64,000 nucleotides of DNA, taken from a virus. This document shows, piece after piece, positions 1-64,000 of the stretch (within the stretch, counting starts at the first letter, position 1; every line of letters starts with the position of its first letter). Location of the stretch: IMG/VR virus record IMGVR_UViG_3300021963_000035, positions 84,576 to 148,575 of that record, one strand, 5' to 3'. Position numbers and translations under genes: made by a program. The notes below the pieces were generated by a model, which worked only from the letters and a program-made list of their open reading frames with translations, ran no database searches and was not told the origin of the DNA.

Positions 1-1
1 A

Positions 2-3000
2 AACAGAAGTTATCTCCTAGCAGAGTCAACTGCCTACATACAGAATCAAATTTCTAATAATGTTCCTGCTTTTGTAGGATTTAATTATGATCCAGTGAAG
101 TGCCAAAGAGACACTGGATATGTGATTGATGCATATCTTAATGATCTACGTTACGGCGGTAACAGGCAGACTAGAGAAGTAGTATCTTATTATTGGGATG
201 GTACTACTCCTCAAATCGGAGGCACAAGAGCACCAGAGATAGCAGTTTACAATTGGTTAATTGGTGTTATAAACACATACATATTAACCAAAACTCTAGC
301 ACCTTCATATCAATTTTCTGTAGTACAGACAACAACAGGTTCGGCAGCTGAGGGCGGAGCTTCTGCAAGACTTACGACACTGAATACTATCACAGTTAAT
401 GTTATTACTAATGGACTATCTTCTTTGCCTGCATTGGTAAATGGTGTAGGAACATTAAAGATCCCAGAAAAGATCGATCTCGAAAATTTCTTATTGATCT
501 CTAATGTAACAAAAAATGCTATCATGTATGATTTCACTGATCCTACAGTGGGAATTACGGTTGATATCAAAGCATCTAAAGATGAAAATTTTCCTACTGC
601 TTTACAAGGTAACGATGGATTTACAGTTGTACATTTTGTAACAGATACTTCGACCTATTCTTCGGACGACGAGATACAGATATTTGTAGAGAATAAAGAA
701 CAGATCACAAGACCTTGGAATTTTGGTACAGATGCGATCGAACGTATGCGTGTAGCTGCTCCACAGGCTATGATTGACGCTGACTTTGAATATGGATTAC
801 AGCCGACTAAGTGGCAGGCTATTACATCAAACAGAGGATATCCATCTACATTTGAAATTCCAGGTAGCGATTTAATTGTTACCGATGTTAGAACAGACGC
901 TTCAACAGGATCTAATAATATTGGACCTAGTCTAATCACCGTTACAACCAGCTCCCCTCACTTTTTGATTGCGGGCCAACCTATTACCATTAAAGCATTA
1001 GCATCAACTGTTTTAGGTTTTAGTCGAGCTGAAGGTACTTTTATTGTTAACACAGTACCTACTGCAACAAGCTTTACATATTATGCAAAATCTAAAGTAG
1101 GAACAGTTGATCAGGAAGTTGTAGCAACATCATACACTCAGCTAAGACGTGCAGGTTTTTACACTGGTGCTAGCTTAGGATCGGCTGCATTTACGGTTGA
1201 TAGTCCCGGCAGCAGTGGTACAATCACTGCCAGTTTAAATGTTCCATCGGGAGCCAGCATTATTCCGTTTACTGGCACAGCGCCTCCCGTTAATGCTCCT
1301 ATTACTTCGGCAACGAATATTACTGCTGGTACTCAGTTTACATCTATATTAGGAAGTGGCGGCACAGTAACTACTAAAACTATCGCAGAAAATAGCCAGA
1401 TAGGTGATAATAGTATTACAATAGATAATGTTACCAATGTTCAAACTGGTCTAGTGGTTAACAACGGAACAGGATCTTCCGCAGCAGTTACTAGCGTGGT
1501 GGGAAATGTTGTGACACTTAATTCACCGATCACTGCATTTAGACAAGGTATTAGCGGAACATATACTGGAATTTCTGGTACCAGCATAGGTACTCTAGGA
1601 ACAGGATTAAGCCTTAACTTGTATAATTCTGCTGGAACGTATTCACTATTAACTTTTAATAATCAAGGAACAGGTTATTCTGTTAACGATGTATTGGAGA
1701 TTTCCGGTACTTCTGTTAATGTGTATGAAACTACTCAGTTGTTAATGCACTTTGACGGCGGTAATAATTCTACAGTATTCTTAGATGAGACTGGAAAAAC
1801 TTTTACATTATTCGGAAATGCTGTAGTATCTACTACTCAGAGCGTTTTTGGGGGTTCTAGTTTTAGAGTTAATAATACTCTAGGAGCAACACCGGCCGCC
1901 GGTTATATTACTACTGCTACAACAAATAAATTACGATTAGGTATTAGTGATTACACCATTGAATTTAGAATAAGAATAACTACCGGTGGAAATGATCAGG
2001 CTATTTTAGATTTTAGATCACAGGCAGTCGATAACGCTTTATTAATTGGATTAACAAATTCTAACGCGGTATATGTATATTCTAACGGTGCAATAGTTGC
2101 CCAAGGTGGCTCTGCTCTAGCCCTAAATACTTGGTATCATGTAGCAGTAAGCAGAGCCAACGGTGACATTACTATTGCGCTTAATGGAGCTAACGACAAT
2201 TTAGCTGGCCCATATACTGATACAAACAATTATAATATAGATGTTCCTTTAAGAATTGGTGCCGATTACAGCGGACAGTATGGTGCCGCAGCATTCGTAG
2301 ACGAAGTCAGAATTACCTTAGGTGTAACTAGATATCCAACATATCCGTTTACAATTCCAGCAAGTGCGTTTGGCCCAGATTCAGTTGGTACTACCAGCAA
2401 TGGTGCTATCATCAGAGTAACCGGAATAGGCCCATCTGGAGAAGTTGCTACTATACAGACATTGAATACTGGCACCGCACCAGGAAATAGTGGTCAAGAA
2501 TACTATTACCTAAGTCCAACCCCGATACCTGGTCAAGGTTCAGGTGCGGTCTTTACAGTTAGAAGACAATCAGGAACATATTCTGTAGTAGCAGTAACTA
2601 CTCCAGGTACTAATTATCAATCAAACAATAAAATACGAGTGTTAGGTACTGCTCTAGGAGGAGCAACCCCGGCGAACGATTTAGTCATTGAAGTTGGAGT
2701 AGTTCTAGGTACAGGAGTTTCTACTGCTAGTGCATTTAGCGGAACAGCATCAACCACAGGCACTTCTTTAGCATTTTTATCGTCGGTGTCATTGAATGCC
2801 GTAACAACTGGTGCTATTACCAGTGGGGCAACGATCACTTACGGTTCTCTAGCAAGAATACTAGTAAGTCTAGGATCAGCTCACGGGTTATTGCCAGGAA
2901 ACGCTATTTCTACAGTTATTACATCCGCCGGAACAAATCATCAATTAGCAGCCGGACCTTTCTTTGTTGAAGAAGTGCCTAATCCTCAGACATTGAAATA

Positions 3001-5401
3001 TAGTTGTAGAACTACCGGTACAGTTCAGGCTGGTTTAACTGGAATACTTTATCCTAGATCAGACGGATTCTTCGTACATAGACCTTACGACGGTGGTGTT
3101 CAATTAGGTACCGGTGGCCCACAACACGGCGCACAGGCGATTCGTATGAGTAAAAAATACATACGTTACCAGTCTGGTAAGGGAGCTATGTATAACACTG
3201 GTGCATTATTTGCTCCGAGCTATGATCTAAGATCCGCAACGGCTAGTGGATTAACAATAGGAAGTACTATAACATTTGTAGTAGATGATAATGATCACGG
3301 ATTACAAGTTGGCGCTATAATTAATGTAACAGGAATAGTGAGTTTAGGATATAATGGAACATATACAGTTTCAGAAATTATAGATGAAAGAACTTTTAGA
3401 GTTATTACTTCTACAACCTTAAGAACTACTAGCGCAGTGTTGGGAGCTCAAAGTCAGATTTCTTGTAAATTCTGGCACGGATCAGTTGTTCGTTCTGGAC
3501 CGTTTGACGATCAAAATGGTATTTTCTTTGAATATGACGGAACCCAGCTAGCAGTTGTTAAAAGGTCTAGCACTTTCCAGTTAGCAGGTACTGCTTCTAT
3601 AAATGTAGATTCGAACTCATTGATCGGAACCAATACTCGTTTTCTAGATCAACTAAAAGTTGGTGATAGAATCGTTATTAAAGGAATGACTCACGTAGTT
3701 AGCCAGGTTAATAGTCAGACCAACATAGCGGTTACTCCTGATTACAGGGGAACATCAAATGCTGTTAATGCCAAAATCTGTCTAACACAAGATCTTAAGA
3801 TCCCTCAGAGTCAATGGAATCTTGATCGTTGTGACGGAACTGGTCCTAGCAGATATGTCGTAGATGTTACAAAAATGCAGATGATCGGCATACAGTTTAG
3901 CTGGTATGGTGCTGGTTTTATTGATTGGATGTTTAGAGGTCCAAAAGGAGACTACGTATTCTGCCATAGACTAAAAGGCAACAACGTTAATACTGAAGCA
4001 TATATGCGTACTGGTAACTTGCCTGTACGTTATGAAGTTCTTAATGAAGGTGCTAGAACTAGATTAGCCAGTGCAATGACTAACAGTCAAACTACTATGT
4101 CATTAGAAGATGGATCATTCTTCCCTAATGTTGGAACTGTGTATTGTGAAAACGAATTGATTAGTTATAGTGCTAAATCTGGAAATACACTTACAGGGTT
4201 AGTTAGATCGGCTAGCTTAACTAACTTTGCAGCAGGTGCTCAAAGATCTTATACAGCAGGTCCGGCTGCTACTCACGCTGTAAATTCGGGAGTTATTTTA
4301 GCATCAGTTACTAACAGTCCACTGATTAGCCACTGGGGTAGTGCTTACCTAATTGACGGTGGATTTGATAGCGATCGTGGATATCTGTTTAACTATCAGT
4401 TAACATCTTTCAGTGCTACAACCGCTAAACAGTGTGCATTCCTTATTAGGTTAGCTCCTAGTGTTTCTAATGCAGTGCCGGGAGATTTAGGTGAACGTGA
4501 ATTACTTAATCGTTCTCAGTTATTGCTAAAATCAATTGAGGTTATTGGCGGTACTAGCGGCCAGACAATTGTTGTTGAAGGTGTATTAAATCCACAAAAT
4601 TACCCAACTAACAGTGCGGTATTTACAGGTTCAATCAGCGGAACAACATTAACTGTAACAGCAATGAACAGTGGTGTTATCGTTGTAGGTCAAACATTAA
4701 CTGGTGGCGGCAGCCCTTCTATTACCCCAACATTGACAATAACAGCATTGGGTACTGGATCGGGTGGAGTCGGAACATATACTGTTTCGTCTAGCCAAAC
4801 AGTTGGTATTGGAACAATATTTGCAAGTCCATCAACTGTAAACTGGTTTGCCCTGAACAACGCAGCGCAAGGTGGTCTACCGTCGTTCTGTCAAATCGCA
4901 TTGGGATCTGATACAAGTTTTGAAGGTGCTGGAACTACTGTTACCGCAGCATTAACGAGTAACTTGCAAAGTGGTAGAACTACAGCTCAGTTCTCTAATG
5001 CATCGGTGGCAGCTGTACAGGTTGGTTGGACAGCAACATCGGCTGCAAGCATACCATCTGGTACTGCGGTAACTAGAGTTCAGATCGATACTCCAACTTC
5101 GGGCACCACATCTATCACACTTAGCAAAGCGGCAACTGGCACCATAACATCGACTACAAACTTTTCATTTAGTGCTCCGGGATATGCGAACCCAGGTGAA
5201 CAGGTATTTGCGTTCGCTGCTAACACAGGTGACCGTCAGATTCTAGAATTATCAGATTTGAAAGAATTAACTAACTCTGCGGTTGGTGGTAGAGGAGCGT
5301 TCCCGAATGGTCCAGACGTATTGGCTATTAATGCTTTCGTCACTAGCGGTGCAGCAAACACTGTGTCGTTGTTGCTACGTTGGTCAGAAGCTCAAGCTTG
5401 A
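2..5401 (+). CDS. Large virion structural / tail-fibre-like protein (5' truncated) with LamG/ConA-like domain
   Basis: Frame open from window start; G/T/S-rich; LLMHFDG...WYHVAVSR...DEVRIT LamG-like motif; next to neck/tail genes. Confidence 0.75.
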   Translation, partial: NRSYLLAESTAYIQNQISNNVPAFVGFNYDPVKCQRDTGYVIDAYLNDLRYGGNRQTREVVSYYWDGTTPQIGGTRAPEIAVYNWLIGVINTYILTKTLAPSYQFSVVQTTTGSAAEGGASARLTTLNTITVNVITNGLSSLPALVNGVGTLKIPEKIDLENFLLISNVTKNAIMYDFTDPTVGITVDIKASKDENFPTALQGNDGFTVVHFVTDTSTYSSDDEIQIFVENKEQITRPWNFGTDAIERMRVAAPQAMIDADFEYGLQPTKWQAITSNRGYPSTFEIPGSDLIVTDVRTDASTGSNNIGPSLITVTTSSPHFLIAGQPITIKALASTVLGFSRAEGTFIVNTVPTATSFTYYAKSKVGTVDQEVVATSYTQLRRAGFYTGASLGSAAFTVDSPGSSGTITASLNVPSGASIIPFTGTAPPVNAPITSATNITAGTQFTSILGSGGTVTTKTIAENSQIGDNSITIDNVTNVQTGLVVNNGTGSSAAVTSVVGNVVTLNSPITAFRQGISGTYTGISGTSIGTLGTGLSLNLYNSAGTYSLLTFNNQGTGYSVNDVLEISGTSVNVYETTQLLMHFDGGNNSTVFLDETGKTFTLFGNAVVSTTQSVFGGSSFRVNNTLGATPAAGYITTATTNKLRLGISDYTIEFRIRITTGGNDQAILDFRSQAVDNALLIGLTNSNAVYVYSNGAIVAQGGSALALNTWYHVAVSRANGDITIALNGANDNLAGPYTDTNNYNIDVPLRIGADYSGQYGAAAFVDEVRITLGVTRYPTYPFTIPASAFGPDSVGTTSNGAIIRVTGIGPSGEVATIQTLNTGTAPGNSGQEYYYLSPTPIPGQGSGAVFTVRRQSGTYSVVAVTTPGTNYQSNNKIRVLGTALGGATPANDLVIEVGVVLGTGVSTASAFSGTASTTGTSLAFLSSVSLNAVTTGAITSGATITYGSLARILVSLGSAHGLLPGNAISTVITSAGTNHQLAAGPFFVEEVPNPQTLKYSCRTTGTVQAGLTGILYPRSDGFFVHRPYDGGVQLGTGGPQHGAQAIRMSKKYIRYQSGKGAMYNTGALFAPSYDLRSATASGLTIGSTITFVVDDNDHGLQVGAIINVTGIVSLGYNGTYTVSEIIDERTFRVITSTTLRTTSAVLGAQSQISCKFWHGSVVRSGPFDDQNGIFFEYDGTQLAVVKRSSTFQLAGTASINVDSNSLIGTNTRFLDQLKVGDRIVIKGMTHVVSQVNSQTNIAVTPDYRGTSNAVNAKICLTQDLKIPQSQWNLDRCDGTGPSRYVVDVTKMQMIGIQFSWYGAGFIDWMFRGPKGDYVFCHRLKGNNVNTEAYMRTGNLPVRYEVLNEGARTRLASAMTNSQTTMSLEDGSFFPNVGTVYCENELISYSAKSGNTLTGLVRSASLTNFAAGAQRSYTAGPAATHAVNSGVILASVTNSPLISHWGSAYLIDGGFDSDRGYLFNYQLTSFSATTAKQCAFLIRLAPSVSNAVPGDLGERELLNRSQLLLKSIEVIGGTSGQTIVVEGVLNPQNYPTNSAVFTGSISGTTLTVTAMNSGVIVVGQTLTGGGSPSITPTLTITALGTGSGGVGTYTVSSSQTVGIGTIFASPSTVNWFALNNAAQGGLPSFCQIALGSDTSFEGAGTTVTAALTSNLQSGRTTAQFSNASVAAVQVGWTATSAASIPSGTAVTRVQIDTPTSGTTSITLSKAATGTITSTTNFSFSAPGYANPGEQVFAFAANTGDRQILELSDLKELTNSAVGGRGAFPNGPDVLAINAFVTSGAANTVSLLLRWSEAQA

Positions 5402-5658
5402 TTACAGAGAGATTCGAGTTGGTATCGAATCTCTCTTAATTTATGTCCATGTTCCTGGTGTTGTGGCATAAAGACCTTTATGTCACCGATGACCACGTTA
5501 TGGAAGAAATAATCTAGTTCTTTAGCCTGTGCTAAGAATTGATTATAAAGAGATTCTGCTTTATCTTTTATATTTTCGTCTGTACATTCTTGTATAAATT
5601 TTTTATACTTTTCACAGTCTCTTTCAAATAGTTTATTTCTAGAAATACTAGTCGACAT
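5392..5658 (-). CDS. Hypothetical protein
   Basis: 88-aa ORF overlapping the end of the upstream minus-strand gene. Confidence 0.6.
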   Translation of the reverse strand: MSTSISRNKLFERDCEKYKKFIQECTDENIKDKAESLYNQFLAQAKELDYFFHNVVIGDIKVFMPQHQEHGHKLREIRYQLESLCNQA

Positions 5659-6040
5659 AATTCCTACTCATTACTAATATAGTTTCAATTTTACTTCTGA
5701 TTAAAGAATTATTTAAGGTTGTTTTTAATCCCGTGTGTAGATTTTTAGGTAAATCGTCTAAGTCAGCCCAACATATAGTATTAATTTTAGTAGTCAAAAA
5801 TTCACAGTCTACTAAGCAGATGTAAGTACTGTATTCGAACCCTCGATCTTCACTCAAATAAAGTTCGATTGGTATTATCCTACCTTCGCTGCCCTTAAAG
5901 CTAACTATCAATTCTTTTGCATCATCAAGTAAATTTGATTGATGTTCAAATGTAGGAACAGTCCACTTTAGATTTTCGTGGATTAGCAGTATTCTTTGGG
6001 TTTGACTAGAAAGAAAAAGTATACCTGCACGTTTTTGCAT
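5648..6040 (-). CDS. Nudix-fold-like hypothetical protein (Nudix box degenerate)
   Basis: RAGILF...ILLI...W and W...LP..LH.GL pattern; TAAGTA-N5-ATG start. Confidence 0.45.
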   Translation of the reverse strand: MQKRAGILFLSSQTQRILLIHENLKWTVPTFEHQSNLLDDAKELIVSFKGSEGRIIPIELYLSEDRGFEYSTYICLVDCEFLTTKINTICWADLDDLPKNLHTGLKTTLNNSLIRSKIETILVMSRNYVD

Positions 6041-6051
6041 GTAGATACTTA

Positions 6052-7497
6052 TTAAGGATTCATAACAAAGCGCCAGTATCCGGCAGTGTATTCGCCTTCA
6101 AAACTCTTAAGCCACTGTTCCCCGTCCCACTTATACTGTATTCCAGTTGTAAGATTTTGAACATAAACCGGAGGAGTTAAATTATTACCTTGACTATTAA
6201 AGATTATAGTCCAGGAACTGCCATTCCATTCGATAATATCATTAGCGTTCGCACGTAGATTACCCCAGGCATATACTCCTGGCAACAAACTTTCGCCAGC
6301 GCCTGTCGGGACTCCATCTTGATCACTATCATAAAATCCTACTGAGGGATTAATATCTTCTAAGATTAAAAATCTCGTACCCACAGCCGATCCTCTCGGA
6401 TTAAATTTAATAGGATCGATAATAGCATCGATTGTAGTTCTTCCTGAAATAATAGTGTTAGATGGTTTATCTTCTATGGTCACAAGTAGATAGGTACTGT
6501 CAACTTCATTGATAACAAACGTTCCTCTTAATTCGTTACCGTTAGGTTGTAGGAAGAAGATCTGGCTAATTCCTGGTTGATAGGCTTCGTGTTGATCTAG
6601 GATTAGATGCCAATCTAGCCTATCTCCCATGCGTTGAGGAACATCTAATCCTAAATTCTTAACTGCTTCGTGAGCATCTAATAAACTCAAATCATAATCA
6701 TTAGATTGTCCATTGTTGCTTTTGAGTAACAATACACCAAAATTACTAGGTGTGGTGATAACTTTAGAGTTAGGGTTACCGTTATACACAAGATTGTTAA
6801 TGTTAATAACATCTCCATCCTCACTGAAGATATTCATTATAACACTCTTTACAACACCTAATTGTTTTACTTTTGCAGGGGGAGTGATGTATATAGGCAT
6901 AGAACAATCTATAGAGCAAATATCAATATCGTTTTCTGTACCTTGAGGAATAGTTCTGCTTGAAAAAATTATGCTGTTTAGATCAACAACACTAAGGCTA
7001 GTCCAATCTATGTAGTTGTCTGTGGTTTGTATTTCTAAACTAGGATTAAACAACACTAACATTTGTTCTAACAACTGTAATTTTTGATCAGTATTCGAAG
7101 TCCAAATATCTGCCTTCATTGATAGTTTGTAAGGAGTTGGCATTAATCGTTCAATGGTATAGTTTGCTCCTTGAGAATTTCCGTAAATAGGATCTCCATT
7201 ATTATCGAAACTATCATACTGCCTTTCTCGCAAATTCATCTTACTGACAAAACTAGCATCTGCTAGTCTTGACGTATCGAGTTCTAAATTACTGATGTAG
7301 CAGCTTATTCTCGGCACCGATGGCATCTTATTTTCTGAATTATCTTTGATTATCGACGCAACTGATCTAGATAAATCCCCGTACATTACAGGAACGTGGC
7401 GCAGCTCTCCATCGCCGGATTTATATTTGAAACCGATGAAAATACGCATAAACTGTGTTACGTATCTTCTTATTTGCCCGTCGTAAAAGAAATCCAT
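6052..7497 (-). CDS. Tail sheath stabiliser / tail terminator (T4 gp15-like) with C-terminal extension
   Basis: FFYD..IRRY..QF, VPVMYG, P.PY.L, QLLEQ.L..FNP motifs of gp15-like proteins. Confidence 0.75.
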   Translation of the reverse strand: MDFFYDGQIRRYVTQFMRIFIGFKYKSGDGELRHVPVMYGDLSRSVASIIKDNSENKMPSVPRISCYISNLELDTSRLADASFVSKMNLRERQYDSFDNNGDPIYGNSQGANYTIERLMPTPYKLSMKADIWTSNTDQKLQLLEQMLVLFNPSLEIQTTDNYIDWTSLSVVDLNSIIFSSRTIPQGTENDIDICSIDCSMPIYITPPAKVKQLGVVKSVIMNIFSEDGDVININNLVYNGNPNSKVITTPSNFGVLLLKSNNGQSNDYDLSLLDAHEAVKNLGLDVPQRMGDRLDWHLILDQHEAYQPGISQIFFLQPNGNELRGTFVINEVDSTYLLVTIEDKPSNTIISGRTTIDAIIDPIKFNPRGSAVGTRFLILEDINPSVGFYDSDQDGVPTGAGESLLPGVYAWGNLRANANDIIEWNGSSWTIIFNSQGNNLTPPVYVQNLTTGIQYKWDGEQWLKSFEGEYTAGYWRFVMNP

Positions 7498-8699
7498 TAA
7501 TTATCTGCCTTTGGTCTTAGTGCTTTGCTCAAGCTTTGTTTTTCATTGATTTGTTTACCATTGATCGTGTTTACTGTTGTGTTATTAATAAATGTTGATC
7601 GTTGATTAGTTCTTGTAGGTTTGCCCTCAAAGCGTTCTCCTGACACTACATCAGATGGTCCTAAGTTACTCATCGTAGTTCTTACACTATCTTCTACCTT
7701 GATCCAAATAGAGCCATTATATCGGAACAATCTATTAGGAAGATAATCTGTTCGTAAACAATAATCACCCGGTTGTGCAGTTAACGGAAATGAAATTCCA
7801 CTAGTAAATGGAGCACCATTGGGCGGAAAATCATTTCCAATCAGGTACCCATCATAACCTTGTTTTACTGCATTTTCTATAACAACACTGGCATCTAATG
7901 TACTTGATGAAGCATCTATAGTTTCGGCATCAGCAGTCAGCAGTTCGGGTCTACCGTCATCTCCAGTTTGCAATGTATAGAATTGAACAGTTTCATATCC
8001 GCTCAAAGGAGCATCCGCCTCAGCCTGATCTAAAACAGCTTTAGTGATCTGCATTTCTTTTTCGTAAGTAGACATAATGTCTCGAAGAGATTGAGTACTT
8101 CCCTCTTCGGCTGCACCATCTAAAATCTGTTTAAATTCTTGGCTGTCTACTAACGGTGTGCATTTTGCTCTGTATAAGTGAGGATACCATGTTGCCGAAA
8201 ATCCTTCAGCAGCTCTAGTTACATCTTGAATTACATAAAATCTCTTGAGAGCAAATTTAAAATCATTTAATGCATTGTAATCTTTTAAGTGTGGTAATTC
8301 AATAACATCACCACTCATAAGTTTTCTACCTATTTTTTCTACAGTATCGTTGATATGAAAAGTTATAAAAATCGTGTCGTTCTGCAAAAATAAACCAAAT
8401 TGACTTAGATTAAAATCTAAATCTTGTATGTTATAAACACCCCTTAACACATACACATCGGGAGAATATTTGCGATCTCTATTTTCTAAAAACAGTAGAT
8501 CTTGTATTTGAGTTTCTGTAGTATTTCCACCGTAATTTGGTATAGTGGGAGAATTTTCTCCCGCTGGAACGGCGCCCGGCCCTAAATACTTGTGTACAAA
8601 AACGTCAGTACCGCCCACCTGGAACATTTCCCAGATAGTTTTATCGAAAAATTTATAGTCGTTACCGCGTTCGGGGCGATATAATGAAAGTCTTGGCAT
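7497..8699 (-). CDS. Neck/head-completion protein (T4 gp14-like)
   Basis: Start reassigned to MPRLSLYRP, 7 nt after TAAATA; LSQFGLFL, GDVIELP motifs; divergent from gp13-like gene. Confidence 0.7.
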   Translation of the reverse strand: MPRLSLYRPERGNDYKFFDKTIWEMFQVGGTDVFVHKYLGPGAVPAGENSPTIPNYGGNTTETQIQDLLFLENRDRKYSPDVYVLRGVYNIQDLDFNLSQFGLFLQNDTIFITFHINDTVEKIGRKLMSGDVIELPHLKDYNALNDFKFALKRFYVIQDVTRAAEGFSATWYPHLYRAKCTPLVDSQEFKQILDGAAEEGSTQSLRDIMSTYEKEMQITKAVLDQAEADAPLSGYETVQFYTLQTGDDGRPELLTADAETIDASSSTLDASVVIENAVKQGYDGYLIGNDFPPNGAPFTSGISFPLTAQPGDYCLRTDYLPNRLFRYNGSIWIKVEDSVRTTMSNLGPSDVVSGERFEGKPTRTNQRSTFINNTTVNTINGKQINEKQSLSKALRPKADN

Positions 8700-8732
8700 A
8701 GTTATATATTTACCGCTACGATAAATACTTGT

Positions 8733-9491
8733 ATGAGCCAAATTGATCAAGACAAACAAGCGGTCTACGACTATTGCAAAGCCATGCTGGGCGACGGCAT
8801 GATCGATATAGAATTGGACCCAATCCATTATGAAACAGCACTTAGTCGTGCTCTAGCGGTTTTCCGTCAACGCAGCGATAATGCTGTAGAGGAAAGCATG
8901 GTATTTCTTACAATGGAAACGGACAAAAACGAGTACATACTTCCAAAAGAAATACAGCAAGTAAGACAAGTTTTTCGAAGAAGCATAGGCAGCAGAAGCG
9001 GTGGTGGCGGTGGTGGCACTGTATTTGAGCCGTTTAATTTGGCATACACTAACACCTATCTTTTAAGCTCTACTAACATGGGCGGACTTGCAACATATGA
9101 TCTATTTGCCCAGTATCAAGAACAAGTAGGTCGAATGTTTGGTTCTTTTATTAATTTTCACTGGATCCCTCAAAGTAGAAAATTAGTCATCCAGCAGCGT
9201 CCTAGGAGTAATGAAGAAATAATGCTATGGGTGTATAACACCAGACCTGATAGTGCTATAATACAAGACACTTACTCCGGACAATGGATCAAAGATTATG
9301 CACTGGCTAACTGTAAAATGATGCTAGGGCAAGCTCGTGAAAAGTTTGGTCAGATCGCTGGCCCACAAGGCGGAACACAATTGAACGGTGCTAGTTTAAA
9401 ACAAGAAGCACAAGCTGACCTCGAACGGCTGACCTTAGAGTTGGTAAATCTAGTTCCTGGCGGTATTGGTTATACATTCATTATCGGTTAA
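8733..9491 (+). CDS. Neck protein (T4 gp13-like)
   Basis: LG...IDIEL, WIKDYALA..K..LG..R.KF, PQGG..LNG motifs. Confidence 0.8.
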   Translation: MSQIDQDKQAVYDYCKAMLGDGMIDIELDPIHYETALSRALAVFRQRSDNAVEESMVFLTMETDKNEYILPKEIQQVRQVFRRSIGSRSGGGGGGTVFEPFNLAYTNTYLLSSTNMGGLATYDLFAQYQEQVGRMFGSFINFHWIPQSRKLVIQQRPRSNEEIMLWVYNTRPDSAIIQDTYSGQWIKDYALANCKMMLGQAREKFGQIAGPQGGTQLNGASLKQEAQADLERLTLELVNLVPGGIGYTFIIG

Positions 9492-9549
9492 TTCAGGTTT
9501 GACCTAACACAAATTTTTCTAGTATACTTACACTATCACTGGAGAATTT

Positions 9550-10245
9550 ATGATCATAGGTATTTGCGGATTTATTGGCAGCGGCAAAGACACAGTTGCC
9601 GACTATCTGGTTAACTTCCACGGATTTCGTAGAGAAAGCTTCGCTAACACATTAAAAGACGCGGTTGCAGCCGTTTTTGGTTGGGACCGCGTTCTCTTAG
9701 AAGGACGTACAAAAGAAGCTCGAGAGTGGCGAGAGCAAAAAGATGAATGGTGGAGCAATCGACTAGGCCGTGATATAACTCCTCGTTGGGTGTTACAATA
9801 CTGGGGCACCGAAGTGTGCCGCAGAGGATTCCACGACGATATTTGGATTGCTAGTTTAGAGAATAAACTACGTAATAGCAAAGACGATGTGGTAATTTCA
9901 GACTGCCGCTTTCCTAATGAAATTTCTGCTATCAAAAAAGCCAACGGAAAAGTAGTGCGAGTTATTCGAGGTGCAGAACCCGAGTGGTATCAGGATGCAG
10001 TTAATGTAAATGCTGGTCCTACTGGTAACATGGCCTGGGCATTGAGCAAAGACAAGCTTAATAAATTAGGCATTCACGCTAGCGAAACATCCTGGGTAGG
10101 AACTAAATTTGATCACATGCTAGACAATAATTCTACGATTGACGATCTGTTTAGGCAGGTTAGAAATCTGGTACAAGATCCCCTTGACGCCAGTGAATCC
10201 CCTCTTTATGTAACAGTCTCTGACAGTTTGCACATACAGTCTTAA
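9550..10245 (+). CDS. Deoxynucleoside monophosphate kinase (T4 gp1-like)
   Basis: GICGFIGSGKDT P-loop, PR..LQ.WGTE, ISDCRFPNE, HASE. Confidence 0.88.
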   Translation: MIIGICGFIGSGKDTVADYLVNFHGFRRESFANTLKDAVAAVFGWDRVLLEGRTKEAREWREQKDEWWSNRLGRDITPRWVLQYWGTEVCRRGFHDDIWIASLENKLRNSKDDVVISDCRFPNEISAIKKANGKVVRVIRGAEPEWYQDAVNVNAGPTGNMAWALSKDKLNKLGIHASETSWVGTKFDHMLDNNSTIDDLFRQVRNLVQDPLDASESPLYVTVSDSLHIQS

Positions 10246-10492
10246 GATTACTATAACGACAGTTGTTAAGATCCCCGTCCACATGAAATACCGCAAATAC
10301 TTCAGGATGGGGACTCTTAAACCCGCACTTATCACACTGGGTTTTTTTCTTATATCCAGCCCGCATCCATCTAGGTGTTGATACTTCTCCTTTATAAAGG
10401 CACTTTTCACAGAGCCTTCTATAAAAGGTCTTTCCATTTTTTCTATAATTAACGGCTGCTGGTCGCATACCGCACTTACAAAGCGGTCTCAT
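10160..10492 (-). CDS. Zn-binding HNH endonuclease-like protein
   Basis: CxxC pairs; HVDGDLNN...NL..VCANC; TAAATA-N5-ATG start. Confidence 0.7.
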   Translation of the reverse strand: MRPLCKCGMRPAAVNYRKNGKTFYRRLCEKCLYKGEVSTPRWMRAGYKKKTQCDKCGFKSPHPEVFAVFHVDGDLNNCRYSNLKTVCANCQRLLHKEGIHWRQGDLVPDF

Positions 10493-10598
10493 GCAAATAT
10501 TTACACCTTTTTGGCCCCTTTTAATCTAGTTCAAACAATGCATTTTTTCAAAATGCCGCTAAATATTATGAGTAGATTAATACCGGGAGATTTATCAG

Positions 10599-13500
10599 AT
10601 GGCAACATTAAATTCACCAGGCGTAGACGTAAGCGTAATTGACGAGAGTTTTTACACACCGGCTGAGCCAGGAACAGTTCCACTCATTGTAGTGGCTACC
10701 TCACAGAATAAGAAAAACGGTGCTGGCACAGGCACAGCATCGGGAACGACCAAAGCTAACGCAGGTAAAGCAATCAAAATTACTAGCCAAAGAGACCTTG
10801 TTGATCTCTACGGTGTACCGTTTTTTGAGAAGACAGTTAGCGGAACTCCAATTCACGGAAGTGAAAGAAATGAGTTCGGTTTATTAGCAGCATACAGCTT
10901 GTTAGGTGTATCAAACGCAGCATTTATTGTAAGAGCTGACGTAGACCTAGCACAATTAGAAGGCACAACAACAGCCCCGGGAGCGAATCCAAGTAACGGC
11001 GACTGGTGGTTAGATACAAAGAATTCTTTATTTGGTGTGTTTGAATGGAACGGATCAGCTGCATCGACAGTTGGCGGTCAGAAATTTACAAACAAGATTC
11101 CTCGTGTTTTAACATCAGATGACGCTATCAATGTATCAAACGGAGTACCAAAAGATTCATTTGGCACTATCGGAGAATATGCAGTAGTTGTAGAAACTAC
11201 AGATGCTTATTCTTCAACTAAAGAACCGGGTAGAATCTATTACAAGAGAGACACAGCTACGCTAGGCGTATCTGGCGCTTGGGTATTATTAGGTTCAAAC
11301 GATTGGTATCGTTCACATCCTACCGTTAAAGGTACTGTTCAATCTCCAACAATTACCGCAACCAACACATTCTATATCAATGGAACAATGATCACAGCCA
11401 GCGGCACAACTGCTACTTCGTTAGTTTCTGATATTAATACTGTTATGAATGCACAAGGTGTTTATGCAGTTCGTGTGAGTGATAGGATTTATCTATATCA
11501 AAATGCAGATATTGATTCAGCAGCAGTAGATTCATCAAAGAGCAATGCTATTGTTATCACAGCAGGCACAGGACCGATCTTAACTAATATCGGTATTCCA
11601 GCAGGAACATATTATGGACCAGAATTACAAATGAGTCCACATTACACTGTTCCTGAGTTCAAGTCAGACGATACTACTCCGCGCCCAACAGGGTCTGTAT
11701 GGGTTAAGACTACTGATGCAAATCTAGGAGCTAAGTGGAGCTTGAAGCGTTGGAACGGAACTACTCTGTTATGGGAATTAGTCGATGCTCCGTTGTATTC
11801 TAGCACACACTCTGCACTATATGGATTAGATCGTACAGGTGGCGGAAAGAACATTGCACAAAATAAAGCATTTGTTCAGTACAACTATTCAGAAGATATT
11901 GGTTACGATTCTACTCCACAGACTGCAACATTCAGAATCTGGAGAAGAAAGTCAACAAGCTCTACAGTGATTACTTCTGAGCCAATTACAGCTTCTACAT
12001 TTACCGCAGGTTCTAATAATTTTAAAATGAGAGAAAGTAAGTCAGGTGCATCTGTTCTTAGTTCTCCGGCTGTACAGAGCGGAGATAGCTCATTGGTAAC
12101 TTTTAGTCCAACTGGTGCTGTAGCTGATGCTGACAGATTAGCAAGTGCTATTAATGCTAGAGGCTACACTAACGTTGAAGCTAGCGTTACTACTGACAAT
12201 AGAGTTGTTATTACTCACAAACTAGGCGGCGACATTAGATTTACTGACGGATTAAACAGCCCGTTAGGTGCAATCTTTACAGCGTTTAATCTAAACACAC
12301 TAGAAGGCACCGCAAATCTTTATGATATGCCAGCGGGAGATGGTGGAACTTTCTTAGCTACTAATTGGATTCCATTAGCTGCAACAGATGTTAACTGGTC
12401 TGCTAAGTCTAGTGCTCCTAAGAACGAACCAGATGATGGACAACTATGGTACAATCCTTCTTTCAGTGATGTAGATATCATGGTCCATAATGGAACATTC
12501 TGGAAGGGTTATAGAAACGTATATCCTAACACAAATCCAACCGGTCCAATTGTTGCTGCAACAGCACCAACAACACAAACTGATGGTACTGCATTAGTTG
12601 ATAAAGATCTTTGGATTAGCACTGCTGATACAGAGAACTTCCCAACAATTTACAAGTACGACGATAATAACAAGAAGTGGGTGTTAGTTGATAAGACTGA
12701 TAATACTTCAGAAGAAGGCGTACTGTTTGCTGATGCACGTTATGGTTCCGACGGTACTACAGGAAATACAGCAGCATCGATTGAAACATTGACACAAAAT
12801 GATTTCTTAGATCCAGATGCTCCAGATCCTGCTAACTATCCGAGAGGAATCCTGTTATACAATACAAGACGTAGCAGCGGCAATGTTAAGAAATATAGAA
12901 ACAGCTATGTTGATACTACAGCATTGAATACTAGATACAATGGTACTAATGGTATTGCTAGTACAATCGGCGACGGCCAGTCAATGGCATTATATGCAAC
13001 TGATCGTTGGGTAACTGCAAGCGGTAACCAGGATGACGGTTCCGGTACATTTGGCCGCAGAGCACAACGTCAAGTTGTAATCCAAGCGATGAAGAGTGTA
13101 GTAGACACTAGCCAAGAAATCCGTGACGAAGAACGTCGTAACTTTAACTTAATTGCTTGCCCAGGTTATCCAGAGCTATTGAGCAACTTAGTTAACTTGA
13201 ATATCGATCGTGGTATTACAGCGTTCGTTATTGGCGACTCACCGCTAAGATTAAAGAGCGATGCAACAACATTAACTAACTGGGGTACAAATGCCAACGG
13301 TGCATTAGATAACGGCGATACCGGAATCGTAACATACGACGAATATACCGCAGTGTTCTATCCAAATGGATTTACAACTGACTTAGGCGGTGTTAACGCA
13401 GTTGTTCCGGCAAGTCACATGATGCTAAGAACTTTTGCATTGAGTGATCAGGTTAGCTATCCTTGGTTTGCACCAGCAGGTACAAGAAGGGGTGCTATAA

Positions 13501-13988
13501 CAAACGCAACAGCGGTAGGTTATATTGATGCATCAACAAACGAGTTCCAGCAAGTGGCATTGAATGAAGGTCAAAGAGATACTTTGTATAACATCAAAGT
13601 AAATCCGATCGCATTCTTTAACGGTGTTGGTCACGTAAACTACGGTCAGAAGACTCGTGCTAAAAACTCTAGTGCATTAGATCGTATTAATGTAGCACGT
13701 TTAGTTGTTTACTTAAGAAGTCAACTTTCTAAACTAGCAAGACCGTTCGTGTTTGAACCAAACGATAAAATCACTAGAGACGAGATTAAACAAGCTTGCG
13801 ATAGCCTGTTACTCGAACTAGTAGGTTTACGAGCAATTTATGACTTCTCTGTTGTATGTGATACAAGCAACAACACACCAGCAAGAATTGATCGTAACGA
13901 GTTGTATGTAGATATTGCGATTGAACCAGTGAAGGCCATTGAGTTTATCTACATTCCACTACGTATTAAGAATACAGGGGAGATTTAA
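10599..13988 (+). CDS. Contractile tail sheath protein (T4 gp18-like)
   Basis: SPGVDVSVIDES N-terminus; PWFAPAG..RG, LDRINV.RL, FEPND..TR, CD.SNNT C-terminal sheath motifs. Confidence 0.95.
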   Translation: MATLNSPGVDVSVIDESFYTPAEPGTVPLIVVATSQNKKNGAGTGTASGTTKANAGKAIKITSQRDLVDLYGVPFFEKTVSGTPIHGSERNEFGLLAAYSLLGVSNAAFIVRADVDLAQLEGTTTAPGANPSNGDWWLDTKNSLFGVFEWNGSAASTVGGQKFTNKIPRVLTSDDAINVSNGVPKDSFGTIGEYAVVVETTDAYSSTKEPGRIYYKRDTATLGVSGAWVLLGSNDWYRSHPTVKGTVQSPTITATNTFYINGTMITASGTTATSLVSDINTVMNAQGVYAVRVSDRIYLYQNADIDSAAVDSSKSNAIVITAGTGPILTNIGIPAGTYYGPELQMSPHYTVPEFKSDDTTPRPTGSVWVKTTDANLGAKWSLKRWNGTTLLWELVDAPLYSSTHSALYGLDRTGGGKNIAQNKAFVQYNYSEDIGYDSTPQTATFRIWRRKSTSSTVITSEPITASTFTAGSNNFKMRESKSGASVLSSPAVQSGDSSLVTFSPTGAVADADRLASAINARGYTNVEASVTTDNRVVITHKLGGDIRFTDGLNSPLGAIFTAFNLNTLEGTANLYDMPAGDGGTFLATNWIPLAATDVNWSAKSSAPKNEPDDGQLWYNPSFSDVDIMVHNGTFWKGYRNVYPNTNPTGPIVAATAPTTQTDGTALVDKDLWISTADTENFPTIYKYDDNNKKWVLVDKTDNTSEEGVLFADARYGSDGTTGNTAASIETLTQNDFLDPDAPDPANYPRGILLYNTRRSSGNVKKYRNSYVDTTALNTRYNGTNGIASTIGDGQSMALYATDRWVTASGNQDDGSGTFGRRAQRQVVIQAMKSVVDTSQEIRDEERRNFNLIACPGYPELLSNLVNLNIDRGITAFVIGDSPLRLKSDATTLTNWGTNANGALDNGDTGIVTYDEYTAVFYPNGFTTDLGGVNAVVPASHMMLRTFALSDQVSYPWFAPAGTRRGAITNATAVGYIDASTNEFQQVALNEGQRDTLYNIKVNPIAFFNGVGHVNYGQKTRAKNSSALDRINVARLVVYLRSQLSKLARPFVFEPNDKITRDEIKQACDSLLLELVGLRAIYDFSVVCDTSNNTPARIDRNELYVDIAIEPVKAIEFIYIPLRIKNTGEI

Positions 13989-13991
13989 TAA

Positions 13992-14645
13992 ATGGCAATT
14001 ACCTCATTAAACAAATATACAGTACCTTTAGCTAGTAACCAGTCTAGCACCACACAAGGTCTGTTAATGCCAAAACTAAAGTATCGCTTTAGAGTGATAC
14101 TACAAGGTTTTGGTGCTAATGGTTCAATTTCAACAGAATTGACCAAGCAGGTATCAGATGTAACAAGACCAAAAGTGTCTTTTGAAGAGATCGAAGTTCC
14201 TGTGTACAACAGCAAGGTATTCCTTGCAGGTAAGTACACCTGGGAACAAATGACTCTAACACTACGCGATGATGCTAGCGGAAACGTGCAGCGTTTAGTC
14301 GGTGAACAGATTCAGAAACAATTCGATTTCATGGAGCAAGCATCAGCACGTTCTGGTATTGACTATAAGTTCACTACTAAGATTGAAGTACTAGACGGCG
14401 GCAACGGTGCTAATCAACCAAGCATTTTAGAAACTTATGAGTGCTACGGTTGTTTCATTCAAAATGCAGACTACGGCGACTTGAACTACGGTACTAATGA
14501 ACCAGCTACAGTGGCTCTAACAATCCGCTTTGATAATGCTATCCAATACAAAGGTGGCTCAATTGATGGAATTGGTCGTTCTATTGGTGCAAGAGTTGCT
14601 GCTGCCGCAGGCGGTACCGGTGGTGGTGCTGCAACAGTCGGTTAA
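13992..14645 (+). CDS. Tail tube protein (T4 gp19-like)
   Basis: Directly after sheath; PK..YRFRV, AGK.TW, .T.RFDNA. Confidence 0.88.
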   Translation: MAITSLNKYTVPLASNQSSTTQGLLMPKLKYRFRVILQGFGANGSISTELTKQVSDVTRPKVSFEEIEVPVYNSKVFLAGKYTWEQMTLTLRDDASGNVQRLVGEQIQKQFDFMEQASARSGIDYKFTTKIEVLDGGNGANQPSILETYECYGCFIQNADYGDLNYGTNEPATVALTIRFDNAIQYKGGSIDGIGRSIGARVAAAAGGTGGGAATVG

Positions 14646-14661
14646 TAGTTTTATTACTATC

Positions 14662-14690
14662 AAAAAAGCCCAGATTAACCTGGGCTTTTT
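14662..14690 (+). terminator. Intrinsic terminator
   Basis: AAGCCCAG-attaac-CTGGGCTTTTT hairpin plus T-run after tube gene. Confidence 0.85.
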
Positions 14691-14708
14691 TATTGGATAA
14701 ATATTTGT

Positions 14709-15872
14709 ATGGCAGATAAATTCACTCGTTTCCTCGGCGAAGTATTAGGCGGTGCTCTTGCTCCTAAGGGCAACATGGCCAATTGGCAACACGCCACACG
14801 ATTGTTTGTTGATAACAATTATGCTTTCGCTCCTAGAACCAAGTTCATGTACTATGTGTACTTTGAATTGGATGCATCCGTAGCAGGAGCTACCCAGTTT
14901 AAAGCTAGACACGGAGACATGGTAGGCATGTTGGTCAAAAGTTTAGACTTACCTAAGTATACTTTTGAACATATAGTTAAGAATCAGTATAATAAAAAGA
15001 AAATTTGTTATAAAGATATTAAGTACGATCCCGTGAACATAGCGTTTCACGATGATAATACTGGCGTAGTAAATGCTTTGTGGGCATTATACTATGGAAC
15101 TTACGTAGCAGATAGACACTTAGACAAGATAGCATTTGCAACTAATGAATTATATTCTTCCGGTAAGGGTTATGCATATGGATTTGATACTGGACGTTGG
15201 GGAGATTTTATTCGTTCAGTAACGTTATATACTATGAGTCGACAACGATATAATGGTTATACTTTAGTTAATCCTAAAATTTTGTCCTGGCAACACGGAA
15301 CAATGGGCAGTAGCGAAACGGGAGTAGCGGAAAGCACTATGCAACTCGGTTACGAAGCAGTTCTATATTCATCTGGTGTAGTAAAACAAGGACTGCCGGA
15401 TGGATTCGGTAATAACTACTACGACAAAACACCTAGTCCTCTTACTATCGGTGGTGGAGGCACAGCCAGTATATTCGGTGAAGGTGGTACACTAGCAGGT
15501 GTTTCTACAGTATTTGGAAATATTTCTGATGGCACTGCATTTAACAGTTTTGGTGGATTTTTAAGTACAACAGTTGCGGCAATTAATACAGCAAAGAATT
15601 TCGAAGCTGCAAAAGCAAATTTTAAAAACGAAGCTCTTAACATCATAACTTCACCGGCGGCTATCGACGGAGCACTTAATGTGGTCAGCGGATTACCAGG
15701 CACATTATTTCCAAAAAATACTAATGTTACTCCGGATGTAAATGGTGCAGCTATTCCTGCATATAAAGGTGCAGACGTGCCTACAAATGTATTTTCGAAT
15801 CCTGACGCAGCAGCAGGTGGAGGCTTGCCTCAGAGAACATTCCCCTCAGCAGGAGGTGAAAATCAAGGATGA
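14709..15872 (+). CDS. Tail-tube-fold baseplate/tube initiator protein (gp54/gp48-like)
   Basis: VK..DLP, Y.PV.I.FHDD, L.YE tube-fold pattern; position. Confidence 0.6.
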   Translation: MADKFTRFLGEVLGGALAPKGNMANWQHATRLFVDNNYAFAPRTKFMYYVYFELDASVAGATQFKARHGDMVGMLVKSLDLPKYTFEHIVKNQYNKKKICYKDIKYDPVNIAFHDDNTGVVNALWALYYGTYVADRHLDKIAFATNELYSSGKGYAYGFDTGRWGDFIRSVTLYTMSRQRYNGYTLVNPKILSWQHGTMGSSETGVAESTMQLGYEAVLYSSGVVKQGLPDGFGNNYYDKTPSPLTIGGGGTASIFGEGGTLAGVSTVFGNISDGTAFNSFGGFLSTTVAAINTAKNFEAAKANFKNEALNIITSPAAIDGALNVVSGLPGTLFPKNTNVTPDVNGAAIPAYKGADVPTNVFSNPDAAAGGGLPQRTFPSAGGENQG

Positions 15873-16237
15873 GAACCAACCTACCATCACCTACAGACTA
15901 TGATAGTTCCACAGGTACTAAATTATTTTTTGATAGTTATGGTCAAGCCCCGTTAGAGTTTGGAGCTAACGAAGTCAATTCAACAGTAGCATTTTTTCAA
16001 GAAAAAGGATTTGATGTCGATGCAGCATCAGTAACTGCGGCTGTTTTATTAAAACAGGCTAAGATCGACAACGTTCCTATTTTTCAAGTGCTAGATGGGA
16101 TAAAAAATCTCGATCAAGTTAAGCTAAGTGCGCTAGTTACAGAAATTCTAAATAATAATAGATCTATCACTTCAACTCTAGGTTATAGAACCAAAGATGT
16201 TTCTAACGTACTGATAACCAGAAATATATTACCGTAA
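15869..16237 (+). CDS. Hypothetical virion protein
   Basis: Translationally coupled ORF in the tail operon. Confidence 0.6.
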   Translation: MRTNLPSPTDYDSSTGTKLFFDSYGQAPLEFGANEVNSTVAFFQEKGFDVDAASVTAAVLLKQAKIDNVPIFQVLDGIKNLDQVKLSALVTEILNNNRSITSTLGYRTKDVSNVLITRNILP

Positions 16238-16677
16238 TGGGAAGATTTGCACAGGGGATCTTCGAAATGAAGAACCCAGACAAGTACATAGGAAAAAAGA
16301 AACCACTGGCTCGCAGCAGCTGGGAATTTATCTTTATGAAAATGTTAGATGAACATCCTGGCGTAGAAAGTTGGGCCAGCGAAAGCATACAAATTCCTTA
16401 TCGTGATCCATTGACTGGAAAATACACAATTTATGTTCCTGACTTTTTCGTTGTATACAACGACAAGAATGGCAAAAAACATGCCGAGGTCGTTGAGGTA
16501 AAACCAGAAAATCAAACCCTAAGAGAAAAGGTAGGCAAGCACCCTTACAATCAAGCACAGTACATAAAAAACTTAGCTAAATGGGAAGCTGCTGTATCTT
16601 GGTGTAAACAACAGGGAATACGATTTAGAGTAGTCAACGAAGGCGATATTTTTCATACAGGCTCAAAAAGACGATAA
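16237..16677 (+). CDS. Head completion nuclease (T4 gp4-like, TnsA-type PD-(D/E)xK)
   Basis: NP.KY.G, RSSWE, WASE...IPY, Y.PDF, EVKP, N.AKW.AA. Confidence 0.88.
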   Translation: MGRFAQGIFEMKNPDKYIGKKKPLARSSWEFIFMKMLDEHPGVESWASESIQIPYRDPLTGKYTIYVPDFFVVYNDKNGKKHAEVVEVKPENQTLREKVGKHPYNQAQYIKNLAKWEAAVSWCKQQGIRFRVVNEGDIFHTGSKRR

Positions 16678-16685
16678 GTAATGTT

Positions 16686-17153
16686 ATGACTAAAAAATTA
16701 GAAGATCTATTCAATTTAGCTGACAAAGAGGAAGTTCCTGAGGTTCCCGTAAAGGAACACGAGGACGTAAAAGATCTTGATAACAGCTACAAGCAAGTAG
16801 AAGAAATTACTAAAAGTCTGCCCGTTATCCCCGAGCTAGATAATTTAGATGAGAAAGAATTAGATGACTTATCTAAAAAAGCTGAGGACGCATACGATGA
16901 TCTAATGGATCTAGGCATGAATGTTGAAGTGCGTTATGCTGGACGTATCTTTGAAGTAGCTGGCACAATGATGAAAAATGCTATTGATGCAAAAGCAGCA
17001 AAGATCGATAGAAAATTAAAAGCAGTTGATCTTCAACTTAAGAAGTATAAGATCGACAAAGAAAATACCGGAGAGGATGATGTGCTACAAGGGCAAGGAT
17101 TTGTAATAACAGATCGAAATGAGCTCATTAAAAAACTCAGCGGAAAGGAATAA
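16686..17153 (+). CDS. Probable terminase small subunit
   Basis: Helical 155-aa protein upstream of TerL; R.FEVA..M, DRNELIK tail. Confidence 0.5.
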   Translation: MTKKLEDLFNLADKEEVPEVPVKEHEDVKDLDNSYKQVEEITKSLPVIPELDNLDEKELDDLSKKAEDAYDDLMDLGMNVEVRYAGRIFEVAGTMMKNAIDAKAAKIDRKLKAVDLQLKKYKIDKENTGEDDVLQGQGFVITDRNELIKKLSGKE

Positions 17154-17161
17154 ATATAGAT

Positions 17162-17734
17162 ATGAAAACATTTAAAGAATATCTAACAGAAAGCCAAAAA
17201 ACCTGGTCTTTTAAGATCAAAGTTGCTGGCCCACTTCCAGAAAATTTTGAATCTACTGTCAAAGAGAGACTGGAAAAATTTGGTGTTGCTAAATTTGAAA
17301 AAGCAGCACAAACACCCATTCAAAAAAATGCTGTAGACTTTCCTCAATTATCAAATGTAGAAGTTACAGTATTTGAGGTAGAAACAAACTACCCAACTAC
17401 ACCTCCAGAAATACATACGATCGTAAAAGGATCTAATCTAATCAAAGAAGAATATGTGCTAGTTAGATACGCTACAGAAGAATTGGCAGCATTAGATGTT
17501 GAACCAACTTCAAAAGCACTATTATCAGATTCTAACTACTCAGAACAAGAAAAGATCAAACACAAAGATTATTTCGGGGACGAGTATAACAACAGTTTCT
17601 TAAAAGATCTTAGCAAAGCTGCTAAGGCACGTAAAAAAGAACTAGGACAAGACAAGGGAAAACCAGACGTGTTAGGTTCTGCGCTCAAAAATAAACAAGA
17701 CAAATCTGGCGCAAAAAGTGCCATAGGGAGTTAA
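17162..17734 (+). CDS. Putative internal head protein
   Basis: N-terminus MKTFKEYLTE resembles the T4 capsid-targeting sequence. Confidence 0.55.
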   Translation: MKTFKEYLTESQKTWSFKIKVAGPLPENFESTVKERLEKFGVAKFEKAAQTPIQKNAVDFPQLSNVEVTVFEVETNYPTTPPEIHTIVKGSNLIKEEYVLVRYATEELAALDVEPTSKALLSDSNYSEQEKIKHKDYFGDEYNNSFLKDLSKAAKARKKELGQDKGKPDVLGSALKNKQDKSGAKSAIGS

Positions 17735-17735
17735 A

Positions 17736-18443
17736 ATGGATTTTCATCAGTTGTTAGCAAGAATGAAAGAAATAAATCAACCGACTACAGAGTCTACGGT
17801 TGATGAGTGTGGGGAGCCAATGGGCATGCCTGGACCATCTGCTCCAGAGACCCCTCCTCCTACAGTTAGTATTAACATGAATGCACAAGGTGTTGAAAAT
17901 ATTTCTAGCCTAATGCAGTTATTAATGAAAGTTAATCCAGATCTAGGTCCAAAGGCAGGAGCAATGGCTAAGCCTGCAATGACTGATCCTGTTATTGCTA
18001 TTGGTACTACAGACGACGAACAAGATTTTAGTCTAGGTAAAGACATGGATAGTGACGACGACTTAGACGGAGAAATTGATCCAGAAGGCGCAGATCAAGA
18101 TGGTGGGTATGGAAATGAACCAGATGAAAAGTACGCCGATATTGATGACGTAACTAAAAATGCAGGTGGAGGAATGAATGGTCCTAAGAACCCAAAAGAT
18201 CTTAGAATCAAAGATCCCTCACCGTACGAAAACGAAGCATACGCTAATGAGCCAGATGAGGAATACGAAGATCATTTAAAAATGATCAAGCATTTAGCAG
18301 GTGGCATGAATAAAGAAAAAGAAATGGTCAAACACGGTTATCAGCAAGGCGATAATCCTAAGTCCATGAAAGAGAGCGATGATCCTTTGGCACAAATTAA
18401 AAATGATCTATACGCTCGACTACAAGAATTTAAATCACGCTAA
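17736..18443 (+). CDS. Acidic, low-complexity putative head/scaffold-associated protein
   Basis: Repeated Y(G/A)NEPDE.Y...AGGMN motif; lies between head genes. Confidence 0.45.
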   Translation: MDFHQLLARMKEINQPTTESTVDECGEPMGMPGPSAPETPPPTVSINMNAQGVENISSLMQLLMKVNPDLGPKAGAMAKPAMTDPVIAIGTTDDEQDFSLGKDMDSDDDLDGEIDPEGADQDGGYGNEPDEKYADIDDVTKNAGGGMNGPKNPKDLRIKDPSPYENEAYANEPDEEYEDHLKMIKHLAGGMNKEKEMVKHGYQQGDNPKSMKESDDPLAQIKNDLYARLQEFKSR

Positions 18444-18458
18444 TTAAGGATTGACCCC

Positions 18459-20045
18459 ATGGGCAAAAGTCTCGACGGGGTCTTGATCAAAAAGGCCCAT
18501 AAACCCCAACGTTATACAATAGAAGAAGTCCGACACTTGGAAAAGTGTATGGATCCTGTTGACGGTCCTTTGTATTTCTGCAGAAACTTTCTTAAGATAC
18601 AACACCCGGTAAGAGGCGCAATTGATTTTGTACCATATGATTATCAGGAAAGATTAATAGAAGCGTACCATAATAACAAACAATGCATTGCTATGTTGCC
18701 TCGTCAGATGGGTAAGACAACATGTGCCACAGGATATCTATTATGGTATACGATGTTTGTGCCAGAAGCACAGGTTTTGATCGCTGCTCACAAGTACGAA
18801 GGTGCGCAGGATATTATGAATCGTTATCGGTATGGTTATGAAAACTTACCTGACTTTATTCGTGCTGGTGTGTATTCGTATAACAGAAACACTATTGAAT
18901 ATGATAACGGTGCTCGTATTCAGGCAACCACTACTACAGAAAACACAGGTCGTGGTAAATCTTTATCATTAATTTATTGTGATGAGTTTGCGTTTGTGCA
19001 ACCTCCAGAGAAAGCCAAAGAATTTTGGACCGCCTTAAGTCCTACATTATCAACAGGCGGTAAATGTATAATAACTTCTACACCTAATTCAGATGAAGAC
19101 CAGTTTGCTCTTATCTGGACTGAAGCTAACAAAAAGTTCGATGAATACGGCAACGAACAAAAACTAGGAACTAATGGTTTCTACAGTTACTTTGCACATT
19201 GGAGTGAGCATCCAGATAGAGATGAGGATTGGGCCAAAGTAGAAAGAGCAAAGATTGGTGAAGAACGGTTTCGCAGAGAATTTGATTGTGAATTTTTAAT
19301 CTTTGATGAAACCCTAATCAACGCAGTACGTCTTGCAGAATTAAAAGGTAGTGATCCAGTATTAACAATGGGTCAAACAAGGTGGTATAAAGATATCGAT
19401 CCGCGATGTACATACCTAGTAGCATTAGATCCTAGCCTTGGAACAGGCGGAGACTACGGTGCTATCCAGGTATTTGAAATGCCTAGTATGACGCAAGTAG
19501 CGGAATGGCATCACAATCTTACTCCGGTGCAAGCACAAGTAAAACACCTACGAGAGATTTGTAAGTACATACACGATCGGGGTGAAGAGTTAGGCGCTGC
19601 ACCTCAAATTTACTATTCGATTGAAAACAATACTCTAGGCGAAGCTGCTTTAGTTACTATTAGAGATATTGGTGAAGAAAATATACACGGACTGTTCCTT
19701 AGCGAACCTATACGTAAAGGTCATGTTCGTAAGTTCCGTAAAGGTTTTAACACAACACATAAAACAAAGATAACTGCTTGTTCAAAATTAAAACAATTAT
19801 TAGAAATGCAACAGATGAAAATCAGCTCAAAGCCTTTGATTTCGGAATTAAAAACATTCGTAGCACACGGAGTAGGATTTGGAGCAAAAACGGGAGAACA
19901 CGACGATCTCGTATCTGCTTCATTATTAATTGTTAGAATGGCAAATGTGCTGGCAGATTGGGATCCAAAAATCTATGAAAAAATGACGGATAGATTAACC
20001 GAAGAGCAGTTGCCTATGCCAATTTTTATAAGTACAGGTTTTTAA
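18459..20045 (+). CDS. terL: Terminase large subunit (T4 gp17-like)
   Basis: PRQMGKT Walker A, LIYCDEFAF Walker B, STPN, ALDPS and HDDLV nuclease motifs. Confidence 0.95.
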   Translation: MGKSLDGVLIKKAHKPQRYTIEEVRHLEKCMDPVDGPLYFCRNFLKIQHPVRGAIDFVPYDYQERLIEAYHNNKQCIAMLPRQMGKTTCATGYLLWYTMFVPEAQVLIAAHKYEGAQDIMNRYRYGYENLPDFIRAGVYSYNRNTIEYDNGARIQATTTTENTGRGKSLSLIYCDEFAFVQPPEKAKEFWTALSPTLSTGGKCIITSTPNSDEDQFALIWTEANKKFDEYGNEQKLGTNGFYSYFAHWSEHPDRDEDWAKVERAKIGEERFRREFDCEFLIFDETLINAVRLAELKGSDPVLTMGQTRWYKDIDPRCTYLVALDPSLGTGGDYGAIQVFEMPSMTQVAEWHHNLTPVQAQVKHLREICKYIHDRGEELGAAPQIYYSIENNTLGEAALVTIRDIGEENIHGLFLSEPIRKGHVRKFRKGFNTTHKTKITACSKLKQLLEMQQMKISSKPLISELKTFVAHGVGFGAKTGEHDDLVSASLLIVRMANVLADWDPKIYEKMTDRLTEEQLPMPIFISTGF

Positions 20046-20056
20046 CTAAATATAAT

Positions 20057-22378
20057 ATGGACTCACAAAAAAGCATTAGTACAGATTTATTTTTCAAGAT
20101 ACGCAGCCGTTTTCAAGGACTGAAGCTGGGCGAATCCGCCGGTGCTATAACTATCAATCCAGAAGACGCAGTTTTCTTTGATTTTGACTATCTAGATGAA
20201 GAGCAAGTATTAGGGCATGTTTCTATAAGCCTAGCTGAACCAACATCTATGAAGGTGTATTTCAGCACAGGTATTGCGGAAAATATGAACCCTGTCCAAA
20301 AACAACGTTGGTATGATTTTCTTTATGAACTAAGATTATTTGCCAAGAGAAGATTAATGAGCTTTGACACAAGAGATGTGGCCAAAGACAATCTCGATAA
20401 GCGAGATTTTGAATTTTTAAGTCAATATAATAAACCAAAGCAGCCAGAGGAAAACGCTATGAATGAAAGCGCACTATACGGAACAAAGACCGTAAGCTAT
20501 CAAAAATTAGAAGATACAAGACTGATCATTAAGCATAGTCAAGCACTATCAGATGACATGCAGCCGGGAGCAAGGAGCAGAAATATTTCTGCACTTTTTG
20601 TCGAAAATTCAGAAGGCGAACGATTTAAATATCCTTTCATTCATTTAGCTGGTGCAAGAGCAATGCAACGACATGTAGCAAACGGTGGCGCACCGTACGA
20701 TGCTATTGGAGAAAGTATTATTAAGATGAGCGAAGAAATCGCTCAACTAAGAGGCTTTGGTAATTATGTTGTTAGAAACGATTTAATGAATTCTGATACA
20801 AATTCAATAGTAGAAAGAAGCACAGAGGCACTTAATAGATTAAGAGAACAGATCACCAAGCTGTCAAAACAGAGCCATTACGAGGCATATAGAGATTCTT
20901 TCCAGGCACAACAACCGATGGAAGTCCCACAAGATGTAGTAGAAGATTTTACAGAAAAATTTACAGTTAAAAACTTCAAAGAGGATATTAAGTCTGTATT
21001 CCCAGTGTTATATAGACTTATGAAGGAAGAATCCAAGCCCATAGGCTACGACGACATAGTCGCTTTAACAAATACACAAGAACAAAAAGTCGATGAAGAA
21101 TCGGCTGTTCAAGATCCATTCGAACAGTTTGAAGATTGGGTTTTAACCTTAGGCGAAGAAGCAATAGAAGAAAACGATACAGTAGTAGTAGAAGACTCAA
21201 AAGATCCAGATCATGAGTTCGAGGAAGTTGATTTAACTGTAGAAGTTTATTGGCAAACTGAACCGGAACTTAAGATTACTAGCGTAAAATTAGGAGATTC
21301 AGAGATACTTCCAGTAGTGTATCCCGAATATATCGAGCAAATGATTGAAGCGATACAATCAGGGGACATGACTGAGCAAGGATCAGAATTTGAAATGATC
21401 GAAAACGTTGGTGTTGACTACGAATACGAAGAAGCACAAAGAGGCTCAAGAGAAAGAGGTACAGGCTTACAGCTAGAACCAGATTATCCAGAATCATACA
21501 CAATTACGGCTGCTTATATTTCACAAAATGGCAAGACTGTAGAAGTTGAGTTACCACAACATACTATCGATTGGATGGAAGAAAAGTTAGCAGATGACAA
21601 CGCCGGCAGCGGATATGATGATTACGATTACGATGATTATTATGATCGTAGAGGTGATTATGAAGAAGCTAGCGATCCTACACATCCAGAATATGACAAG
21701 GCCGATGATTATGATCTTCCTCCTAGCAAAAGAGGTAAAGGCACAGATCAATACAAGTTACCAGATTATGAAAAACACGATTCAAGACACAAGAGAGACT
21801 TCCAAAAACGTGCAGGCACATACAAAGATGAAAGTCTAGATCTAAAAGAAGTCGCAAGATTTATCTATAGTTTCTTTGACCGCGTCAATGAATCATTCCC
21901 TAAAGGCAATGAAGGTGTAGCCATAATGGTTGGTAAAAAATTTGGTCCACGAGCAGAAATGATTGCACGTGAAATGATCGAAAGGCTAGCACCACAGCAA
22001 GATACAGCACATATGGTAACAGATTCTGGCGATAATCAAATGCAACCAGAAACATTAGAATCTTCAGATGTTAAAGAAGGTCCAATGTGGGATAAAATTA
22101 AAGGCATCGGATCAAAAATTTCTAGCTTTGCAGACAAGCATTTAAATGATCCTAACTATGCAAATCTAGACGATCCTAAAGTACAGCCAGTAGTGGGCAA
22201 AGACGGCTATGTAACACATTACGTTAAGAATGGTAAGGTAGTACATAGAGTTCCTCCAGGCCGTAAAACTCTTAGCGGAGCCCAATCTCAAAGAGACTGG
22301 GAAGCCAGAAAAGCACAGCGTCCAGCGTCTGAATCCAGTGATGAATTGGCAAGAATCAAATCTTTATCAGGCCTATAA
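20057..22378 (+). CDS. Large acidic putative internal head protein
   Basis: 773 aa; C-terminal ELARIKSLSGL; D/E/Y-rich central insert; TAAATA-N4-ATG. Confidence 0.55.
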   Translation: MDSQKSISTDLFFKIRSRFQGLKLGESAGAITINPEDAVFFDFDYLDEEQVLGHVSISLAEPTSMKVYFSTGIAENMNPVQKQRWYDFLYELRLFAKRRLMSFDTRDVAKDNLDKRDFEFLSQYNKPKQPEENAMNESALYGTKTVSYQKLEDTRLIIKHSQALSDDMQPGARSRNISALFVENSEGERFKYPFIHLAGARAMQRHVANGGAPYDAIGESIIKMSEEIAQLRGFGNYVVRNDLMNSDTNSIVERSTEALNRLREQITKLSKQSHYEAYRDSFQAQQPMEVPQDVVEDFTEKFTVKNFKEDIKSVFPVLYRLMKEESKPIGYDDIVALTNTQEQKVDEESAVQDPFEQFEDWVLTLGEEAIEENDTVVVEDSKDPDHEFEEVDLTVEVYWQTEPELKITSVKLGDSEILPVVYPEYIEQMIEAIQSGDMTEQGSEFEMIENVGVDYEYEEAQRGSRERGTGLQLEPDYPESYTITAAYISQNGKTVEVELPQHTIDWMEEKLADDNAGSGYDDYDYDDYYDRRGDYEEASDPTHPEYDKADDYDLPPSKRGKGTDQYKLPDYEKHDSRHKRDFQKRAGTYKDESLDLKEVARFIYSFFDRVNESFPKGNEGVAIMVGKKFGPRAEMIAREMIERLAPQQDTAHMVTDSGDNQMQPETLESSDVKEGPMWDKIKGIGSKISSFADKHLNDPNYANLDDPKVQPVVGKDGYVTHYVKNGKVVHRVPPGRKTLSGAQSQRDWEARKAQRPASESSDELARIKSLSGL

Positions 22379-22395
22379 TTTATAGAAACTAATAC

Positions 22396-22422
22396 AAGGG
22401 CACTTAGGTGCCCTTTTATTTT
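22396..22422 (+). terminator. Intrinsic terminator
   Basis: AAGGGCAC-ttag-GTGCCCTT followed by T-rich run. Confidence 0.85.
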
Positions 22423-22500
22423 GGATAAAATAAATTTAACTTTTCTGTCAACCAGTAGTCTAACCGAAACGTTATTATATTATGTTAGGAGAGAACTACT

Positions 22501-22797
22501 ATGAAGAAGTTACTAGCAATTACGTTTGCTGGTCTGATGTCAGTGACGACAGTAAGCCAGGCAAATCCTTATCACAGGCATCATCATGGACATCACAATC
22601 GTTACGACTGGGTTGCTCCGCTTGTGATAGGAGGCGTAGTGACGTATGCACTCACGAGACCGCAACCAGTTATAGTACAACAACCTCCGGTAGTATATTA
22701 TCCTAACCCGCAACCACCTGCACCATTCGGTTATCATTACGAGCAAATACTCGACGCTAACTGTCAATGTTACAGACTGGTACTTGTTTCAAACTAA
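22501..22797 (+). CDS. Secreted His/Pro-rich protein
   Basis: AGGAGA RBS, signal peptide, His cluster, PPVVYY/PPAP. Confidence 0.7.
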   Translation: MKKLLAITFAGLMSVTTVSQANPYHRHHHGHHNRYDWVAPLVIGGVVTYALTRPQPVIVQQPPVVYYPNPQPPAPFGYHYEQILDANCQCYRLVLVSN

Positions 22798-22813
22798 CCT
22801 TAAAGGAAATAAA

Positions 22814-23011
22814 ATGAAATTAATCGCAACTCTAGTAGCATCATTGTTCGCAGTAACCGCTTTCGCAGCAGAACCTGCCAAGAAAGAAGAAAAGAAGGTA
22901 GAAGCCAAGCCAGCAGCAGCCGCACCAGCAGCATCAGCAGCCAAGGCCCCTGCCACTAAAAGTGACAAGAAGGACGCACCAAAGGCTGACGCAAAGCCAG
23001 CCACTAAGTAA
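22814..23011 (+). CDS. Small secreted Ala/Lys/Pro-rich protein (acid-shock-protein-like)
   Basis: AAGGAA RBS; MKLIATLVASLFAVTAFA signal peptide; AEPAKK/KPA repeats. Confidence 0.7.
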   Translation: MKLIATLVASLFAVTAFAAEPAKKEEKKVEAKPAAAAPAASAAKAPATKSDKKDAPKADAKPATK

Positions 23012-23318
23012 TCGAAACTTAGAAGACAGTGACTTTATCGTTGACGACGAAGTCACTTTTGGACGTAATCTAAGAGCTAACAAATATGGCAAAATCGTCC
23101 AGGATGATTTATCAGATTATGTGAAGTTTAGATTATGGCTAGCAAGACAATTAGCACTAGCTAAGTATCGAGAAAAATGGGCTGCATAAGCCCTTTTTCT
23201 TTGGTTAAAAAAGTCGCAAATAGTGTTGTTTTTTATTGACATTGCTAAATAAAAAACGCATAATAAACATTGTGCGATAGGCATACATTTTAAGGCAAAT
23301 TATAGGAGGCAAATTAAA

Positions 23319-24290
23319 ATGGCAACATTAGCAGAAATCCGTGCGAAACTTCAAGAAGCACAAACAAAATCCACAGGCCAGAACACTGGCGGCGACAACG
23401 CAATTTATCCCCACTGGAACATGCAAGAAGGTAAAGAAGCTATCCTTCGTTTCTTACCTGACGGTGATTCAAACAACACATTCTTCTGGGTAGAACGTGC
23501 GATGATTAAATTAGAATTTGCTGGCATCAAAGGCGAGTCAGAATCTAAGAAAACAATCGTACAAGTACCTTGTGTAGAAATGTATGGACCAAACGAAGTA
23601 TGTCCAATTCTTAGCGAAGTACGTGGGTGGTTCAAGGACAAATCGTTAGAGGAAAAAGGTCGTCAATATTGGAAGAAGCGTTCATACATCTTCCAAGGCT
23701 TTGTCACTGATGATCCTTTGAAAGAAGATAGTCCACCAGAAAATCCAATCCGTAGATTTATCATTGGTCCTCAGATCTATCAGATCATCCGTGGCGCATT
23801 GATGGATCCAGAATTGGAAGAATTGCCAACAGACGCATTACGTGGAGTTGATTTCCGTATTGTAAAGACTAGCAAAGGTGGTTTTGCTGATTACTCTACT
23901 TCTAAGTGGAGCCGTCGTGAGCGTTCGCTTACTGATGTCGAACAAGCTGCTATTGAAAAATATGGTTTGTTTAATTTGAAAGATTTCTTACCTAAGAAAC
24001 CAACTGATGTTGAACTTAAGGTTATTAAAGAAATGTTTGAAGCATCAGTTAATGGTGAAGCATACGATCCAACTCGTTGGAGTCAGTATTACAAGCCAGC
24101 AGGCATCGGAAGCCAAACTGGTGATCCTTTAAAACAATCTGCATCTAGAGATGATGACCATGCAGACGATGAGCCAGCATCTGCTCCAAAGGCAGCTCCT
24201 GCTCCTCAAGCATCGTCAGCAGCATCTGGTGACAGTAGCAGTCGTGCGCAAGACATCCTTGCCATGATTCGCAATCGTCAGAAACAATAA
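23319..24290 (+). CDS. Single-stranded DNA-binding protein (T4 gp32-like)
   Basis: A.LRFLPD, CP, G.DF...K..KGG.ADY..S motifs; upstream TTGACA/CATAAT promoter and GGAGG RBS. Confidence 0.88.
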   Translation: MATLAEIRAKLQEAQTKSTGQNTGGDNAIYPHWNMQEGKEAILRFLPDGDSNNTFFWVERAMIKLEFAGIKGESESKKTIVQVPCVEMYGPNEVCPILSEVRGWFKDKSLEEKGRQYWKKRSYIFQGFVTDDPLKEDSPPENPIRRFIIGPQIYQIIRGALMDPELEELPTDALRGVDFRIVKTSKGGFADYSTSKWSRRERSLTDVEQAAIEKYGLFNLKDFLPKKPTDVELKVIKEMFEASVNGEAYDPTRWSQYYKPAGIGSQTGDPLKQSASRDDDHADDEPASAPKAAPAPQASSAASGDSSSRAQDILAMIRNRQKQ

Positions 24291-24347
24291 TAATAAACAA
24301 AGAGTACGGGTTAATCCCGTACTCTCTTGTCAACAAAGGAGATCAAC

Positions 24348-24539
24348 ATGGCAAAATTAACAAAGTTAGCGAAAGTAAACGAACAGATCACCATTAATCG
24401 TTATGATAACGGTTGGATGGTAGAGATTGGCGGCCGCGATAAGAAAGAAGAATGGAAAAACACAAAGACAATGTGTAATACCGAGGAAGATGTTATCGCT
24501 GTAATTAAAGAGTGGAATTCAATGGAGTTAGATCAATAA
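24348..24539 (+). CDS. Hypothetical protein
   Basis: AGGAG RBS before MAKLTK; coupled to uvsX. Confidence 0.65.
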   Translation: MAKLTKLAKVNEQITINRYDNGWMVEIGGRDKKEEWKNTKTMCNTEEDVIAVIKEWNSMELDQ

Positions 24540-25618
24540 TGACTAAAGCATTTGATATTTCTAAATTCAGAAAGTCGATTACTAAGAGTATTGAAGGTCT
24601 TAGTATTGGCTTTAATGATCCTACTGATTGGGTCAGCACAGGCAATTATGCCCTTAACTATTTGATCAGCGGAGATTTCCATAAAGGAGTTCCGTTAGGT
24701 AAAGTAACTGTGTTTGCTGGTGAATCAGGTGCGGGTAAAAGTTATATCTGCTCTGGTAATTTGATCCGTCACGCACAAGAACAGGGCATCTATCCTATTC
24801 TAATTGATTCAGAAAATGCTCTAGATGAAGATTGGTTAAAAGCACTTGGTGTTGACACTAGTGAAGATAAACTCTTAAAATTAAACATGGCAATGATCGA
24901 TGATGTTGCTAAAACAATAAATGAGTTTATGACTGAATACAAAGCAATGCCAGAAGACAATCGTCCTAAAGTGTTATTTGTTATTGATTCACTTGGTATG
25001 TTGTTAACACCTACAGATGTTAATCAATTCGAAGCAGGTGATTTGAAAGGTGACATGGGTCGTAAGCCTAAGGCATTGACAGCACTTGTTCGTAACTGTG
25101 TAAACATGTTTGGTAGCAATAATGTAGGATTGGTAGCAACTAATCACACATATGCTAGCCAGGATATGTTTGACCCAGACGATAAGATCAGCGGTGGTCA
25201 AGGTTTTATCTATGCATCAAGTATCGTTGTTGCTATGAAGAAACTAAAACTTAAAGAAGATGACGATGGCAATAAGATCTCAGAAGTACGTGGTATCCGT
25301 GCTGCTTGTAAGGTTATGAAAACACGTTATGCTAAGCCATTCGAAAGTGTACAAGTGAAGATTCCTTATGAAACAGGTATGAATCCGTATAGCGGACTGG
25401 TCGATCTGTTTGAAGCTAAAGAGATGCTCAAGAAAGAAGGTAACAGTCTTGTATATGTAACATCTGATGGTGAGATTATCAAACAATTCCGCAAAGCCTG
25501 GGAACGCAATGATAATCAAGGACTTGACAAACTAATGGCAGACGTAGGATCAAAAGATGGCGAAATTTCTAGATCTGAGATAATTAACAGTATTGAACCG
25601 GAGACTGTTGCAGAATGA
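24539..25618 (+). CDS. uvsX: RecA-like recombinase UvsX
   Basis: GESGAGKS, IDSE.A, VIDSLG, NHTY, SGG.G..YASS motifs. Confidence 0.93.
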   Translation: MTKAFDISKFRKSITKSIEGLSIGFNDPTDWVSTGNYALNYLISGDFHKGVPLGKVTVFAGESGAGKSYICSGNLIRHAQEQGIYPILIDSENALDEDWLKALGVDTSEDKLLKLNMAMIDDVAKTINEFMTEYKAMPEDNRPKVLFVIDSLGMLLTPTDVNQFEAGDLKGDMGRKPKALTALVRNCVNMFGSNNVGLVATNHTYASQDMFDPDDKISGGQGFIYASSIVVAMKKLKLKEDDDGNKISEVRGIRAACKVMKTRYAKPFESVQVKIPYETGMNPYSGLVDLFEAKEMLKKEGNSLVYVTSDGEIIKQFRKAWERNDNQGLDKLMADVGSKDGEISRSEIINSIEPETVAE

Positions 25619-25857
25619 AAGAAGACCTTATCGCCGATATCTGGAATTTGATGATCGAGCATATTCCAGAAAAATCTCGTAAAGACGTTGCTAGCGATTT
25701 TATCAATACTTTGTTAGATTATGGAATCAAAGATTCTACTATCGAAAGTTTGTTAGGAATCGATCCATATCTCGACGACGCTATTAGTTATTCTATAGAC
25801 GGAGAAGAGATCATGGATGAGTATGATGATGACAACTATAACGAAGATGACGAATGA
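25615..25857 (+). CDS. Acidic hypothetical protein
   Basis: Coupled ORF between uvsX and uvsY. Confidence 0.65.
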   Translation: MKEDLIADIWNLMIEHIPEKSRKDVASDFINTLLDYGIKDSTIESLLGIDPYLDDAISYSIDGEEIMDEYDDDNYNEDDE

Positions 25858-26309
25858 GTTGGTACGAAAAAGTTTCTAAAGATATCTCTTACATTCCAGA
25901 TGCTGTAGCATTCTATGAAAAAGAATTGTTAGATGCAAAACTGGAATGTAAGATCTTTGGCAACATTGAAAAAGCGTCGGCAAATATGCCGGGTGTAGTA
26001 GAGAATCGTTTTAATCAATTACAAGAGATAGAAGCGATTCTTGAATACCTTAACATAGAATTACGTAGGCTAAAGAGCCAACATTTTCGCAAATATCTAG
26101 AAAACTATCAGAGGGCACTCAGTAGTAGAGATTGCGAAAAATTTGTTGACGGGGAAGCGGATGTCGTTGATTTTGAAAAGATTATTAACGAATTTGCATT
26201 ACTTAGAAACAAATGGTTAGGTATTATTAAATCATTAGATCAAAAACAATGGCATCTAACTAATATCATTAAACTGCGAATAGCAGGAATGGAAGACGCA
26301 ACCATTTAA
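25854..26309 (+). CDS. uvsY: Recombination mediator UvsY
   Basis: Coiled-coil; K..DQKQW.L.NI.KLR.AG C-terminus; position after uvsX. Confidence 0.75.
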   Translation: MSWYEKVSKDISYIPDAVAFYEKELLDAKLECKIFGNIEKASANMPGVVENRFNQLQEIEAILEYLNIELRRLKSQHFRKYLENYQRALSSRDCEKFVDGEADVVDFEKIINEFALLRNKWLGIIKSLDQKQWHLTNIIKLRIAGMEDATI

Positions 26310-26346
26310 CAAAGGTCCCCAGGGACCTTTCTTTATAAATATCGCT

Positions 26347-27090
26347 ATGAAAATAGTACTAGTAACAGGTGGGTTTGATCCACTTCATAGCGGCCACATC
26401 GAATACTTTAAAGCAGCAGCAAAATTAGGAGATACTCTATTAGTCGGAGTAAACTCTGATGAATGGTTGCAACGTAAAAAGGGTGCAGCATTCATGCCTT
26501 GGGCCGAACGTGCTGAAATAATACGAAATCTAAAAATGGTAAGCGGTGTAATATCGTTCAATGACGACGATAATACTGCGATTGATGCTATATTAAAAGT
26601 AAGAGAAGTTTATTTCGGAGATACTATTATCTTTGCCAACGGCGGAGATAGAACCAAAGACAACATACCTGAAATGGGGATAGCAGATCCTGATTTATTT
26701 TTTGCATTCGGAGTGGGTGGAGAAGATAAAAGGAATTCTAGCAGTTGGATACTAAATGAATGGAAATCTCCTAAAACTGTAAGACCTTGGGGATATTATC
26801 GTGTGTTACATACTGTGGGACGAAATGTAAAAGTTAAAGAATTAACAGTTGATCCTGGAAAATCTTTAAGTATGCAAAGACACAAGTATCGCACAGAATT
26901 ATGGTTTGTAGCAGAGGGCGAAGCCGATACAAATTGGAATCCAGGCCATACTAAAATAAAAGAATTTAAGACTGAAGTTATTAGGGCTGGCGAATGGCAT
27001 CAGTTACATAACACAACGGACGATCCATTAAAGATTATAGAAATACAATACGGCGAAGTCTGCGACGAGGAAGATATAGAAAGAAAATGA
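26347..27090 (+). CDS. Cytidylyltransferase-family nucleotidyltransferase fused to cupin (PMI type II-like)
   Basis: TGGFDPLHSGH (HIGH-type), FANGGDR; RPWG, SLSMQRH..R.E.W cupin. Confidence 0.85.
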   Translation: MKIVLVTGGFDPLHSGHIEYFKAAAKLGDTLLVGVNSDEWLQRKKGAAFMPWAERAEIIRNLKMVSGVISFNDDDNTAIDAILKVREVYFGDTIIFANGGDRTKDNIPEMGIADPDLFFAFGVGGEDKRNSSSWILNEWKSPKTVRPWGYYRVLHTVGRNVKVKELTVDPGKSLSMQRHKYRTELWFVAEGEADTNWNPGHTKIKEFKTEVIRAGEWHQLHNTTDDPLKIIEIQYGEVCDEEDIERK

Positions 27091-27773
27091 AAGACATAAT
27101 TCCTATTTTTATCGGTTATGATCCGAGAGAAGCTATCGCTTATCATACATGTGCTAACAGCATTATTAGAAATTCAAGTAGGCCTGTTAGCATAGTTCCA
27201 GTAGCTCTAAATTTATTTAAAGACTATACTGAGACACATACCGACGGTAGCAATCATTTTATCTATACAAGATTCCTTGTGCCTTGGATGATGAGTTGGG
27301 CTGGACATGCTATATTCATTGATGGAGACATGATAGTTAGAGGTGACATAGCAGAATTATGGGCATTAAGAGAAACAGGTAAAGATGTCCAGGTAGTCAA
27401 ACACGATTACAAAACTAAAATGCCTGTGAAATATCTTGGAGCAAAGAATGAAGACTATCCTAGAAAAAATTGGTCTAGTGTTATTTTGTGGAATTGTAAT
27501 AGCTTTCCTAACAGGAAACTTACCCCTGAATTTATCCAACAATCCAGCGGCAGTTTCCTCCACCGCTTCTCGTGGTTAGACGACGAGCGCATAGGTGAAT
27601 TACCTAAAGAATGGAACTGGTTGCCAGACGAATATGGTCCTAATCCCGATGCTAAGTTATTGCATTATACTTTAGGTACTCCTTGCTTTCATGAATTCGC
27701 CAACACACCAATGGGTGACGAATGGCATCGTGAACGCATATTAACTGAATATTGTCAACAAAGAAATATATGA
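27087..27773 (+). CDS. GT-A glycosyltransferase (GT8-like)
   Basis: IFIGYD.RE, F.DGDM DxD, YPRKNWSS, LHYT.G.P. Confidence 0.8.
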   Translation: MKDIIPIFIGYDPREAIAYHTCANSIIRNSSRPVSIVPVALNLFKDYTETHTDGSNHFIYTRFLVPWMMSWAGHAIFIDGDMIVRGDIAELWALRETGKDVQVVKHDYKTKMPVKYLGAKNEDYPRKNWSSVILWNCNSFPNRKLTPEFIQQSSGSFLHRFSWLDDERIGELPKEWNWLPDEYGPNPDAKLLHYTLGTPCFHEFANTPMGDEWHRERILTEYCQQRNI

Positions 27774-28570
27774 ATTGGATATTTCTAGATAACACAGAAA
27801 AATCACAATATGTAGAACTATTTGCAAAAAGTGCCGGGAAACTTATTACTCCTTACGAGAATTTTGTCTATGCGGATAGCAACGATCCGTTAGTTATCAG
27901 AGGAATTCTTAAAAATAAATTAATAAAACAATGTTGGAAAGACAATCGAACATTTTATTATTTTGATACTGGATATGTAGGCAACGACGTTTATCAATCT
28001 AATCCTAACGGTTACAAATACTGGCATAGAATAGTTAAGAACGATCTGCAACACGGAAAAATAATTCCTAGACCAGACGATCGCTGGCGAAAACTAAACA
28101 AAACAATTAAGCCCTGGAAACGATCAGGCAGCAGAATAATAATAGCTGCACCGGACGAAAAACCCTGTAAGTTCTACGGAATAGAACTAGAGCAATGGTT
28201 AACAAACTTAGTCGACGAGTTAAAAAAATATACCGATCGTTCTATTGTAGTACGTCGCCGTCCTGCTAATAGAATGGACAGAAAACAAAATATCCCTTTA
28301 GTTCAAGAATTAGAAAATGATGTTCACGCATTGATTACATTTAATAGTATTGCTGCAACTGAAGCAATAATAAATGGCATTCCCGCATTTACTCTTGCAC
28401 CCACAAATGCTGCTAGTCCTGTTAGTTTACAAGATATAAGTAGTATAGAGAATCCGTACTATGCTGACCCCGAAAAAGTGTATGCTTGGGCCTGTCATCT
28501 AGCCTACGGACAATTTCATACTGAAGAATTGAAAAACGGTACGGCATTAAACATTTTATATAATGACTAG
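27770..28570 (+). CDS. KpsS/KpsC-like GT-B sugar transferase, paralogue 1
   Basis: TDR.IVVR.RP; NS..A.EAI..GIP. Confidence 0.6.
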   Translation: MNWIFLDNTEKSQYVELFAKSAGKLITPYENFVYADSNDPLVIRGILKNKLIKQCWKDNRTFYYFDTGYVGNDVYQSNPNGYKYWHRIVKNDLQHGKIIPRPDDRWRKLNKTIKPWKRSGSRIIIAAPDEKPCKFYGIELEQWLTNLVDELKKYTDRSIVVRRRPANRMDRKQNIPLVQELENDVHALITFNSIAATEAIINGIPAFTLAPTNAASPVSLQDISSIENPYYADPEKVYAWACHLAYGQFHTEELKNGTALNILYND

Positions 28571-29510
28571 CATAGCAGTATATCACAAATCTGTCCCTAA
28601 TGGTAAGAATCAAGAAAAAATTGATATCTTGAGATTCTTCTCTCTCGGAGCAAAAGTTAAAGGTGAGGCTGTGATAGACGTTGACAGTTATACTTTACAA
28701 AATCCCGAGGTTGCTGTTATACAGGGTTGGGTAGCAGATGATCAGCCATTGACTCCGCACGGAGATCTTAGAGCACGAGTTATTAAACATCAACTACAAT
28801 GGAACAAATATGTCGTAGGAGTTGACAGCAATCTATTTTTGTATGCTAACACAGAAAATCCTTTACATTATCTAAGATATAGTTTCAACGGAATATTTCC
28901 AACAACTGGAATATATTGTGACGATCAACCAAATCCAGATAGATGGAAATCTATCAAACAAGATTTAAATTTAGAATTAAAAGACTATAGAACATCGGGC
29001 AATCATATATTATTGTGTATGCAGCGCAATGGCGGGTGGAGCATGCAAGGCCTTGATAATCAAGAGTGGGCTATTAAAACTATCGCAGAAATAAGAAAAT
29101 ATACAGATAGGCCAATAGTGGTAAGACTGCATCCAGGAGATAAAGAAACTAAAAGAATTGTTAAATCAGGTGGTCCTCTTTGTAAAATAAAATTTGATTA
29201 CGGAGTTATTCTAAGCCAGAATGATAATCTTTTAGACGATCTTAAAGGGTGTTGGGCAGCAGTCAATCATAATTCTAGTCCTGTAGTAGGTGCAGCAATT
29301 GAAGGCTATCCTATCTTTGTAACTGATCCTAATAACAGTCAATGCAAAGACATAGCCAATATCAATTTAGCCTATATTGAAAAACCGAGATTACCTGATA
29401 GACAAGCCTGGGTCGAACGTATATCAATGTTCCATTGGAAGTTCGACGAACTTAAATCTGGTGAGTGTTGGGAACACATGAAGAAATATGTTAAATTGAA
29501 TTATGATTGA
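28563..29510 (+). CDS. KpsS/KpsC-like GT-B sugar transferase, paralogue 2
   Basis: ILLCMQ, TDRPIVVRLHPG, NSS...AAI.G.P. Confidence 0.65.
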   Translation: MTSIAVYHKSVPNGKNQEKIDILRFFSLGAKVKGEAVIDVDSYTLQNPEVAVIQGWVADDQPLTPHGDLRARVIKHQLQWNKYVVGVDSNLFLYANTENPLHYLRYSFNGIFPTTGIYCDDQPNPDRWKSIKQDLNLELKDYRTSGNHILLCMQRNGGWSMQGLDNQEWAIKTIAEIRKYTDRPIVVRLHPGDKETKRIVKSGGPLCKIKFDYGVILSQNDNLLDDLKGCWAAVNHNSSPVVGAAIEGYPIFVTDPNNSQCKDIANINLAYIEKPRLPDRQAWVERISMFHWKFDELKSGECWEHMKKYVKLNYD

Positions 29511-30312
29511 TATACAGATTTTAAAGCAAGAAGAACAGGAATGGTATCACATTTATAATAACAATTATCGTGTGACTGTAATTGATGATTGGAAAAATGT
29601 TTCTACAGATGTGCCAGTAGTTTGCACCGGTAATCTTTTGTACGATAATGTTCAGCATTGGTTAACAAAACATCAGCCTGCTGTCTACTTTGCTAGAGGT
29701 TATGTAGGCAATCATTTGTACAAACACAAAAAATTTTGGAGATATTCTATCAATGGTTGGGCTAATACCAGACTATCAAACATTCCTTATTCTAGGTGGA
29801 ATGTACTAGGATTAGAAAGACATCCCTGGAAAGTTAAAGATGTAAAAAAAGTATTAATTGCTCCTAGTAAAATGACTGCAAGAATATGGACTCCGGAACT
29901 TGATACTCTGTGGCCAGAATCTATGTTAGATAAATTTCCAGGGGCAGAAGTTAGAATTAGAAGAAAAGAGCACAGACCTTGGTTAAGATGGAGCACTTTG
30001 TGGGATGACCTAGACTGGGCCGATCTTGTAGTATCCCAGAGCTCTGCCATAACAGCTGAAGCATTTTGGTATGGAAAGAAGGTCATCAGTTTAGAACCGT
30101 GTCCTACTTGGGCTGCAAAAAAATTTACTTTAGAAGACTGGCAAGATCCTAAAGAACCAGAACTCAGAGATCAATGGCACGAACATCTTGCTTGGTGTCA
30201 GTATACTGTAGATGAAATAGAATCCGGTTCAGTATTAGATCTTTTACAATTGTATTTTGGTAATTTGACTAATTATAAGTCCAAACAAAAGTATAATTTA
30301 ATTAGAAATTAA
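29503..30312 (+). CDS. KpsS/KpsC-like GT-B sugar transferase, paralogue 3
   Basis: SS....EA...GK.V; LAW.Q.T..E...G ending shared with paralogues. Confidence 0.55.
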   Translation: MIDIQILKQEEQEWYHIYNNNYRVTVIDDWKNVSTDVPVVCTGNLLYDNVQHWLTKHQPAVYFARGYVGNHLYKHKKFWRYSINGWANTRLSNIPYSRWNVLGLERHPWKVKDVKKVLIAPSKMTARIWTPELDTLWPESMLDKFPGAEVRIRRKEHRPWLRWSTLWDDLDWADLVVSQSSAITAEAFWYGKKVISLEPCPTWAAKKFTLEDWQDPKEPELRDQWHEHLAWCQYTVDEIESGSVLDLLQLYFGNLTNYKSKQKYNLIRN

Positions 30313-30884
30313 TTCTTTTCTAAATAGAAGACATGCTCAATATTATATTGAGTTGCCGTTTTTAAATCAAACTCAGTTTTATATTTTATATCGGGAAATT
30401 CTGAAATAATATTTAAAACTTCCGCTAATGGTAACGAAATATCAACCATGTTCTTTCCGGTATTACACCAGTTTTCATAAACTTTAATAATTTTTTCTTC
30501 TTCAAGGAATGGAGTAAAAATTGTCAACACTGCTCTCTTATTAAAACTTTTTAAAACATTTCTTAAGATAGGTCTCCACTCTTGATTATGTTCTAATACA
30601 TGTCGTATGTGTATGGCATCCACAGATGTAGTGTAAGTAACTAAATCTTCAATTTTATCAACAAACACAGATTCAGATCCGTCGACCCCAACATATGTTT
30701 GATGTTCTGCTACATATTTCTTAAATCCGCCAAACCCACATCCCCAATCTTCGATAGTTAAAATATCTTTTTGATTGAGCCACTTGCTGGCTAGATCTGC
30801 TGTATGTGGGTCTGAATATATTTTTCTTTTAGTTCTGCCTTTATAATATTCATTCCATAGTCCTACTTTAGATTCTGTATTCAT
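30309..30884 (-). CDS. Class I SAM-dependent methyltransferase
   Basis: DWGCGFG motif I; HVLEH. Confidence 0.8.
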   Translation of the reverse strand: MNTESKVGLWNEYYKGRTKRKIYSDPHTADLASKWLNQKDILTIEDWGCGFGGFKKYVAEHQTYVGVDGSESVFVDKIEDLVTYTTSVDAIHIRHVLEHNQEWRPILRNVLKSFNKRAVLTIFTPFLEEEKIIKVYENWCNTGKNMVDISLPLAEVLNIISEFPDIKYKTEFDLKTATQYNIEHVFYLEKN

Positions 30885-32404
30885 TTTTTTACCCTTAATA
30901 AATCTTCTATTGTGTATAATTTTTTCATAAACTTTGAAGGATCAGATAATACGCTAACCTCTAAATCTCCTTCTCTCCTTGGACCAACTTCGACATCGAA
31001 ATCTGCATCATTTACTTCTTTAAATATATCAACCATTTGTCGCACACTGGTACCAACTCCGTGGCCTAAGTTTTCAATTCTATTTGTAGACTTGTCAACT
31101 CCCCTAATGACTGCGTGACATATTTCATTTACGTGCGTGTAATCTCTGATGCAAGTACCATCTTCAGTATTATAATCATCACCAAATATTGTAAATTTCC
31201 CAGAGTCAATCGCAGCTATTAGGCTAGCAAACAGTCCGTCTGGATTTGTTGGATTTATTCCGTCGGCTCCAGTAACATTGTAAAATCTAAAAATAGTAAA
31301 AGGAATTTTATGATTCTTACAATACTCAAAAACAATGTCCTCCATTGCACGTTTACTAATACCGTATGGACTACCTAGTCCTGCTGCTGCTCCGGTAGAA
31401 GCAATCACTAATCTTTTTGTTTTTATTTTATTAAGAACATTTAATGTTCCGATAGTATTAGTTTGATAGTATAGTGTTGGAGTTATAACACTTCGTCCTA
31501 CAGCAACTTCTGCTGCAAGATGAATTACACAATCAAAAGTTTCTGTAATATTCCAGTCAGTATCTTCTGTAATGTTTTGTTTATAAAATTTATCCACAGG
31601 CAACAAAGGATCTTGTTTATCTAATCCGTATACAATCCAATCCCGATCTCTTTCAATCATTTGACAAAGATGACTACCGATGTATCCAGAATTACCTGTG
31701 ATCAAAACCTTTTTTGCTCGGTCATTTCCCCAGAAGTTATTCTTACCTCGTACTAGAGATTTTTTTCCGTCTTCGCCAATTAAAGCACGACCCATTATAT
31801 GACTATGTACTTGTATTTTTACAATTAGTGCTGTTATAGCATTGTCGGATGGTAGCCAAGTTTCTTTGTACATGTCAACTAACTTCTTTGCTGCCGCAGG
31901 AGTGATTGCATATCCTGGAGTACCTGGCATAGATCCTTGCCAATATTCTTCTGCACGTGGTTCACCGGTTGGATTGTCAAGATAATGCCAATATTTTGCT
32001 GCTTTAGTTTGATTTCCAAAAACAGTTATTAACACTTCTTCAAATTCTACGTCCTCATATGGCCTAGTAAAAATTACATCGTCCTCTAATATCATTATAG
32101 GTTCGTTTAGTTCTATGCATTTTTCCCAAAGTCTATAATGACTGTCAAAGCAGCCCATTTCACCAGGATTTTGTTGGTCATCTCTAAACTCTTCAGTAAA
32201 AGGATTCAGGGGCCCGTTTTTAAAATTCCAAGGATGATACCTGCGACCAGTTTCCTGATATCTTTTCTTTGTTTCGTCTCCATACGATCCCTCAAATAGT
32301 TCTGCATCCATTCCATATTCGTCAAGGGCTTCTTTGACTTTGAGTGCAGTGTCTAAAGAAGGTTTTATCTTAGACAAACAAATTATAAACGCTTTCATTT
32401 CCAA
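30881..32404 (-). CDS. GT25 glycosyltransferase fused to NAD-dependent epimerase (GalE-like)
   Basis: GEMGCFDSH..LW and ILEDD (GT25); ITGNSGYIGSH, YGISK, RDYTHV (SDR epimerase). Confidence 0.82.
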   Translation of the reverse strand: MEMKAFIICLSKIKPSLDTALKVKEALDEYGMDAELFEGSYGDETKKRYQETGRRYHPWNFKNGPLNPFTEEFRDDQQNPGEMGCFDSHYRLWEKCIELNEPIMILEDDVIFTRPYEDVEFEEVLITVFGNQTKAAKYWHYLDNPTGEPRAEEYWQGSMPGTPGYAITPAAAKKLVDMYKETWLPSDNAITALIVKIQVHSHIMGRALIGEDGKKSLVRGKNNFWGNDRAKKVLITGNSGYIGSHLCQMIERDRDWIVYGLDKQDPLLPVDKFYKQNITEDTDWNITETFDCVIHLAAEVAVGRSVITPTLYYQTNTIGTLNVLNKIKTKRLVIASTGAAAGLGSPYGISKRAMEDIVFEYCKNHKIPFTIFRFYNVTGADGINPTNPDGLFASLIAAIDSGKFTIFGDDYNTEDGTCIRDYTHVNEICHAVIRGVDKSTNRIENLGHGVGTSVRQMVDIFKEVNDADFDVEVGPRREGDLEVSVLSDPSKFMKKLYTIEDLLRVKK

Positions 32405-33204
32405 TAATCCTCTGTTCTGTTGATTTTTAAATCTGATCTTTTACTCTTACCTAACATTTTTCTATCGCCTTTGAGGTGATCAAGGTAAGCACCCCAGGCA
32501 CTGTTAATCAATGGATGACCTTCACCTGTTATTATTCCTTCACTCCAGTTAAGTTGTTCTAGAAACGGAAATTTTACTCGAACAGAATCAAAAACAAAAC
32601 TGTCGTGCCACTCATCTAGTAAAAATATTCCTGCTTCTGCACGGTCATACATTCTCTGGAACTCATTGAGGAAATTTCTAGTCATTTCTGATCTTAAATT
32701 TAAGGAGTATAGACCGCATTCACTATATTTGCCCTGACGTCCTAAATAACATAGGTCATAATTGTTAGGTATTAGATTTTCTATCTGTTCTAAGGTAATA
32801 GGGCTGTGACATACAGTGTCAGCATCCATCCATATTAAAATATCTGCGTCAGTTGTTTTTGCACAATGGAAAATTGCATAAACTTTATGTGCAAATCTTA
32901 CAGCATCCCACTTGAAAGGCTTATGACTGTCCTTCCTAGCGGCCAATCGGGGAAAACTTGATATATCTCCGTTGGCGTGTGGAATATTTTTCCATTTATC
33001 TTTAAATGCTATTAGATCTGGCACACTGGTTCTCATGTCAGTTAGCGTGATCTGCGTATGATCTGGTACTGCTGGATTTGTATCTTCGGGGTATAGATGT
33101 AATGTTACTTCCTTGGGCCAATTTTTACAAAAACTGTCAATCATACGCTGGCCATATGCTTTTAATCCCTTATCGTTAAACGTTGTTACCACAGCGTATT
33201 TCAT
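32395..33204 (-). CDS. GT-A glycosyltransferase
   Basis: RFAHKV.A, WMDAD DxD, EWHDS, DHLKG. Confidence 0.75.
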   Translation of the reverse strand: MKYAVVTTFNDKGLKAYGQRMIDSFCKNWPKEVTLHLYPEDTNPAVPDHTQITLTDMRTSVPDLIAFKDKWKNIPHANGDISSFPRLAARKDSHKPFKWDAVRFAHKVYAIFHCAKTTDADILIWMDADTVCHSPITLEQIENLIPNNYDLCYLGRQGKYSECGLYSLNLRSEMTRNFLNEFQRMYDRAEAGIFLLDEWHDSFVFDSVRVKFPFLEQLNWSEGIITGEGHPLINSAWGAYLDHLKGDRKMLGKSKRSDLKINRTEDYWK

Positions 33205-33599
33205 CGTTTGATCCTATATATGTAAAGAGTGTCTCTAGTTTCAGCTAACTCGTAATGATTTTTTTCTAATGCTCGATTTATCTTCTTAGAAGGTATGTCT
33301 TGCGAAACAACTATTATCGGAGTCGAGTTTTTATGGGCCATAGGTATAAAATTTCCAATTTCACAATGATACTTTTCTTCAACTACGATAAGATTTATAA
33401 AAGGTAGCAATTTTGTGTCGTCAAATCTTAATTTAGGAATAAGATTTTTTCTTTTAACTGAACATCCGTCCGGGTCATAAACAAAAACATTTTGAAAATC
33501 GGATAAAAGATCTTCTAATGCAAAAAATTCGCTACCTAGCACCACAGCATTGTCTACTCTAGTGAGATATGAAGATAACCGTTTAACAAATTTACTCAT
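33201..33599 (-). CDS. Hypothetical protein (possibly degenerate methyltransferase fold)
   Basis: Coupled first ORF of the minus-strand glyco operon. Confidence 0.5.
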   Translation of the reverse strand: MSKFVKRLSSYLTRVDNAVVLGSEFFALEDLLSDFQNVFVYDPDGCSVKRKNLIPKLRFDDTKLLPFINLIVVEEKYHCEIGNFIPMAHKNSTPIIVVSQDIPSKKINRALEKNHYELAETRDTLYIYRIKR

Positions 33600-33640
33600 C
33601 TTTTAAGAATTAAATACTGTGTTATTTATTTGAAGGTAAA

Positions 33641-34474
33641 ATGAAGGTCAAGCTATATAGACAGCACGGTGCCCTTGGTAGCAAAGAAGTTTACGATGCT
33701 GTTGAACAAGGGCTTAGATATCTTGGACACGAAATCGTCGAAGAAAATGAAGATTTGCCAGTGATCTGGAGTGTGTTGTGGCACGGAAGAATGCAACCAA
33801 ATCAACACATACATTACATTTCGAGAAAAAATAATAAACCGGTAATGATAATTGAAGTGGGCAGTCTTAAAAGAGGTACCACGTGGCGCATTAGTCTTAA
33901 CAACATTACTAGAGATGGAATTTTCCCTCAAATTTTGGACTTTGATAAAAACAGAGACAAAAAACTAGGAGTGTTCCTCAAAGATTTTAGAGAAAAAAGA
34001 AAAGACACAATTTTGTTGTTAGGTCAACACGACAAGAGTCTTCAATGGAATGGACTGCCTCCGATAAAAAATTGGATCGAAGAAAAAATCCAAGAAATTA
34101 GGAAATTTTCTGACCGTAAAATTGTTGTAAGGCCTCATCCTAGATGTTTCATACCTCAGTTGAATATCAAAAATGTAGAAATTGAAAATGTTCGACCTTT
34201 ACCTAATACCTATTCTGAATTTGATATAACATTTGATCATCATTGTGTAATAAACTATAACAGTAACACCACAGTACAGGCAGCAATAGCAGGAGCACCT
34301 ATTATTTGTGATCAAACTGGAATGGCATTCCCCGTTAGCAACAGATTAGACACCATTGAAGATATCAAAAATATAGATAGGGCCGAATGGTTTGAAAAAA
34401 TTGTCCATACCGAATGGACATTAGACGAATTAACCCAAGGCGATCCTATAAAAAACTTGATTTCTCTTGCTTAA
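33641..34474 (+). CDS. KpsS/KpsC-like GT-B sugar transferase, paralogue 4
   Basis: LLLGQ..D.S, DRKIVVRPHPR, NS...QAAIAG.P. Confidence 0.65.
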   Translation: MKVKLYRQHGALGSKEVYDAVEQGLRYLGHEIVEENEDLPVIWSVLWHGRMQPNQHIHYISRKNNKPVMIIEVGSLKRGTTWRISLNNITRDGIFPQILDFDKNRDKKLGVFLKDFREKRKDTILLLGQHDKSLQWNGLPPIKNWIEEKIQEIRKFSDRKIVVRPHPRCFIPQLNIKNVEIENVRPLPNTYSEFDITFDHHCVINYNSNTTVQAAIAGAPIICDQTGMAFPVSNRLDTIEDIKNIDRAEWFEKIVHTEWTLDELTQGDPIKNLISLA

Positions 34475-34491
34475 TATGTTAGAATATATCA

Positions 34492-35688
34492 ATGAGAAAT
34501 TCTGCCTACATCGAAGATATCTTTTTAGACTTTGCTCTGCTAACAATGACTGGGGCTGTAAACATACAGCCTCAAGATTCGTCACCTGTTAGTAGTTTTG
34601 AAAATGCTATAGTCCAATCTAAGAAATTAACGCAAGCACAGGCCAATTACATTTTAAAATTATTGACAAAATATAAATTTTCTGCGTTTCGTGCAGGATT
34701 AGATTATGACCAACATCTAAAAAATCCACAATGGAAAACCCCGTTTAGAGTATTGGACACTGCCAAGCGAATTTCTGTGGTAGAAACAGTCGATGGTGTT
34801 CAAATTTTAATAAAATTTCCATACAATCTTAAAGAGACATTTGACAAGGCATTCCCAGACCTTTCATCATCTTGGGACTCAGATGCCGGTGTTAGAAAGA
34901 TAGATGTCAATGATTGCAATGTTGTAGCACTAGCTGAATTTTGCCTCGAAAATGGCATAGAAGTTGACCAAACTTTTTCAGATTTACTATTACAGATTGA
35001 AGAAATTTGGAATCAAGAAAAAAATATTATTCCGCAATCTAAAATTTTAAATGATCAGGTTGTACTGATTAATGCTGATGAATATTGTCAAACATACTTT
35101 GATGAGCGTAAAAAAGATAAGGTAAATTTTGACCTATTTTTGGCAAAATCTATGGGATTTTTACTCAGTGATATATCGGCACCGTCAAACACATTTGAGA
35201 AGATAGCGACCAGTCCGACAAATATTTTCTGGGTAAAAGAAAATAAAACATTTTTTGATATCTACAAAAATTTAGAAGATAGTAAGATTGTATTTTTATT
35301 AGATCGTAACTGTGACTACTGCGAAGAGGCAAAAAAATTCGTAATTTCTGCGATGGAAAACGGCGTAGACAAATCAGATATTCGTGTTTGTTTTAGGCTC
35401 GATACTGAAGAAGAAAGAAAAAGGAATTTTAATAGTTGGGTCAAAGAGCAAGGTGTTAGTGGCGGTGTTGATGATGGTAAAATTTTCATATTTTTACATA
35501 AACCAGCTAAATGGTTGTTTTCTAAAAAGGTAGATGTTAAAATAATAGCTACAAATTCACTGTGGCCTAATACTACATTAGGCATTGTGAACTGGATCGA
35601 AAGTCATCCTTGTGCTGTTTACTTAGGGGATCATCGACCTTCACTAAAAACTAAAACAAAAAAGGAAAAAGGCGTTGTCGACTTGTAA
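34492..35688 (+). CDS. Hypothetical protein upstream of uvsW
   Basis: 398-aa ORF; TTGATT-N17-TAGAAT-N6-ATG. Confidence 0.65.
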   Translation: MRNSAYIEDIFLDFALLTMTGAVNIQPQDSSPVSSFENAIVQSKKLTQAQANYILKLLTKYKFSAFRAGLDYDQHLKNPQWKTPFRVLDTAKRISVVETVDGVQILIKFPYNLKETFDKAFPDLSSSWDSDAGVRKIDVNDCNVVALAEFCLENGIEVDQTFSDLLLQIEEIWNQEKNIIPQSKILNDQVVLINADEYCQTYFDERKKDKVNFDLFLAKSMGFLLSDISAPSNTFEKIATSPTNIFWVKENKTFFDIYKNLEDSKIVFLLDRNCDYCEEAKKFVISAMENGVDKSDIRVCFRLDTEEERKRNFNSWVKEQGVSGGVDDGKIFIFLHKPAKWLFSKKVDVKIIATNSLWPNTTLGIVNWIESHPCAVYLGDHRPSLKTKTKKEKGVVDL

Positions 35689-37132
35689 ATTAATCATTAA
35701 AGATGAAGTAAACATCAAAGCTGAAGGACTTGATTTAGAAACTAGGAGAAAACTGGTCAATAAATTTAAGTATACAGTCCCTTGGGCTAGACATCAGCCT
35801 TCATACAAACTAGGAAGATGGGATGGCACAGTAAGTTACTTTGGTCTAGGCGGAAACGGTTACTGTTCTCAACTGAATGAGATCGTCGAAATCATAACAT
35901 CCAGTGGTTATGAAATAGATGTTGAAGATCTCCGAACACCATTTGATCTTTCGTTTAACGAGATACTGCCTACCTATTGGGCCGACCGTGGCAAGGTATG
36001 GCCAGAAGGTCATAGATTTGCCGGTCAGCCTATTGTGTTACGTGATGACCAAACTGAAGTTGTTAATACTTTCTTAAAAAATCCACAATCATTGCAAGAA
36101 GTCGCTACTGGTGCAGGCAAAACTATTATGACTGCAACATTGGCACATATCTGTGAAAAGTTCGGACGTACAATCATTATTGTCCCCAATAAGGACTTAG
36201 TAACACAGACAGAAGAAGATTTTGTTAACGTAGACTTAGATGTAGGTGTTTATTACGGTGATAGAAAAATGCTGAATAAAACACACACAATCTGTACCTG
36301 GCAAAGTCTAAACATATTAGATAAGAAATCATTCGACGATGATGATGCGTTAACACTGGCAGAGTTTTTAGATGGGGTACAGACTGTAATAGTAGACGAA
36401 GTACACATGGCCAAGGCAGATGTGCTGAAAAGATTATTAACACAGAACATTTGTAATGCACCTATAAGATGGGGCCTCACTGGTACTATTCCTAAAGAAG
36501 ATTGGGAGTTTCAATCTATTCGTGCTTCACTGGGAGAAGTTGTTGGTCAAGTCACTGCTCATCAATTACAACAGCAAGGAATACTGGCACAATGCCATGT
36601 TAATATACTACAAACTGTAGAGATAAAAGTTTTTAGAACATATCACGAAGAATTGAAATATTTGGTCACTGATGAAGATCGAGTCAAATGGATCTCCAGT
36701 CTAATTAAGACTGTCGCAGAGAGTGGAAACACTCTTGTGCTGATAGATCGATTAGAAACAGGAAATATGTTAATGGACATGATCGATGAAGCAGTGTTTA
36801 TCAGCGGTGCTGTAAAATCAACAAAACGAAAGGAAAAATATCGTGAAGTTGCGACGAGTGATGACAAGATTATTGTGGCGACTTATGGTGTGGCCGCTGT
36901 GGGTATTAATATCCCTAGGATTTTTAATCTGGTTCTTGTGGAGCCCGGAAAAAGCTTTACTAGGGTTATACAATCAATTGGGCGAGGTATTAGAAAAGCG
37001 GACGACAAAGACTTCGTCCAGATCTGGGACCTAACAGGAGGTACAAAATATGCTAAGAAACACCTCACTGAAAGAAAAAAATTCTACAAGGATGCCCAAT
37101 ATCCTTTTAGTATAACAAAGGTAACTATATGA
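35675..37132 (+). CDS. uvsW: SF2 DNA helicase UvsW
   Basis: ATGAGKT, DEVH, GLTGT, QSIGRGIR motifs; TTG start. Confidence 0.9.
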   Translation: MSTCKLIIKDEVNIKAEGLDLETRRKLVNKFKYTVPWARHQPSYKLGRWDGTVSYFGLGGNGYCSQLNEIVEIITSSGYEIDVEDLRTPFDLSFNEILPTYWADRGKVWPEGHRFAGQPIVLRDDQTEVVNTFLKNPQSLQEVATGAGKTIMTATLAHICEKFGRTIIIVPNKDLVTQTEEDFVNVDLDVGVYYGDRKMLNKTHTICTWQSLNILDKKSFDDDDALTLAEFLDGVQTVIVDEVHMAKADVLKRLLTQNICNAPIRWGLTGTIPKEDWEFQSIRASLGEVVGQVTAHQLQQQGILAQCHVNILQTVEIKVFRTYHEELKYLVTDEDRVKWISSLIKTVAESGNTLVLIDRLETGNMLMDMIDEAVFISGAVKSTKRKEKYREVATSDDKIIVATYGVAAVGINIPRIFNLVLVEPGKSFTRVIQSIGRGIRKADDKDFVQIWDLTGGTKYAKKHLTERKKFYKDAQYPFSITKVTI

Positions 37133-37635
37133 GAATATTAACATTAAACAATACGGCATTCGATCTAAACGAATTGCCAGAAGAAGTGGAGGATGATACT
37201 AGATTCAGTGTATTAGATAATAGCAATCCGCAAGATCCTGATTTCTTTTTTATGCCATTGATCTTTTTAGAATCATTCAACAGTCCTGCAATTCTATTAA
37301 GGATAGGTGAAGACGAAGTACAAATGCCACTGGATTGGTGTATGGTAGTTGGAGACAAAGACTGCGGTATGGATCCAGAAGTATTGCCATTGACTAGTAT
37401 AAATGAACGTGGTTTTGATGCTATGTTGTTTAATCCTATTAAAGGGTTCAAGATAGACTACAAGCCAATTGAGATCATTAATATCTTTGCTGATGTTAGA
37501 TGGTATTTTCCTAAAATGAAAAACGGACAATTGTTAACTGTACCTATACGTGACGGTCATAATCCGCCGTGTGCATATTTTGTTAAAGAAGTCAGCAGGC
37601 AAAGTGAGATCCTGCAATTACATAAAATTCTGTAA
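37129..37635 (+). CDS. Hypothetical beta-rich protein
   Basis: Coupled to uvsW (ATGA overlap). Confidence 0.65.
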   Translation: MRILTLNNTAFDLNELPEEVEDDTRFSVLDNSNPQDPDFFFMPLIFLESFNSPAILLRIGEDEVQMPLDWCMVVGDKDCGMDPEVLPLTSINERGFDAMLFNPIKGFKIDYKPIEIINIFADVRWYFPKMKNGQLLTVPIRDGHNPPCAYFVKEVSRQSEILQLHKIL

Positions 37636-37638
37636 CAC

Positions 37639-37926
37639 ATGGGACAACTTAAACCAGGAGTCAAATATGTTTACGAAAGGCAAGACGGAACCGTCTATGC
37701 TAGAGAGTTTGGTGCTGACCCAAGCACAAGAGTAGCTGTTGGCTGGGATTGGGAACCAGAGAGTAATCCATCTAGAGTTCGAAGCGCCTCGAGAGAAAGT
37801 ATGTTAGAAAATCAACTTTGGTATGAAATTAGACAAGAAGCCAAAACTAACAAACCTTTGCAGGATGCCTTAGATCATGCTAAACTAATATATCACTTGA
37901 GTAAAAAAGAATGTCAGAAAATTTAA
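37639..37926 (+). CDS. Hypothetical protein
   Basis: 95-aa ORF in the replication operon. Confidence 0.6.
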   Translation: MGQLKPGVKYVYERQDGTVYAREFGADPSTRVAVGWDWEPESNPSRVRSASRESMLENQLWYEIRQEAKTNKPLQDALDHAKLIYHLSKKECQKI

Positions 37927-38387
37927 AATTAACAGAGATACTGGCAGCAGTTGATACTGACCAAAAAGAAATATGGGGCTTACTTGATGCACAACAACAA
38001 AAGGCATTAAAGAAAGACCTATGGAATTTAAATAGATATATCAGTAGCGCAAAAAGTCCTAAGAGAGAAGTACAAGAACACTTTGTTTTATTAGTAAATG
38101 AGTTTTACAACCGCCATTGGAATGACATCAAAGACCATCCAGGCTTACAATGGAAGTTGTTGTGTATGTGCAGTTACGAAACTAAAAAAGTTATGTTTCA
38201 CGAATGGATCAAACTAGTTCGTAAGGCAGAAGGTAGTTCGAAAAAAGCCAAGTTCTTAATGCAACTGTATCCCAACATGAAAATCGACGAAGTCGAAATG
38301 TTGGCAAAAATGACTAGCGATAAAGAAATGAAAGAACTGGCTAAAGATCACGGATTAGATGATAAGCAAATTAAAGAATTTCTATAA
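37911..38387 (+). CDS. Possible clamp-loader small subunit (T4 gp62-like)
   Basis: LNRY.S, N....LQW, H.WIK pattern; weak. Confidence 0.45.
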   Translation: MSENLKLTEILAAVDTDQKEIWGLLDAQQQKALKKDLWNLNRYISSAKSPKREVQEHFVLLVNEFYNRHWNDIKDHPGLQWKLLCMCSYETKKVMFHEWIKLVRKAEGSSKKAKFLMQLYPNMKIDEVEMLAKMTSDKEMKELAKDHGLDDKQIKEFL

Positions 38388-39061
38388 TGTACAAATGTGC
38401 ATATTGTAATAAAGACTTTGCCAAAGAAAAGACATTGGCAGTACATATCTGTGAGCAGAAAAGAAGACACTTGAGTAAAACAGAAAAGCATGTACAGGCA
38501 GGCTTACTCACGTATCAAAAATTCTTCCAGTTTGCACAGAAAAGTTCAAAGTCCAAAACATTTGATGATTTTGCAAGTAGTCCTTATTACACAGCTTTTG
38601 TAAAATTTGGTAGTTTTCTTGTAAACACTAATCCAGTATATCCTGAAAGATTTATTGAATTTGTAATCAAGTCGGGTGTTAAACTAGATCATTGGTGTAG
38701 TGATGACTTATATGGGTTATACGTTACTGAATTAGTAAAACAAGAACCAGCCGACGGTGCTGTACAAAGAACCATCAAAACTATGATAGAATGGGCAGAT
38801 GAAAAGAAAGCAGTTTGGGAGCATTATTTTTTGTATGTTAATTTAAATAGATTAACACACGATATAAAAGAAGGACTAGTAAGTCCTTGGCTAATTTTAA
38901 ATTTAGAATCAGGAAAAACAGCATTGCAAAAAATGAACGATGAGCAATTAGAAATCATAGGCACTATAATTGATCCTCCGTTCTGGCAACGAAAATTTAA
39001 AAATTATCCAGCAGATGTAGAGCTAATTAAGGATGTTATCCGAGAGGCAAATATTCAATGA
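38387..39061 (+). CDS. C2HC zinc-finger protein
   Basis: YKCAYCNK.F..EKTL.VH.C. Confidence 0.65.
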   Translation: MYKCAYCNKDFAKEKTLAVHICEQKRRHLSKTEKHVQAGLLTYQKFFQFAQKSSKSKTFDDFASSPYYTAFVKFGSFLVNTNPVYPERFIEFVIKSGVKLDHWCSDDLYGLYVTELVKQEPADGAVQRTIKTMIEWADEKKAVWEHYFLYVNLNRLTHDIKEGLVSPWLILNLESGKTALQKMNDEQLEIIGTIIDPPFWQRKFKNYPADVELIKDVIREANIQ

Positions 39062-39291
39062 GTATTAAAAAACGTAGAGACGAAGAAGAACCAGAATTAG
39101 AAGAACTGGCAGAAAATGAAGATCATATATCTAGAGATGATCTTGACATTGAGGTTGCACTTAGTGAGGAAGAGCCAGTTGTATATGTAAAATTTTCTGG
39201 ATTTGAAGATCATGAAGATGCTGAAGAATACGCAGACTTTCTAGCCAGCACATTGCCTTTATTGTTATTTGAAACTACGAGATTGCAATAA
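39058..39291 (+). CDS. Acidic hypothetical protein
   Basis: Coupled ORF, E/D rich. Confidence 0.6.
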   Translation: MSIKKRRDEEEPELEELAENEDHISRDDLDIEVALSEEEPVVYVKFSGFEDHEDAEEYADFLASTLPLLLFETTRLQ

Positions 39292-39869
39292 TGCCAGACA
39301 TTGATATCGACTTTCCTGATCGACAAGCAGCCTTGAGATTGTTTAAACATTCTCAAGCCAGTCGATTGGAAAACGAAAAATTAGTTCCGCATGCAACCGG
39401 TGTATATTTTCATCAGGTTCCTATAAATGCAAGAACTAATCTATGTGCTGTGCCGTATGATCGGGCAGAGGATCAAGGATTTTTTAAAGTAGATTTTTTG
39501 AATGTTGGAGTTTACAAAGGTGTAAGAGATGAAGCACATCTCATTCAACTAATGGAGACTGAACCGTTATGGGATCTATTGGAACAAGACGATTTCACAA
39601 ATTTACTATTCCACGTAAATGGTCATGGCTCATTGATGAGACAAATGAAACCACAGAGTATAGAACAGTTGGCAATGTGTCTCGCTTTGATCCGCCCAGG
39701 AAAGAGGTACCTAGTAGGGAAGACCTGGAACGAGATTGGGATGGAGATTTGGACGAAACCAGAGAATGGTGAATACTATTTTAAGAAGGCACACGCTGTA
39801 GCTTATGCAACTTCCATAGTGGTGCAGATAAATTTAATTTGTGAACAAATTAGCTACGGATATAGTTAA
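39291..39869 (+). CDS. Miniature DNA polymerase III alpha (DnaE, family C) palm-like protein
   Basis: PDIDIDF, H.TGV, KVDFL, ALIRPG, YF.KAHA.AYA motifs in DnaE order within 192 aa. Confidence 0.8.
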   Translation: MPDIDIDFPDRQAALRLFKHSQASRLENEKLVPHATGVYFHQVPINARTNLCAVPYDRAEDQGFFKVDFLNVGVYKGVRDEAHLIQLMETEPLWDLLEQDDFTNLLFHVNGHGSLMRQMKPQSIEQLAMCLALIRPGKRYLVGKTWNEIGMEIWTKPENGEYYFKKAHAVAYATSIVVQINLICEQISYGYS

Positions 39870-40237
39870 GATGGTCGTCTAACTAATACTATCGATTTTC
39901 TCTTAATACGTTTTGTTATTATCTGATTTAGGCTAACACAAGGCCCTAGCATTAATTTAACATCTTTAGTTGAAAAATTCCTAACTGCGTATCTAAACGG
40001 ATTTATCTCTTTTGCTAGGAAAATATTGATAGGTATTTGTCTGTTAGATTCCCACCACCACGCTTCGCCTAGCTCTAAAAATCTAGTTTTTTCATCATCA
40101 GATTTAAGTGCTTTGTAATCGTACATGCTAGTAACAGCAGCATCCTGATTTATGATAATACCCACGTATTCCTGATCAACGTAGTTTATTACGCTTATAA
40201 ATGGAAAATTTTGTTGTAAGTTTTCTGTTATTCTCAT
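39866..40237 (-). CDS. Hypothetical protein
   Basis: Start MRITENL; WWWESNR..PI motif. Confidence 0.65.
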   Translation of the reverse strand: MRITENLQQNFPFISVINYVDQEYVGIIINQDAAVTSMYDYKALKSDDEKTRFLELGEAWWWESNRQIPINIFLAKEINPFRYAVRNFSTKDVKLMLGPCVSLNQIITKRIKRKSIVLVRRPS

Positions 40238-40263
40238 CTTATAAATATACTTAAAGGACCAAT

Positions 40264-41040
40264 ATGCAATTAAATCCAAGTTATTTATACTCAAACAAAA
40301 TGGACGTCTTTAGCACACTTGGTACCTGGACTACTGAGAGGTATCGAAAAGTGTATCAACGTAACTTTAAAGTGTATCGTGGCGTCGACAACCGCTTAGA
40401 TTTCCAAATACGCAACTCGGATCAAAAACCACAGGATATGACTGGGTATTCTGTGATATTTAATCTTTTTACAAGAGAGAGTCAAGAATTGGTGACTGTT
40501 AGGACTTGTGAAGTACAAAGTTATAGCGGTGGAAAATTCTATGTGATTCTTAGCGAAGCAGACGTTCAAAATTTAGACACAGGGTATTATACTTTTAGTC
40601 TACATGCATTAGACTCAAATGGATTAAAAACAGCATTGTATGGCGACAGCCAATACGGTGCAACAGGAACTATTGATATTGTTGGCAGCACATATGCAGA
40701 ACCAATTGATAGTTTATCTGTATCTACATTTTCTTTATACGAATCTATCGTGCCTCCAGAAACTTACAGAGTAAGCGAAGTGTTAGATGCAAAACCACAA
40801 TTTAATTCTAATGCTGCACTGCATACGTTTGCTATGTACGGTAAGAACTTTGTTGGTGTTGCGACTGTGCAAGGAAGTTTAGATCCTTACAATTCAATCA
40901 CAAATTGGATAGATTTAGCAACTATTAATTTTAATTCAGATCCTATAAAATATCAAAATATCGAAGGTGTATGGAGTTATTTTAGAATCAAGCTAGATGT
41001 AACTTCGGGATCACTTGACAAAGTATTGTATAGATATTAA
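40264..41040 (+). CDS. Putative virion (baseplate/BppU-like) protein
   Basis: TATAAATA late promoter upstream; beta-rich; QGSL...W.D pattern. Confidence 0.45.
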   Translation: MQLNPSYLYSNKMDVFSTLGTWTTERYRKVYQRNFKVYRGVDNRLDFQIRNSDQKPQDMTGYSVIFNLFTRESQELVTVRTCEVQSYSGGKFYVILSEADVQNLDTGYYTFSLHALDSNGLKTALYGDSQYGATGTIDIVGSTYAEPIDSLSVSTFSLYESIVPPETYRVSEVLDAKPQFNSNAALHTFAMYGKNFVGVATVQGSLDPYNSITNWIDLATINFNSDPIKYQNIEGVWSYFRIKLDVTSGSLDKVLYRY

Positions 41041-41049
41041 AATTAGTCT

Positions 41050-42063
41050 ATGGCCTTAGTCATAGACATCTTACGAGATCTTATCCCATATAAGCGAAAA
41101 ACTACTCCTAGTGGTTGGACTAGTTTTGATGCCCCTTGCTGTCATCACAGAGGTCACAATCGTGACACTAAGATGAGGGCTGGCATAATGCTGAACAATG
41201 AATTTGTATATCACTGCTTCAATTGCGGATTTGCAACAGGTTGGAGTCCAGGTAACTCGATATCTCCAAAACTTAGAGATCTATGCAAATGGTTAGGTGC
41301 ATCAGACGACGATGTTAAACGATTAATTTTTGAAGCACTGAAAACTGAAGGCGATAATTACGTTGCTAAAGAACGAGAAATATCAGTAGACTTTCCGCCA
41401 AAAGATTTACCAGAATCATCTATGCCAATATCTAAATGGCTAGAAACGTATGACGACATGACGTCTGAATTTTTAAATCCTGTAATAGAATATCTGATCA
41501 ATAGAGGTTGTAATCCATTAAGTAATCATTTCTATTGGTCACCTGCAGAAGGTTATAGTGATCGTGTGATTATCCCTTTTAAGTATCAAGGAAGGATAGT
41601 AGGTAGTACAGGAAGAAAGATCACTAAAGGTAAACCAAAATATCTTTCTGATCAACATCCTAATTTCGTCTTTAATGTAGATGAACAATTAGATGACAGC
41701 AAATACGTATTTGTTGTTGAAGGTCCGTTTGATGCCTTAGCAATTGGAGGAGTTGCCCTATTAAGTAATAATATATCAGAGCAACAGGCTAAGATAATTA
41801 ATAGGCTACACAAACATGTGATCGTCATACCTGATCAGGATAAAGCTGGTCTAGATGTAATAGACAAGGCTAGAGATCTTGGTTGGTCTGTAGCGTTTCC
41901 TACTTGGGATAGCGATGTTAAAGATTGTTCCGATGCTGTTAATCGATACGGAAAATTGTTTGTAATAATGGATCTTATCAAGACTGCAACAGAAGGATCT
42001 ATAAAAATAAATCTCGCCAAAGGTCATATGAAAAGAAGGCTACAAAATGCGCAAACTAATTAG
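41050..42063 (+). CDS. DNA primase (Zn-binding domain + TOPRIM)
   Basis: YHCFNCG, YL..RG, R.IIPF, VEGPFDA, PDQDKAG, KD. Confidence 0.9.
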   Translation: MALVIDILRDLIPYKRKTTPSGWTSFDAPCCHHRGHNRDTKMRAGIMLNNEFVYHCFNCGFATGWSPGNSISPKLRDLCKWLGASDDDVKRLIFEALKTEGDNYVAKEREISVDFPPKDLPESSMPISKWLETYDDMTSEFLNPVIEYLINRGCNPLSNHFYWSPAEGYSDRVIIPFKYQGRIVGSTGRKITKGKPKYLSDQHPNFVFNVDEQLDDSKYVFVVEGPFDALAIGGVALLSNNISEQQAKIINRLHKHVIVIPDQDKAGLDVIDKARDLGWSVAFPTWDSDVKDCSDAVNRYGKLFVIMDLIKTATEGSIKINLAKGHMKRRLQNAQTN

Positions 42064-42160
42064 AATTATCTTTTTACCTTTTATACGAATAAGAGAAAAA
42101 TATCTGTATAAGAAGAGATTGAAAGAACTACGTAACAGGGATCCGTTTATCTACAAATGA
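42047..42160 (+). CDS. 37-aa basic peptide coupled to carbamoyltransferase (not in ORF track)
   Basis: MRKLIRIIFLPFIRIREKYLYKKRLKELRNRDPFIYK; stop overlaps next ATG (ATGA). Confidence 0.6.
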   Translation: MRKLIRIIFLPFIRIREKYLYKKRLKELRNRDPFIYK

Positions 42161-43614
42161 TTACTTGGGGAATATCTGCTAACAGCCACGACGCTGCACT
42201 AACCGTTTTCTTAGATGAAAAGATAGCCTTTGCTAGCCATAGTGAACGATTTAGTAAAATAAAAAATGATCCGGATCTAGATCGAGATCTAATAAATTAT
42301 GCGCTGCGATGGGGCGAACCTCAACGAATCTACTGGTACGAAAAACCTTTTAAAAAATCACTAAGGCAATTAATTGCAGGTCAGGGATTCAATTTTGCTG
42401 AAAATAATATTAAAGAATACTTAAGAAAATTTAATATTAAGCAACCGATCACTTATGTTGATCATCATTTAAGTCACGCCGCCGGAGGATACTATACCAG
42501 CGGATGGGACAGTGCTGCAATATTAGTCATTGATGCTATTGGAGAATTTACCACAGCAAGTATGTGGAGAGGACAAGGCAGAGATATAAAACCCTTGTGG
42601 AAAATGAAATATCCTAACAGCATTGGTCTGTTTTATTCCGCAGTTACAAAAGCTGTGGGATTAAAACCAAATCAGGACGAATACATATTAATGGGTATGG
42701 CAGCATACGGTGACCCTTACAAATTCTATGATCATTTCTTTGACAACTACATAAATCTAGATGATCTAACATTTAAGCAGAACTTCCATAGAGGTATCAG
42801 TGATCTCGAAAATTTAATCAAGACAGAAAAAGATAAATTTGATATCGCAGCCACAGCACAATTATTTTATGAAGATATGTTTGATAATCTTTTGTTAGAT
42901 CTGTATATCGAAACGAAAGAACGCAAACTGATTCTTAGCGGAGGCTGTGCATTAAATTGTTCTGCAAATAAACTAGCATTTCAGTGGTTTGATGATGTAT
43001 GGATAATGCCTAACCCGGGAGATGCTGGTAGTAGTTTAGGCTGTGTATTAGCACATAACAAATGGCACACCTATTGGCCCGGACCGTATTTAGGTTACAA
43101 CATACCCGGAGAGTATCCGGTGCAATCTATAATTAAAGAATTAGAAAACAACAAAATATGCGCAGTGGCTAGTGGCCCTGCAGAGTTTGGTCCAAGAGCA
43201 TTGGGCAATCGCAGTCTGTTAGCTGATCCGAGAGATCCCGGCATCAAAGATCGTGTTAATGATATCAAACAACGACAAAAGTTTAGACCATTTGCTCCTG
43301 TAATAATGGAACACTTAGCTGAGAAGTTTTTTGATATGCCTGCTAAAAGTACACCTTACATGCAGTTCACGGCTGTGTGTCGTGAGCCTAGCAAATATCC
43401 TAGTATCATCCACCAGGATGGTACTAGTCGTGTTCAAACAGTTAACAGAGATCAACATCCTGGATTATACGCTGTACTAGAACATATGTGGCATAAACAC
43501 GGTTGTGCAATGTTATTGAACACTAGTTTAAATGTCAAAGATCAACCAATGCTCAACGACTTAGTCGATGCCAAGAATTGGACCAGCCAATACGGTTTAC
43601 CTGTTATATCATAA
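42157..43614 (+). CDS. O-carbamoyltransferase (NodU/CmcH family)
   Basis: HDAA, ERFS..K, HH.SHAA, GGCALN, GDAG, EFGPRALGNRS, RPFAP, LNTS.N. Confidence 0.93.
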   Translation: MITWGISANSHDAALTVFLDEKIAFASHSERFSKIKNDPDLDRDLINYALRWGEPQRIYWYEKPFKKSLRQLIAGQGFNFAENNIKEYLRKFNIKQPITYVDHHLSHAAGGYYTSGWDSAAILVIDAIGEFTTASMWRGQGRDIKPLWKMKYPNSIGLFYSAVTKAVGLKPNQDEYILMGMAAYGDPYKFYDHFFDNYINLDDLTFKQNFHRGISDLENLIKTEKDKFDIAATAQLFYEDMFDNLLLDLYIETKERKLILSGGCALNCSANKLAFQWFDDVWIMPNPGDAGSSLGCVLAHNKWHTYWPGPYLGYNIPGEYPVQSIIKELENNKICAVASGPAEFGPRALGNRSLLADPRDPGIKDRVNDIKQRQKFRPFAPVIMEHLAEKFFDMPAKSTPYMQFTAVCREPSKYPSIIHQDGTSRVQTVNRDQHPGLYAVLEHMWHKHGCAMLLNTSLNVKDQPMLNDLVDAKNWTSQYGLPVIS

Positions 43615-43631
43615 GATGCTAAAATATTAAT

Positions 43632-45074
43632 ATGTCAGAATCAAGTTACGATTACGAAAAACAAAAACTATATCTCGAAATGATGTTATCAGATGCCGAG
43701 ACATTTGTCAGATGTCAAGGTATTTTTGATGCTAGTCTTTTTGATCGAAGATTAAAAGATGCGGCAGATTTTATCAACGAGTACACAAAACAATATTCAG
43801 TTCTCCCAGACTACGACATCGTCAATGCTAGTTGCCGAACAGAGTTGAGAGAACCTAAGAATCATCCAGAAGGTGCACAGAACTGGTTAATGGATGATTT
43901 TGAAAAATTTATTAGATACAAGAGTCTAGAACGTGCGATCATAGAATCAGCAGATCTATTAGACAAACACGACTATGGCGCTGTTGAAACAATGATCAAG
44001 CAGGCTGTACAAATAGGTCTAGCCAAAGACATGGGTACTGATTATTTTGCAGATCCTAGGTCACGATTAATGAGCCTCAAAGATAAAAACGGTCAGGTAA
44101 GTACTGGCTGGACTACAATGGATAAGAAACTGTTCGGTGGAATGAATCGAGGAGAGTTGAATATCTTTGCAGGTGGCTCAGGTGCAGGTAAATCTTTGTT
44201 CCTTGCGAACTTAGGTGTTAATTGGGCTACTGCTGGACTGAATGTAGTTTATCTAACATTAGAACTTTCAGAAGCATTAGTCAGTATGCGTATTGACAGT
44301 ATGCTAACTGGAGTTTCCACTAGAGATATTTTCAAGAACATTGATGATGTTGAAATGAAAGTTAGGATCGTTGGTAAGAAGTCCGGGGCACTACAGGTCA
44401 AGTATATGCCATCGGGTAAGAATGCTAACGATATCCGAGCATATCTAAAAGAATTTGAAATCAAGACTGGTCGCAAGGTAGATGTGTTATTAGTAGACTA
44501 CTTAGATCTATTGATGCCTATTAGTAAAAAAATCTCAGCAGAAAATTTGTTTATTAAAGATAAGTTTGTATCGGAAGAACTGCGAAATCTAGCAATGGAA
44601 TTGCAATGTGTGTTTGTAACAGCCAGTCAGTTAAATCGCGGGGCTGTTGAAGAAGTAGAATTTGATCACAGTCATATTTCAGGTGGCTTGAGTAAGATTC
44701 AAACTGCTGATAACGTGATTGGTATCTTTACTAGCCGTGCTATGCGTGAACGTGGTCGTTATCAATTACAACTAATGAAGACTCGCAGTAGCAGTGGAGT
44801 TGGACAGAAATTAGATCTTGAATTTAACATTGAAACACTGCGTATCACAGACTTGCCAGAAGATGAACAAGACAACGGCAGTGGATCAAGACCAGCGAAT
44901 AGCGTACTAGATGAAATTAAGCGTAAGGCAACAGTCAAGGCCAGTGTAGATCCGGATACAGGCGAGATCGATCAGGATCCTACTAAAGGTATAGCCGTTG
45001 GTAAAATCAAAGCCGCAGTAGAAGGTTCTAAGATGCGCGAGATTTTGGCCAATTTGAATAGAAATGAAGAATAG
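43632..45074 (+). CDS. Replicative helicase (T4 gp41/DnaB family)
   Basis: GGSGAGKS, LELSE, VDYLDL, TASQLNR. Confidence 0.92.
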   Translation: MSESSYDYEKQKLYLEMMLSDAETFVRCQGIFDASLFDRRLKDAADFINEYTKQYSVLPDYDIVNASCRTELREPKNHPEGAQNWLMDDFEKFIRYKSLERAIIESADLLDKHDYGAVETMIKQAVQIGLAKDMGTDYFADPRSRLMSLKDKNGQVSTGWTTMDKKLFGGMNRGELNIFAGGSGAGKSLFLANLGVNWATAGLNVVYLTLELSEALVSMRIDSMLTGVSTRDIFKNIDDVEMKVRIVGKKSGALQVKYMPSGKNANDIRAYLKEFEIKTGRKVDVLLVDYLDLLMPISKKISAENLFIKDKFVSEELRNLAMELQCVFVTASQLNRGAVEEVEFDHSHISGGLSKIQTADNVIGIFTSRAMRERGRYQLQLMKTRSSSGVGQKLDLEFNIETLRITDLPEDEQDNGSGSRPANSVLDEIKRKATVKASVDPDTGEIDQDPTKGIAVGKIKAAVEGSKMREILANLNRNEE

Positions 45075-45306
45075 GAAATATCAGTTAGTCGAATGGTACA
45101 CTGAAACTATACCTACATCTTTTGATGATTTTAATTGGGATAAAATACGTCAACTGGTAGGCAACGATCATATCGATTGGATAATGAATCGTCCTAAAAC
45201 ACAGTGTCAAATAATCTACGAAACAACCAATAGGATTTCTAGATTAGTAGCAGAATTCTATTGTGAACGCACAGAATTAGAGTACTGTTTAAAATGGGCT
45301 AAATAA
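45064..45306 (+). CDS. Hypothetical protein (small family ending ..LKW)
   Basis: Coupled ORF. Confidence 0.55.
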   Translation: MKNRKYQLVEWYTETIPTSFDDFNWDKIRQLVGNDHIDWIMNRPKTQCQIIYETTNRISRLVAEFYCERTELEYCLKWAK

Positions 45307-45325
45307 GCTAATTAACAGTACAATT

Positions 45326-46036
45326 ATGTGGCTAAGAGAATTTGATTCAAAATTAGGTATAGTTCGTGTAAACAAAAGCCTCAACCCTAGGATTTGGGAA
45401 GGTGGTGATCTCAAACCTGAAGTAGCAGCTAAACTAAAAGAAATCGCAGAAAAGTTCTATGATTTTATAGGTGTTGAGCTAGACGTTATAGACTATACTA
45501 TCACAGGCAGCAATGCCAACTATACATGGACCGAATACAGTGATCTGGACCTACATCTTATCGTTCCCGGTACGCCCTCGCCGGAACTACGTGAGCTTTT
45601 TAATGCTAAAAAAGCTCTTTGGGCCGAACAACACGAAATAACAATCAAAGGCTTACCTGTAGAAGTTTATGTACAGGGAGAAGATGAACCACATCATTCA
45701 ACTGGTGTATACAGTCTCAAAGACAGCAACTGGTTAACAGAACCCCGCAAAGTCAAACCCAAGGTAGATGATGCTGCTGTACAGGCCAAATACTACAGCG
45801 TTAAACACGATGTTGAAACTGCCATCATAGGCAACGATCTTGAACAATGTCAAAAAATCAAAGACAAAGTAACACAGATGCGCCGAGCAGGTTTAGCCAA
45901 AGCAGGCGAATGGTCAACAGAAAACCTGGTCTTCAAGTTATTGAGAAACCAGGGTCTGATTGATCGTCTTACTGAAAAAATACGTGATCTAGAAGATCAG
46001 GCGCTGAGCCTAGAACAGGCCCAGCAGTTGGATTAA
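45326..46036 (+). CDS. Pol-beta-superfamily nucleotidyltransferase
   Basis: ITGSNANY...SDLDLH...VEVYVQ (GS, DxD, third acid). Confidence 0.8.
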   Translation: MWLREFDSKLGIVRVNKSLNPRIWEGGDLKPEVAAKLKEIAEKFYDFIGVELDVIDYTITGSNANYTWTEYSDLDLHLIVPGTPSPELRELFNAKKALWAEQHEITIKGLPVEVYVQGEDEPHHSTGVYSLKDSNWLTEPRKVKPKVDDAAVQAKYYSVKHDVETAIIGNDLEQCQKIKDKVTQMRRAGLAKAGEWSTENLVFKLLRNQGLIDRLTEKIRDLEDQALSLEQAQQLD

Positions 46037-46731
46037 TCGTTATTCTTTACGCCAAACAATTGCAGCAGATTTAAGAATAGATTGATAAAGTCTAGGTACA
46101 GTGTTAGCGCACCAACGATTTCTACTTTACCGTCGCCTGTGTCTACTGAAACGATTTCACGGATCTGCTGTGTGTCATAAGCAGTAAATCCTAAAAAGAT
46201 CAGGATAGCGATCGCTGAAATAACCATTTGCATCACTGAACTGCCAATGAAAATATTAACGATGCTGGCAATGATGATAGCGATCAAACCCACAAACAAC
46301 AAGCTGCCTAATCCACTAAGGTCTTTCTTGGTAAAGTAACCATAGCCACTCATTACAGCAAATAATATAGCGCCTCCCATGAATGCTGAGAAGATGCTGG
46401 CTGCTGTATAGATCACGAAGATAGTGGCAAAGCTCAAACCCATTAGGGCAGCAAAACCGTGTAGGGCCAACTGTGCCTGTGATTTAGTCAAGCTTTCTAG
46501 TCCAAATGTCAAGGCTAGGATAGCTACCAGCGGTGCAAATATCACCACCCATTTCATTGCACCAGTAAAGAAAAACTGCACCAGTTCTGCGTTGAATCCC
46601 ACAAACATACTGACCAGCATCGAAGTCAAAACTGCTAGTGCCATGTGTCCATAGACACGGCCCATTGCTGAATTGATTTCAGTAGCTGAACGGTAAGTTA
46701 ATGCGTCTGCGCCATAACTTGTTCCAAACAT
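46033..46731 (-). CDS. Bax inhibitor-1 / YccA family membrane protein
   Basis: ~7 TM; TKKDLS, AYDTQ.I, GAL.LYLDFINLF..LL. Confidence 0.9.
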   Translation of the reverse strand: MFGTSYGADALTYRSATEINSAMGRVYGHMALAVLTSMLVSMFVGFNAELVQFFFTGAMKWVVIFAPLVAILALTFGLESLTKSQAQLALHGFAALMGLSFATIFVIYTAASIFSAFMGGAILFAVMSGYGYFTKKDLSGLGSLLFVGLIAIIIASIVNIFIGSSVMQMVISAIAILIFLGFTAYDTQQIREIVSVDTGDGKVEIVGALTLYLDFINLFLNLLQLFGVKNND

Positions 46732-46853
46732 AAGATACTCCTTGAAGTTTATATAATTTAATTATGCAGTCAACAGAATTAGTTGTCAAGATCTAGAAAA
46801 GTTGACATTTTCAATAAATACGCATATAATGTAACAAACTCCCGGAGCACGAA

Positions 46854-47369
46854 ATGTTAGAACGTATCACCGAACTTACCGAAGACCTAATCCGACTGAT
46901 CAAAGATGATCCGGTCCGTCCTGAAATCACCGCTGATTTCCGTGTCAAGGATGGCCGCGTGTATGTGCTGCGTGATGACGGTACTAACGAACCGCAGGCT
47001 GTGGTCTGTGTTAAATTCTGCCCGGAAATTCCCGATTCAGTAGAAAGCCTAGCCAATAGTATTAGTTCAGGCACTGCTGCGGTATTCTATACCATTTGGT
47101 CATATGCTGCGGGTGCTGGACAACGATTGATCAGTGAAGCTGCTGCGGACATCAAGAACAGTGAACCCACTGTACGAGAATATGTGACCTTGAGTCCAAA
47201 AACTGAAATGGCTCGCAGATTCCACCACAAAAATGGTGCCAGCACCTACAGAGAAAATAGTGATTCAGTTAACTATCGCTACACTGAAAAGATCAATCCA
47301 GCGTATAAATCACACGCGAATGATCAGGCCAGCGCAGCATCCACTGTAGACCGTGCAACTGGTCTCTAA
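46854..47369 (+). CDS. GNAT-fold protein resembling malonyl-CoA decarboxylase C-terminal domain
   Basis: AVFYTIWS..AGAG..LI...VTLSP; TTGACA-N17-TATAAT promoter upstream. Confidence 0.55.
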   Translation: MLERITELTEDLIRLIKDDPVRPEITADFRVKDGRVYVLRDDGTNEPQAVVCVKFCPEIPDSVESLANSISSGTAAVFYTIWSYAAGAGQRLISEAAADIKNSEPTVREYVTLSPKTEMARRFHHKNGASTYRENSDSVNYRYTEKINPAYKSHANDQASAASTVDRATGL

Positions 47370-47514
47370 ACAGCAGATACCAATCTAAAGGAATAGCCGC
47401 ATTGTAGTCCTGCGTATTGGCCCAGCTGCGTGGCCAATAATTGACCCACAACCGCCACTCGATCAGCAGTTCCTGTTGGGGTATCTGCAACTGTTCAGTG
47501 TAAACTACCAGCAT
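47293..47514 (-). CDS. Hypothetical Trp-rich protein
   Basis: TAAATA-N5-ATG puts the start at MLVVYTEQ. Confidence 0.5.
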   Translation of the reverse strand: MLVVYTEQLQIPQQELLIEWRLWVNYWPRSWANTQDYNAAIPLDWYLLFRDQLHGLQWMLRWPDHSRVIYTLD

Positions 47515-47790
47515 GCTAATATTTACTTTCTGGATTAAATATCTATGGAGGCAACAATGGCTAAAATCGCGATACTGTTGTATTTTTTCATAGCATTTAC
47601 TCTCAGCTTCAGGATAGGTCAGCCTGAGTTGGTAATGATATTGATACCTATTTGGGCCTGGTTGTTTAACTGGGCGGAAGAGATAGAGGACTAACATGGA
47701 CAGCAAAGAATTAGCCTGCCTATTGATCACGCTGGCCTGGGCACTGTTTATCGTCTGGGGACAATTTGGCGACGAAGATTAAATAAATGT

Positions 47791-48024
47791 ATGCACATAG
47801 AGTTCAACTTGCCAACAGGAGCGGGTGGACAATCAGCTCTATATTTCAACACCGTGCTAGACACAGAACTGGCAGAGTGGAGTGTTCAGTATAATGTGGA
47901 CTATCGCAAAACACTGACCTACTACAAAGCCTGGGTTTGGTTGCCCGAACCCCGAGATTACACACTGTTCGCTCTGACCTGGCGTTGGCCCACACCACGC
48001 TGGATTATTGAAGAAAGGGATTGA
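47791..48024 (+). CDS. Hypothetical protein (paralogue of 48503..48733)
   Basis: EF.LP.GAGG..A ... DY.LFA..W shared. Confidence 0.7.
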   Translation: MHIEFNLPTGAGGQSALYFNTVLDTELAEWSVQYNVDYRKTLTYYKAWVWLPEPRDYTLFALTWRWPTPRWIIEERD

Positions 48025-48319
48025 TATGTTACTAGGAGCGGTAGTAGTGGCCCTGAGCATAGGCTCAGTACAGGATCTAAGTTCAGCAGAATTGCAGCGT
48101 TATTATTGGGACTGTGACACACTGTTCATGCGGGGTGAACTAGGCGGACAGGATTTCCACAGTTGTCTAGCCATTACAGAAGAATTCAAAGAGCGAGTGT
48201 TTAAAAACGATCGAGAACTGTTTATGCAGTACTGGCGCAGACAAAACCTCACAGAATGGTACAAGAGAGGATTTACGCCTAGGGTAGAAGATCTGCCTCG
48301 ATATAGGCACCCACAATGA
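48008..48319 (+). CDS. Hypothetical secreted/membrane protein
   Basis: Hydrophobic N-terminus; coupled. Confidence 0.5.
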   Translation: MKKGIDMLLGAVVVALSIGSVQDLSSAELQRYYWDCDTLFMRGELGGQDFHSCLAITEEFKERVFKNDRELFMQYWRRQNLTEWYKRGFTPRVEDLPRYRHPQ

Positions 48320-48495
48320 AAGAGCTATGGAGTTTTGAGTTCGATCTAGAACAGCTGGAACGAGCGCACGACTATGTAAATACACACAGTGAAACCAACA
48401 TCACACGCATCATTGCAGTACACGAAATCCGTGACAGCTATATCACACTAGTACACTGCGACGAATCCACAGCGATCCTGCTGTATCTATTATAA
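48316..48495 (+). CDS. 59-aa hypothetical protein (not in ORF track)
   Basis: ATGA overlap with upstream gene; fills the gap. Confidence 0.5.
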   Translation: MKELWSFEFDLEQLERAHDYVNTHSETNITRIIAVHEIRDSYITLVHCDESTAILLYLL

Positions 48496-48502
48496 AAATA
48501 AC

Positions 48503-48733
48503 ATGAGATTAGAATTTACCTTGCCCCAGGGCGCGGGCGGAGCAGCAGCTGGCACAGCAGCAGAACGATTAAAACGACAGTTGAAGGATTGGTGCTATCA
48601 TCACGCAACCACCTGCACTACACGAGTCGACGGCTATAAATTGATCGTAGAATTGGCCCGCGAAGCTGACTACAGCCTGTTTGCCATCAGCTGGAATATT
48701 GAGCAGGGACTAAAGCCCCAGTATTGCCTATAA
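48503..48733 (+). CDS. Hypothetical protein (paralogue of 47791..48024)
   Basis: Shared motifs as above. Confidence 0.7.
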   Translation: MRLEFTLPQGAGGAAAGTAAERLKRQLKDWCYHHATTCTTRVDGYKLIVELAREADYSLFAISWNIEQGLKPQYCL

Positions 48734-48751
48734 ATACCCAGTAGCCCATAG

Positions 48752-48794
48752 AGCGCGAAGCGCAGCGCGGTTTTTTTAAAAAGCGCGAAGCGCA
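48752..48794 (+). repeat. Two copies of AGCGCGAAGCGCA (GAA mini-hairpin)
   Basis: Exact 13-mers at 48752-48764 and 48782-48794. Confidence 0.8.
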
Positions 48795-48834
48795 CAGCGG
48801 TAGAAATTTTTTAGCCATCATAGGAGCGGCCCGG

Positions 48835-49614
48835 ATGGATCCCGTAACACTGTTTGCACTGGCCAACGGAGCAGTCTCCGCAGTTAAGGCTGGCTGTAAA
48901 CTGTACAAAGACATCAAAGGTGCAGCGGGTGACGTCAAGGATGTGCTGAAAGATCTAGATCAGCAGTTCCATAACCTATACGAAGGTCGAGGCCGCAAAC
49001 CTCCACCTGAAGCTGTCAAACAGTTAAATGAAGAAAAAGCCCGTGTAAAGGATCTAAACAAACGTTCAAATGAAACTACCAATCTGTATCAGGAAATTGG
49101 CAATCACCTTGGCACTTACTATGACAACTACTATAAGTGTCTAGCTGTATTTGAAGAAGAAGAGCGACGCTCAAAAACCGAAGTATACACTGGTGATTCA
49201 AGTCTGGGTAAACGGGCTCTACAGCGTGTACTGATGCGCAAGCAGCTGGAAGCAATGAGCACAGAACTGCGTGAGCTAATGGTATATCAAAGTCCTAAAG
49301 AACTAGGAGCACTGTATACTGAAGTTGAAGAAATGATGAAGCAAATGGGCAAAGAGCAGAAAACTGCTATTGCTGAACAGATGCGTAGATCAATGCGTCA
49401 AGCTGAAATCGATCGTAGGCGCAGAGATCGCATAATACACAGATCGTTAGTGTTGGGTATTGTAGCTTTTAGCCTAGTGGTGATAGTTCTTATGTTTAGT
49501 ACAGTCGTAGAAAGCCGTATACGCAAATATCCAGAGTTGGGCAACTGTGCTGTGCCACGCGGCAGTTGGTTATACTACAAGTGGACTAGATTAGAGTGGG
49601 CAACCTGTCATTGA
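48835..49614 (+). CDS. Coiled-coil membrane-anchored protein
   Basis: AGGAG RBS; MDPVT.FA.A N-terminus; C-terminal TM helix. Confidence 0.7.
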   Translation: MDPVTLFALANGAVSAVKAGCKLYKDIKGAAGDVKDVLKDLDQQFHNLYEGRGRKPPPEAVKQLNEEKARVKDLNKRSNETTNLYQEIGNHLGTYYDNYYKCLAVFEEEERRSKTEVYTGDSSLGKRALQRVLMRKQLEAMSTELRELMVYQSPKELGALYTEVEEMMKQMGKEQKTAIAEQMRRSMRQAEIDRRRRDRIIHRSLVLGIVAFSLVVIVLMFSTVVESRIRKYPELGNCAVPRGSWLYYKWTRLEWATCH

Positions 49615-49912
49615 ACTAAACCGAGTCCGGGTGGGGGGTATATTGATAAAAGTCTTGCCCAAATGGGGGTACAGGGGTAAAAAAATTAGGGCGCAAAAAA
49701 ATTAAGGTTTAACTACTTTTTCATCATGGTGGTGATTCTGCTACCCCTTGTTGCGTTTTTACAACACTACACACATTACGCCCCCCACCCCCCTCCACCA
49801 TGCCTCACCCTCCCACCCCATCCTTCAGAAAAATCCCAGAATTCCTGAAATTACCTAAAAAACCTAATCTAGCCCTCAGGGGGGTAGGATAACCCTGATC
49901 CCCCCAGGGTCT
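49615..49912. other. Non-coding strand-switch region with G-runs then C-runs (candidate genome end or origin)
   Basis: No ORF; convergent transcription; homopolymer tracts. Confidence 0.45.
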
Positions 49913-49947
49913 TTCGGTGGTGAGAAAGGCGACAGCACAGGGGCTGT

Positions 49948-49982
49948 AAAAAAACACAGTGTTGCAGTAGCGCAACACTGTG
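49948..49982 (-). terminator. Intrinsic terminator built without GG/CC
   Basis: CACAGTGTTGC-N6-GCAACACTGTG followed by T7 on minus strand. Confidence 0.75.
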
Positions 49983-50006
49983 CAAAAATGCAGTGTTGTT
50001 AAAACA

Positions 50007-50588
50007 CTACACAGCAGTAATAGTTACAATGTTGTTAAGCGCAATAGTGCGGCAAATAGCATTGTGTGTAATGTTGTGTGTAACATTGTGCGTTTGTGTG
50101 TTGCGATTAAACAACTGTTGTGCTTGCGCAGGCGTTAAGTATTGTGCAACGTCTTGCTTAGTTGCAAGTGTGTTGTTAATAAAATACATTGTGCTAGTTT
50201 GTGCGTTGTTAAAAAGCGCATACAAGTATTGTGCTAGCGTTTGCTTGTGTTGCACTACGCTATAGCAGTTAGTATGCTCAAAATAGTTTTCCTGCGCTGT
50301 AAACGCTTGCACATTGTTAGCGTTGTTAGTGGGGATAGCACTAGCAGTTTGTTTAACTAGCGTTGTGTATTGTGCGTTACTGTTAGCGTATAGCGTTACT
50401 GTTGCTTGTGTAACTTTTTTAATAGTAACGTCTTTGCATTTTGCGCTTGTTTTTACATTTGTAACATATGTAATTTGTGCGTTTTGCTGTTGTGCGTTGT
50501 TTAACACATTTGCTACGCATAGCGCAGTGATGTGTTGCTGTTGTGCGTGTTGTTGCAGTGCTGTTTGTGCTGTGTGTAGTGTTAGCAT
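50007..50588 (-). CDS. Early protein of extreme composition (Q/T/N/A/H-rich; no G/W, only 2 D, 2 E, 2 P)
   Basis: Own promoter (TTGCAC..TGCTATACT), AAGGA RBS, terminator. Confidence 0.75.
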   Translation of the reverse strand: MLTLHTAQTALQQHAQQQHITALCVANVLNNAQQQNAQITYVTNVKTSAKCKDVTIKKVTQATVTLYANSNAQYTTLVKQTASAIPTNNANNVQAFTAQENYFEHTNCYSVVQHKQTLAQYLYALFNNAQTSTMYFINNTLATKQDVAQYLTPAQAQQLFNRNTQTHNVTHNITHNAICRTIALNNIVTITAV

Positions 50589-50971
50589 TTTGCTAGTCCT
50601 TTTTTTTGTTGCTACACAATGTTGTGTAGTGCAGTTAGTATAGCACCGTTTTGGCTGTGTGCAACAAATAATTTAATAACATATTTTCTCAAGGGTCTTT
50701 CTCGGATACGCCTACCCCGACGCAGCAGCTGAACATGTGTCCACGGGGTTAGGTGCTGTCCCGGCGCATGCAGCTCACATGTGCTGTCGGGGTTGCATGC
50801 CTTTTGTCCCTGTGCAGTGATGTTGTGCAGCAGGATCGCCCTGGGGCATGCGTCGTGCTGGCGTCCATCGAGGATCCTTGCGGGGAGGATAAAAAAAGCC
50901 CGCCGGGTCTATTCACCGGACGGGCCAAAGGGGGAGGAGTAAGCCCCCGAGCACACTACGCAAAAATCAAA

Positions 50972-51157
50972 TCATCTGCTGTCCAGCCATTCATCGTGGC
51001 GGATCATGACGGTCCCCACCCAGGCTATCAGAAGACCGCCTAGCGATATCAGCACGGCTCCTAGTAGCATTGTGTCGTTGAGGCTGTTCTCTACGCCCCC
51101 GACCCCGAACATGGTTACGATTAATCCTACGATGAAAACAAACATACCTCGCTTCAT
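50972..51157 (-). CDS. Small two-TM membrane protein
   Basis: Coupled to upstream gene; hydrophobic. Confidence 0.65.
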   Translation of the reverse strand: MKRGMFVFIVGLIVTMFGVGGVENSLNDTMLLGAVLISLGGLLIAWVGTVMIRHDEWLDSR

Positions 51158-51402
51158 ACCGCCTCCACTGCTTGAGTAAAATAATCTGTGTTGAGATAGT
51201 CGTAGACTTCCAGGAGGCTGTCATCGTCTAACTCTCGGATACGCTGCTTGATGGTTTCCAGGTCCCAGCCATCCTCATCGAGATTGATAACCCCGAGGTC
51301 GAAGTCGAGGGCATACTGGAGAGCATCCTCGTTAGCATCGTCCCAGTAGAGCTCTAGGATCTCTACCACGGTGTCCTGTATCCTGGTCTTGATGTCGCTC
51401 AT
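51154..51402 (-). CDS. Highly acidic early protein
   Basis: AGGAG RBS; GGTTGACA..TAAACT promoter. Confidence 0.75.
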   Translation of the reverse strand: MSDIKTRIQDTVVEILELYWDDANEDALQYALDFDLGVINLDEDGWDLETIKQRIRELDDDSLLEVYDYLNTDYFTQAVEAV

Positions 51403-51539
51403 CTTGTGCTCCTTTAATTAAACAGTATCTAGAGTTTAACAGATTTTTGGATCCTGTCAACCAAAATAGGCCGCTGTGTAGCGGGGTCTATGGTGGTGTT
51501 GCACTAGCGCAACAGTGTGCGCTAGTGCTGTGTTACAGT

Positions 51540-51872
51540 TTAAGTAAACAAACGCAATACAATGCTGTTTTGTGTTACTACAATTTGCGCATTGTGTTTT
51601 TTAGCAATTTGCGTTAATGCTAAACAAACGCTTGTTGTGTTGTAAATTGTAACAGTTGCAAAGCGTTTACGAAAATTAGTAAAAATACGCTTTGTAAAAT
51701 ATTGTGCTTGCGCTGCTAATGCTAATGCGCTTAACTGTGCGTGTTGCTGTGCAGTATACAAATTTGCATACTGCGCATTTTGCTGTTTAGCGTGTAGTAT
51801 AGTGCGCAATTTACTGCGTGTGTTTTGTGTGTGCTTTGTGTGCTGCACTTGCACTTGTGTTTGTGTTTGCAT
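51540..51872 (-). CDS. Basic early protein with no D, E, G, P or W
   Basis: Extended -10 TGTTATAGT upstream; downstream hairpin; 110-aa open frame. Confidence 0.65.
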   Translation of the reverse strand: MQTQTQVQVQHTKHTQNTRSKLRTILHAKQQNAQYANLYTAQQHAQLSALALAAQAQYFTKRIFTNFRKRFATVTIYNTTSVCLALTQIAKKHNAQIVVTQNSIVLRLFT

Positions 51873-51976
51873 AGTGTGTGCTGTTTAAGTTGCTGCATAA
51901 AATTATGCAGTAACTACACTATAACACAAATTTAAAAAACTTTAGCGTTTTTAGAAACTTATTTTCCGTAGGGTCT

Positions 51977-52180
51977 TTATTGCCACAACTGCTGCTGCCG
52001 CTGCCAGCATGAGGGATTGCTCTGGGGTGTGCCCTTGCAGTTGAGATTCCTGGATTGACGAGGGGGGACCTGTTCAAACAGTGCGTGGCCAGGCTCCGGA
52101 TCCATGTGGAACCTCTGAGGGGCGCAGCCGGCAAGGATCCCGACGAGGACCCCGATGGTGACCATGGATGAAATCTTCAT
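51977..52180 (-). CDS. Putative lipoprotein
   Basis: Signal peptide with LAGC lipobox. Confidence 0.65.
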   Translation of the reverse strand: MKISSMVTIGVLVGILAGCAPQRFHMDPEPGHALFEQVPPRQSRNLNCKGTPQSNPSCWQRQQQLWQ

Positions 52181-52401
52181 GAAGGTGTGTGGGGTTGGTT
52201 GATGACCGCCAGGCCACGTGCCCTGGCATCCGCTTTAAGATATCTCATTAGTGCTCTCTGGATTCTCTCTTCGACGAAAGCCGCTTCCGCTGCTGTGAGC
52301 TCGGTCTCGGGAAGTTCGTCGTTAAGGACTTTAAGGACCACAGCCTGGCGATCAGCTGCCAGTCCCTGTGGTGTGAAGGTACACTTGCGCCATGTAGTCA
52401 T
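52177..52401 (-). CDS. Hypothetical protein
   Basis: Coupled ORF. Confidence 0.6.
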   Translation of the reverse strand: MTTWRKCTFTPQGLAADRQAVVLKVLNDELPETELTAAEAAFVEERIQRALMRYLKADARARGLAVINQPHTPS

Positions 52402-52748
52402 GTTTTCATATACTCCGCGCCCAACTCCTGTGGAATCGTCACGTTGGTTCCGGTGGGGAATTTCTGTGCTATCAGCTGGATCAGTTGCTTGGGATCATTG
52501 TGTTGCCCCAGGAAGCGATCACTAGGATGTTCGTAGGCGTAAAGGGTGTCACCGTGCCGCTCGATCTTGACCGTGGCCTGTGCTTCAGGTTCGTCTTGTG
52601 ATTCGATGGCTGCTCTCAGCTTCTGCTCTAATTCCCGGGGATCGATTCCCGCGGCACGCAGCGCGGACTTCATCATAGATCTAATGACGATACCGTGTAC
52701 GGCCCAACCTAACCAGAATGCGAAAGCGAAAAGGATGATCAGTTCCAT
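52398..52748 (-). CDS. Membrane-anchored hypothetical protein
   Basis: TAAATA-N5-ATG; N-terminal TM; LYAY....FL.Q. Confidence 0.7.
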   Translation of the reverse strand: MELIILFAFAFWLGWAVHGIVIRSMMKSALRAAGIDPRELEQKLRAAIESQDEPEAQATVKIERHGDTLYAYEHPSDRFLGQHNDPKQLIQLIAQKFPTGTNVTIPQELGAEYMKT

Positions 52749-52849
52749 AATTGTATTTACTCCAGGTTGCTGCTGCCTTGCATGTAGCGGGGTCTATGTT
52801 CATAGTATAGCACACGACCTGCTCACCTGCAAGTCGTGTGCTGTTGTGT

Positions 52850-53170
52850 TTAAGCCACAGCGTATTGCCGCAATGCTTGCTCAACTGCTATTACTGCTAG
52901 TTTGCTTCGGCCGCCAACGTGCCAGTCTGTAATGTGCTGTTTAGCAAGCCCTGCTTCGCCGCAGTAATTTTTGCCATCTTTGTAATTGTAGATAGTTGCA
53001 ACAACGCCGTTGCTAAATTGCAACTCCCATTCTGCGTCCGTCTTGTAAGCGTCCCCCTCGCTGTGCTCTGGGCCAAACACGTCTACAAGTGTTGCGTAAT
53101 CTACATTAACATAACCCTGCAAGCTAGTGCCGTTTACTGCTTGCCATTTTGCTTGTTTAAAAGTTAGCAT
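52850..53170 (-). CDS. Early hypothetical protein
   Basis: AGGAGCG RBS; TTGACA..TATTAT promoter; L...FG.P, ATIY.YK, WHVGG motif. Confidence 0.8.
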   Translation of the reverse strand: MLTFKQAKWQAVNGTSLQGYVNVDYATLVDVFGPEHSEGDAYKTDAEWELQFSNGVVATIYNYKDGKNYCGEAGLAKQHITDWHVGGRSKLAVIAVEQALRQYAVA

Positions 53171-53235
53171 TTTGCGCTCCTGTTGTTCACTGCGTTATTG
53201 CAGTGTGTTTATAATAGCACCTGTTGTCCAAAATG

Positions 53236-53382
53236 TCAACCACGTAGACCCTGTAGATAACTCTCACGCAGGAGTCGACGCTGTTCTTTGTAGCGTAGCT
53301 GTCTGGCCAAAAAGCCCGGAGATTCAAACCAATCTTGTAGGCAATGACGGGTTTGTCGGCGACGCCTTGCTCTCATCTTCAT
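53236..53382 (-). CDS. 48-aa Arg-rich peptide (not in ORF track)
   Basis: AGGAGCGAAC RBS before ATG; MKMRARRRRQ... Confidence 0.55.
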   Translation of the reverse strand: MKMRARRRRQTRHCLQDWFESPGFLARQLRYKEQRRLLRESYLQGLRG

Positions 53383-53413
53383 GTTCGCTCCTTGTCTTTA
53401 ACTGTCAACCAAA

Positions 53414-53626
53414 TTAATATGCAGCTTCGTCTGGTGCACCCCAGGCGCACTCACGTTCCTGAGCGCGGATCATCTCCCACTGATCACGGATCACAAGCTT
53501 GGCCGCAGCCACGTCCCCGTTGCATTCTTCGAGGATGTCGTTATAATCTGCTGCGTCCCAGCACTCTACGATCCAATGACCGCCTGCTTCGTAGTTGTCC
53601 AGGGCATACTGATAAAGTTCGTTCAT
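53414..53626 (-). CDS. Acidic early hypothetical protein
   Basis: AGGAGCG RBS before MNELYQ; promoter upstream. Confidence 0.7.
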   Translation of the reverse strand: MNELYQYALDNYEAGGHWIVECWDAADYNDILEECNGDVAAAKLVIRDQWEMIRAQERECAWGAPDEAAY

Positions 53627-53682
53627 TTTGCGCTCCTTGTTGTGGAGTTCATATAATAACACATTTTGGGCTCAGTGCAACC

Positions 53683-53767
53683 AAAAAAAAAGGATAACCC
53701 TACGTGCTGTAAGGTTATCCTTGGAACTGCTACAGCTTCCCGGGAGCGAATCGGTTTAGGCCATAGC
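53683..53767 (-). ncRNA. Candidate 3'-UTR anti-Shine-Dalgarno hairpin plus terminator (copy 1)
   Basis: CCGATTCGCTCCCGGG identical to copy 2; outer stem GCUAUGGC/GCUGUAGC. Confidence 0.5.
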
Positions 53768-54049
53768 TGCTTCTTTGGCTGCTGCCTTAGAAGTCTTTGC
53801 GGGAGCGTACTTGCTCTCAACGTGTTCAATCGCGGACTGAACAGCGGCATTTCCCTGACCGTAGCCGATGCTGCGGAGATGGGCCACGATTTCAGCCTTG
53901 GTCATCTCGTGTGGGAGATTGATCAGGTCCACATCGTTGTGGCCGTTCTTTGCCAGGATCTTGATTCGCATCTGATCGTTGGCGAAGCGCAGCTTGGTCT
54001 TGCCATTAAGGGTTGAAACGCCTGCTACTGAAAAACGCTTGTCTGTCAT
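53756..54049 (-). CDS. Hypothetical protein
   Basis: GAGG RBS; TTGACA promoter; VAGVS..NG..K.RFAND. Confidence 0.75.
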   Translation of the reverse strand: MTDKRFSVAGVSTLNGKTKLRFANDQMRIKILAKNGHNDVDLINLPHEMTKAEIVAHLRSIGYGQGNAAVQSAIEHVESKYAPAKTSKAAAKEAAMA

Positions 54050-54145
54050 TTGAGTTACCTCTCTGTGTGTTTAAAAAAAGCACCAAACCATTTGGTACGT
54101 TATTATGTTAACACCGGTTTGGTTTGGTGTCAACCGTTTTTTTGC

Positions 54146-54337
54146 CTAATTTGGCAAAACTTGTATCGTAACGCTTTGGGTCTCTCCCAATGCGTTCACG
54201 AAAGCATCATCGTATACTAGTTCCTTGAAAGTCAGATCCAGCATCTCTTCAACCATCGCGAGATCAGCAGATCCATCTGATGCGCATTCGATCGTTAAAC
54301 GGAATTCATATGTTCTCATCGTTGCCAGCTTTCCCAT
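54146..54337 (-). CDS. Hypothetical protein
   Basis: ORF in the minus-strand run. Confidence 0.55.
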   Translation of the reverse strand: MGKLATMRTYEFRLTIECASDGSADLAMVEEMLDLTFKELVYDDAFVNALGETQSVTIQVLPN

Positions 54338-54597
54338 TTAAGAAGATACAGTGCCAATGCTTCTTCAGCCAGATACACACTGCTCTTTTCACTGTCCCAT
54401 GCCCACTTAGGTTGGGTCCCATCGAAGAAGTCAGGACGAGCAAATGCCAGCTCAGCACTGGGTCCAAACTGCATCCACAGCCAGTTACGGCTCTGGATCC
54501 ATTGATTCACCCTCTCGTCTCTACCGTAGAATTCTACCCTATGGCTGAATCTGCCATAGCCATCATATCTCCGGTCTAATTTAATAAGTTTCATCAT
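54316..54597 (-). CDS. Hypothetical protein (small family ending ..LKW)
   Basis: W.W.QFGPS.EL motif; start at MMKLIKL. Confidence 0.6.
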   Translation of the reverse strand: MMKLIKLDRRYDGYGRFSHRVEFYGRDERVNQWIQSRNWLWMQFGPSAELAFARPDFFDGTQPKWAWDSEKSSVYLAEEALALYLLKWESWQR

Positions 54598-54622
54598 ACA
54601 TGCACATGCGTAGTAGCGGGGT

Positions 54623-55282
54623 CTATGAGTTGACTGTGTTATGAGGATCGTATTCCCCAATCAGCCCTACAGACTTACGCTGTTCCGCACCTTCCTTAAC
54701 GAATGCATAGAGTTCTTCCTCCATGCGTTGCTCTTCTTCATACTCAGCGAGATACTCACTGATACCAAACATCTCGTCCAGCTCTTCTGGAAGGATATCA
54801 CGAGCCTCTTCACTGGTCTGCCATTCGGTCCAGCAGTTGTCCTCACCATCCTCATAGACTCCAGCGAAACACATGCCGGGCTCGTAATACATAGCGCGGA
54901 TCTTGTAGCCTTGCTCTTCCATGATGGGATAGATGTTCAAAGGCGGCGACCAGGCAGTATCAAAGTTCAGAACGATATTGTTCTCATCGATACGGCTGTC
55001 TCCTCCACGCTCGCCACAGTCCCACTTGGTTCCCCAGTTGCTGGTCTGCCAGTCATACCAATCCTTAGCGCCAAAATACTTGAGATTCAGTTGCTGTTTG
55101 AACTGATTCAGTTCCTCAGCATAACTGTCTCCCAGATAACCGGCCACGGTCTCGTGCAGTTCCTTAGGGCAAGGTTTGATGTAATCCAACATCCGCCCTT
55201 GTCTGAATGCACGACGTAGACCCGCGATCTTGCGAGGATCTTCGTGGCTGACTTCCAAATGATTGTTGCACCAATTAGGCAT
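54623..55282 (-). CDS. DUF1281/YubB ferredoxin-like family protein
   Basis: MPNWCNN, WYDW...NWGTKW, FDTAWSPP, YYEPGM.F.G. Confidence 0.8.
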   Translation of the reverse strand: MPNWCNNHLEVSHEDPRKIAGLRRAFRQGRMLDYIKPCPKELHETVAGYLGDSYAEELNQFKQQLNLKYFGAKDWYDWQTSNWGTKWDCGERGGDSRIDENNIVLNFDTAWSPPLNIYPIMEEQGYKIRAMYYEPGMCFAGVYEDGEDNCWTEWQTSEEARDILPEELDEMFGISEYLAEYEEEQRMEEELYAFVKEGAEQRKSVGLIGEYDPHNTVNS

Positions 55283-55318
55283 AACTCGCTCCTTTCAAAG
55301 TATGCGTATATTATACGC

Positions 55319-55543
55319 TCATCTTTTCAAAATGTCAACCAATTTCTGGTTCTGCATATCCTGATAGTTGCGAGCCATCAGTTCGTCGAAACGATCGATC
55401 ATGCGATCTTCGATACGACGTGCATTCATGTCAAAGATCTGACCAACCGTCTTAAGGATCTTGTGCTGTGCCATGAGTGTTGTGCCGGGATCCTCAAGCA
55501 CTGCCATGGCCCGTTGAATGTATTCAAACTCTTGAGGTGTCAT
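55319..55543 (-). CDS. Hypothetical protein
   Basis: Coupled ORF. Confidence 0.6.
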   Translation of the reverse strand: MTPQEFEYIQRAMAVLEDPGTTLMAQHKILKTVGQIFDMNARRIEDRMIDRFDELMARNYQDMQNQKLVDILKR

Positions 55544-55971
55544 ACGGGGAGATCTCCCTTGTTGATTCGCCGCAGCAGACAGGTAAGAGTAAAGTCTCGA
55601 TTGACCATGAACTTCTTAGGCCAGTCACGGATCTCCCAATCATCCAAGTTCATGGTCTGGTGACGCTTGACTTTGCCACGAGGACCAACAACCTGGATTT
55701 CCCAAAGTTTGCTGTTTCGGCCAATGCCACCCATCTTGGCCGTCACGACATTGTTCTGATGTTTCACAGTGTAGGTCTTGGTCTTGGGATCGTAGGAATG
55801 TTCATAAGCCATCAACTGATCACTGATGGCCTTCTGTGCATTGCGGATCTGTTGATTGCGTAATCGATTGCCAATGCTGGTCAGATCGTTGTGTGTGAGG
55901 CCGTAGAGTCCTGCCATCATCAGGATCTTCTCTTTGGCTTCCTTCTTGGCCTGTTTCTCTTGCAAGTCCAT
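55540..55971 (-). CDS. Hypothetical protein
   Basis: AAGGAA RBS; promoter upstream. Confidence 0.7.
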   Translation of the reverse strand: MDLQEKQAKKEAKEKILMMAGLYGLTHNDLTSIGNRLRNQQIRNAQKAISDQLMAYEHSYDPKTKTYTVKHQNNVVTAKMGGIGRNSKLWEIQVVGPRGKVKRHQTMNLDDWEIRDWPKKFMVNRDFTLTCLLRRINKGDLPV

Positions 55972-56019
55972 GTCTGTTCCTTTGTGCTAATAATAACAGG
56001 GCCCTAAGGCCCTGTCAAC

Positions 56020-56388
56020 TCAATCAACTACATGCACTTCCTTAAAGCTCTCGTAGCCGTATTTCTTTTCCCACGCGGCAATAAAGTCCCCGTCTACGTC
56101 TAAGCTAACGTAGTTGTCTCCCTGCATGCCCTGCTCGCTGTAGTCTGCTTCCGCAAGGCCCTGTTCTGCGAGGAATGCGTTAAGCTCTACTAAAAAGTTG
56201 CTGTCTGTGTAAATTAGTCCGTCTTCGTTAACGTCCCAATCGTCTGTGTTAAAATACACGCACAGCTCGCCAAAGTCTTTGTCGTCTACAACATAGCCCA
56301 AGTCTATGCCTGTAATACGCACTGCCTTAGACACTTTGCTCCAGTAGCCGTCGCCAGCAGTGTTAAAAGTTGCTCTCACTGTTTGCAT
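56020..56388 (-). CDS. Acidic early protein lacking Pro
   Basis: AGGAGCGAA RBS; own promoter. Confidence 0.8.
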   Translation of the reverse strand: MQTVRATFNTAGDGYWSKVSKAVRITGIDLGYVVDDKDFGELCVYFNTDDWDVNEDGLIYTDSNFLVELNAFLAEQGLAEADYSEQGMQGDNYVSLDVDGDFIAAWEKKYGYESFKEVHVVD

Positions 56389-56455
56389 TGTTTCGCTCCT
56401 GTGTGTTAATGTTCAAATAGTATAACAGGGCCCTAAGGCCCTGTCTACCAAAATA

Positions 56456-56818
56456 TTAAATACCCTGGAACTTTGAAAGGACTTCTTGTGCGCTTTCATC
56501 TAGCATAACTGCGTCCATAGCCTTGCGCTTCTCAATGTCAAGCTCTGCGCGGTATGCTTCCATAGCCAGCTTCTTTGCTTCCATTGCGGGCCAAACTACA
56601 TCTTGCGGGTTGAGGTAAGGACCTGTATAATCTTCCTTTTCCTCTTTAAGTGTGATCTCGCCTGCTTTAATTGCTGCGAACACTTGTCCCCAGGTAGGCT
56701 GTTGAGGACGACCGCTAGGACCAAAAAGTTCTACAGCCTTAGACTGTAGTTTATCTGCAACGATCTCCTCCAAACGGCGGATGAAGTAAGAACGTTGTTC
56801 TGTGGACATTGCTTGCAT
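56456..56818 (-). CDS. Hypothetical protein
   Basis: AGGAGCG RBS; promoter. Confidence 0.75.
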   Translation of the reverse strand: MQAMSTEQRSYFIRRLEEIVADKLQSKAVELFGPSGRPQQPTWGQVFAAIKAGEITLKEEKEDYTGPYLNPQDVVWPAMEAKKLAMEAYRAELDIEKRKAMDAVMLDESAQEVLSKFQGI

Positions 56819-56881
56819 ATTGCGCTCCTAAGTTTCACTGCACATCGCAGTATCATTAGTATAGCACCTGCAGGGTTTGGG

Positions 56882-57157
56882 TCAACCGTTTTTTTCAATA
56901 CCCGACTTAGTTATAGGGTTTCTCTTGCGGGCTTTCTTTCGGGCGGGCCTGCGTTCCTTGAACTCGTTAGCCACATACCACGCGACCAGTTGCCGTTGGA
57001 TCATCGTGACCAGATCGCCGAAGTCATCTGGAACTACAAAACGGACCGGACACTTGCCCCAGGTATTGTGCTTGACGAATTCTGCATAATACCTACGATG
57101 CTGTTTATTGCTAGCATCGAATGCTACAAAAGGGCGGCCGGTCAGTTCTAGTTTCAT
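56882..57157 (-). CDS. Hypothetical protein
   Basis: FD..N..HR..Y..F.....WG.CP.RF motif. Confidence 0.7.
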   Translation of the reverse strand: MKLELTGRPFVAFDASNKQHRRYYAEFVKHNTWGKCPVRFVVPDDFGDLVTMIQRQLVAWYVANEFKERRPARKKARKRNPITKSGIEKNG

Positions 57158-57288
57158 TTTGTGGTTTCTTTAATAACCCCTGTGGCCACAGCGTTGGTTG
57201 TATCAACGGCACGGCCGAATAGTTCTTTGGTCACTGCGGGGTACAGTACGGCCAAAGTTAAGATCACTCCTAAAAGAATTTTGCCCAT
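57154..57288 (-). CDS. 44-aa membrane peptide (not in ORF track)
   Basis: GGAGG RBS; MGKILLGVILTLAVLYP; ATGA overlap. Confidence 0.55.
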   Translation of the reverse strand: MGKILLGVILTLAVLYPAVTKELFGRAVDTTNAVATGVIKETTK

Positions 57289-57289
57289 G

Positions 57290-57667
57290 TTAGGCCTCCT
57301 GTGTGTGTGAGTTAGCGATCGTTAGCAAGAACAATTTACGACCGAGCTTTCGGGCTTCGGACTTAGCTTCATTCAATGCTTCCCATATTATATCATCAAT
57401 CATTCCGTCTGTCAATACATCTTTGGAATCCTCATAGAGCATGCCCCCAAGGTGAGCCTCTCCTAAGACATATTTGTCAAACACGCAACGGACTCTCAAC
57501 ATAAACCAATCGAGATCGCCCCGATCGATCTGTCTGCAGATATCCTCTATATCATACACGGAGTCATCGAATAAGTCTCCGGGGTGTGCATCTTCCCAGC
57601 TCTTTTCCACGACTACAGTGAATCCTTCACGATCGAGTCTTGCCAGTTGTTCCCAATGACGTTGCAT
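57290..57667 (-). CDS. Hypothetical protein
   Basis: AGGAGGAGCGAAC RBS before MQRHWE. Confidence 0.75.
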   Translation of the reverse strand: MQRHWEQLARLDREGFTVVVEKSWEDAHPGDLFDDSVYDIEDICRQIDRGDLDWFMLRVRCVFDKYVLGEAHLGGMLYEDSKDVLTDGMIDDIIWEALNEAKSEARKLGRKLFLLTIANSHTQEA

Positions 57668-57735
57668 GTTCGCTCCTCCTAAGTAACTACAGTATAGCAC
57701 AAAAGAAAACCCTACTCAGTGTAGGGTTTTGTGTC

Positions 57736-57926
57736 TTACTCCTTGAATTCAATGTTAATATCGAGATCACGTGCCAGTGCGTACTGTTCTACGACGTCCA
57801 TGTCGTAGTCATTGAGAACCAGCAGCGTGTTGCCTGTGAACATGACATCTAGGATGTCAAGTCCTTCGAGATCTTCTAGGATCTCGCGTTGTTTAGAAAT
57901 CGTCATCATTGTCATACCAGTGCTCC
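57736..57926 (-). CDS. Acidic hypothetical protein (start uncertain)
   Basis: Overlaps the end of the upstream acidic peptide. Confidence 0.5.
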
Positions 57927-58054
57927 GGAAGGTTTGCATCTTGTTCGTCTGCCCACTCGTTGTATTCCTCCTGGAACTCTGCATATTCCTCAGGAGTCAT
58001 CTCGTAGTGTGCGGGAATGAATTCATCGCTTTGAATGCTATCAAAAGGACCCAT
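57893..58054 (-). CDS. 53-aa extremely acidic peptide (not in ORF track)
   Basis: AGGAGAGCGAA RBS and own promoter; 18 D/E, 0 K/R. Confidence 0.7.
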   Translation of the reverse strand: MGPFDSIQSDEFIPAHYEMTPEEYAEFQEEYNEWADEQDANLPEHWYDNDDDF

Positions 58055-58125
58055 TTCGCTCTCCTAGTTAACTGCACATCGCAGTAATCAAATAATAACA
58101 GGGCCCGAAAGCCCTGTCAACCAAA

Positions 58126-58473
58126 TTAACCCTCCAGCTGGTAGGGTTTATTCCACTGCCCAATGTTCACATCAATGTACCAGCCTACGTCAAAGTAATC
58201 TGTCTGCGCATCGCTGCGATCGTGGTTACCGTCATTCATCGCTGGGATTAGCTCCTTGAGCAGCTCCAGGGGCCGTCCAGTGAAGTGCTCGTGATACCAG
58301 TAAGGGTTGACCTGGATGCGATCGCCTCCGAAGTCGATGGATCCCTTGCTGATGTTCACCACTAGGGTGCTGTGGTTACGTACCGCGATCGAGCCCTTGA
58401 CCCCGTGCTTCTTGAGGATGGTCTTGATCGCAGGTGCCAGCTTGGCTTTCTTTTCCTGACTCATGTATGCCAT
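58126..58473 (-). CDS. Hypothetical protein
   Basis: GGAGA RBS before MAYMSQ; D.SD.QTDYFDVGWY...IG.W.KPY motif. Confidence 0.75.
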   Translation of the reverse strand: MAYMSQEKKAKLAPAIKTILKKHGVKGSIAVRNHSTLVVNISKGSIDFGGDRIQVNPYWYHEHFTGRPLELLKELIPAMNDGNHDRSDAQTDYFDVGWYIDVNIGQWNKPYQLEG

Positions 58474-58492
58474 GATTCTCTCCTGTGTGTGT

Positions 58493-58675
58493 TCAGCTAT
58501 TTTGCAATGCCTGCATCTCTTTGTCAACCAAATAACTGGCCAGGTTCAGGGCCATCATTGCCGCTGTGATGGCCGCTACTCGCTCCCCACCTGTGTGCAG
58601 CATGCACCAGTCGATGAGATCCTGCGAGGTTGTGGGTGTGTCAAACAGACTGCTGTTGGGGATTGGGTTTTGCAT
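58493..58675 (-). CDS. Hypothetical protein
   Basis: AGGAGCGAAC RBS; promoter. Confidence 0.7.
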   Translation of the reverse strand: MQNPIPNSSLFDTPTTSQDLIDWCMLHTGGERVAAITAAMMALNLASYLVDKEMQALQNS

Positions 58676-58844
58676 GGTTCGCTCCTTGCTGTTGATCGTA
58701 CAGCTAGTATAGCACCTATTTTGGCTCCTGCAAGAGAATCTTTTTAAATATTTTGGTTGACAGGCTGTCCAAAAAAACGCATACTGTAGGTATGCGTTCG
58801 ATCGGGCAGTCCGGGGGTGGACGGCGAGGCTGCGCGAGTGGTTC

Positions 58845-59054
58845 TTAAAACCCCGCGGCGGCTTCCAGCTGCTGCTGAAGGGACTTGAGAGAGTCGAAGG
58901 CGGCCTTATAATGCGGGTCGATCTCTTTGTTGGGGGTGAACTGCTGATCTTGTCCTGCTATCATGCCTACGGCCCAGATAGCTCTGTTGACTGCTTCTCT
59001 ACGGACGTTTAGTATTTCTTCTGCTGTTGGCGGTGTTTTATCTTGTGCGGTCAT
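58845..59054 (-). CDS. Hypothetical protein
   Basis: Coupled to upstream methyltransferase-like gene. Confidence 0.55.
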   Translation of the reverse strand: MTAQDKTPPTAEEILNVRREAVNRAIWAVGMIAGQDQQFTPNKEIDPHYKAAFDSLKSLQQQLEAAAGF

Positions 59055-59596
59055 TTGTGTCCAATCTTCATATAACGGGTAAATCCCCATGTAGGGTATT
59101 TAAACGATTTCTCGCCCGTATATAAAGATTGTGACATAGGCCAACAGTTGCTGAACTCGTCTATGCTAGTGTAGCAGTGTACGTGATCATCATGGGGCAT
59201 GTCATTGCCCTGTAGCGCGATCAGTGTCCCGTTGGGAATGCGATCGTACCACTCGCGGGAATCAATGTGTTCCACGCTGGTGTTGATGATTAGATCAGGA
59301 GCAGTAGTCCAGGTCAGCTGATTAACATCTGCGGTTACTGCTGTAAACTCACCCTGCCAGTGCCACAGACGGTTCACGTGTATGGCCGTGCTTTCGCAGC
59401 TAGGATCTATGTCGTAGCTGGTAACATGTTGTATGGGTAGAGTGTTCTGTGTGCGCAACAGCAGGTTGGTAGTACAATACCAGCCCGCAAGTACATGTAT
59501 GCGTAAGGGTTGCAGCGGGGTCAATACCTGTGCTAGTGTCTCCCCGAGCCAGAGCTTGGATCCTATCTGGCCTGAGGAGAAACTATCCCAATTCAC
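59051..59596 (-). CDS. SAM-dependent methyltransferase-like protein
   Basis: VLAGWY, SYDIDP, DLIINTS.EH motifs. Confidence 0.65.
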   Translation of the reverse strand: MNWDSFSSGQIGSKLWLGETLAQVLTPLQPLRIHVLAGWYCTTNLLLRTQNTLPIQHVTSYDIDPSCESTAIHVNRLWHWQGEFTAVTADVNQLTWTTAPDLIINTSVEHIDSREWYDRIPNGTLIALQGNDMPHDDHVHCYTSIDEFSNCWPMSQSLYTGEKSFKYPTWGFTRYMKIGHK

Positions 59597-60825
59597 CCTT
59601 CTAGATTCTCGTAGATAACAGTCTGTCCAAAGGGTGCTTCTGCAGAAGTATTGCCCTTGACGATGAACAGGGTTTCACAGTATTCTTCGTCACCCCAACC
59701 ACCGCAGGGATAACCATCTGTGAACATAATGAACTTCTTCGGACGGAGATCACGCTCTTTCATGTATTCCCAATTGACTTCGAAGTCTGTGCCGCCGCCA
59801 CCTTGAGGTTCATAGCTCAACAATGCGTCACCGTCGTCGTGCGTGAAGCGTTGTGGGTTATAGATGTCTGTGTCAAAGCACCAGATGTCAATAGCGTAGT
59901 CCTGATACTGATCCATGATGCCTTTAACCTCTGACAGGAATGCAGTTGCATCCTCAGTGCCAATTGAACCTGACATATCAATGCCGATGGCCACGTCAAT
60001 GGTCTCATCGTTCTTCATTCCAGGAAGGATAGCGCCACTGTGCCAGCTCTTGCGATTAGGACGGGTGAATGCGTAGTCATTACGCACGATGCTCTGGATG
60101 TTCATCTGCAGAACATCACGCCAGTTCATCTTAGGTTCAGTCAAGTCCTTGAGCAGACGTTGCACACCTGCGGGCACCTTGCCAGCACCTGCGGCCGCGG
60201 CACTCTGGATCATTGCTTCTTTGATCTCGTCACGCAGTTTCTCTGCTTCTTCCTTGGTTAGTGTAGGCTTTGAACTTACACCCTGGCCACTCTTGCCTTG
60301 TTTATCGCCGCCTGCACCAGGACCCTCTTCTTCGTTGATATGTTCATCAAGCAGGTCGCCCAGTTGCTTGAGCAGTTGGCTCATAGGAATCTTCTCAGCC
60401 TGCTCCCAGAGCTTGTCGTAGATCTCTTCCCAGGCCATGCCACGATACTTATTGTCCTGGCAGATCTTGACTTCAGTAATACGCTCGCCGATGCGATCAT
60501 CTACGAGGATCTGATTCACAGCGTAGTCCTGCGCGATGTTGCTGAGCTGACGATCACGGCTACCAACACGGCCAAAGTGATCAAAGACACAATGCAGGAT
60601 CTCGTGTGCGAACAAGAACTCCAGCTTCTTGGTGTTGAGCTTCTTGACAAACTCAGTGTTGTAAAAGAAATTACGCCCGTCAGTTGCGGCAGTAGGGCAC
60701 CAGTCGTCTGCACAACGGATCTGCATACGGGTGGCCATGTTGCCAAAGAAGGGAGCCTTGAGTAGCAGTCCTACACGGGCTGTGATTAACTTTTCTTCGA
60801 TTGCTTTGTCTACGGTAACGGGCAT
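59593..60825 (-). CDS. Metallopeptidase-like (HExxH) plus vWA domain protein (DUF2201-type)
   Basis: TAATDG, HEILH; DMSGS MIDAS, GGGT.F, FTDG. Confidence 0.85.
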   Translation of the reverse strand: MPVTVDKAIEEKLITARVGLLLKAPFFGNMATRMQIRCADDWCPTAATDGRNFFYNTEFVKKLNTKKLEFLFAHEILHCVFDHFGRVGSRDRQLSNIAQDYAVNQILVDDRIGERITEVKICQDNKYRGMAWEEIYDKLWEQAEKIPMSQLLKQLGDLLDEHINEEEGPGAGGDKQGKSGQGVSSKPTLTKEEAEKLRDEIKEAMIQSAAAAGAGKVPAGVQRLLKDLTEPKMNWRDVLQMNIQSIVRNDYAFTRPNRKSWHSGAILPGMKNDETIDVAIGIDMSGSIGTEDATAFLSEVKGIMDQYQDYAIDIWCFDTDIYNPQRFTHDDGDALLSYEPQGGGGTDFEVNWEYMKERDLRPKKFIMFTDGYPCGGWGDEEYCETLFIVKGNTSAEAPFGQTVIYENLEG

Positions 60826-60939
60826 TTCGCTCTCCTAGTTGCTCAGTGTCTTTACAGTATATAGTCGCAGATTAGTTCTGTCAACCAAAAAGGTGGGAGG
60901 GGAACCCTGAGCAAGCCCCCCTCCCTAGCGCACGAGGTC

Positions 60940-62016
60940 TTAGTTCTCCATTGCGCTCAAAACATACTTGCCAAAACGCTTGTGGAACTCGTCAAAGTTC
61001 TTGAGCTTGGTGGCATCCAAGGGCAAGTTGTAATTGGTAAGGGCTGTCTTGGCACCCATAACCACCAACTCAGTTGGGAAGCAGTCCATCATGTAGCGGA
61101 AGAAGTTGTCTGCCTTGGCATCCCAGTCCTTGACCTTCTTGTCTGCCATGTCCTTGAGCTCATAGCAGAGGCTAACGGTCAAAGAATACATCGCCGACAC
61201 TTCTTTGATAGCCAAGTCCTTGACCTTGCCTTCGAGGATGTCGATGGCCTTGGGCAATTTGCCTGCGATCTTGCGGTGTGCCATAAACTTGTGTGCAAGT
61301 CCATCACCCACAGCGCCTGCGATCAGATCAGTCAGCGTGGCTTCGTCAGTGTCATCGTCCTGTAGCAGATCGCTTACGAACGACCAGGAGCGAGGCGTAG
61401 CGAATGCGTGGCTGGCGCTCTTAGGATCAAAGTCATACAAGTCCTGCTTGGCGAAACCAACATAACCAACGACCTGCTCGTGGATACGATTCAGGGTGGC
61501 CCAGTCTTGCCAGTCGTCGAAGTCCACTTTGGCTTCCAAGTGCAGGAATCGATTAGCCAATGGCTTAGGCATACGATAAGTCACGCCACGGTCACCATCG
61601 CGGTTACCAGCGGCAACGATATCTACACCCTTAGGTAGCACATAAGTGCCAACACGACGGTTCAGCACCAACTGGTATGCCGCGGCTTGGACTGCGGGTG
61701 GAGCAGAGTTCAGCTCATCCAGGAAGATGATCGCACGGCTGTCTGGATCCTGCGGCAGTTCTGCGGGAGGAGCCCACACCATGGTCTTGGTGTCTGCGTT
61801 GTAATAAGGGATACCCTTGATGTCGGTGGGTTCCCAAAGGGGTAGTCGAACATCGATCACTTCACGACCGGTGTCATCACCGATCTGCTTGACGATATCA
61901 CTTTTGCCAATGCCTGGAGGGCCCCACAGGAACACAGGACGGCGCTTTTGGATGGCCTTCAGGATAGCCTTCTTGGCTTTCTTAGGACCTACGGTACGGA
62001 TTGATTTGTCGCTCAT
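60940..62016 (-). CDS. MoxR-like AAA+ ATPase
   Basis: GPPGIGKS, IIFLDELN, AAGN, LANRF, TPRSW. Confidence 0.9.
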   Translation of the reverse strand: MSDKSIRTVGPKKAKKAILKAIQKRRPVFLWGPPGIGKSDIVKQIGDDTGREVIDVRLPLWEPTDIKGIPYYNADTKTMVWAPPAELPQDPDSRAIIFLDELNSAPPAVQAAAYQLVLNRRVGTYVLPKGVDIVAAGNRDGDRGVTYRMPKPLANRFLHLEAKVDFDDWQDWATLNRIHEQVVGYVGFAKQDLYDFDPKSASHAFATPRSWSFVSDLLQDDDTDEATLTDLIAGAVGDGLAHKFMAHRKIAGKLPKAIDILEGKVKDLAIKEVSAMYSLTVSLCYELKDMADKKVKDWDAKADNFFRYMMDCFPTELVVMGAKTALTNYNLPLDATKLKNFDEFHKRFGKYVLSAMEN

Positions 62017-62096
62017 TTAAGACCTCGTAAAGTTGAAAAAACATTACCTCGCTCAGTTGCTCAGTGTCTTTATTATGCCGCCAAACAGTGGACCTG

Positions 62097-62720
62097 TCAA
62101 GCGATTTTAACGTAATTTAATTGTGTTGTTTTATCGCCACGCTGGCTCTTGATCTTGCCTTTGACAGTCACAGTGCCCTTGATATCCTTGGGATACCAGA
62201 AGTCCACGTAGCTTTCACCCATGCGAGCGAAGATGCGATACTTCATGTATTGTTCACTGAAGTAGCTGCGGTAGACTTCTGCGCTGCCCACCACACGATC
62301 TCCCTCGTTGCCCGCTAGCTGCTCTGAATCCCGGATGCTGGCATCGATACCCTTCTTGAGGATGTCTCTACGCTGCGCTTCGGGGAGGCTGCTGATGATG
62401 GCAAAGTCCAGCATGTCACGGCCCGTGAACTCGTCCTTCTGCGCGATCTTGAGTACACTGCGCTCGAAGTCGTTGATCTTCCCGCTGAGTTCTTTCAGCA
62501 GCAGACCCTTGAAGTAGTGGCGCACTTCAGCACCCTTTTCTAGATCACCCTCTTGCAGCACAGAGAAATCATTGGCCTGCAGCCAGGACTTGACCATGCT
62601 CTTGTTCTCACGTGTGGCGATCTCGCCCGTGGCCTGATCGTGTACAGGATATTTGTAGTATCCCTGATTGATGCGATCTGCTGCGACCGCCAGTGCCCAA
62701 ACCTGATCTGCTGTAAACAT
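62097..62720 (-). CDS. Hypothetical protein with C-terminal OB-fold-like region
   Basis: AGGAGCG RBS; ends KGKIK...TQLNYVK. Confidence 0.7.
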   Translation of the reverse strand: MFTADQVWALAVAADRINQGYYKYPVHDQATGEIATRENKSMVKSWLQANDFSVLQEGDLEKGAEVRHYFKGLLLKELSGKINDFERSVLKIAQKDEFTGRDMLDFAIISSLPEAQRRDILKKGIDASIRDSEQLAGNEGDRVVGSAEVYRSYFSEQYMKYRIFARMGESYVDFWYPKDIKGTVTVKGKIKSQRGDKTTQLNYVKIA

Positions 62721-62778
62721 GTCACGCTCCTTTGTGTAAGTATCTACACTATAGCATCAGTATTTAGATGCTGCAACC

Positions 62779-62853
62779 AAAAAGAAAGGGCTGCGACGGC
62801 TAAGTGCAGCCCCTTCCAAAACCCGCCCCGGGAGCGAATCGGATTGGATTTTG
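62779..62853 (-). ncRNA. Candidate 3'-UTR anti-Shine-Dalgarno hairpin plus terminator (copy 2)
   Basis: Same 16-mer as copy 1; outer stem CAAAAUCC/GGGUUUUG. Confidence 0.5.
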
Positions 62854-62866
62854 TACGCTAACTCAA

Positions 62867-63112
62867 TTAAGCGAAGATCTGCTTGCGCTCACCGTTAACA
62901 TCGCGAGATGAAACAGTGTACTGGGCGCGGCCTTCAGTGTTCTTGTACTTGCGTACACGAAGTCCTGCTTGGCGGAACTCAGTCATGCGAGCACGAAGGT
63001 TCATGATGCCGTAGGTAGCAGCAGCCTGGGCTGAGCTCAAGCTATTGCCTGTACCGCGAAGATAGCCTTCGAGAAATTCTTTTTGAGTTGTTTTAAGAGT
63101 AGTAAATGCCAT
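62867..63112 (-). CDS. Winged helix-turn-helix DNA-binding protein
   Basis: LS.AQA...YGI.NLRAR..E.R.AG..V. Confidence 0.75.
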   Translation of the reverse strand: MAFTTLKTTQKEFLEGYLRGTGNSLSSAQAAATYGIMNLRARMTEFRQAGLRVRKYKNTEGRAQYTVSSRDVNGERKQIFA

Positions 63113-63204
63113 TTTTAAAGTTTCCTTAATTAACGGCTGTTGTTCAACAGCGTGAGTTAATTATAGTATAACCCTGGGAGCTGGTCAACTCCCAGGTTTA
63201 CCAA

Positions 63205-63414
63205 TCACTTCTTGACCGTGACCTCTGTCTTGAGATAGGTTCCGATGACCACCACGGCTAACCAGGTCCAAAACGTGTACTGGATAGCCAGCACGGGGAA
63301 CAGTGTATTAAGTGCCCAGATAACCACCCAGGGGAACAGGACCACCCAGATCAACAGTGCCAGGATGATACCAATGGCACCCAAACGAGTTAACAGATTA
63401 AACATATCATGCAC
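63205..63414 (-). CDS. Small membrane protein
   Basis: Hydrophobic; IWALNTLFP..AI.Y...TWLA. Confidence 0.7.
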   Translation of the reverse strand: MHDMFNLLTRLGAIGIILALLIWVVLFPWVVIWALNTLFPVLAIQYTFWTWLAVVVIGTYLKTEVTVKK

Positions 63415-64000
63415 CTTTCATGCAGGTTACTTCAGCCATACTCCGCCAGTTGTCAGGAAAGCTCTTGCGCAGATCTGACACCTTCAACACCATGCGCAGG
63501 CTGAGTTCGCGCATACGTTGTTTATTATCAGTGATGAATTCGACCACCTCATCGCGGACGGATTCTTCGAACTCATATGAATCCAGCATACCATCCTCTA
63601 CGATCTGGCGGATGCGCAACATCTTCTCACGTTCCGTGTCCATGGTCAGGTCCAGATAGTGACAGCGACTTTCCAGGGCCTCGAGGTGATCACGTAGCTT
63701 CTTTGAACGAACGTGTTCAAACTTGATGTTAGTGATGAAGATAGCACCCGCTTTAAACTCAAACTTGTCAGGTACGCCCTCATTACGTAGCACCCTAGAA
63801 TCAGTGTTCCAGCTAATGGTACGCTTCTTACTACTGTCCAAGGCCGCCTTCAAGATGTTCAAGCTGAGATCATCCAGCAGGATTGAGTCACAGTCATCGA
63901 ACACGATAACGTTACCCTTCTCTGAATACTTGTACAATTGCGAGTAAAGACCCACAGCACTCATGGCGCCCTTGATCACTTCGTACTTGGGCTTGCGTTG
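63407..64000 (-). CDS. AAA-type ATPase (5' truncated by window)
   Basis: IVFDDCD Walker B, LKAALDS, IFITN, ALESR. Confidence 0.75.
   Translation of the reverse strand, partial: QRKPKYEVIKGAMSAVGLYSQLYKYSEKGNVIVFDDCDSILLDDLSLNILKAALDSSKKRTISWNTDSRVLRNEGVPDKFEFKAGAIFITNIKFEHVRSKKLRDHLEALESRCHYLDLTMDTEREKMLRIRQIVEDGMLDSYEFEESVRDEVVEFITDNKQRMRELSLRMVLKVSDLRKSFPDNWRSMAEVTCMKGA

Follow-up and report, generated by a model that had tools for sequence, protein, structure and literature searches.

The window analysed here is a stretch of 64,000 nt (positions 84,576-148,575 of IMGVR_UViG_3300021963_000035) from an uncultured giant phage, represented by a fragment that is about 42% complete; the GC content of the genome is 38.9%. 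With a terminase 54% identical to that of PA5oct, the phage is, judged by its sequence, a distant T4-type myovirus. PA5oct, the nearest cultured relative, was searched and carries neither the hairpin nor the tag motif described below. Two small genes lie on the minus strand of the window. Carrier gene A (62867-63112, start 63112) encodes an 81-aa winged-helix protein (Pfam HTH_39); it is served by a promoter of its own (63188-63160) and uses the ribosome-binding site (RBS) AAGGAA. Carrier gene B (53756-54049, start 54049) encodes a 97-aa protein of unknown family (MTDKRFSVAGVSTLNGKTK...) and likewise has a separate promoter, sigma-70-like in sequence (54133-54105), together with the RBS GAGAGG. 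In the clade, the first family is a winged-helix protein (wHTH) of about 90 aa, kept in relatives with the RBS AAAGGAAAC, and the second a protein of about 100 aa of unknown family, whose homologues at 74 loci are followed by a hairpin immediately 3' of the stop codon.

The 3' ends of both genes contain the 16-mer CCGATTCGCTCCCGGG, found in exactly two minus-strand copies (53739-53754 and 62827-62842), against no match in 100 shuffles. The initial annotation had placed it twice between a stop codon and a terminator, and this is indeed its position: copy 1 follows the TAA at 53758-53756 and precedes the intrinsic terminator stem 53722-53690 with its T run, and copy 2 follows the TAA at 62869-62867 and precedes the stem 62816-62784, again with a T run. 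The carrier-B terminator (53681-53722, minus strand; a 14-bp stem and T9 run, from a terminator scan and folding) adjoins hairpin 1, and the carrier-A terminator (62779-62816, minus strand; from folding and sequence) directly adjoins hairpin 2. Both copies fold as CCG-[AUUCGCUCC]-CGG on differing outer stems, as had also been proposed. In candidate anti-RBS hairpin 1 (53729-53767, minus strand), which holds the exact 16-mer, the outer helix 53767-53760/53736-53729 (GCUAUGGC/GCUGUAGC) has 8 bp including 2 G.U pairs and overlaps the last codons of carrier B, and CCG (53754-53752) pairs with CGG (53742-53740) around the loop AUUCGCUCC at 53751-53743. The 51-nt fold of this site gives an open loop and the 8-bp outer helix; in the full 3'-UTR, the minimum-energy fold favours a competing small hairpin and the anti-RBS hairpin is not formed. 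Candidate hairpin 2 (62817-62853, minus strand), also with the exact 16-mer, keeps its loop open when the entire 3'-UTR is folded to minimum energy. Its outer helix 62853-62846/62824-62817 (CAAAAUCC/GGGUUUUG) is followed by a 2x2 internal loop and then by a U.G pair and CCG (62843-62840) facing CGGG (62830-62827), with the loop AUUCGCUCC at 62839-62831. Scores with covariance model (CM) R1 were 36.3 bits for hairpin 1 and 57.2 bits for hairpin 2. No Rfam family matched the hairpin in a scan of 49000-64000 at E<=1, the sole match being a chance sbrA elsewhere. A third copy of the 16-mer, with two mismatches (10976-10991), lies antisense within the tail-sheath gene and was rejected as a hairpin, the conservation there being that of coding sequence.

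All eleven ribosome sites of the GGAGCG(AA)/GAGCGAA type that had been reported around these hairpins are present, on the minus strand. The full tag GGAGCGAA is found at 53384-53391, 56392-56399, 57669-57676 and 58678-58685, serving the genes that start at 53382, 56388, 57667 and 58675. The variant GGAGCG lies at 53175-53180 (start 53170), 53631-53636 (start 53626, the first gene past hairpin 1), 56823-56828 (start 56818) and 62725-62730 (start 62720, a 207-aa gene and the first past hairpin 2). The variant GGAGCGAG is located at 55285-55292 (start 55282), and GAGCGAA at 58055-58061 (start 58054) and 60826-60832 (start 60825, a DUF2201/vWA gene). When 798 distinct starts were compared, AGGAGCGA, AAGGAGCG and GGAGCGAA were the top three upstream 8-mers, and GGAGC was enriched 19-fold. 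The tagged genes are mostly the promoter-proximal ones of a single sigma-70-driven early cluster of about 10 kb: 13 of the 23 GAGCG-plus-start sites in this fragment fall within 9.5 kb, and in a 280-kb relative all six gene-strand copies of GGAGCGAA lie within the same 12 kb as both 3'-UTR hairpin copies. The sequence comparison thus indicates that the tag is real and private to the early genes of the clade. The carrier genes had been said not to use this RBS, and the wider sample agrees: the tag precedes 1 of 104 distinct carrier ORFs upstream of a hairpin (the other 103 are without it) versus about 34% of neighbouring genes.

The same cluster contains another pairing. The RBS region of a MoxR-type ATPase gene (ACGAGGTCTTA, 62018-62028, minus strand; gene start 62016) is the exact complement of TAAGACCTCGT at 60942-60932 on the same strand, which comprises the ATPase stop codon and the first 8 nt of the 3'-UTR; 0.01 matches were expected by chance. 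Compensatory changes in this RBS/3'-end pairing were seen in 43 distinct homologue pairs. It is therefore a second predicted anti-RBS pairing, separate from the hairpins, independently co-varying and, by its position, intramolecular. These compensatory changes show that pairings between 3' ends and RBSs are indeed under selection in the clade.

Relatives for the hairpin census were found via their proteins, independently of the motif, and yielded more than 95 distinct copies with a common bipartite stem and a 9-nt loop A/G-UUCGCUCC. The initial annotation had suggested a covariance model across related phages, and the search was run on 81 sources picked by ATPase homology. It gave 69 hits, of which 68 were substantial, all on the gene strand and at two syntenic sites; the structure was conserved and its outer helix co-varied. 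Double changes occurred at 9/9 outer-helix pairs, the co-variation filled 101 cells, compared with 46 +/- 8 after shuffling and 39-62 with the partner slid, and register-free flank pairing reached -11.4 kcal/mol with the own flank, -7.2 with a foreign one and -6.5 with a shuffled one. RNAalifold, applied to the model-fitted alignment, recovered the invariant inner helix only. The same loop is also carried by inner stems of quite another sequence, such as CCTAGG, GTCACG/CGTGAC and one of 13 bp. The conservation and single-strandedness of the loop, on which the original proposal depended, were examined as well: the core is kept, and the loop was open in 84 of 107 distinct 51-mer folds. In the 95 protein-anchored contexts the loop was AUUCGCUCC or GUUCGCUCC 85 times; changes fell at its first two positions or, exclusively as C-to-U, at positions 8-9, where G.U pairing is still possible. 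Single hairpins are the rule in the window and in most relatives, with two in tandem in L003, L038, L083 and L084 and three in L050. Taken together, these comparisons show that the hairpin is an RNA structure that is both real and conserved.

They also bear on a reading at the DNA level, the refutation that the initial annotation had foreseen: the 16-mer might affect nearby promoters as a double-stranded site, such as an operator or another site bound by protein, or as a DNA hairpin. The next promoter has its -35 box 50-58 bp downstream of the 16-mer, which includes the palindrome CCCGGG, and the carrier at site 2 is a winged-helix protein. However, the distance to the promoter varies, copies with unrelated stems retain the loop only, and 12/12 matches to GATTCGCTCCC in five large relatives are on the gene strand, two of these 12 not being 3'-UTR hairpins. 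Since the 68 substantial CM hits are all gene-strand, the hairpins always lie in a transcribed 3'-UTR between stop codon and terminator, and their flanking outer helix co-varies, we consider a DNA site very improbable.

Two further features of the alignments point elsewhere. At virtually every site an intrinsic terminator adjoins the hairpin, and in about all copies its T run begins 31-48 nt 3' of it, and the inner stem CCG/CGG with its closing G-C pair is near-invariant (91/95), as is typical of protein recognition; since this invariance is unneeded for loop presentation alone, it could hint at such recognition. The hairpin might then be a protein-binding RNA element, its closing G-C pair and loop read by a phage or host protein, that controls termination or read-through like nut/boxB, or 3'-end stability, with the complementarity to the tag being incidental. 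Lambda-type nut/boxB elements combine a short stem, a GNRA-like pentaloop and an adjoining boxA upstream of terminators. The position upstream of a terminator is the only likeness, and identity with nut/boxB was rejected on the 9-nt loop, the lack of a GNRA fold and the lack of a boxA-like conserved flank in the alignments. A role in protein binding would fit the link of the hairpins to two particular small genes, one of them for a winged-helix protein; in the Cuckoo/CcsR precedent, the small protein encoded upstream binds the hairpin RNAs that follow it (PMC8034643). Against a protein-binding element, some wHTH homologues are without any hairpin, and loop variation is only peripheral or wobble-compatible with pairing.

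The match between loop and tag weighs on the same question. The loop core, UCGCUCC or UUCGCUCC, is the exact complement of GGAGCGA(A), the tag made of Shine-Dalgarno (SD) and spacer, so the complementarity to the early RBS noted at the outset extends to the commonest and most enriched upstream 8-mers of the clade; for a 9-nt loop the chance of this is about 2 x 4^-8. The predicted loop-tag duplex has about -10 to -13 kcal/mol versus about -6 to -8 for the tag with the canonical 16S tail. Co-occurrence was followed in locus sets anchored on three proteins, the wHTH (carrier A), the ATPase and carrier B. In 53 wHTH-anchored loci with the hairpin, GGAGCGA made up 20-100% of GGAG-type RBSs, versus 0 of about 146 GGAG-type sites in 22 loci without it, and the hairpin/tag state requires about 4 parsimony changes on a wHTH protein tree built on only about 90 residues. 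In the ATPase-anchored set, clade B is without hairpin and tag, and in the carrier-B-anchored set one locus (L233) combines a decayed loop with absence of the tag, and the distant L280-285 have neither. Among the relatives' loci we found joint presence or absence only and no compensatory loop/tag substitutions; loci with the loop ACUCGCUCC or UAGUCGCUCC keep the tag GGAGCGAA. Because these peripheral loop variants come without matching changes in the tag, the case for pairing rests on complementarity and co-occurrence, and the latter could stem from a shared genomic background and exchange of carrier genes instead of function. The exact complementarity and the joint loss of hairpin and tag nevertheless count against an incidental match, and we regard a protein-binding element as an unlikely, though not negligible, explanation.

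We lean slightly towards the reading that the hairpin loops pair in trans with the tagged early ribosome sites and throttle early translation. Both small early carrier genes terminate in a brief 3'-UTR made up of the bipartite hairpin stacked on the intrinsic terminator. These structured 3' ends would accumulate early in infection, whether they stay part of the carrier mRNA or exist as stable 3' fragments. Their loops would then bind tagged ribosome sites and occlude the 30S subunit, the loop-tag duplex being predicted to be stronger than 16S pairing, and translation of the tagged early genes would be damped or shut off. The carrier genes would escape because their ribosome sites differ from the tag. 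What we infer in this mechanism is a stable RNA product, its processing, its working in trans and the repression that follows. The proposal of the initial annotation, silencing of an early regulon by trans-acting 3'-UTR-derived RNAs, is supported in part. Tagged sites, at a dozen or more, outnumber the 2-4 hairpins of a genome fragment, and all are under early promoters, so that for repression to work the 3' ends would have to outlast the mRNAs.

The same complementarity and co-occurrence apply equally to protection, in which loop pairing would stabilise mRNAs, for instance by shielding GGAG from a GGAG-specific, RegB-like endoribonuclease or from host RNases, or would tether them, without silencing. 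In phage T4, the early GGAG sites are Shine-Dalgarno sequences cut by RegB, and the present phage is a distant T4-type myovirus. However, 30S binding would already be blocked by an 8-bp duplex across SD and spacer. The incomplete fragment has no RegB, RegA or S21 homologue, but this is a weak point, RegB/RegA control genomes being equally silent. We find protection quite unlikely. Action in cis was also weighed: on read-through of the terminator, the loop would sequester the GGAGCG site of the gene about 110-140 nt downstream, leaving the transcript from that gene's own promoter as the only one translated. A promoter and a GGAGCG-site gene do follow both window hairpins; of 102 contexts in relatives where a gene downstream of the hairpin was identified, 80 have GGAGCG/GAGCGA at the first such gene (mostly at site 2, with its gene of about 210 aa); and the ATPase pairing of the same cluster is intramolecular by position. 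Yet the genes downstream of site 1 in relatives are often without the tag (AAGGACAC, GAGAGGCG, AAGAGGAT), many tagged genes have no upstream hairpin, strong terminators separate loop and ribosome site, and the tandem arrays of 2-3 copies suggest a dosage effect, not a one-to-one clamp. A clamp in cis therefore seems rather unlikely.

Pairing in trans could be part of something larger. Tentatively, and with less confidence than in the pairing itself, we propose an RNA-only translational address system, in which the private tag GGAGCGA, read no better by the 16S tail, would be addressed in trans by the anti-tag hairpins of two dedicated small transcripts, timing the shut-off of the early regulon, with at least one early mRNA, that of the ATPase, closing on itself in parallel through its stop-codon/RBS pairing. 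Functionally, such a system would parallel the early RegA/RegB shut-off of T4 without the use of proteins. The element is carried by hundreds of contigs and, if the pairing works, a large, widespread clade of environmental jumbo phages would time early expression post-transcriptionally with a tag and a loop. This would account for a conserved SD extension that brings no gain in 16S pairing, extend the small set of regulon-wide anti-SD RNAs to a phage and offer a compact orthogonal tag/anti-tag pair for reporter systems. Loop and tag together also give a sequence-only handle on the early regulon in uncultured phage genomes.

Several known RNAs resemble parts of this arrangement. As in 3'-UTR-derived base-pairing sRNAs, the element lies between a stop codon and its own intrinsic terminator and has a conserved, open loop predicted to be complementary to target mRNAs. 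The c4 antisense RNA of phages P1 and P7, processed from the leader of the operon under its control, pairs through its loops with the ribosome-binding region of the phage's own mRNA. The likeness is that of a phage-encoded RNA, here predicted, directed against the phage's own ribosome-binding regions, but c4 has a single target site whereas many tagged genes would be targets here, and the Rfam C4 covariance model gave no match in 49000-64000 (E<=1). In S. aureus RNAIII and sRNAs of the RsaE/RoxS type, exposed C-rich hairpin loops repress the translation of several mRNAs by pairing with their SD regions. These are stand-alone sRNA genes directed against generic G-rich host SDs, whereas the phage loops belong to 3'-UTRs in a virulent-type phage and match a lineage-private SD extension (CGAA). 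In the icaR mRNA of Staphylococcus aureus, a 3'-UTR anti-SD motif pairs with the SD region and blocks initiation (PMC3868564), a design closely matched by the pairing of 62028-62018 with 60942-60932 in the ATPase gene. The hairpins differ from icaR in presenting the anti-SD in a loop beside a terminator and in having a target common to many genes; pairing with the 5' end of their own mRNA is impossible because the carrier mRNAs have no complementary site. The Cuckoo/CcsR RNAs of Alphaproteobacteria carry CCUCCUCCC in their hairpin loops (PMC4615179) and consist of groups of 2-4 neighbouring hairpins, whose stems vary while their C/U-rich, anti-SD-like loop is fixed, located in the 3'-UTR of small-protein genes and released from it (PMC4615179, PMC8034643). 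The curated Rfam models of this family gave no match in 49000-64000 (E<=1). Variable stems, a fixed anti-SD-like loop and the 3'-UTR of small genes are shared with the phage element, which stands in tandem copies in some relatives and singly in the window and most others. In contrast, the phage loop is (A/G)UUCGCUCC and not CCUCCUCCC, it matches a private tag of SD and spacer that marks early genes of the phage itself instead of generic SDs, and its carriers, a wHTH and a protein of unknown family in place of DUF1127, belong to a phage and not to an alphaproteobacterial chromosome. We class the hairpin element as a candidate anti-Shine-Dalgarno regulatory RNA of a Cuckoo/CcsR- and icaR-like kind.

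The window is the terminal 64 kb of a virus record that is 148,575 bp long and has a GC content of 38.9%. The completeness of the record is about 42% (CheckV), so that the numbers per genome of the 3'-UTR hairpin and of the ribosome-site tag described below are lower bounds. The whole record looks like a fragment of a probable jumbo phage of about 350 kb, with ORFs of 4452, 2890, and 1830 aa. The phage is a myovirus, with genes for a tail sheath, a large terminase, and a helicase, and its closest cultured relatives belong to the Pseudomonas jumbo phage PA5oct group (terminase identity of 54%); no near-identical DNA was found when cultured phages were searched. From 52 to 64 kb, the minus strand carries a dense early-type cluster in which transcription units are short, intrinsic terminators are numerous, and more than 12 sigma-70 promoters come close to the consensus. 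Among its genes, those with known families encode a MoxR-type AAA ATPase, a DUF2201/vWA protein, and a small winged-helix protein, and the others have no known family. In two early promoters, the spacer that separates the -35 TTGACA (or TAGACA) from the -10 box holds a perfect hairpin rich in G+C (GACAGGGCC...GGCCCTGT), at 58119-58096 and at 56445-56424 on the minus strand. A distant relative (L281) shows this feature too, which may represent an operator or a promoter with internal structure.

The initial annotation had placed a 16-mer, CCGATTCGCTCCCGGG, twice on the minus strand, each time after a stop codon and ahead of a terminator, which we confirmed by exact matches at 53739-53754 and 62827-62842, with none in shuffled sequences. 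Both copies follow the same order: stop codon, 16-mer, terminator, promoter, next gene. When the whole 3'-UTR of site 2 (62817-62853) was folded, the predicted hairpin had an outer helix of 8 bp and an inner helix of 4 bp, separated by a 2x2 internal loop, with the 9 nt of its terminal loop, AUUCGCUCC, left open, and it stacked on the terminator. At site 1 (53729-53767), the inner hairpin is the same and the 8-bp outer helix is different, overlapping the final codons of the preceding gene. The claim that both copies fold on different outer stems thus held for both sites, with the qualification that in the full 3'-UTR of site 1 a competing small hairpin is slightly favoured over the element. 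A third copy with two mismatches, TGGATTCGCTCCCGGG (10976-10991, minus strand), lies antisense in a 1129-aa tail-sheath gene and is not a hairpin; at the equivalent position, L204, a relative of 280 kb, likewise carries GATTCGCTCCCGGGG. This copy was excluded from the element because it is conserved as coding sequence. A pseudoknot joining the CUCC of the loop to a GGAG with which the terminator begins was also considered and, inspected by eye, was not conserved.

An exact-match scan of viral contigs for the 16-mer gave at least 119 loci, most of which come from genuine relatives whose adjacent genes are about 70-75% identical at the nucleotide level, and in these the 16-mer occupies the homologous intergenic site. 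Because sampling by motif is circular, relatives were collected again through three proteins, the ATPase and the products of the two genes that precede the hairpins (carrier A and carrier B), with samples consisting of the best 80 of at least 548 carrier-A loci and the best 80 of at least 596 ATPase loci. A covariance model built from 47 hairpin copies and run on 81 ATPase-anchored sources returned 69 hits, of which the 68 substantial ones were all on the gene strand at two syntenic sites. Five large relatives carry the loop motif two to four times each, on one strand only, and their pair of 3'-UTR copies is spaced by 7-10 kb, as in the window. The loop was open in the minimum-energy fold of 84 of 107 distinct 51-mers, and a terminator T run follows nearly all copies after 31-48 nt. 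RNAalifold, applied to the model-fitted alignment, recovered only the inner, invariant helix, because copies differ in the register of their outer helix. For this reason, we used two other tests: counts of changes in fixed columns, controlled by sliding the partner, and a flank-duplex test that does not depend on register. Changes on both sides were found at all nine outer-helix pairs, in 101 cells versus 46 +/- 8 after shuffling and 39-62 when the partner column was slid. In the flank-duplex test, the mean energy was -11.4 kcal/mol for a copy's own 5' and 3' flanks, versus -7.2 for foreign and -6.5 for shuffled flanks. Rare copies present the same loop on other inner stems (CCTAGG, CCTTGG/CCAAGG, GTCACG/CGTGAC, and stems of 10 and 13 bp), and a few relatives carry tandem hairpins, two in L003, L038, L083, and L084 and three in L050. 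Altogether, these comparisons indicate that the hairpin is a conserved RNA structure. That the 16-mer acts instead as a double-stranded DNA site, the reading raised against the initial annotation's own proposal, is unlikely given the strand specificity, the position in the transcript, and the co-varying stems. Some relatives (L199, L202, L013, and L033) show an extra partial anti-tag (GGTTCGCTCC or CGCTCC), apparently unstructured, just after the stop codon and before the hairpin.

The conserved part of the loop, UCGCUCC, is the exact complement of the tag, a GGAGCGA(A)-type Shine-Dalgarno (SD). Across 798 distinct ORF starts of the hairpin-bearing clade, the three 8-mers seen most often within the preceding 22 nt are AGGAGCGA, AAGGAGCG, and GGAGCGAA, GGAGC is enriched 19-fold upstream of starts, and CGAA makes up the next four bases after GGAG in 165 of 681 cases. 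The spacing from tag to start codon is fixed while its distance to the -10 box ranges from 19 to 32 nt, meaning that the tag is a feature of translation initiation and not of promoters. It is restricted to the early cluster: in this fragment, 13 of 23 GAGCG-plus-start sites lie within 9.5 kb, and in a 280-kb relative all six gene-strand copies of GGAGCGAA fall in the 12 kb holding both 3'-UTR hairpins. The loop-tag duplex was predicted at -10 to -13 kcal/mol, versus -5.6 to -8 for pairing with the 16S tail. The CGAA extension brings no gain in pairing with the canonical 16S tail, which may not be that of the host. Two further statements of the initial annotation were borne out, as all eleven ribosome sites said to carry the tag or its variants were found and both carrier genes of the window use other ribosome sites. 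Homologues of S21, RegB, and RegA, sought as alternative readers of the tag, gave no match, a negative that is uninformative, as the RegB and RegA controls were silent too and only a ~42% fragment of the genome was covered. A kissing-loop arrangement, with the tagged ribosome site in its own hairpin loop closed by AUG, was not adopted; its enrichment was weak (11.5% versus 6.0 +/- 0.9% in shuffled sequences), among related sequences.

The hairpins are tied to two conserved families of small genes. Carrier A (62867-63112, minus strand, before site 2) belongs to a family of winged-helix (wHTH) proteins of about 90 aa with the ribosome site AAAGGAAAC, and carrier B (53756-54049, minus strand, before site 1) to a family of proteins of about 100 aa starting with M-x-TDKKFAVAGVST. 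In the window, both are single-gene units, each with its own promoter. The tag is used by only one of 104 distinct ORFs ending just before a hairpin, versus about one third of neighbouring genes, and this single ORF (290 aa, in L084) is outside both carrier families. The leader of carrier B contains a terminator-like hairpin with a T7 run (54098-54074, minus strand) between the promoter (54133-54105) and the ribosome site, which could be an attenuator. Many relatives (for instance L004, 1960-1990, and L201) have CCGGCACTCC as a conserved box, which follows the terminator T run and precedes the -35 of the promoter after site 2; it may be a regulator site, and no copy was found in the window. 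In L125 (5230-5300), the end of the wHTH gene is fused straight into the coding sequence of the ~207-aa gene and the hairpin, terminator, promoter, and ribosome site are absent, through either a deletion in this variant or an error of assembly.

The loop and the tag come and go together. In the wHTH-anchored sample, GGAGCGA made up 20-100% (mean of 40%) of GGAG-type sites in all 53 hairpin loci and none of about 146 sites in all 22 hairpin-less loci. A tree of 55 distinct wHTH proteins has four changes of hairpin state, versus a mean of 15.3 with shuffled labels, and the tag state follows at each change. Neither hairpin nor tag was found in an ATPase-anchored clade (clade B), in the most distant carrier-B homologues, or in PA5oct, the nearest cultured relative, and a carrier-B homologue with a decayed loop (L233, AUUCG) has GGAGCA sites and no GGAGCGA. 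Loop variation is confined to A/G at position 1, an occasional C at position 2, and C to U only at positions 8-9, which retains G.U pairing with the tag. No compensatory loop/tag substitution was found: where the loop is ACUCGCUCC or UAGUCGCUCC, the tag is still GGAGCGAA, and no alternative loop/tag pair was seen in clade B or in the distant carrier-B homologues. The coupling, as read from these sequences, is one of joint presence and absence, not of compensatory substitution, and exchange of carrier genes between two kinds of genome could mimic the repeated transitions. With its CCG/CGG stem almost invariant and its place next to a terminator fixed, the hairpin might be a protein-binding element, but this leaves both the loop-tag complementarity and the joint loss unexplained.

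On the best-supported reading, the loops would pair in trans with tagged ribosome sites and lower initiation; the agents would be the 3' ends of carrier mRNAs or stable fragments of them. The initial annotation had proposed such 3'-UTR-derived RNAs as silencers of the early regulon, an interpretation that is partly supported, by the conserved structure, the complementarity, and the joint presence and absence. At site 2, the hairpin may act as a cis clamp on read-through transcripts, since a first downstream gene (mostly of about 210 aa) was found in 102 contexts and in 80 of them has GGAGCG or GAGCGA as its ribosome site. However, genes downstream of site 1 are frequently untagged in relatives, and many tagged genes have no hairpin before them. 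Both points, together with the untagged carriers and the tandem arrays of some relatives, favour action in trans.

The ATPase mRNA appears to offer a related pairing. Its ribosome-site region, ACGAGGTCTTA (62028-62018, minus strand), is perfectly complementary to TAAGACCTCGT (60942-60932, minus strand), which comprises the stop codon of this mRNA and the 8 nt after it. Complementarity of 9-11 nt was found in 35 of 43 distinct homologue pairs, with clearly compensatory changes (GCGAGG/CCTCGC, TGGAGG/CCTCCA, GGAGAGG/CCTCTCC, and AGGGGG/CCCCCT). This mRNA looks like an icaR-like self-closing transcript, and the compensatory changes independently show that the clade selects for pairing of 3' ends with ribosome sites, raising the prior for loop-tag pairing by the hairpin.

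A keyword search of the literature found no publication describing the element, and motif strings searched in full texts matched unrelated primers only; the hairpin and its tag are a variant of anti-SD-type regulatory RNA for which we found no description. Like the Cuckoo/CcsR RNAs (PMC4615179, PMC8034643), the hairpin combines variable stems with a single fixed anti-SD loop and originates in the 3'-UTRs of small genes (in the CcsR case, the protein CcaF1 binds the RNA), and it also resembles the anti-SD of the icaR 3'-UTR (PMC3868564), to which the ATPase pairing is the closest match. It is a member of neither, since no Rfam family matches it, its loop motif differs from theirs, and its target is, unlike theirs, an SD extension private to this lineage.
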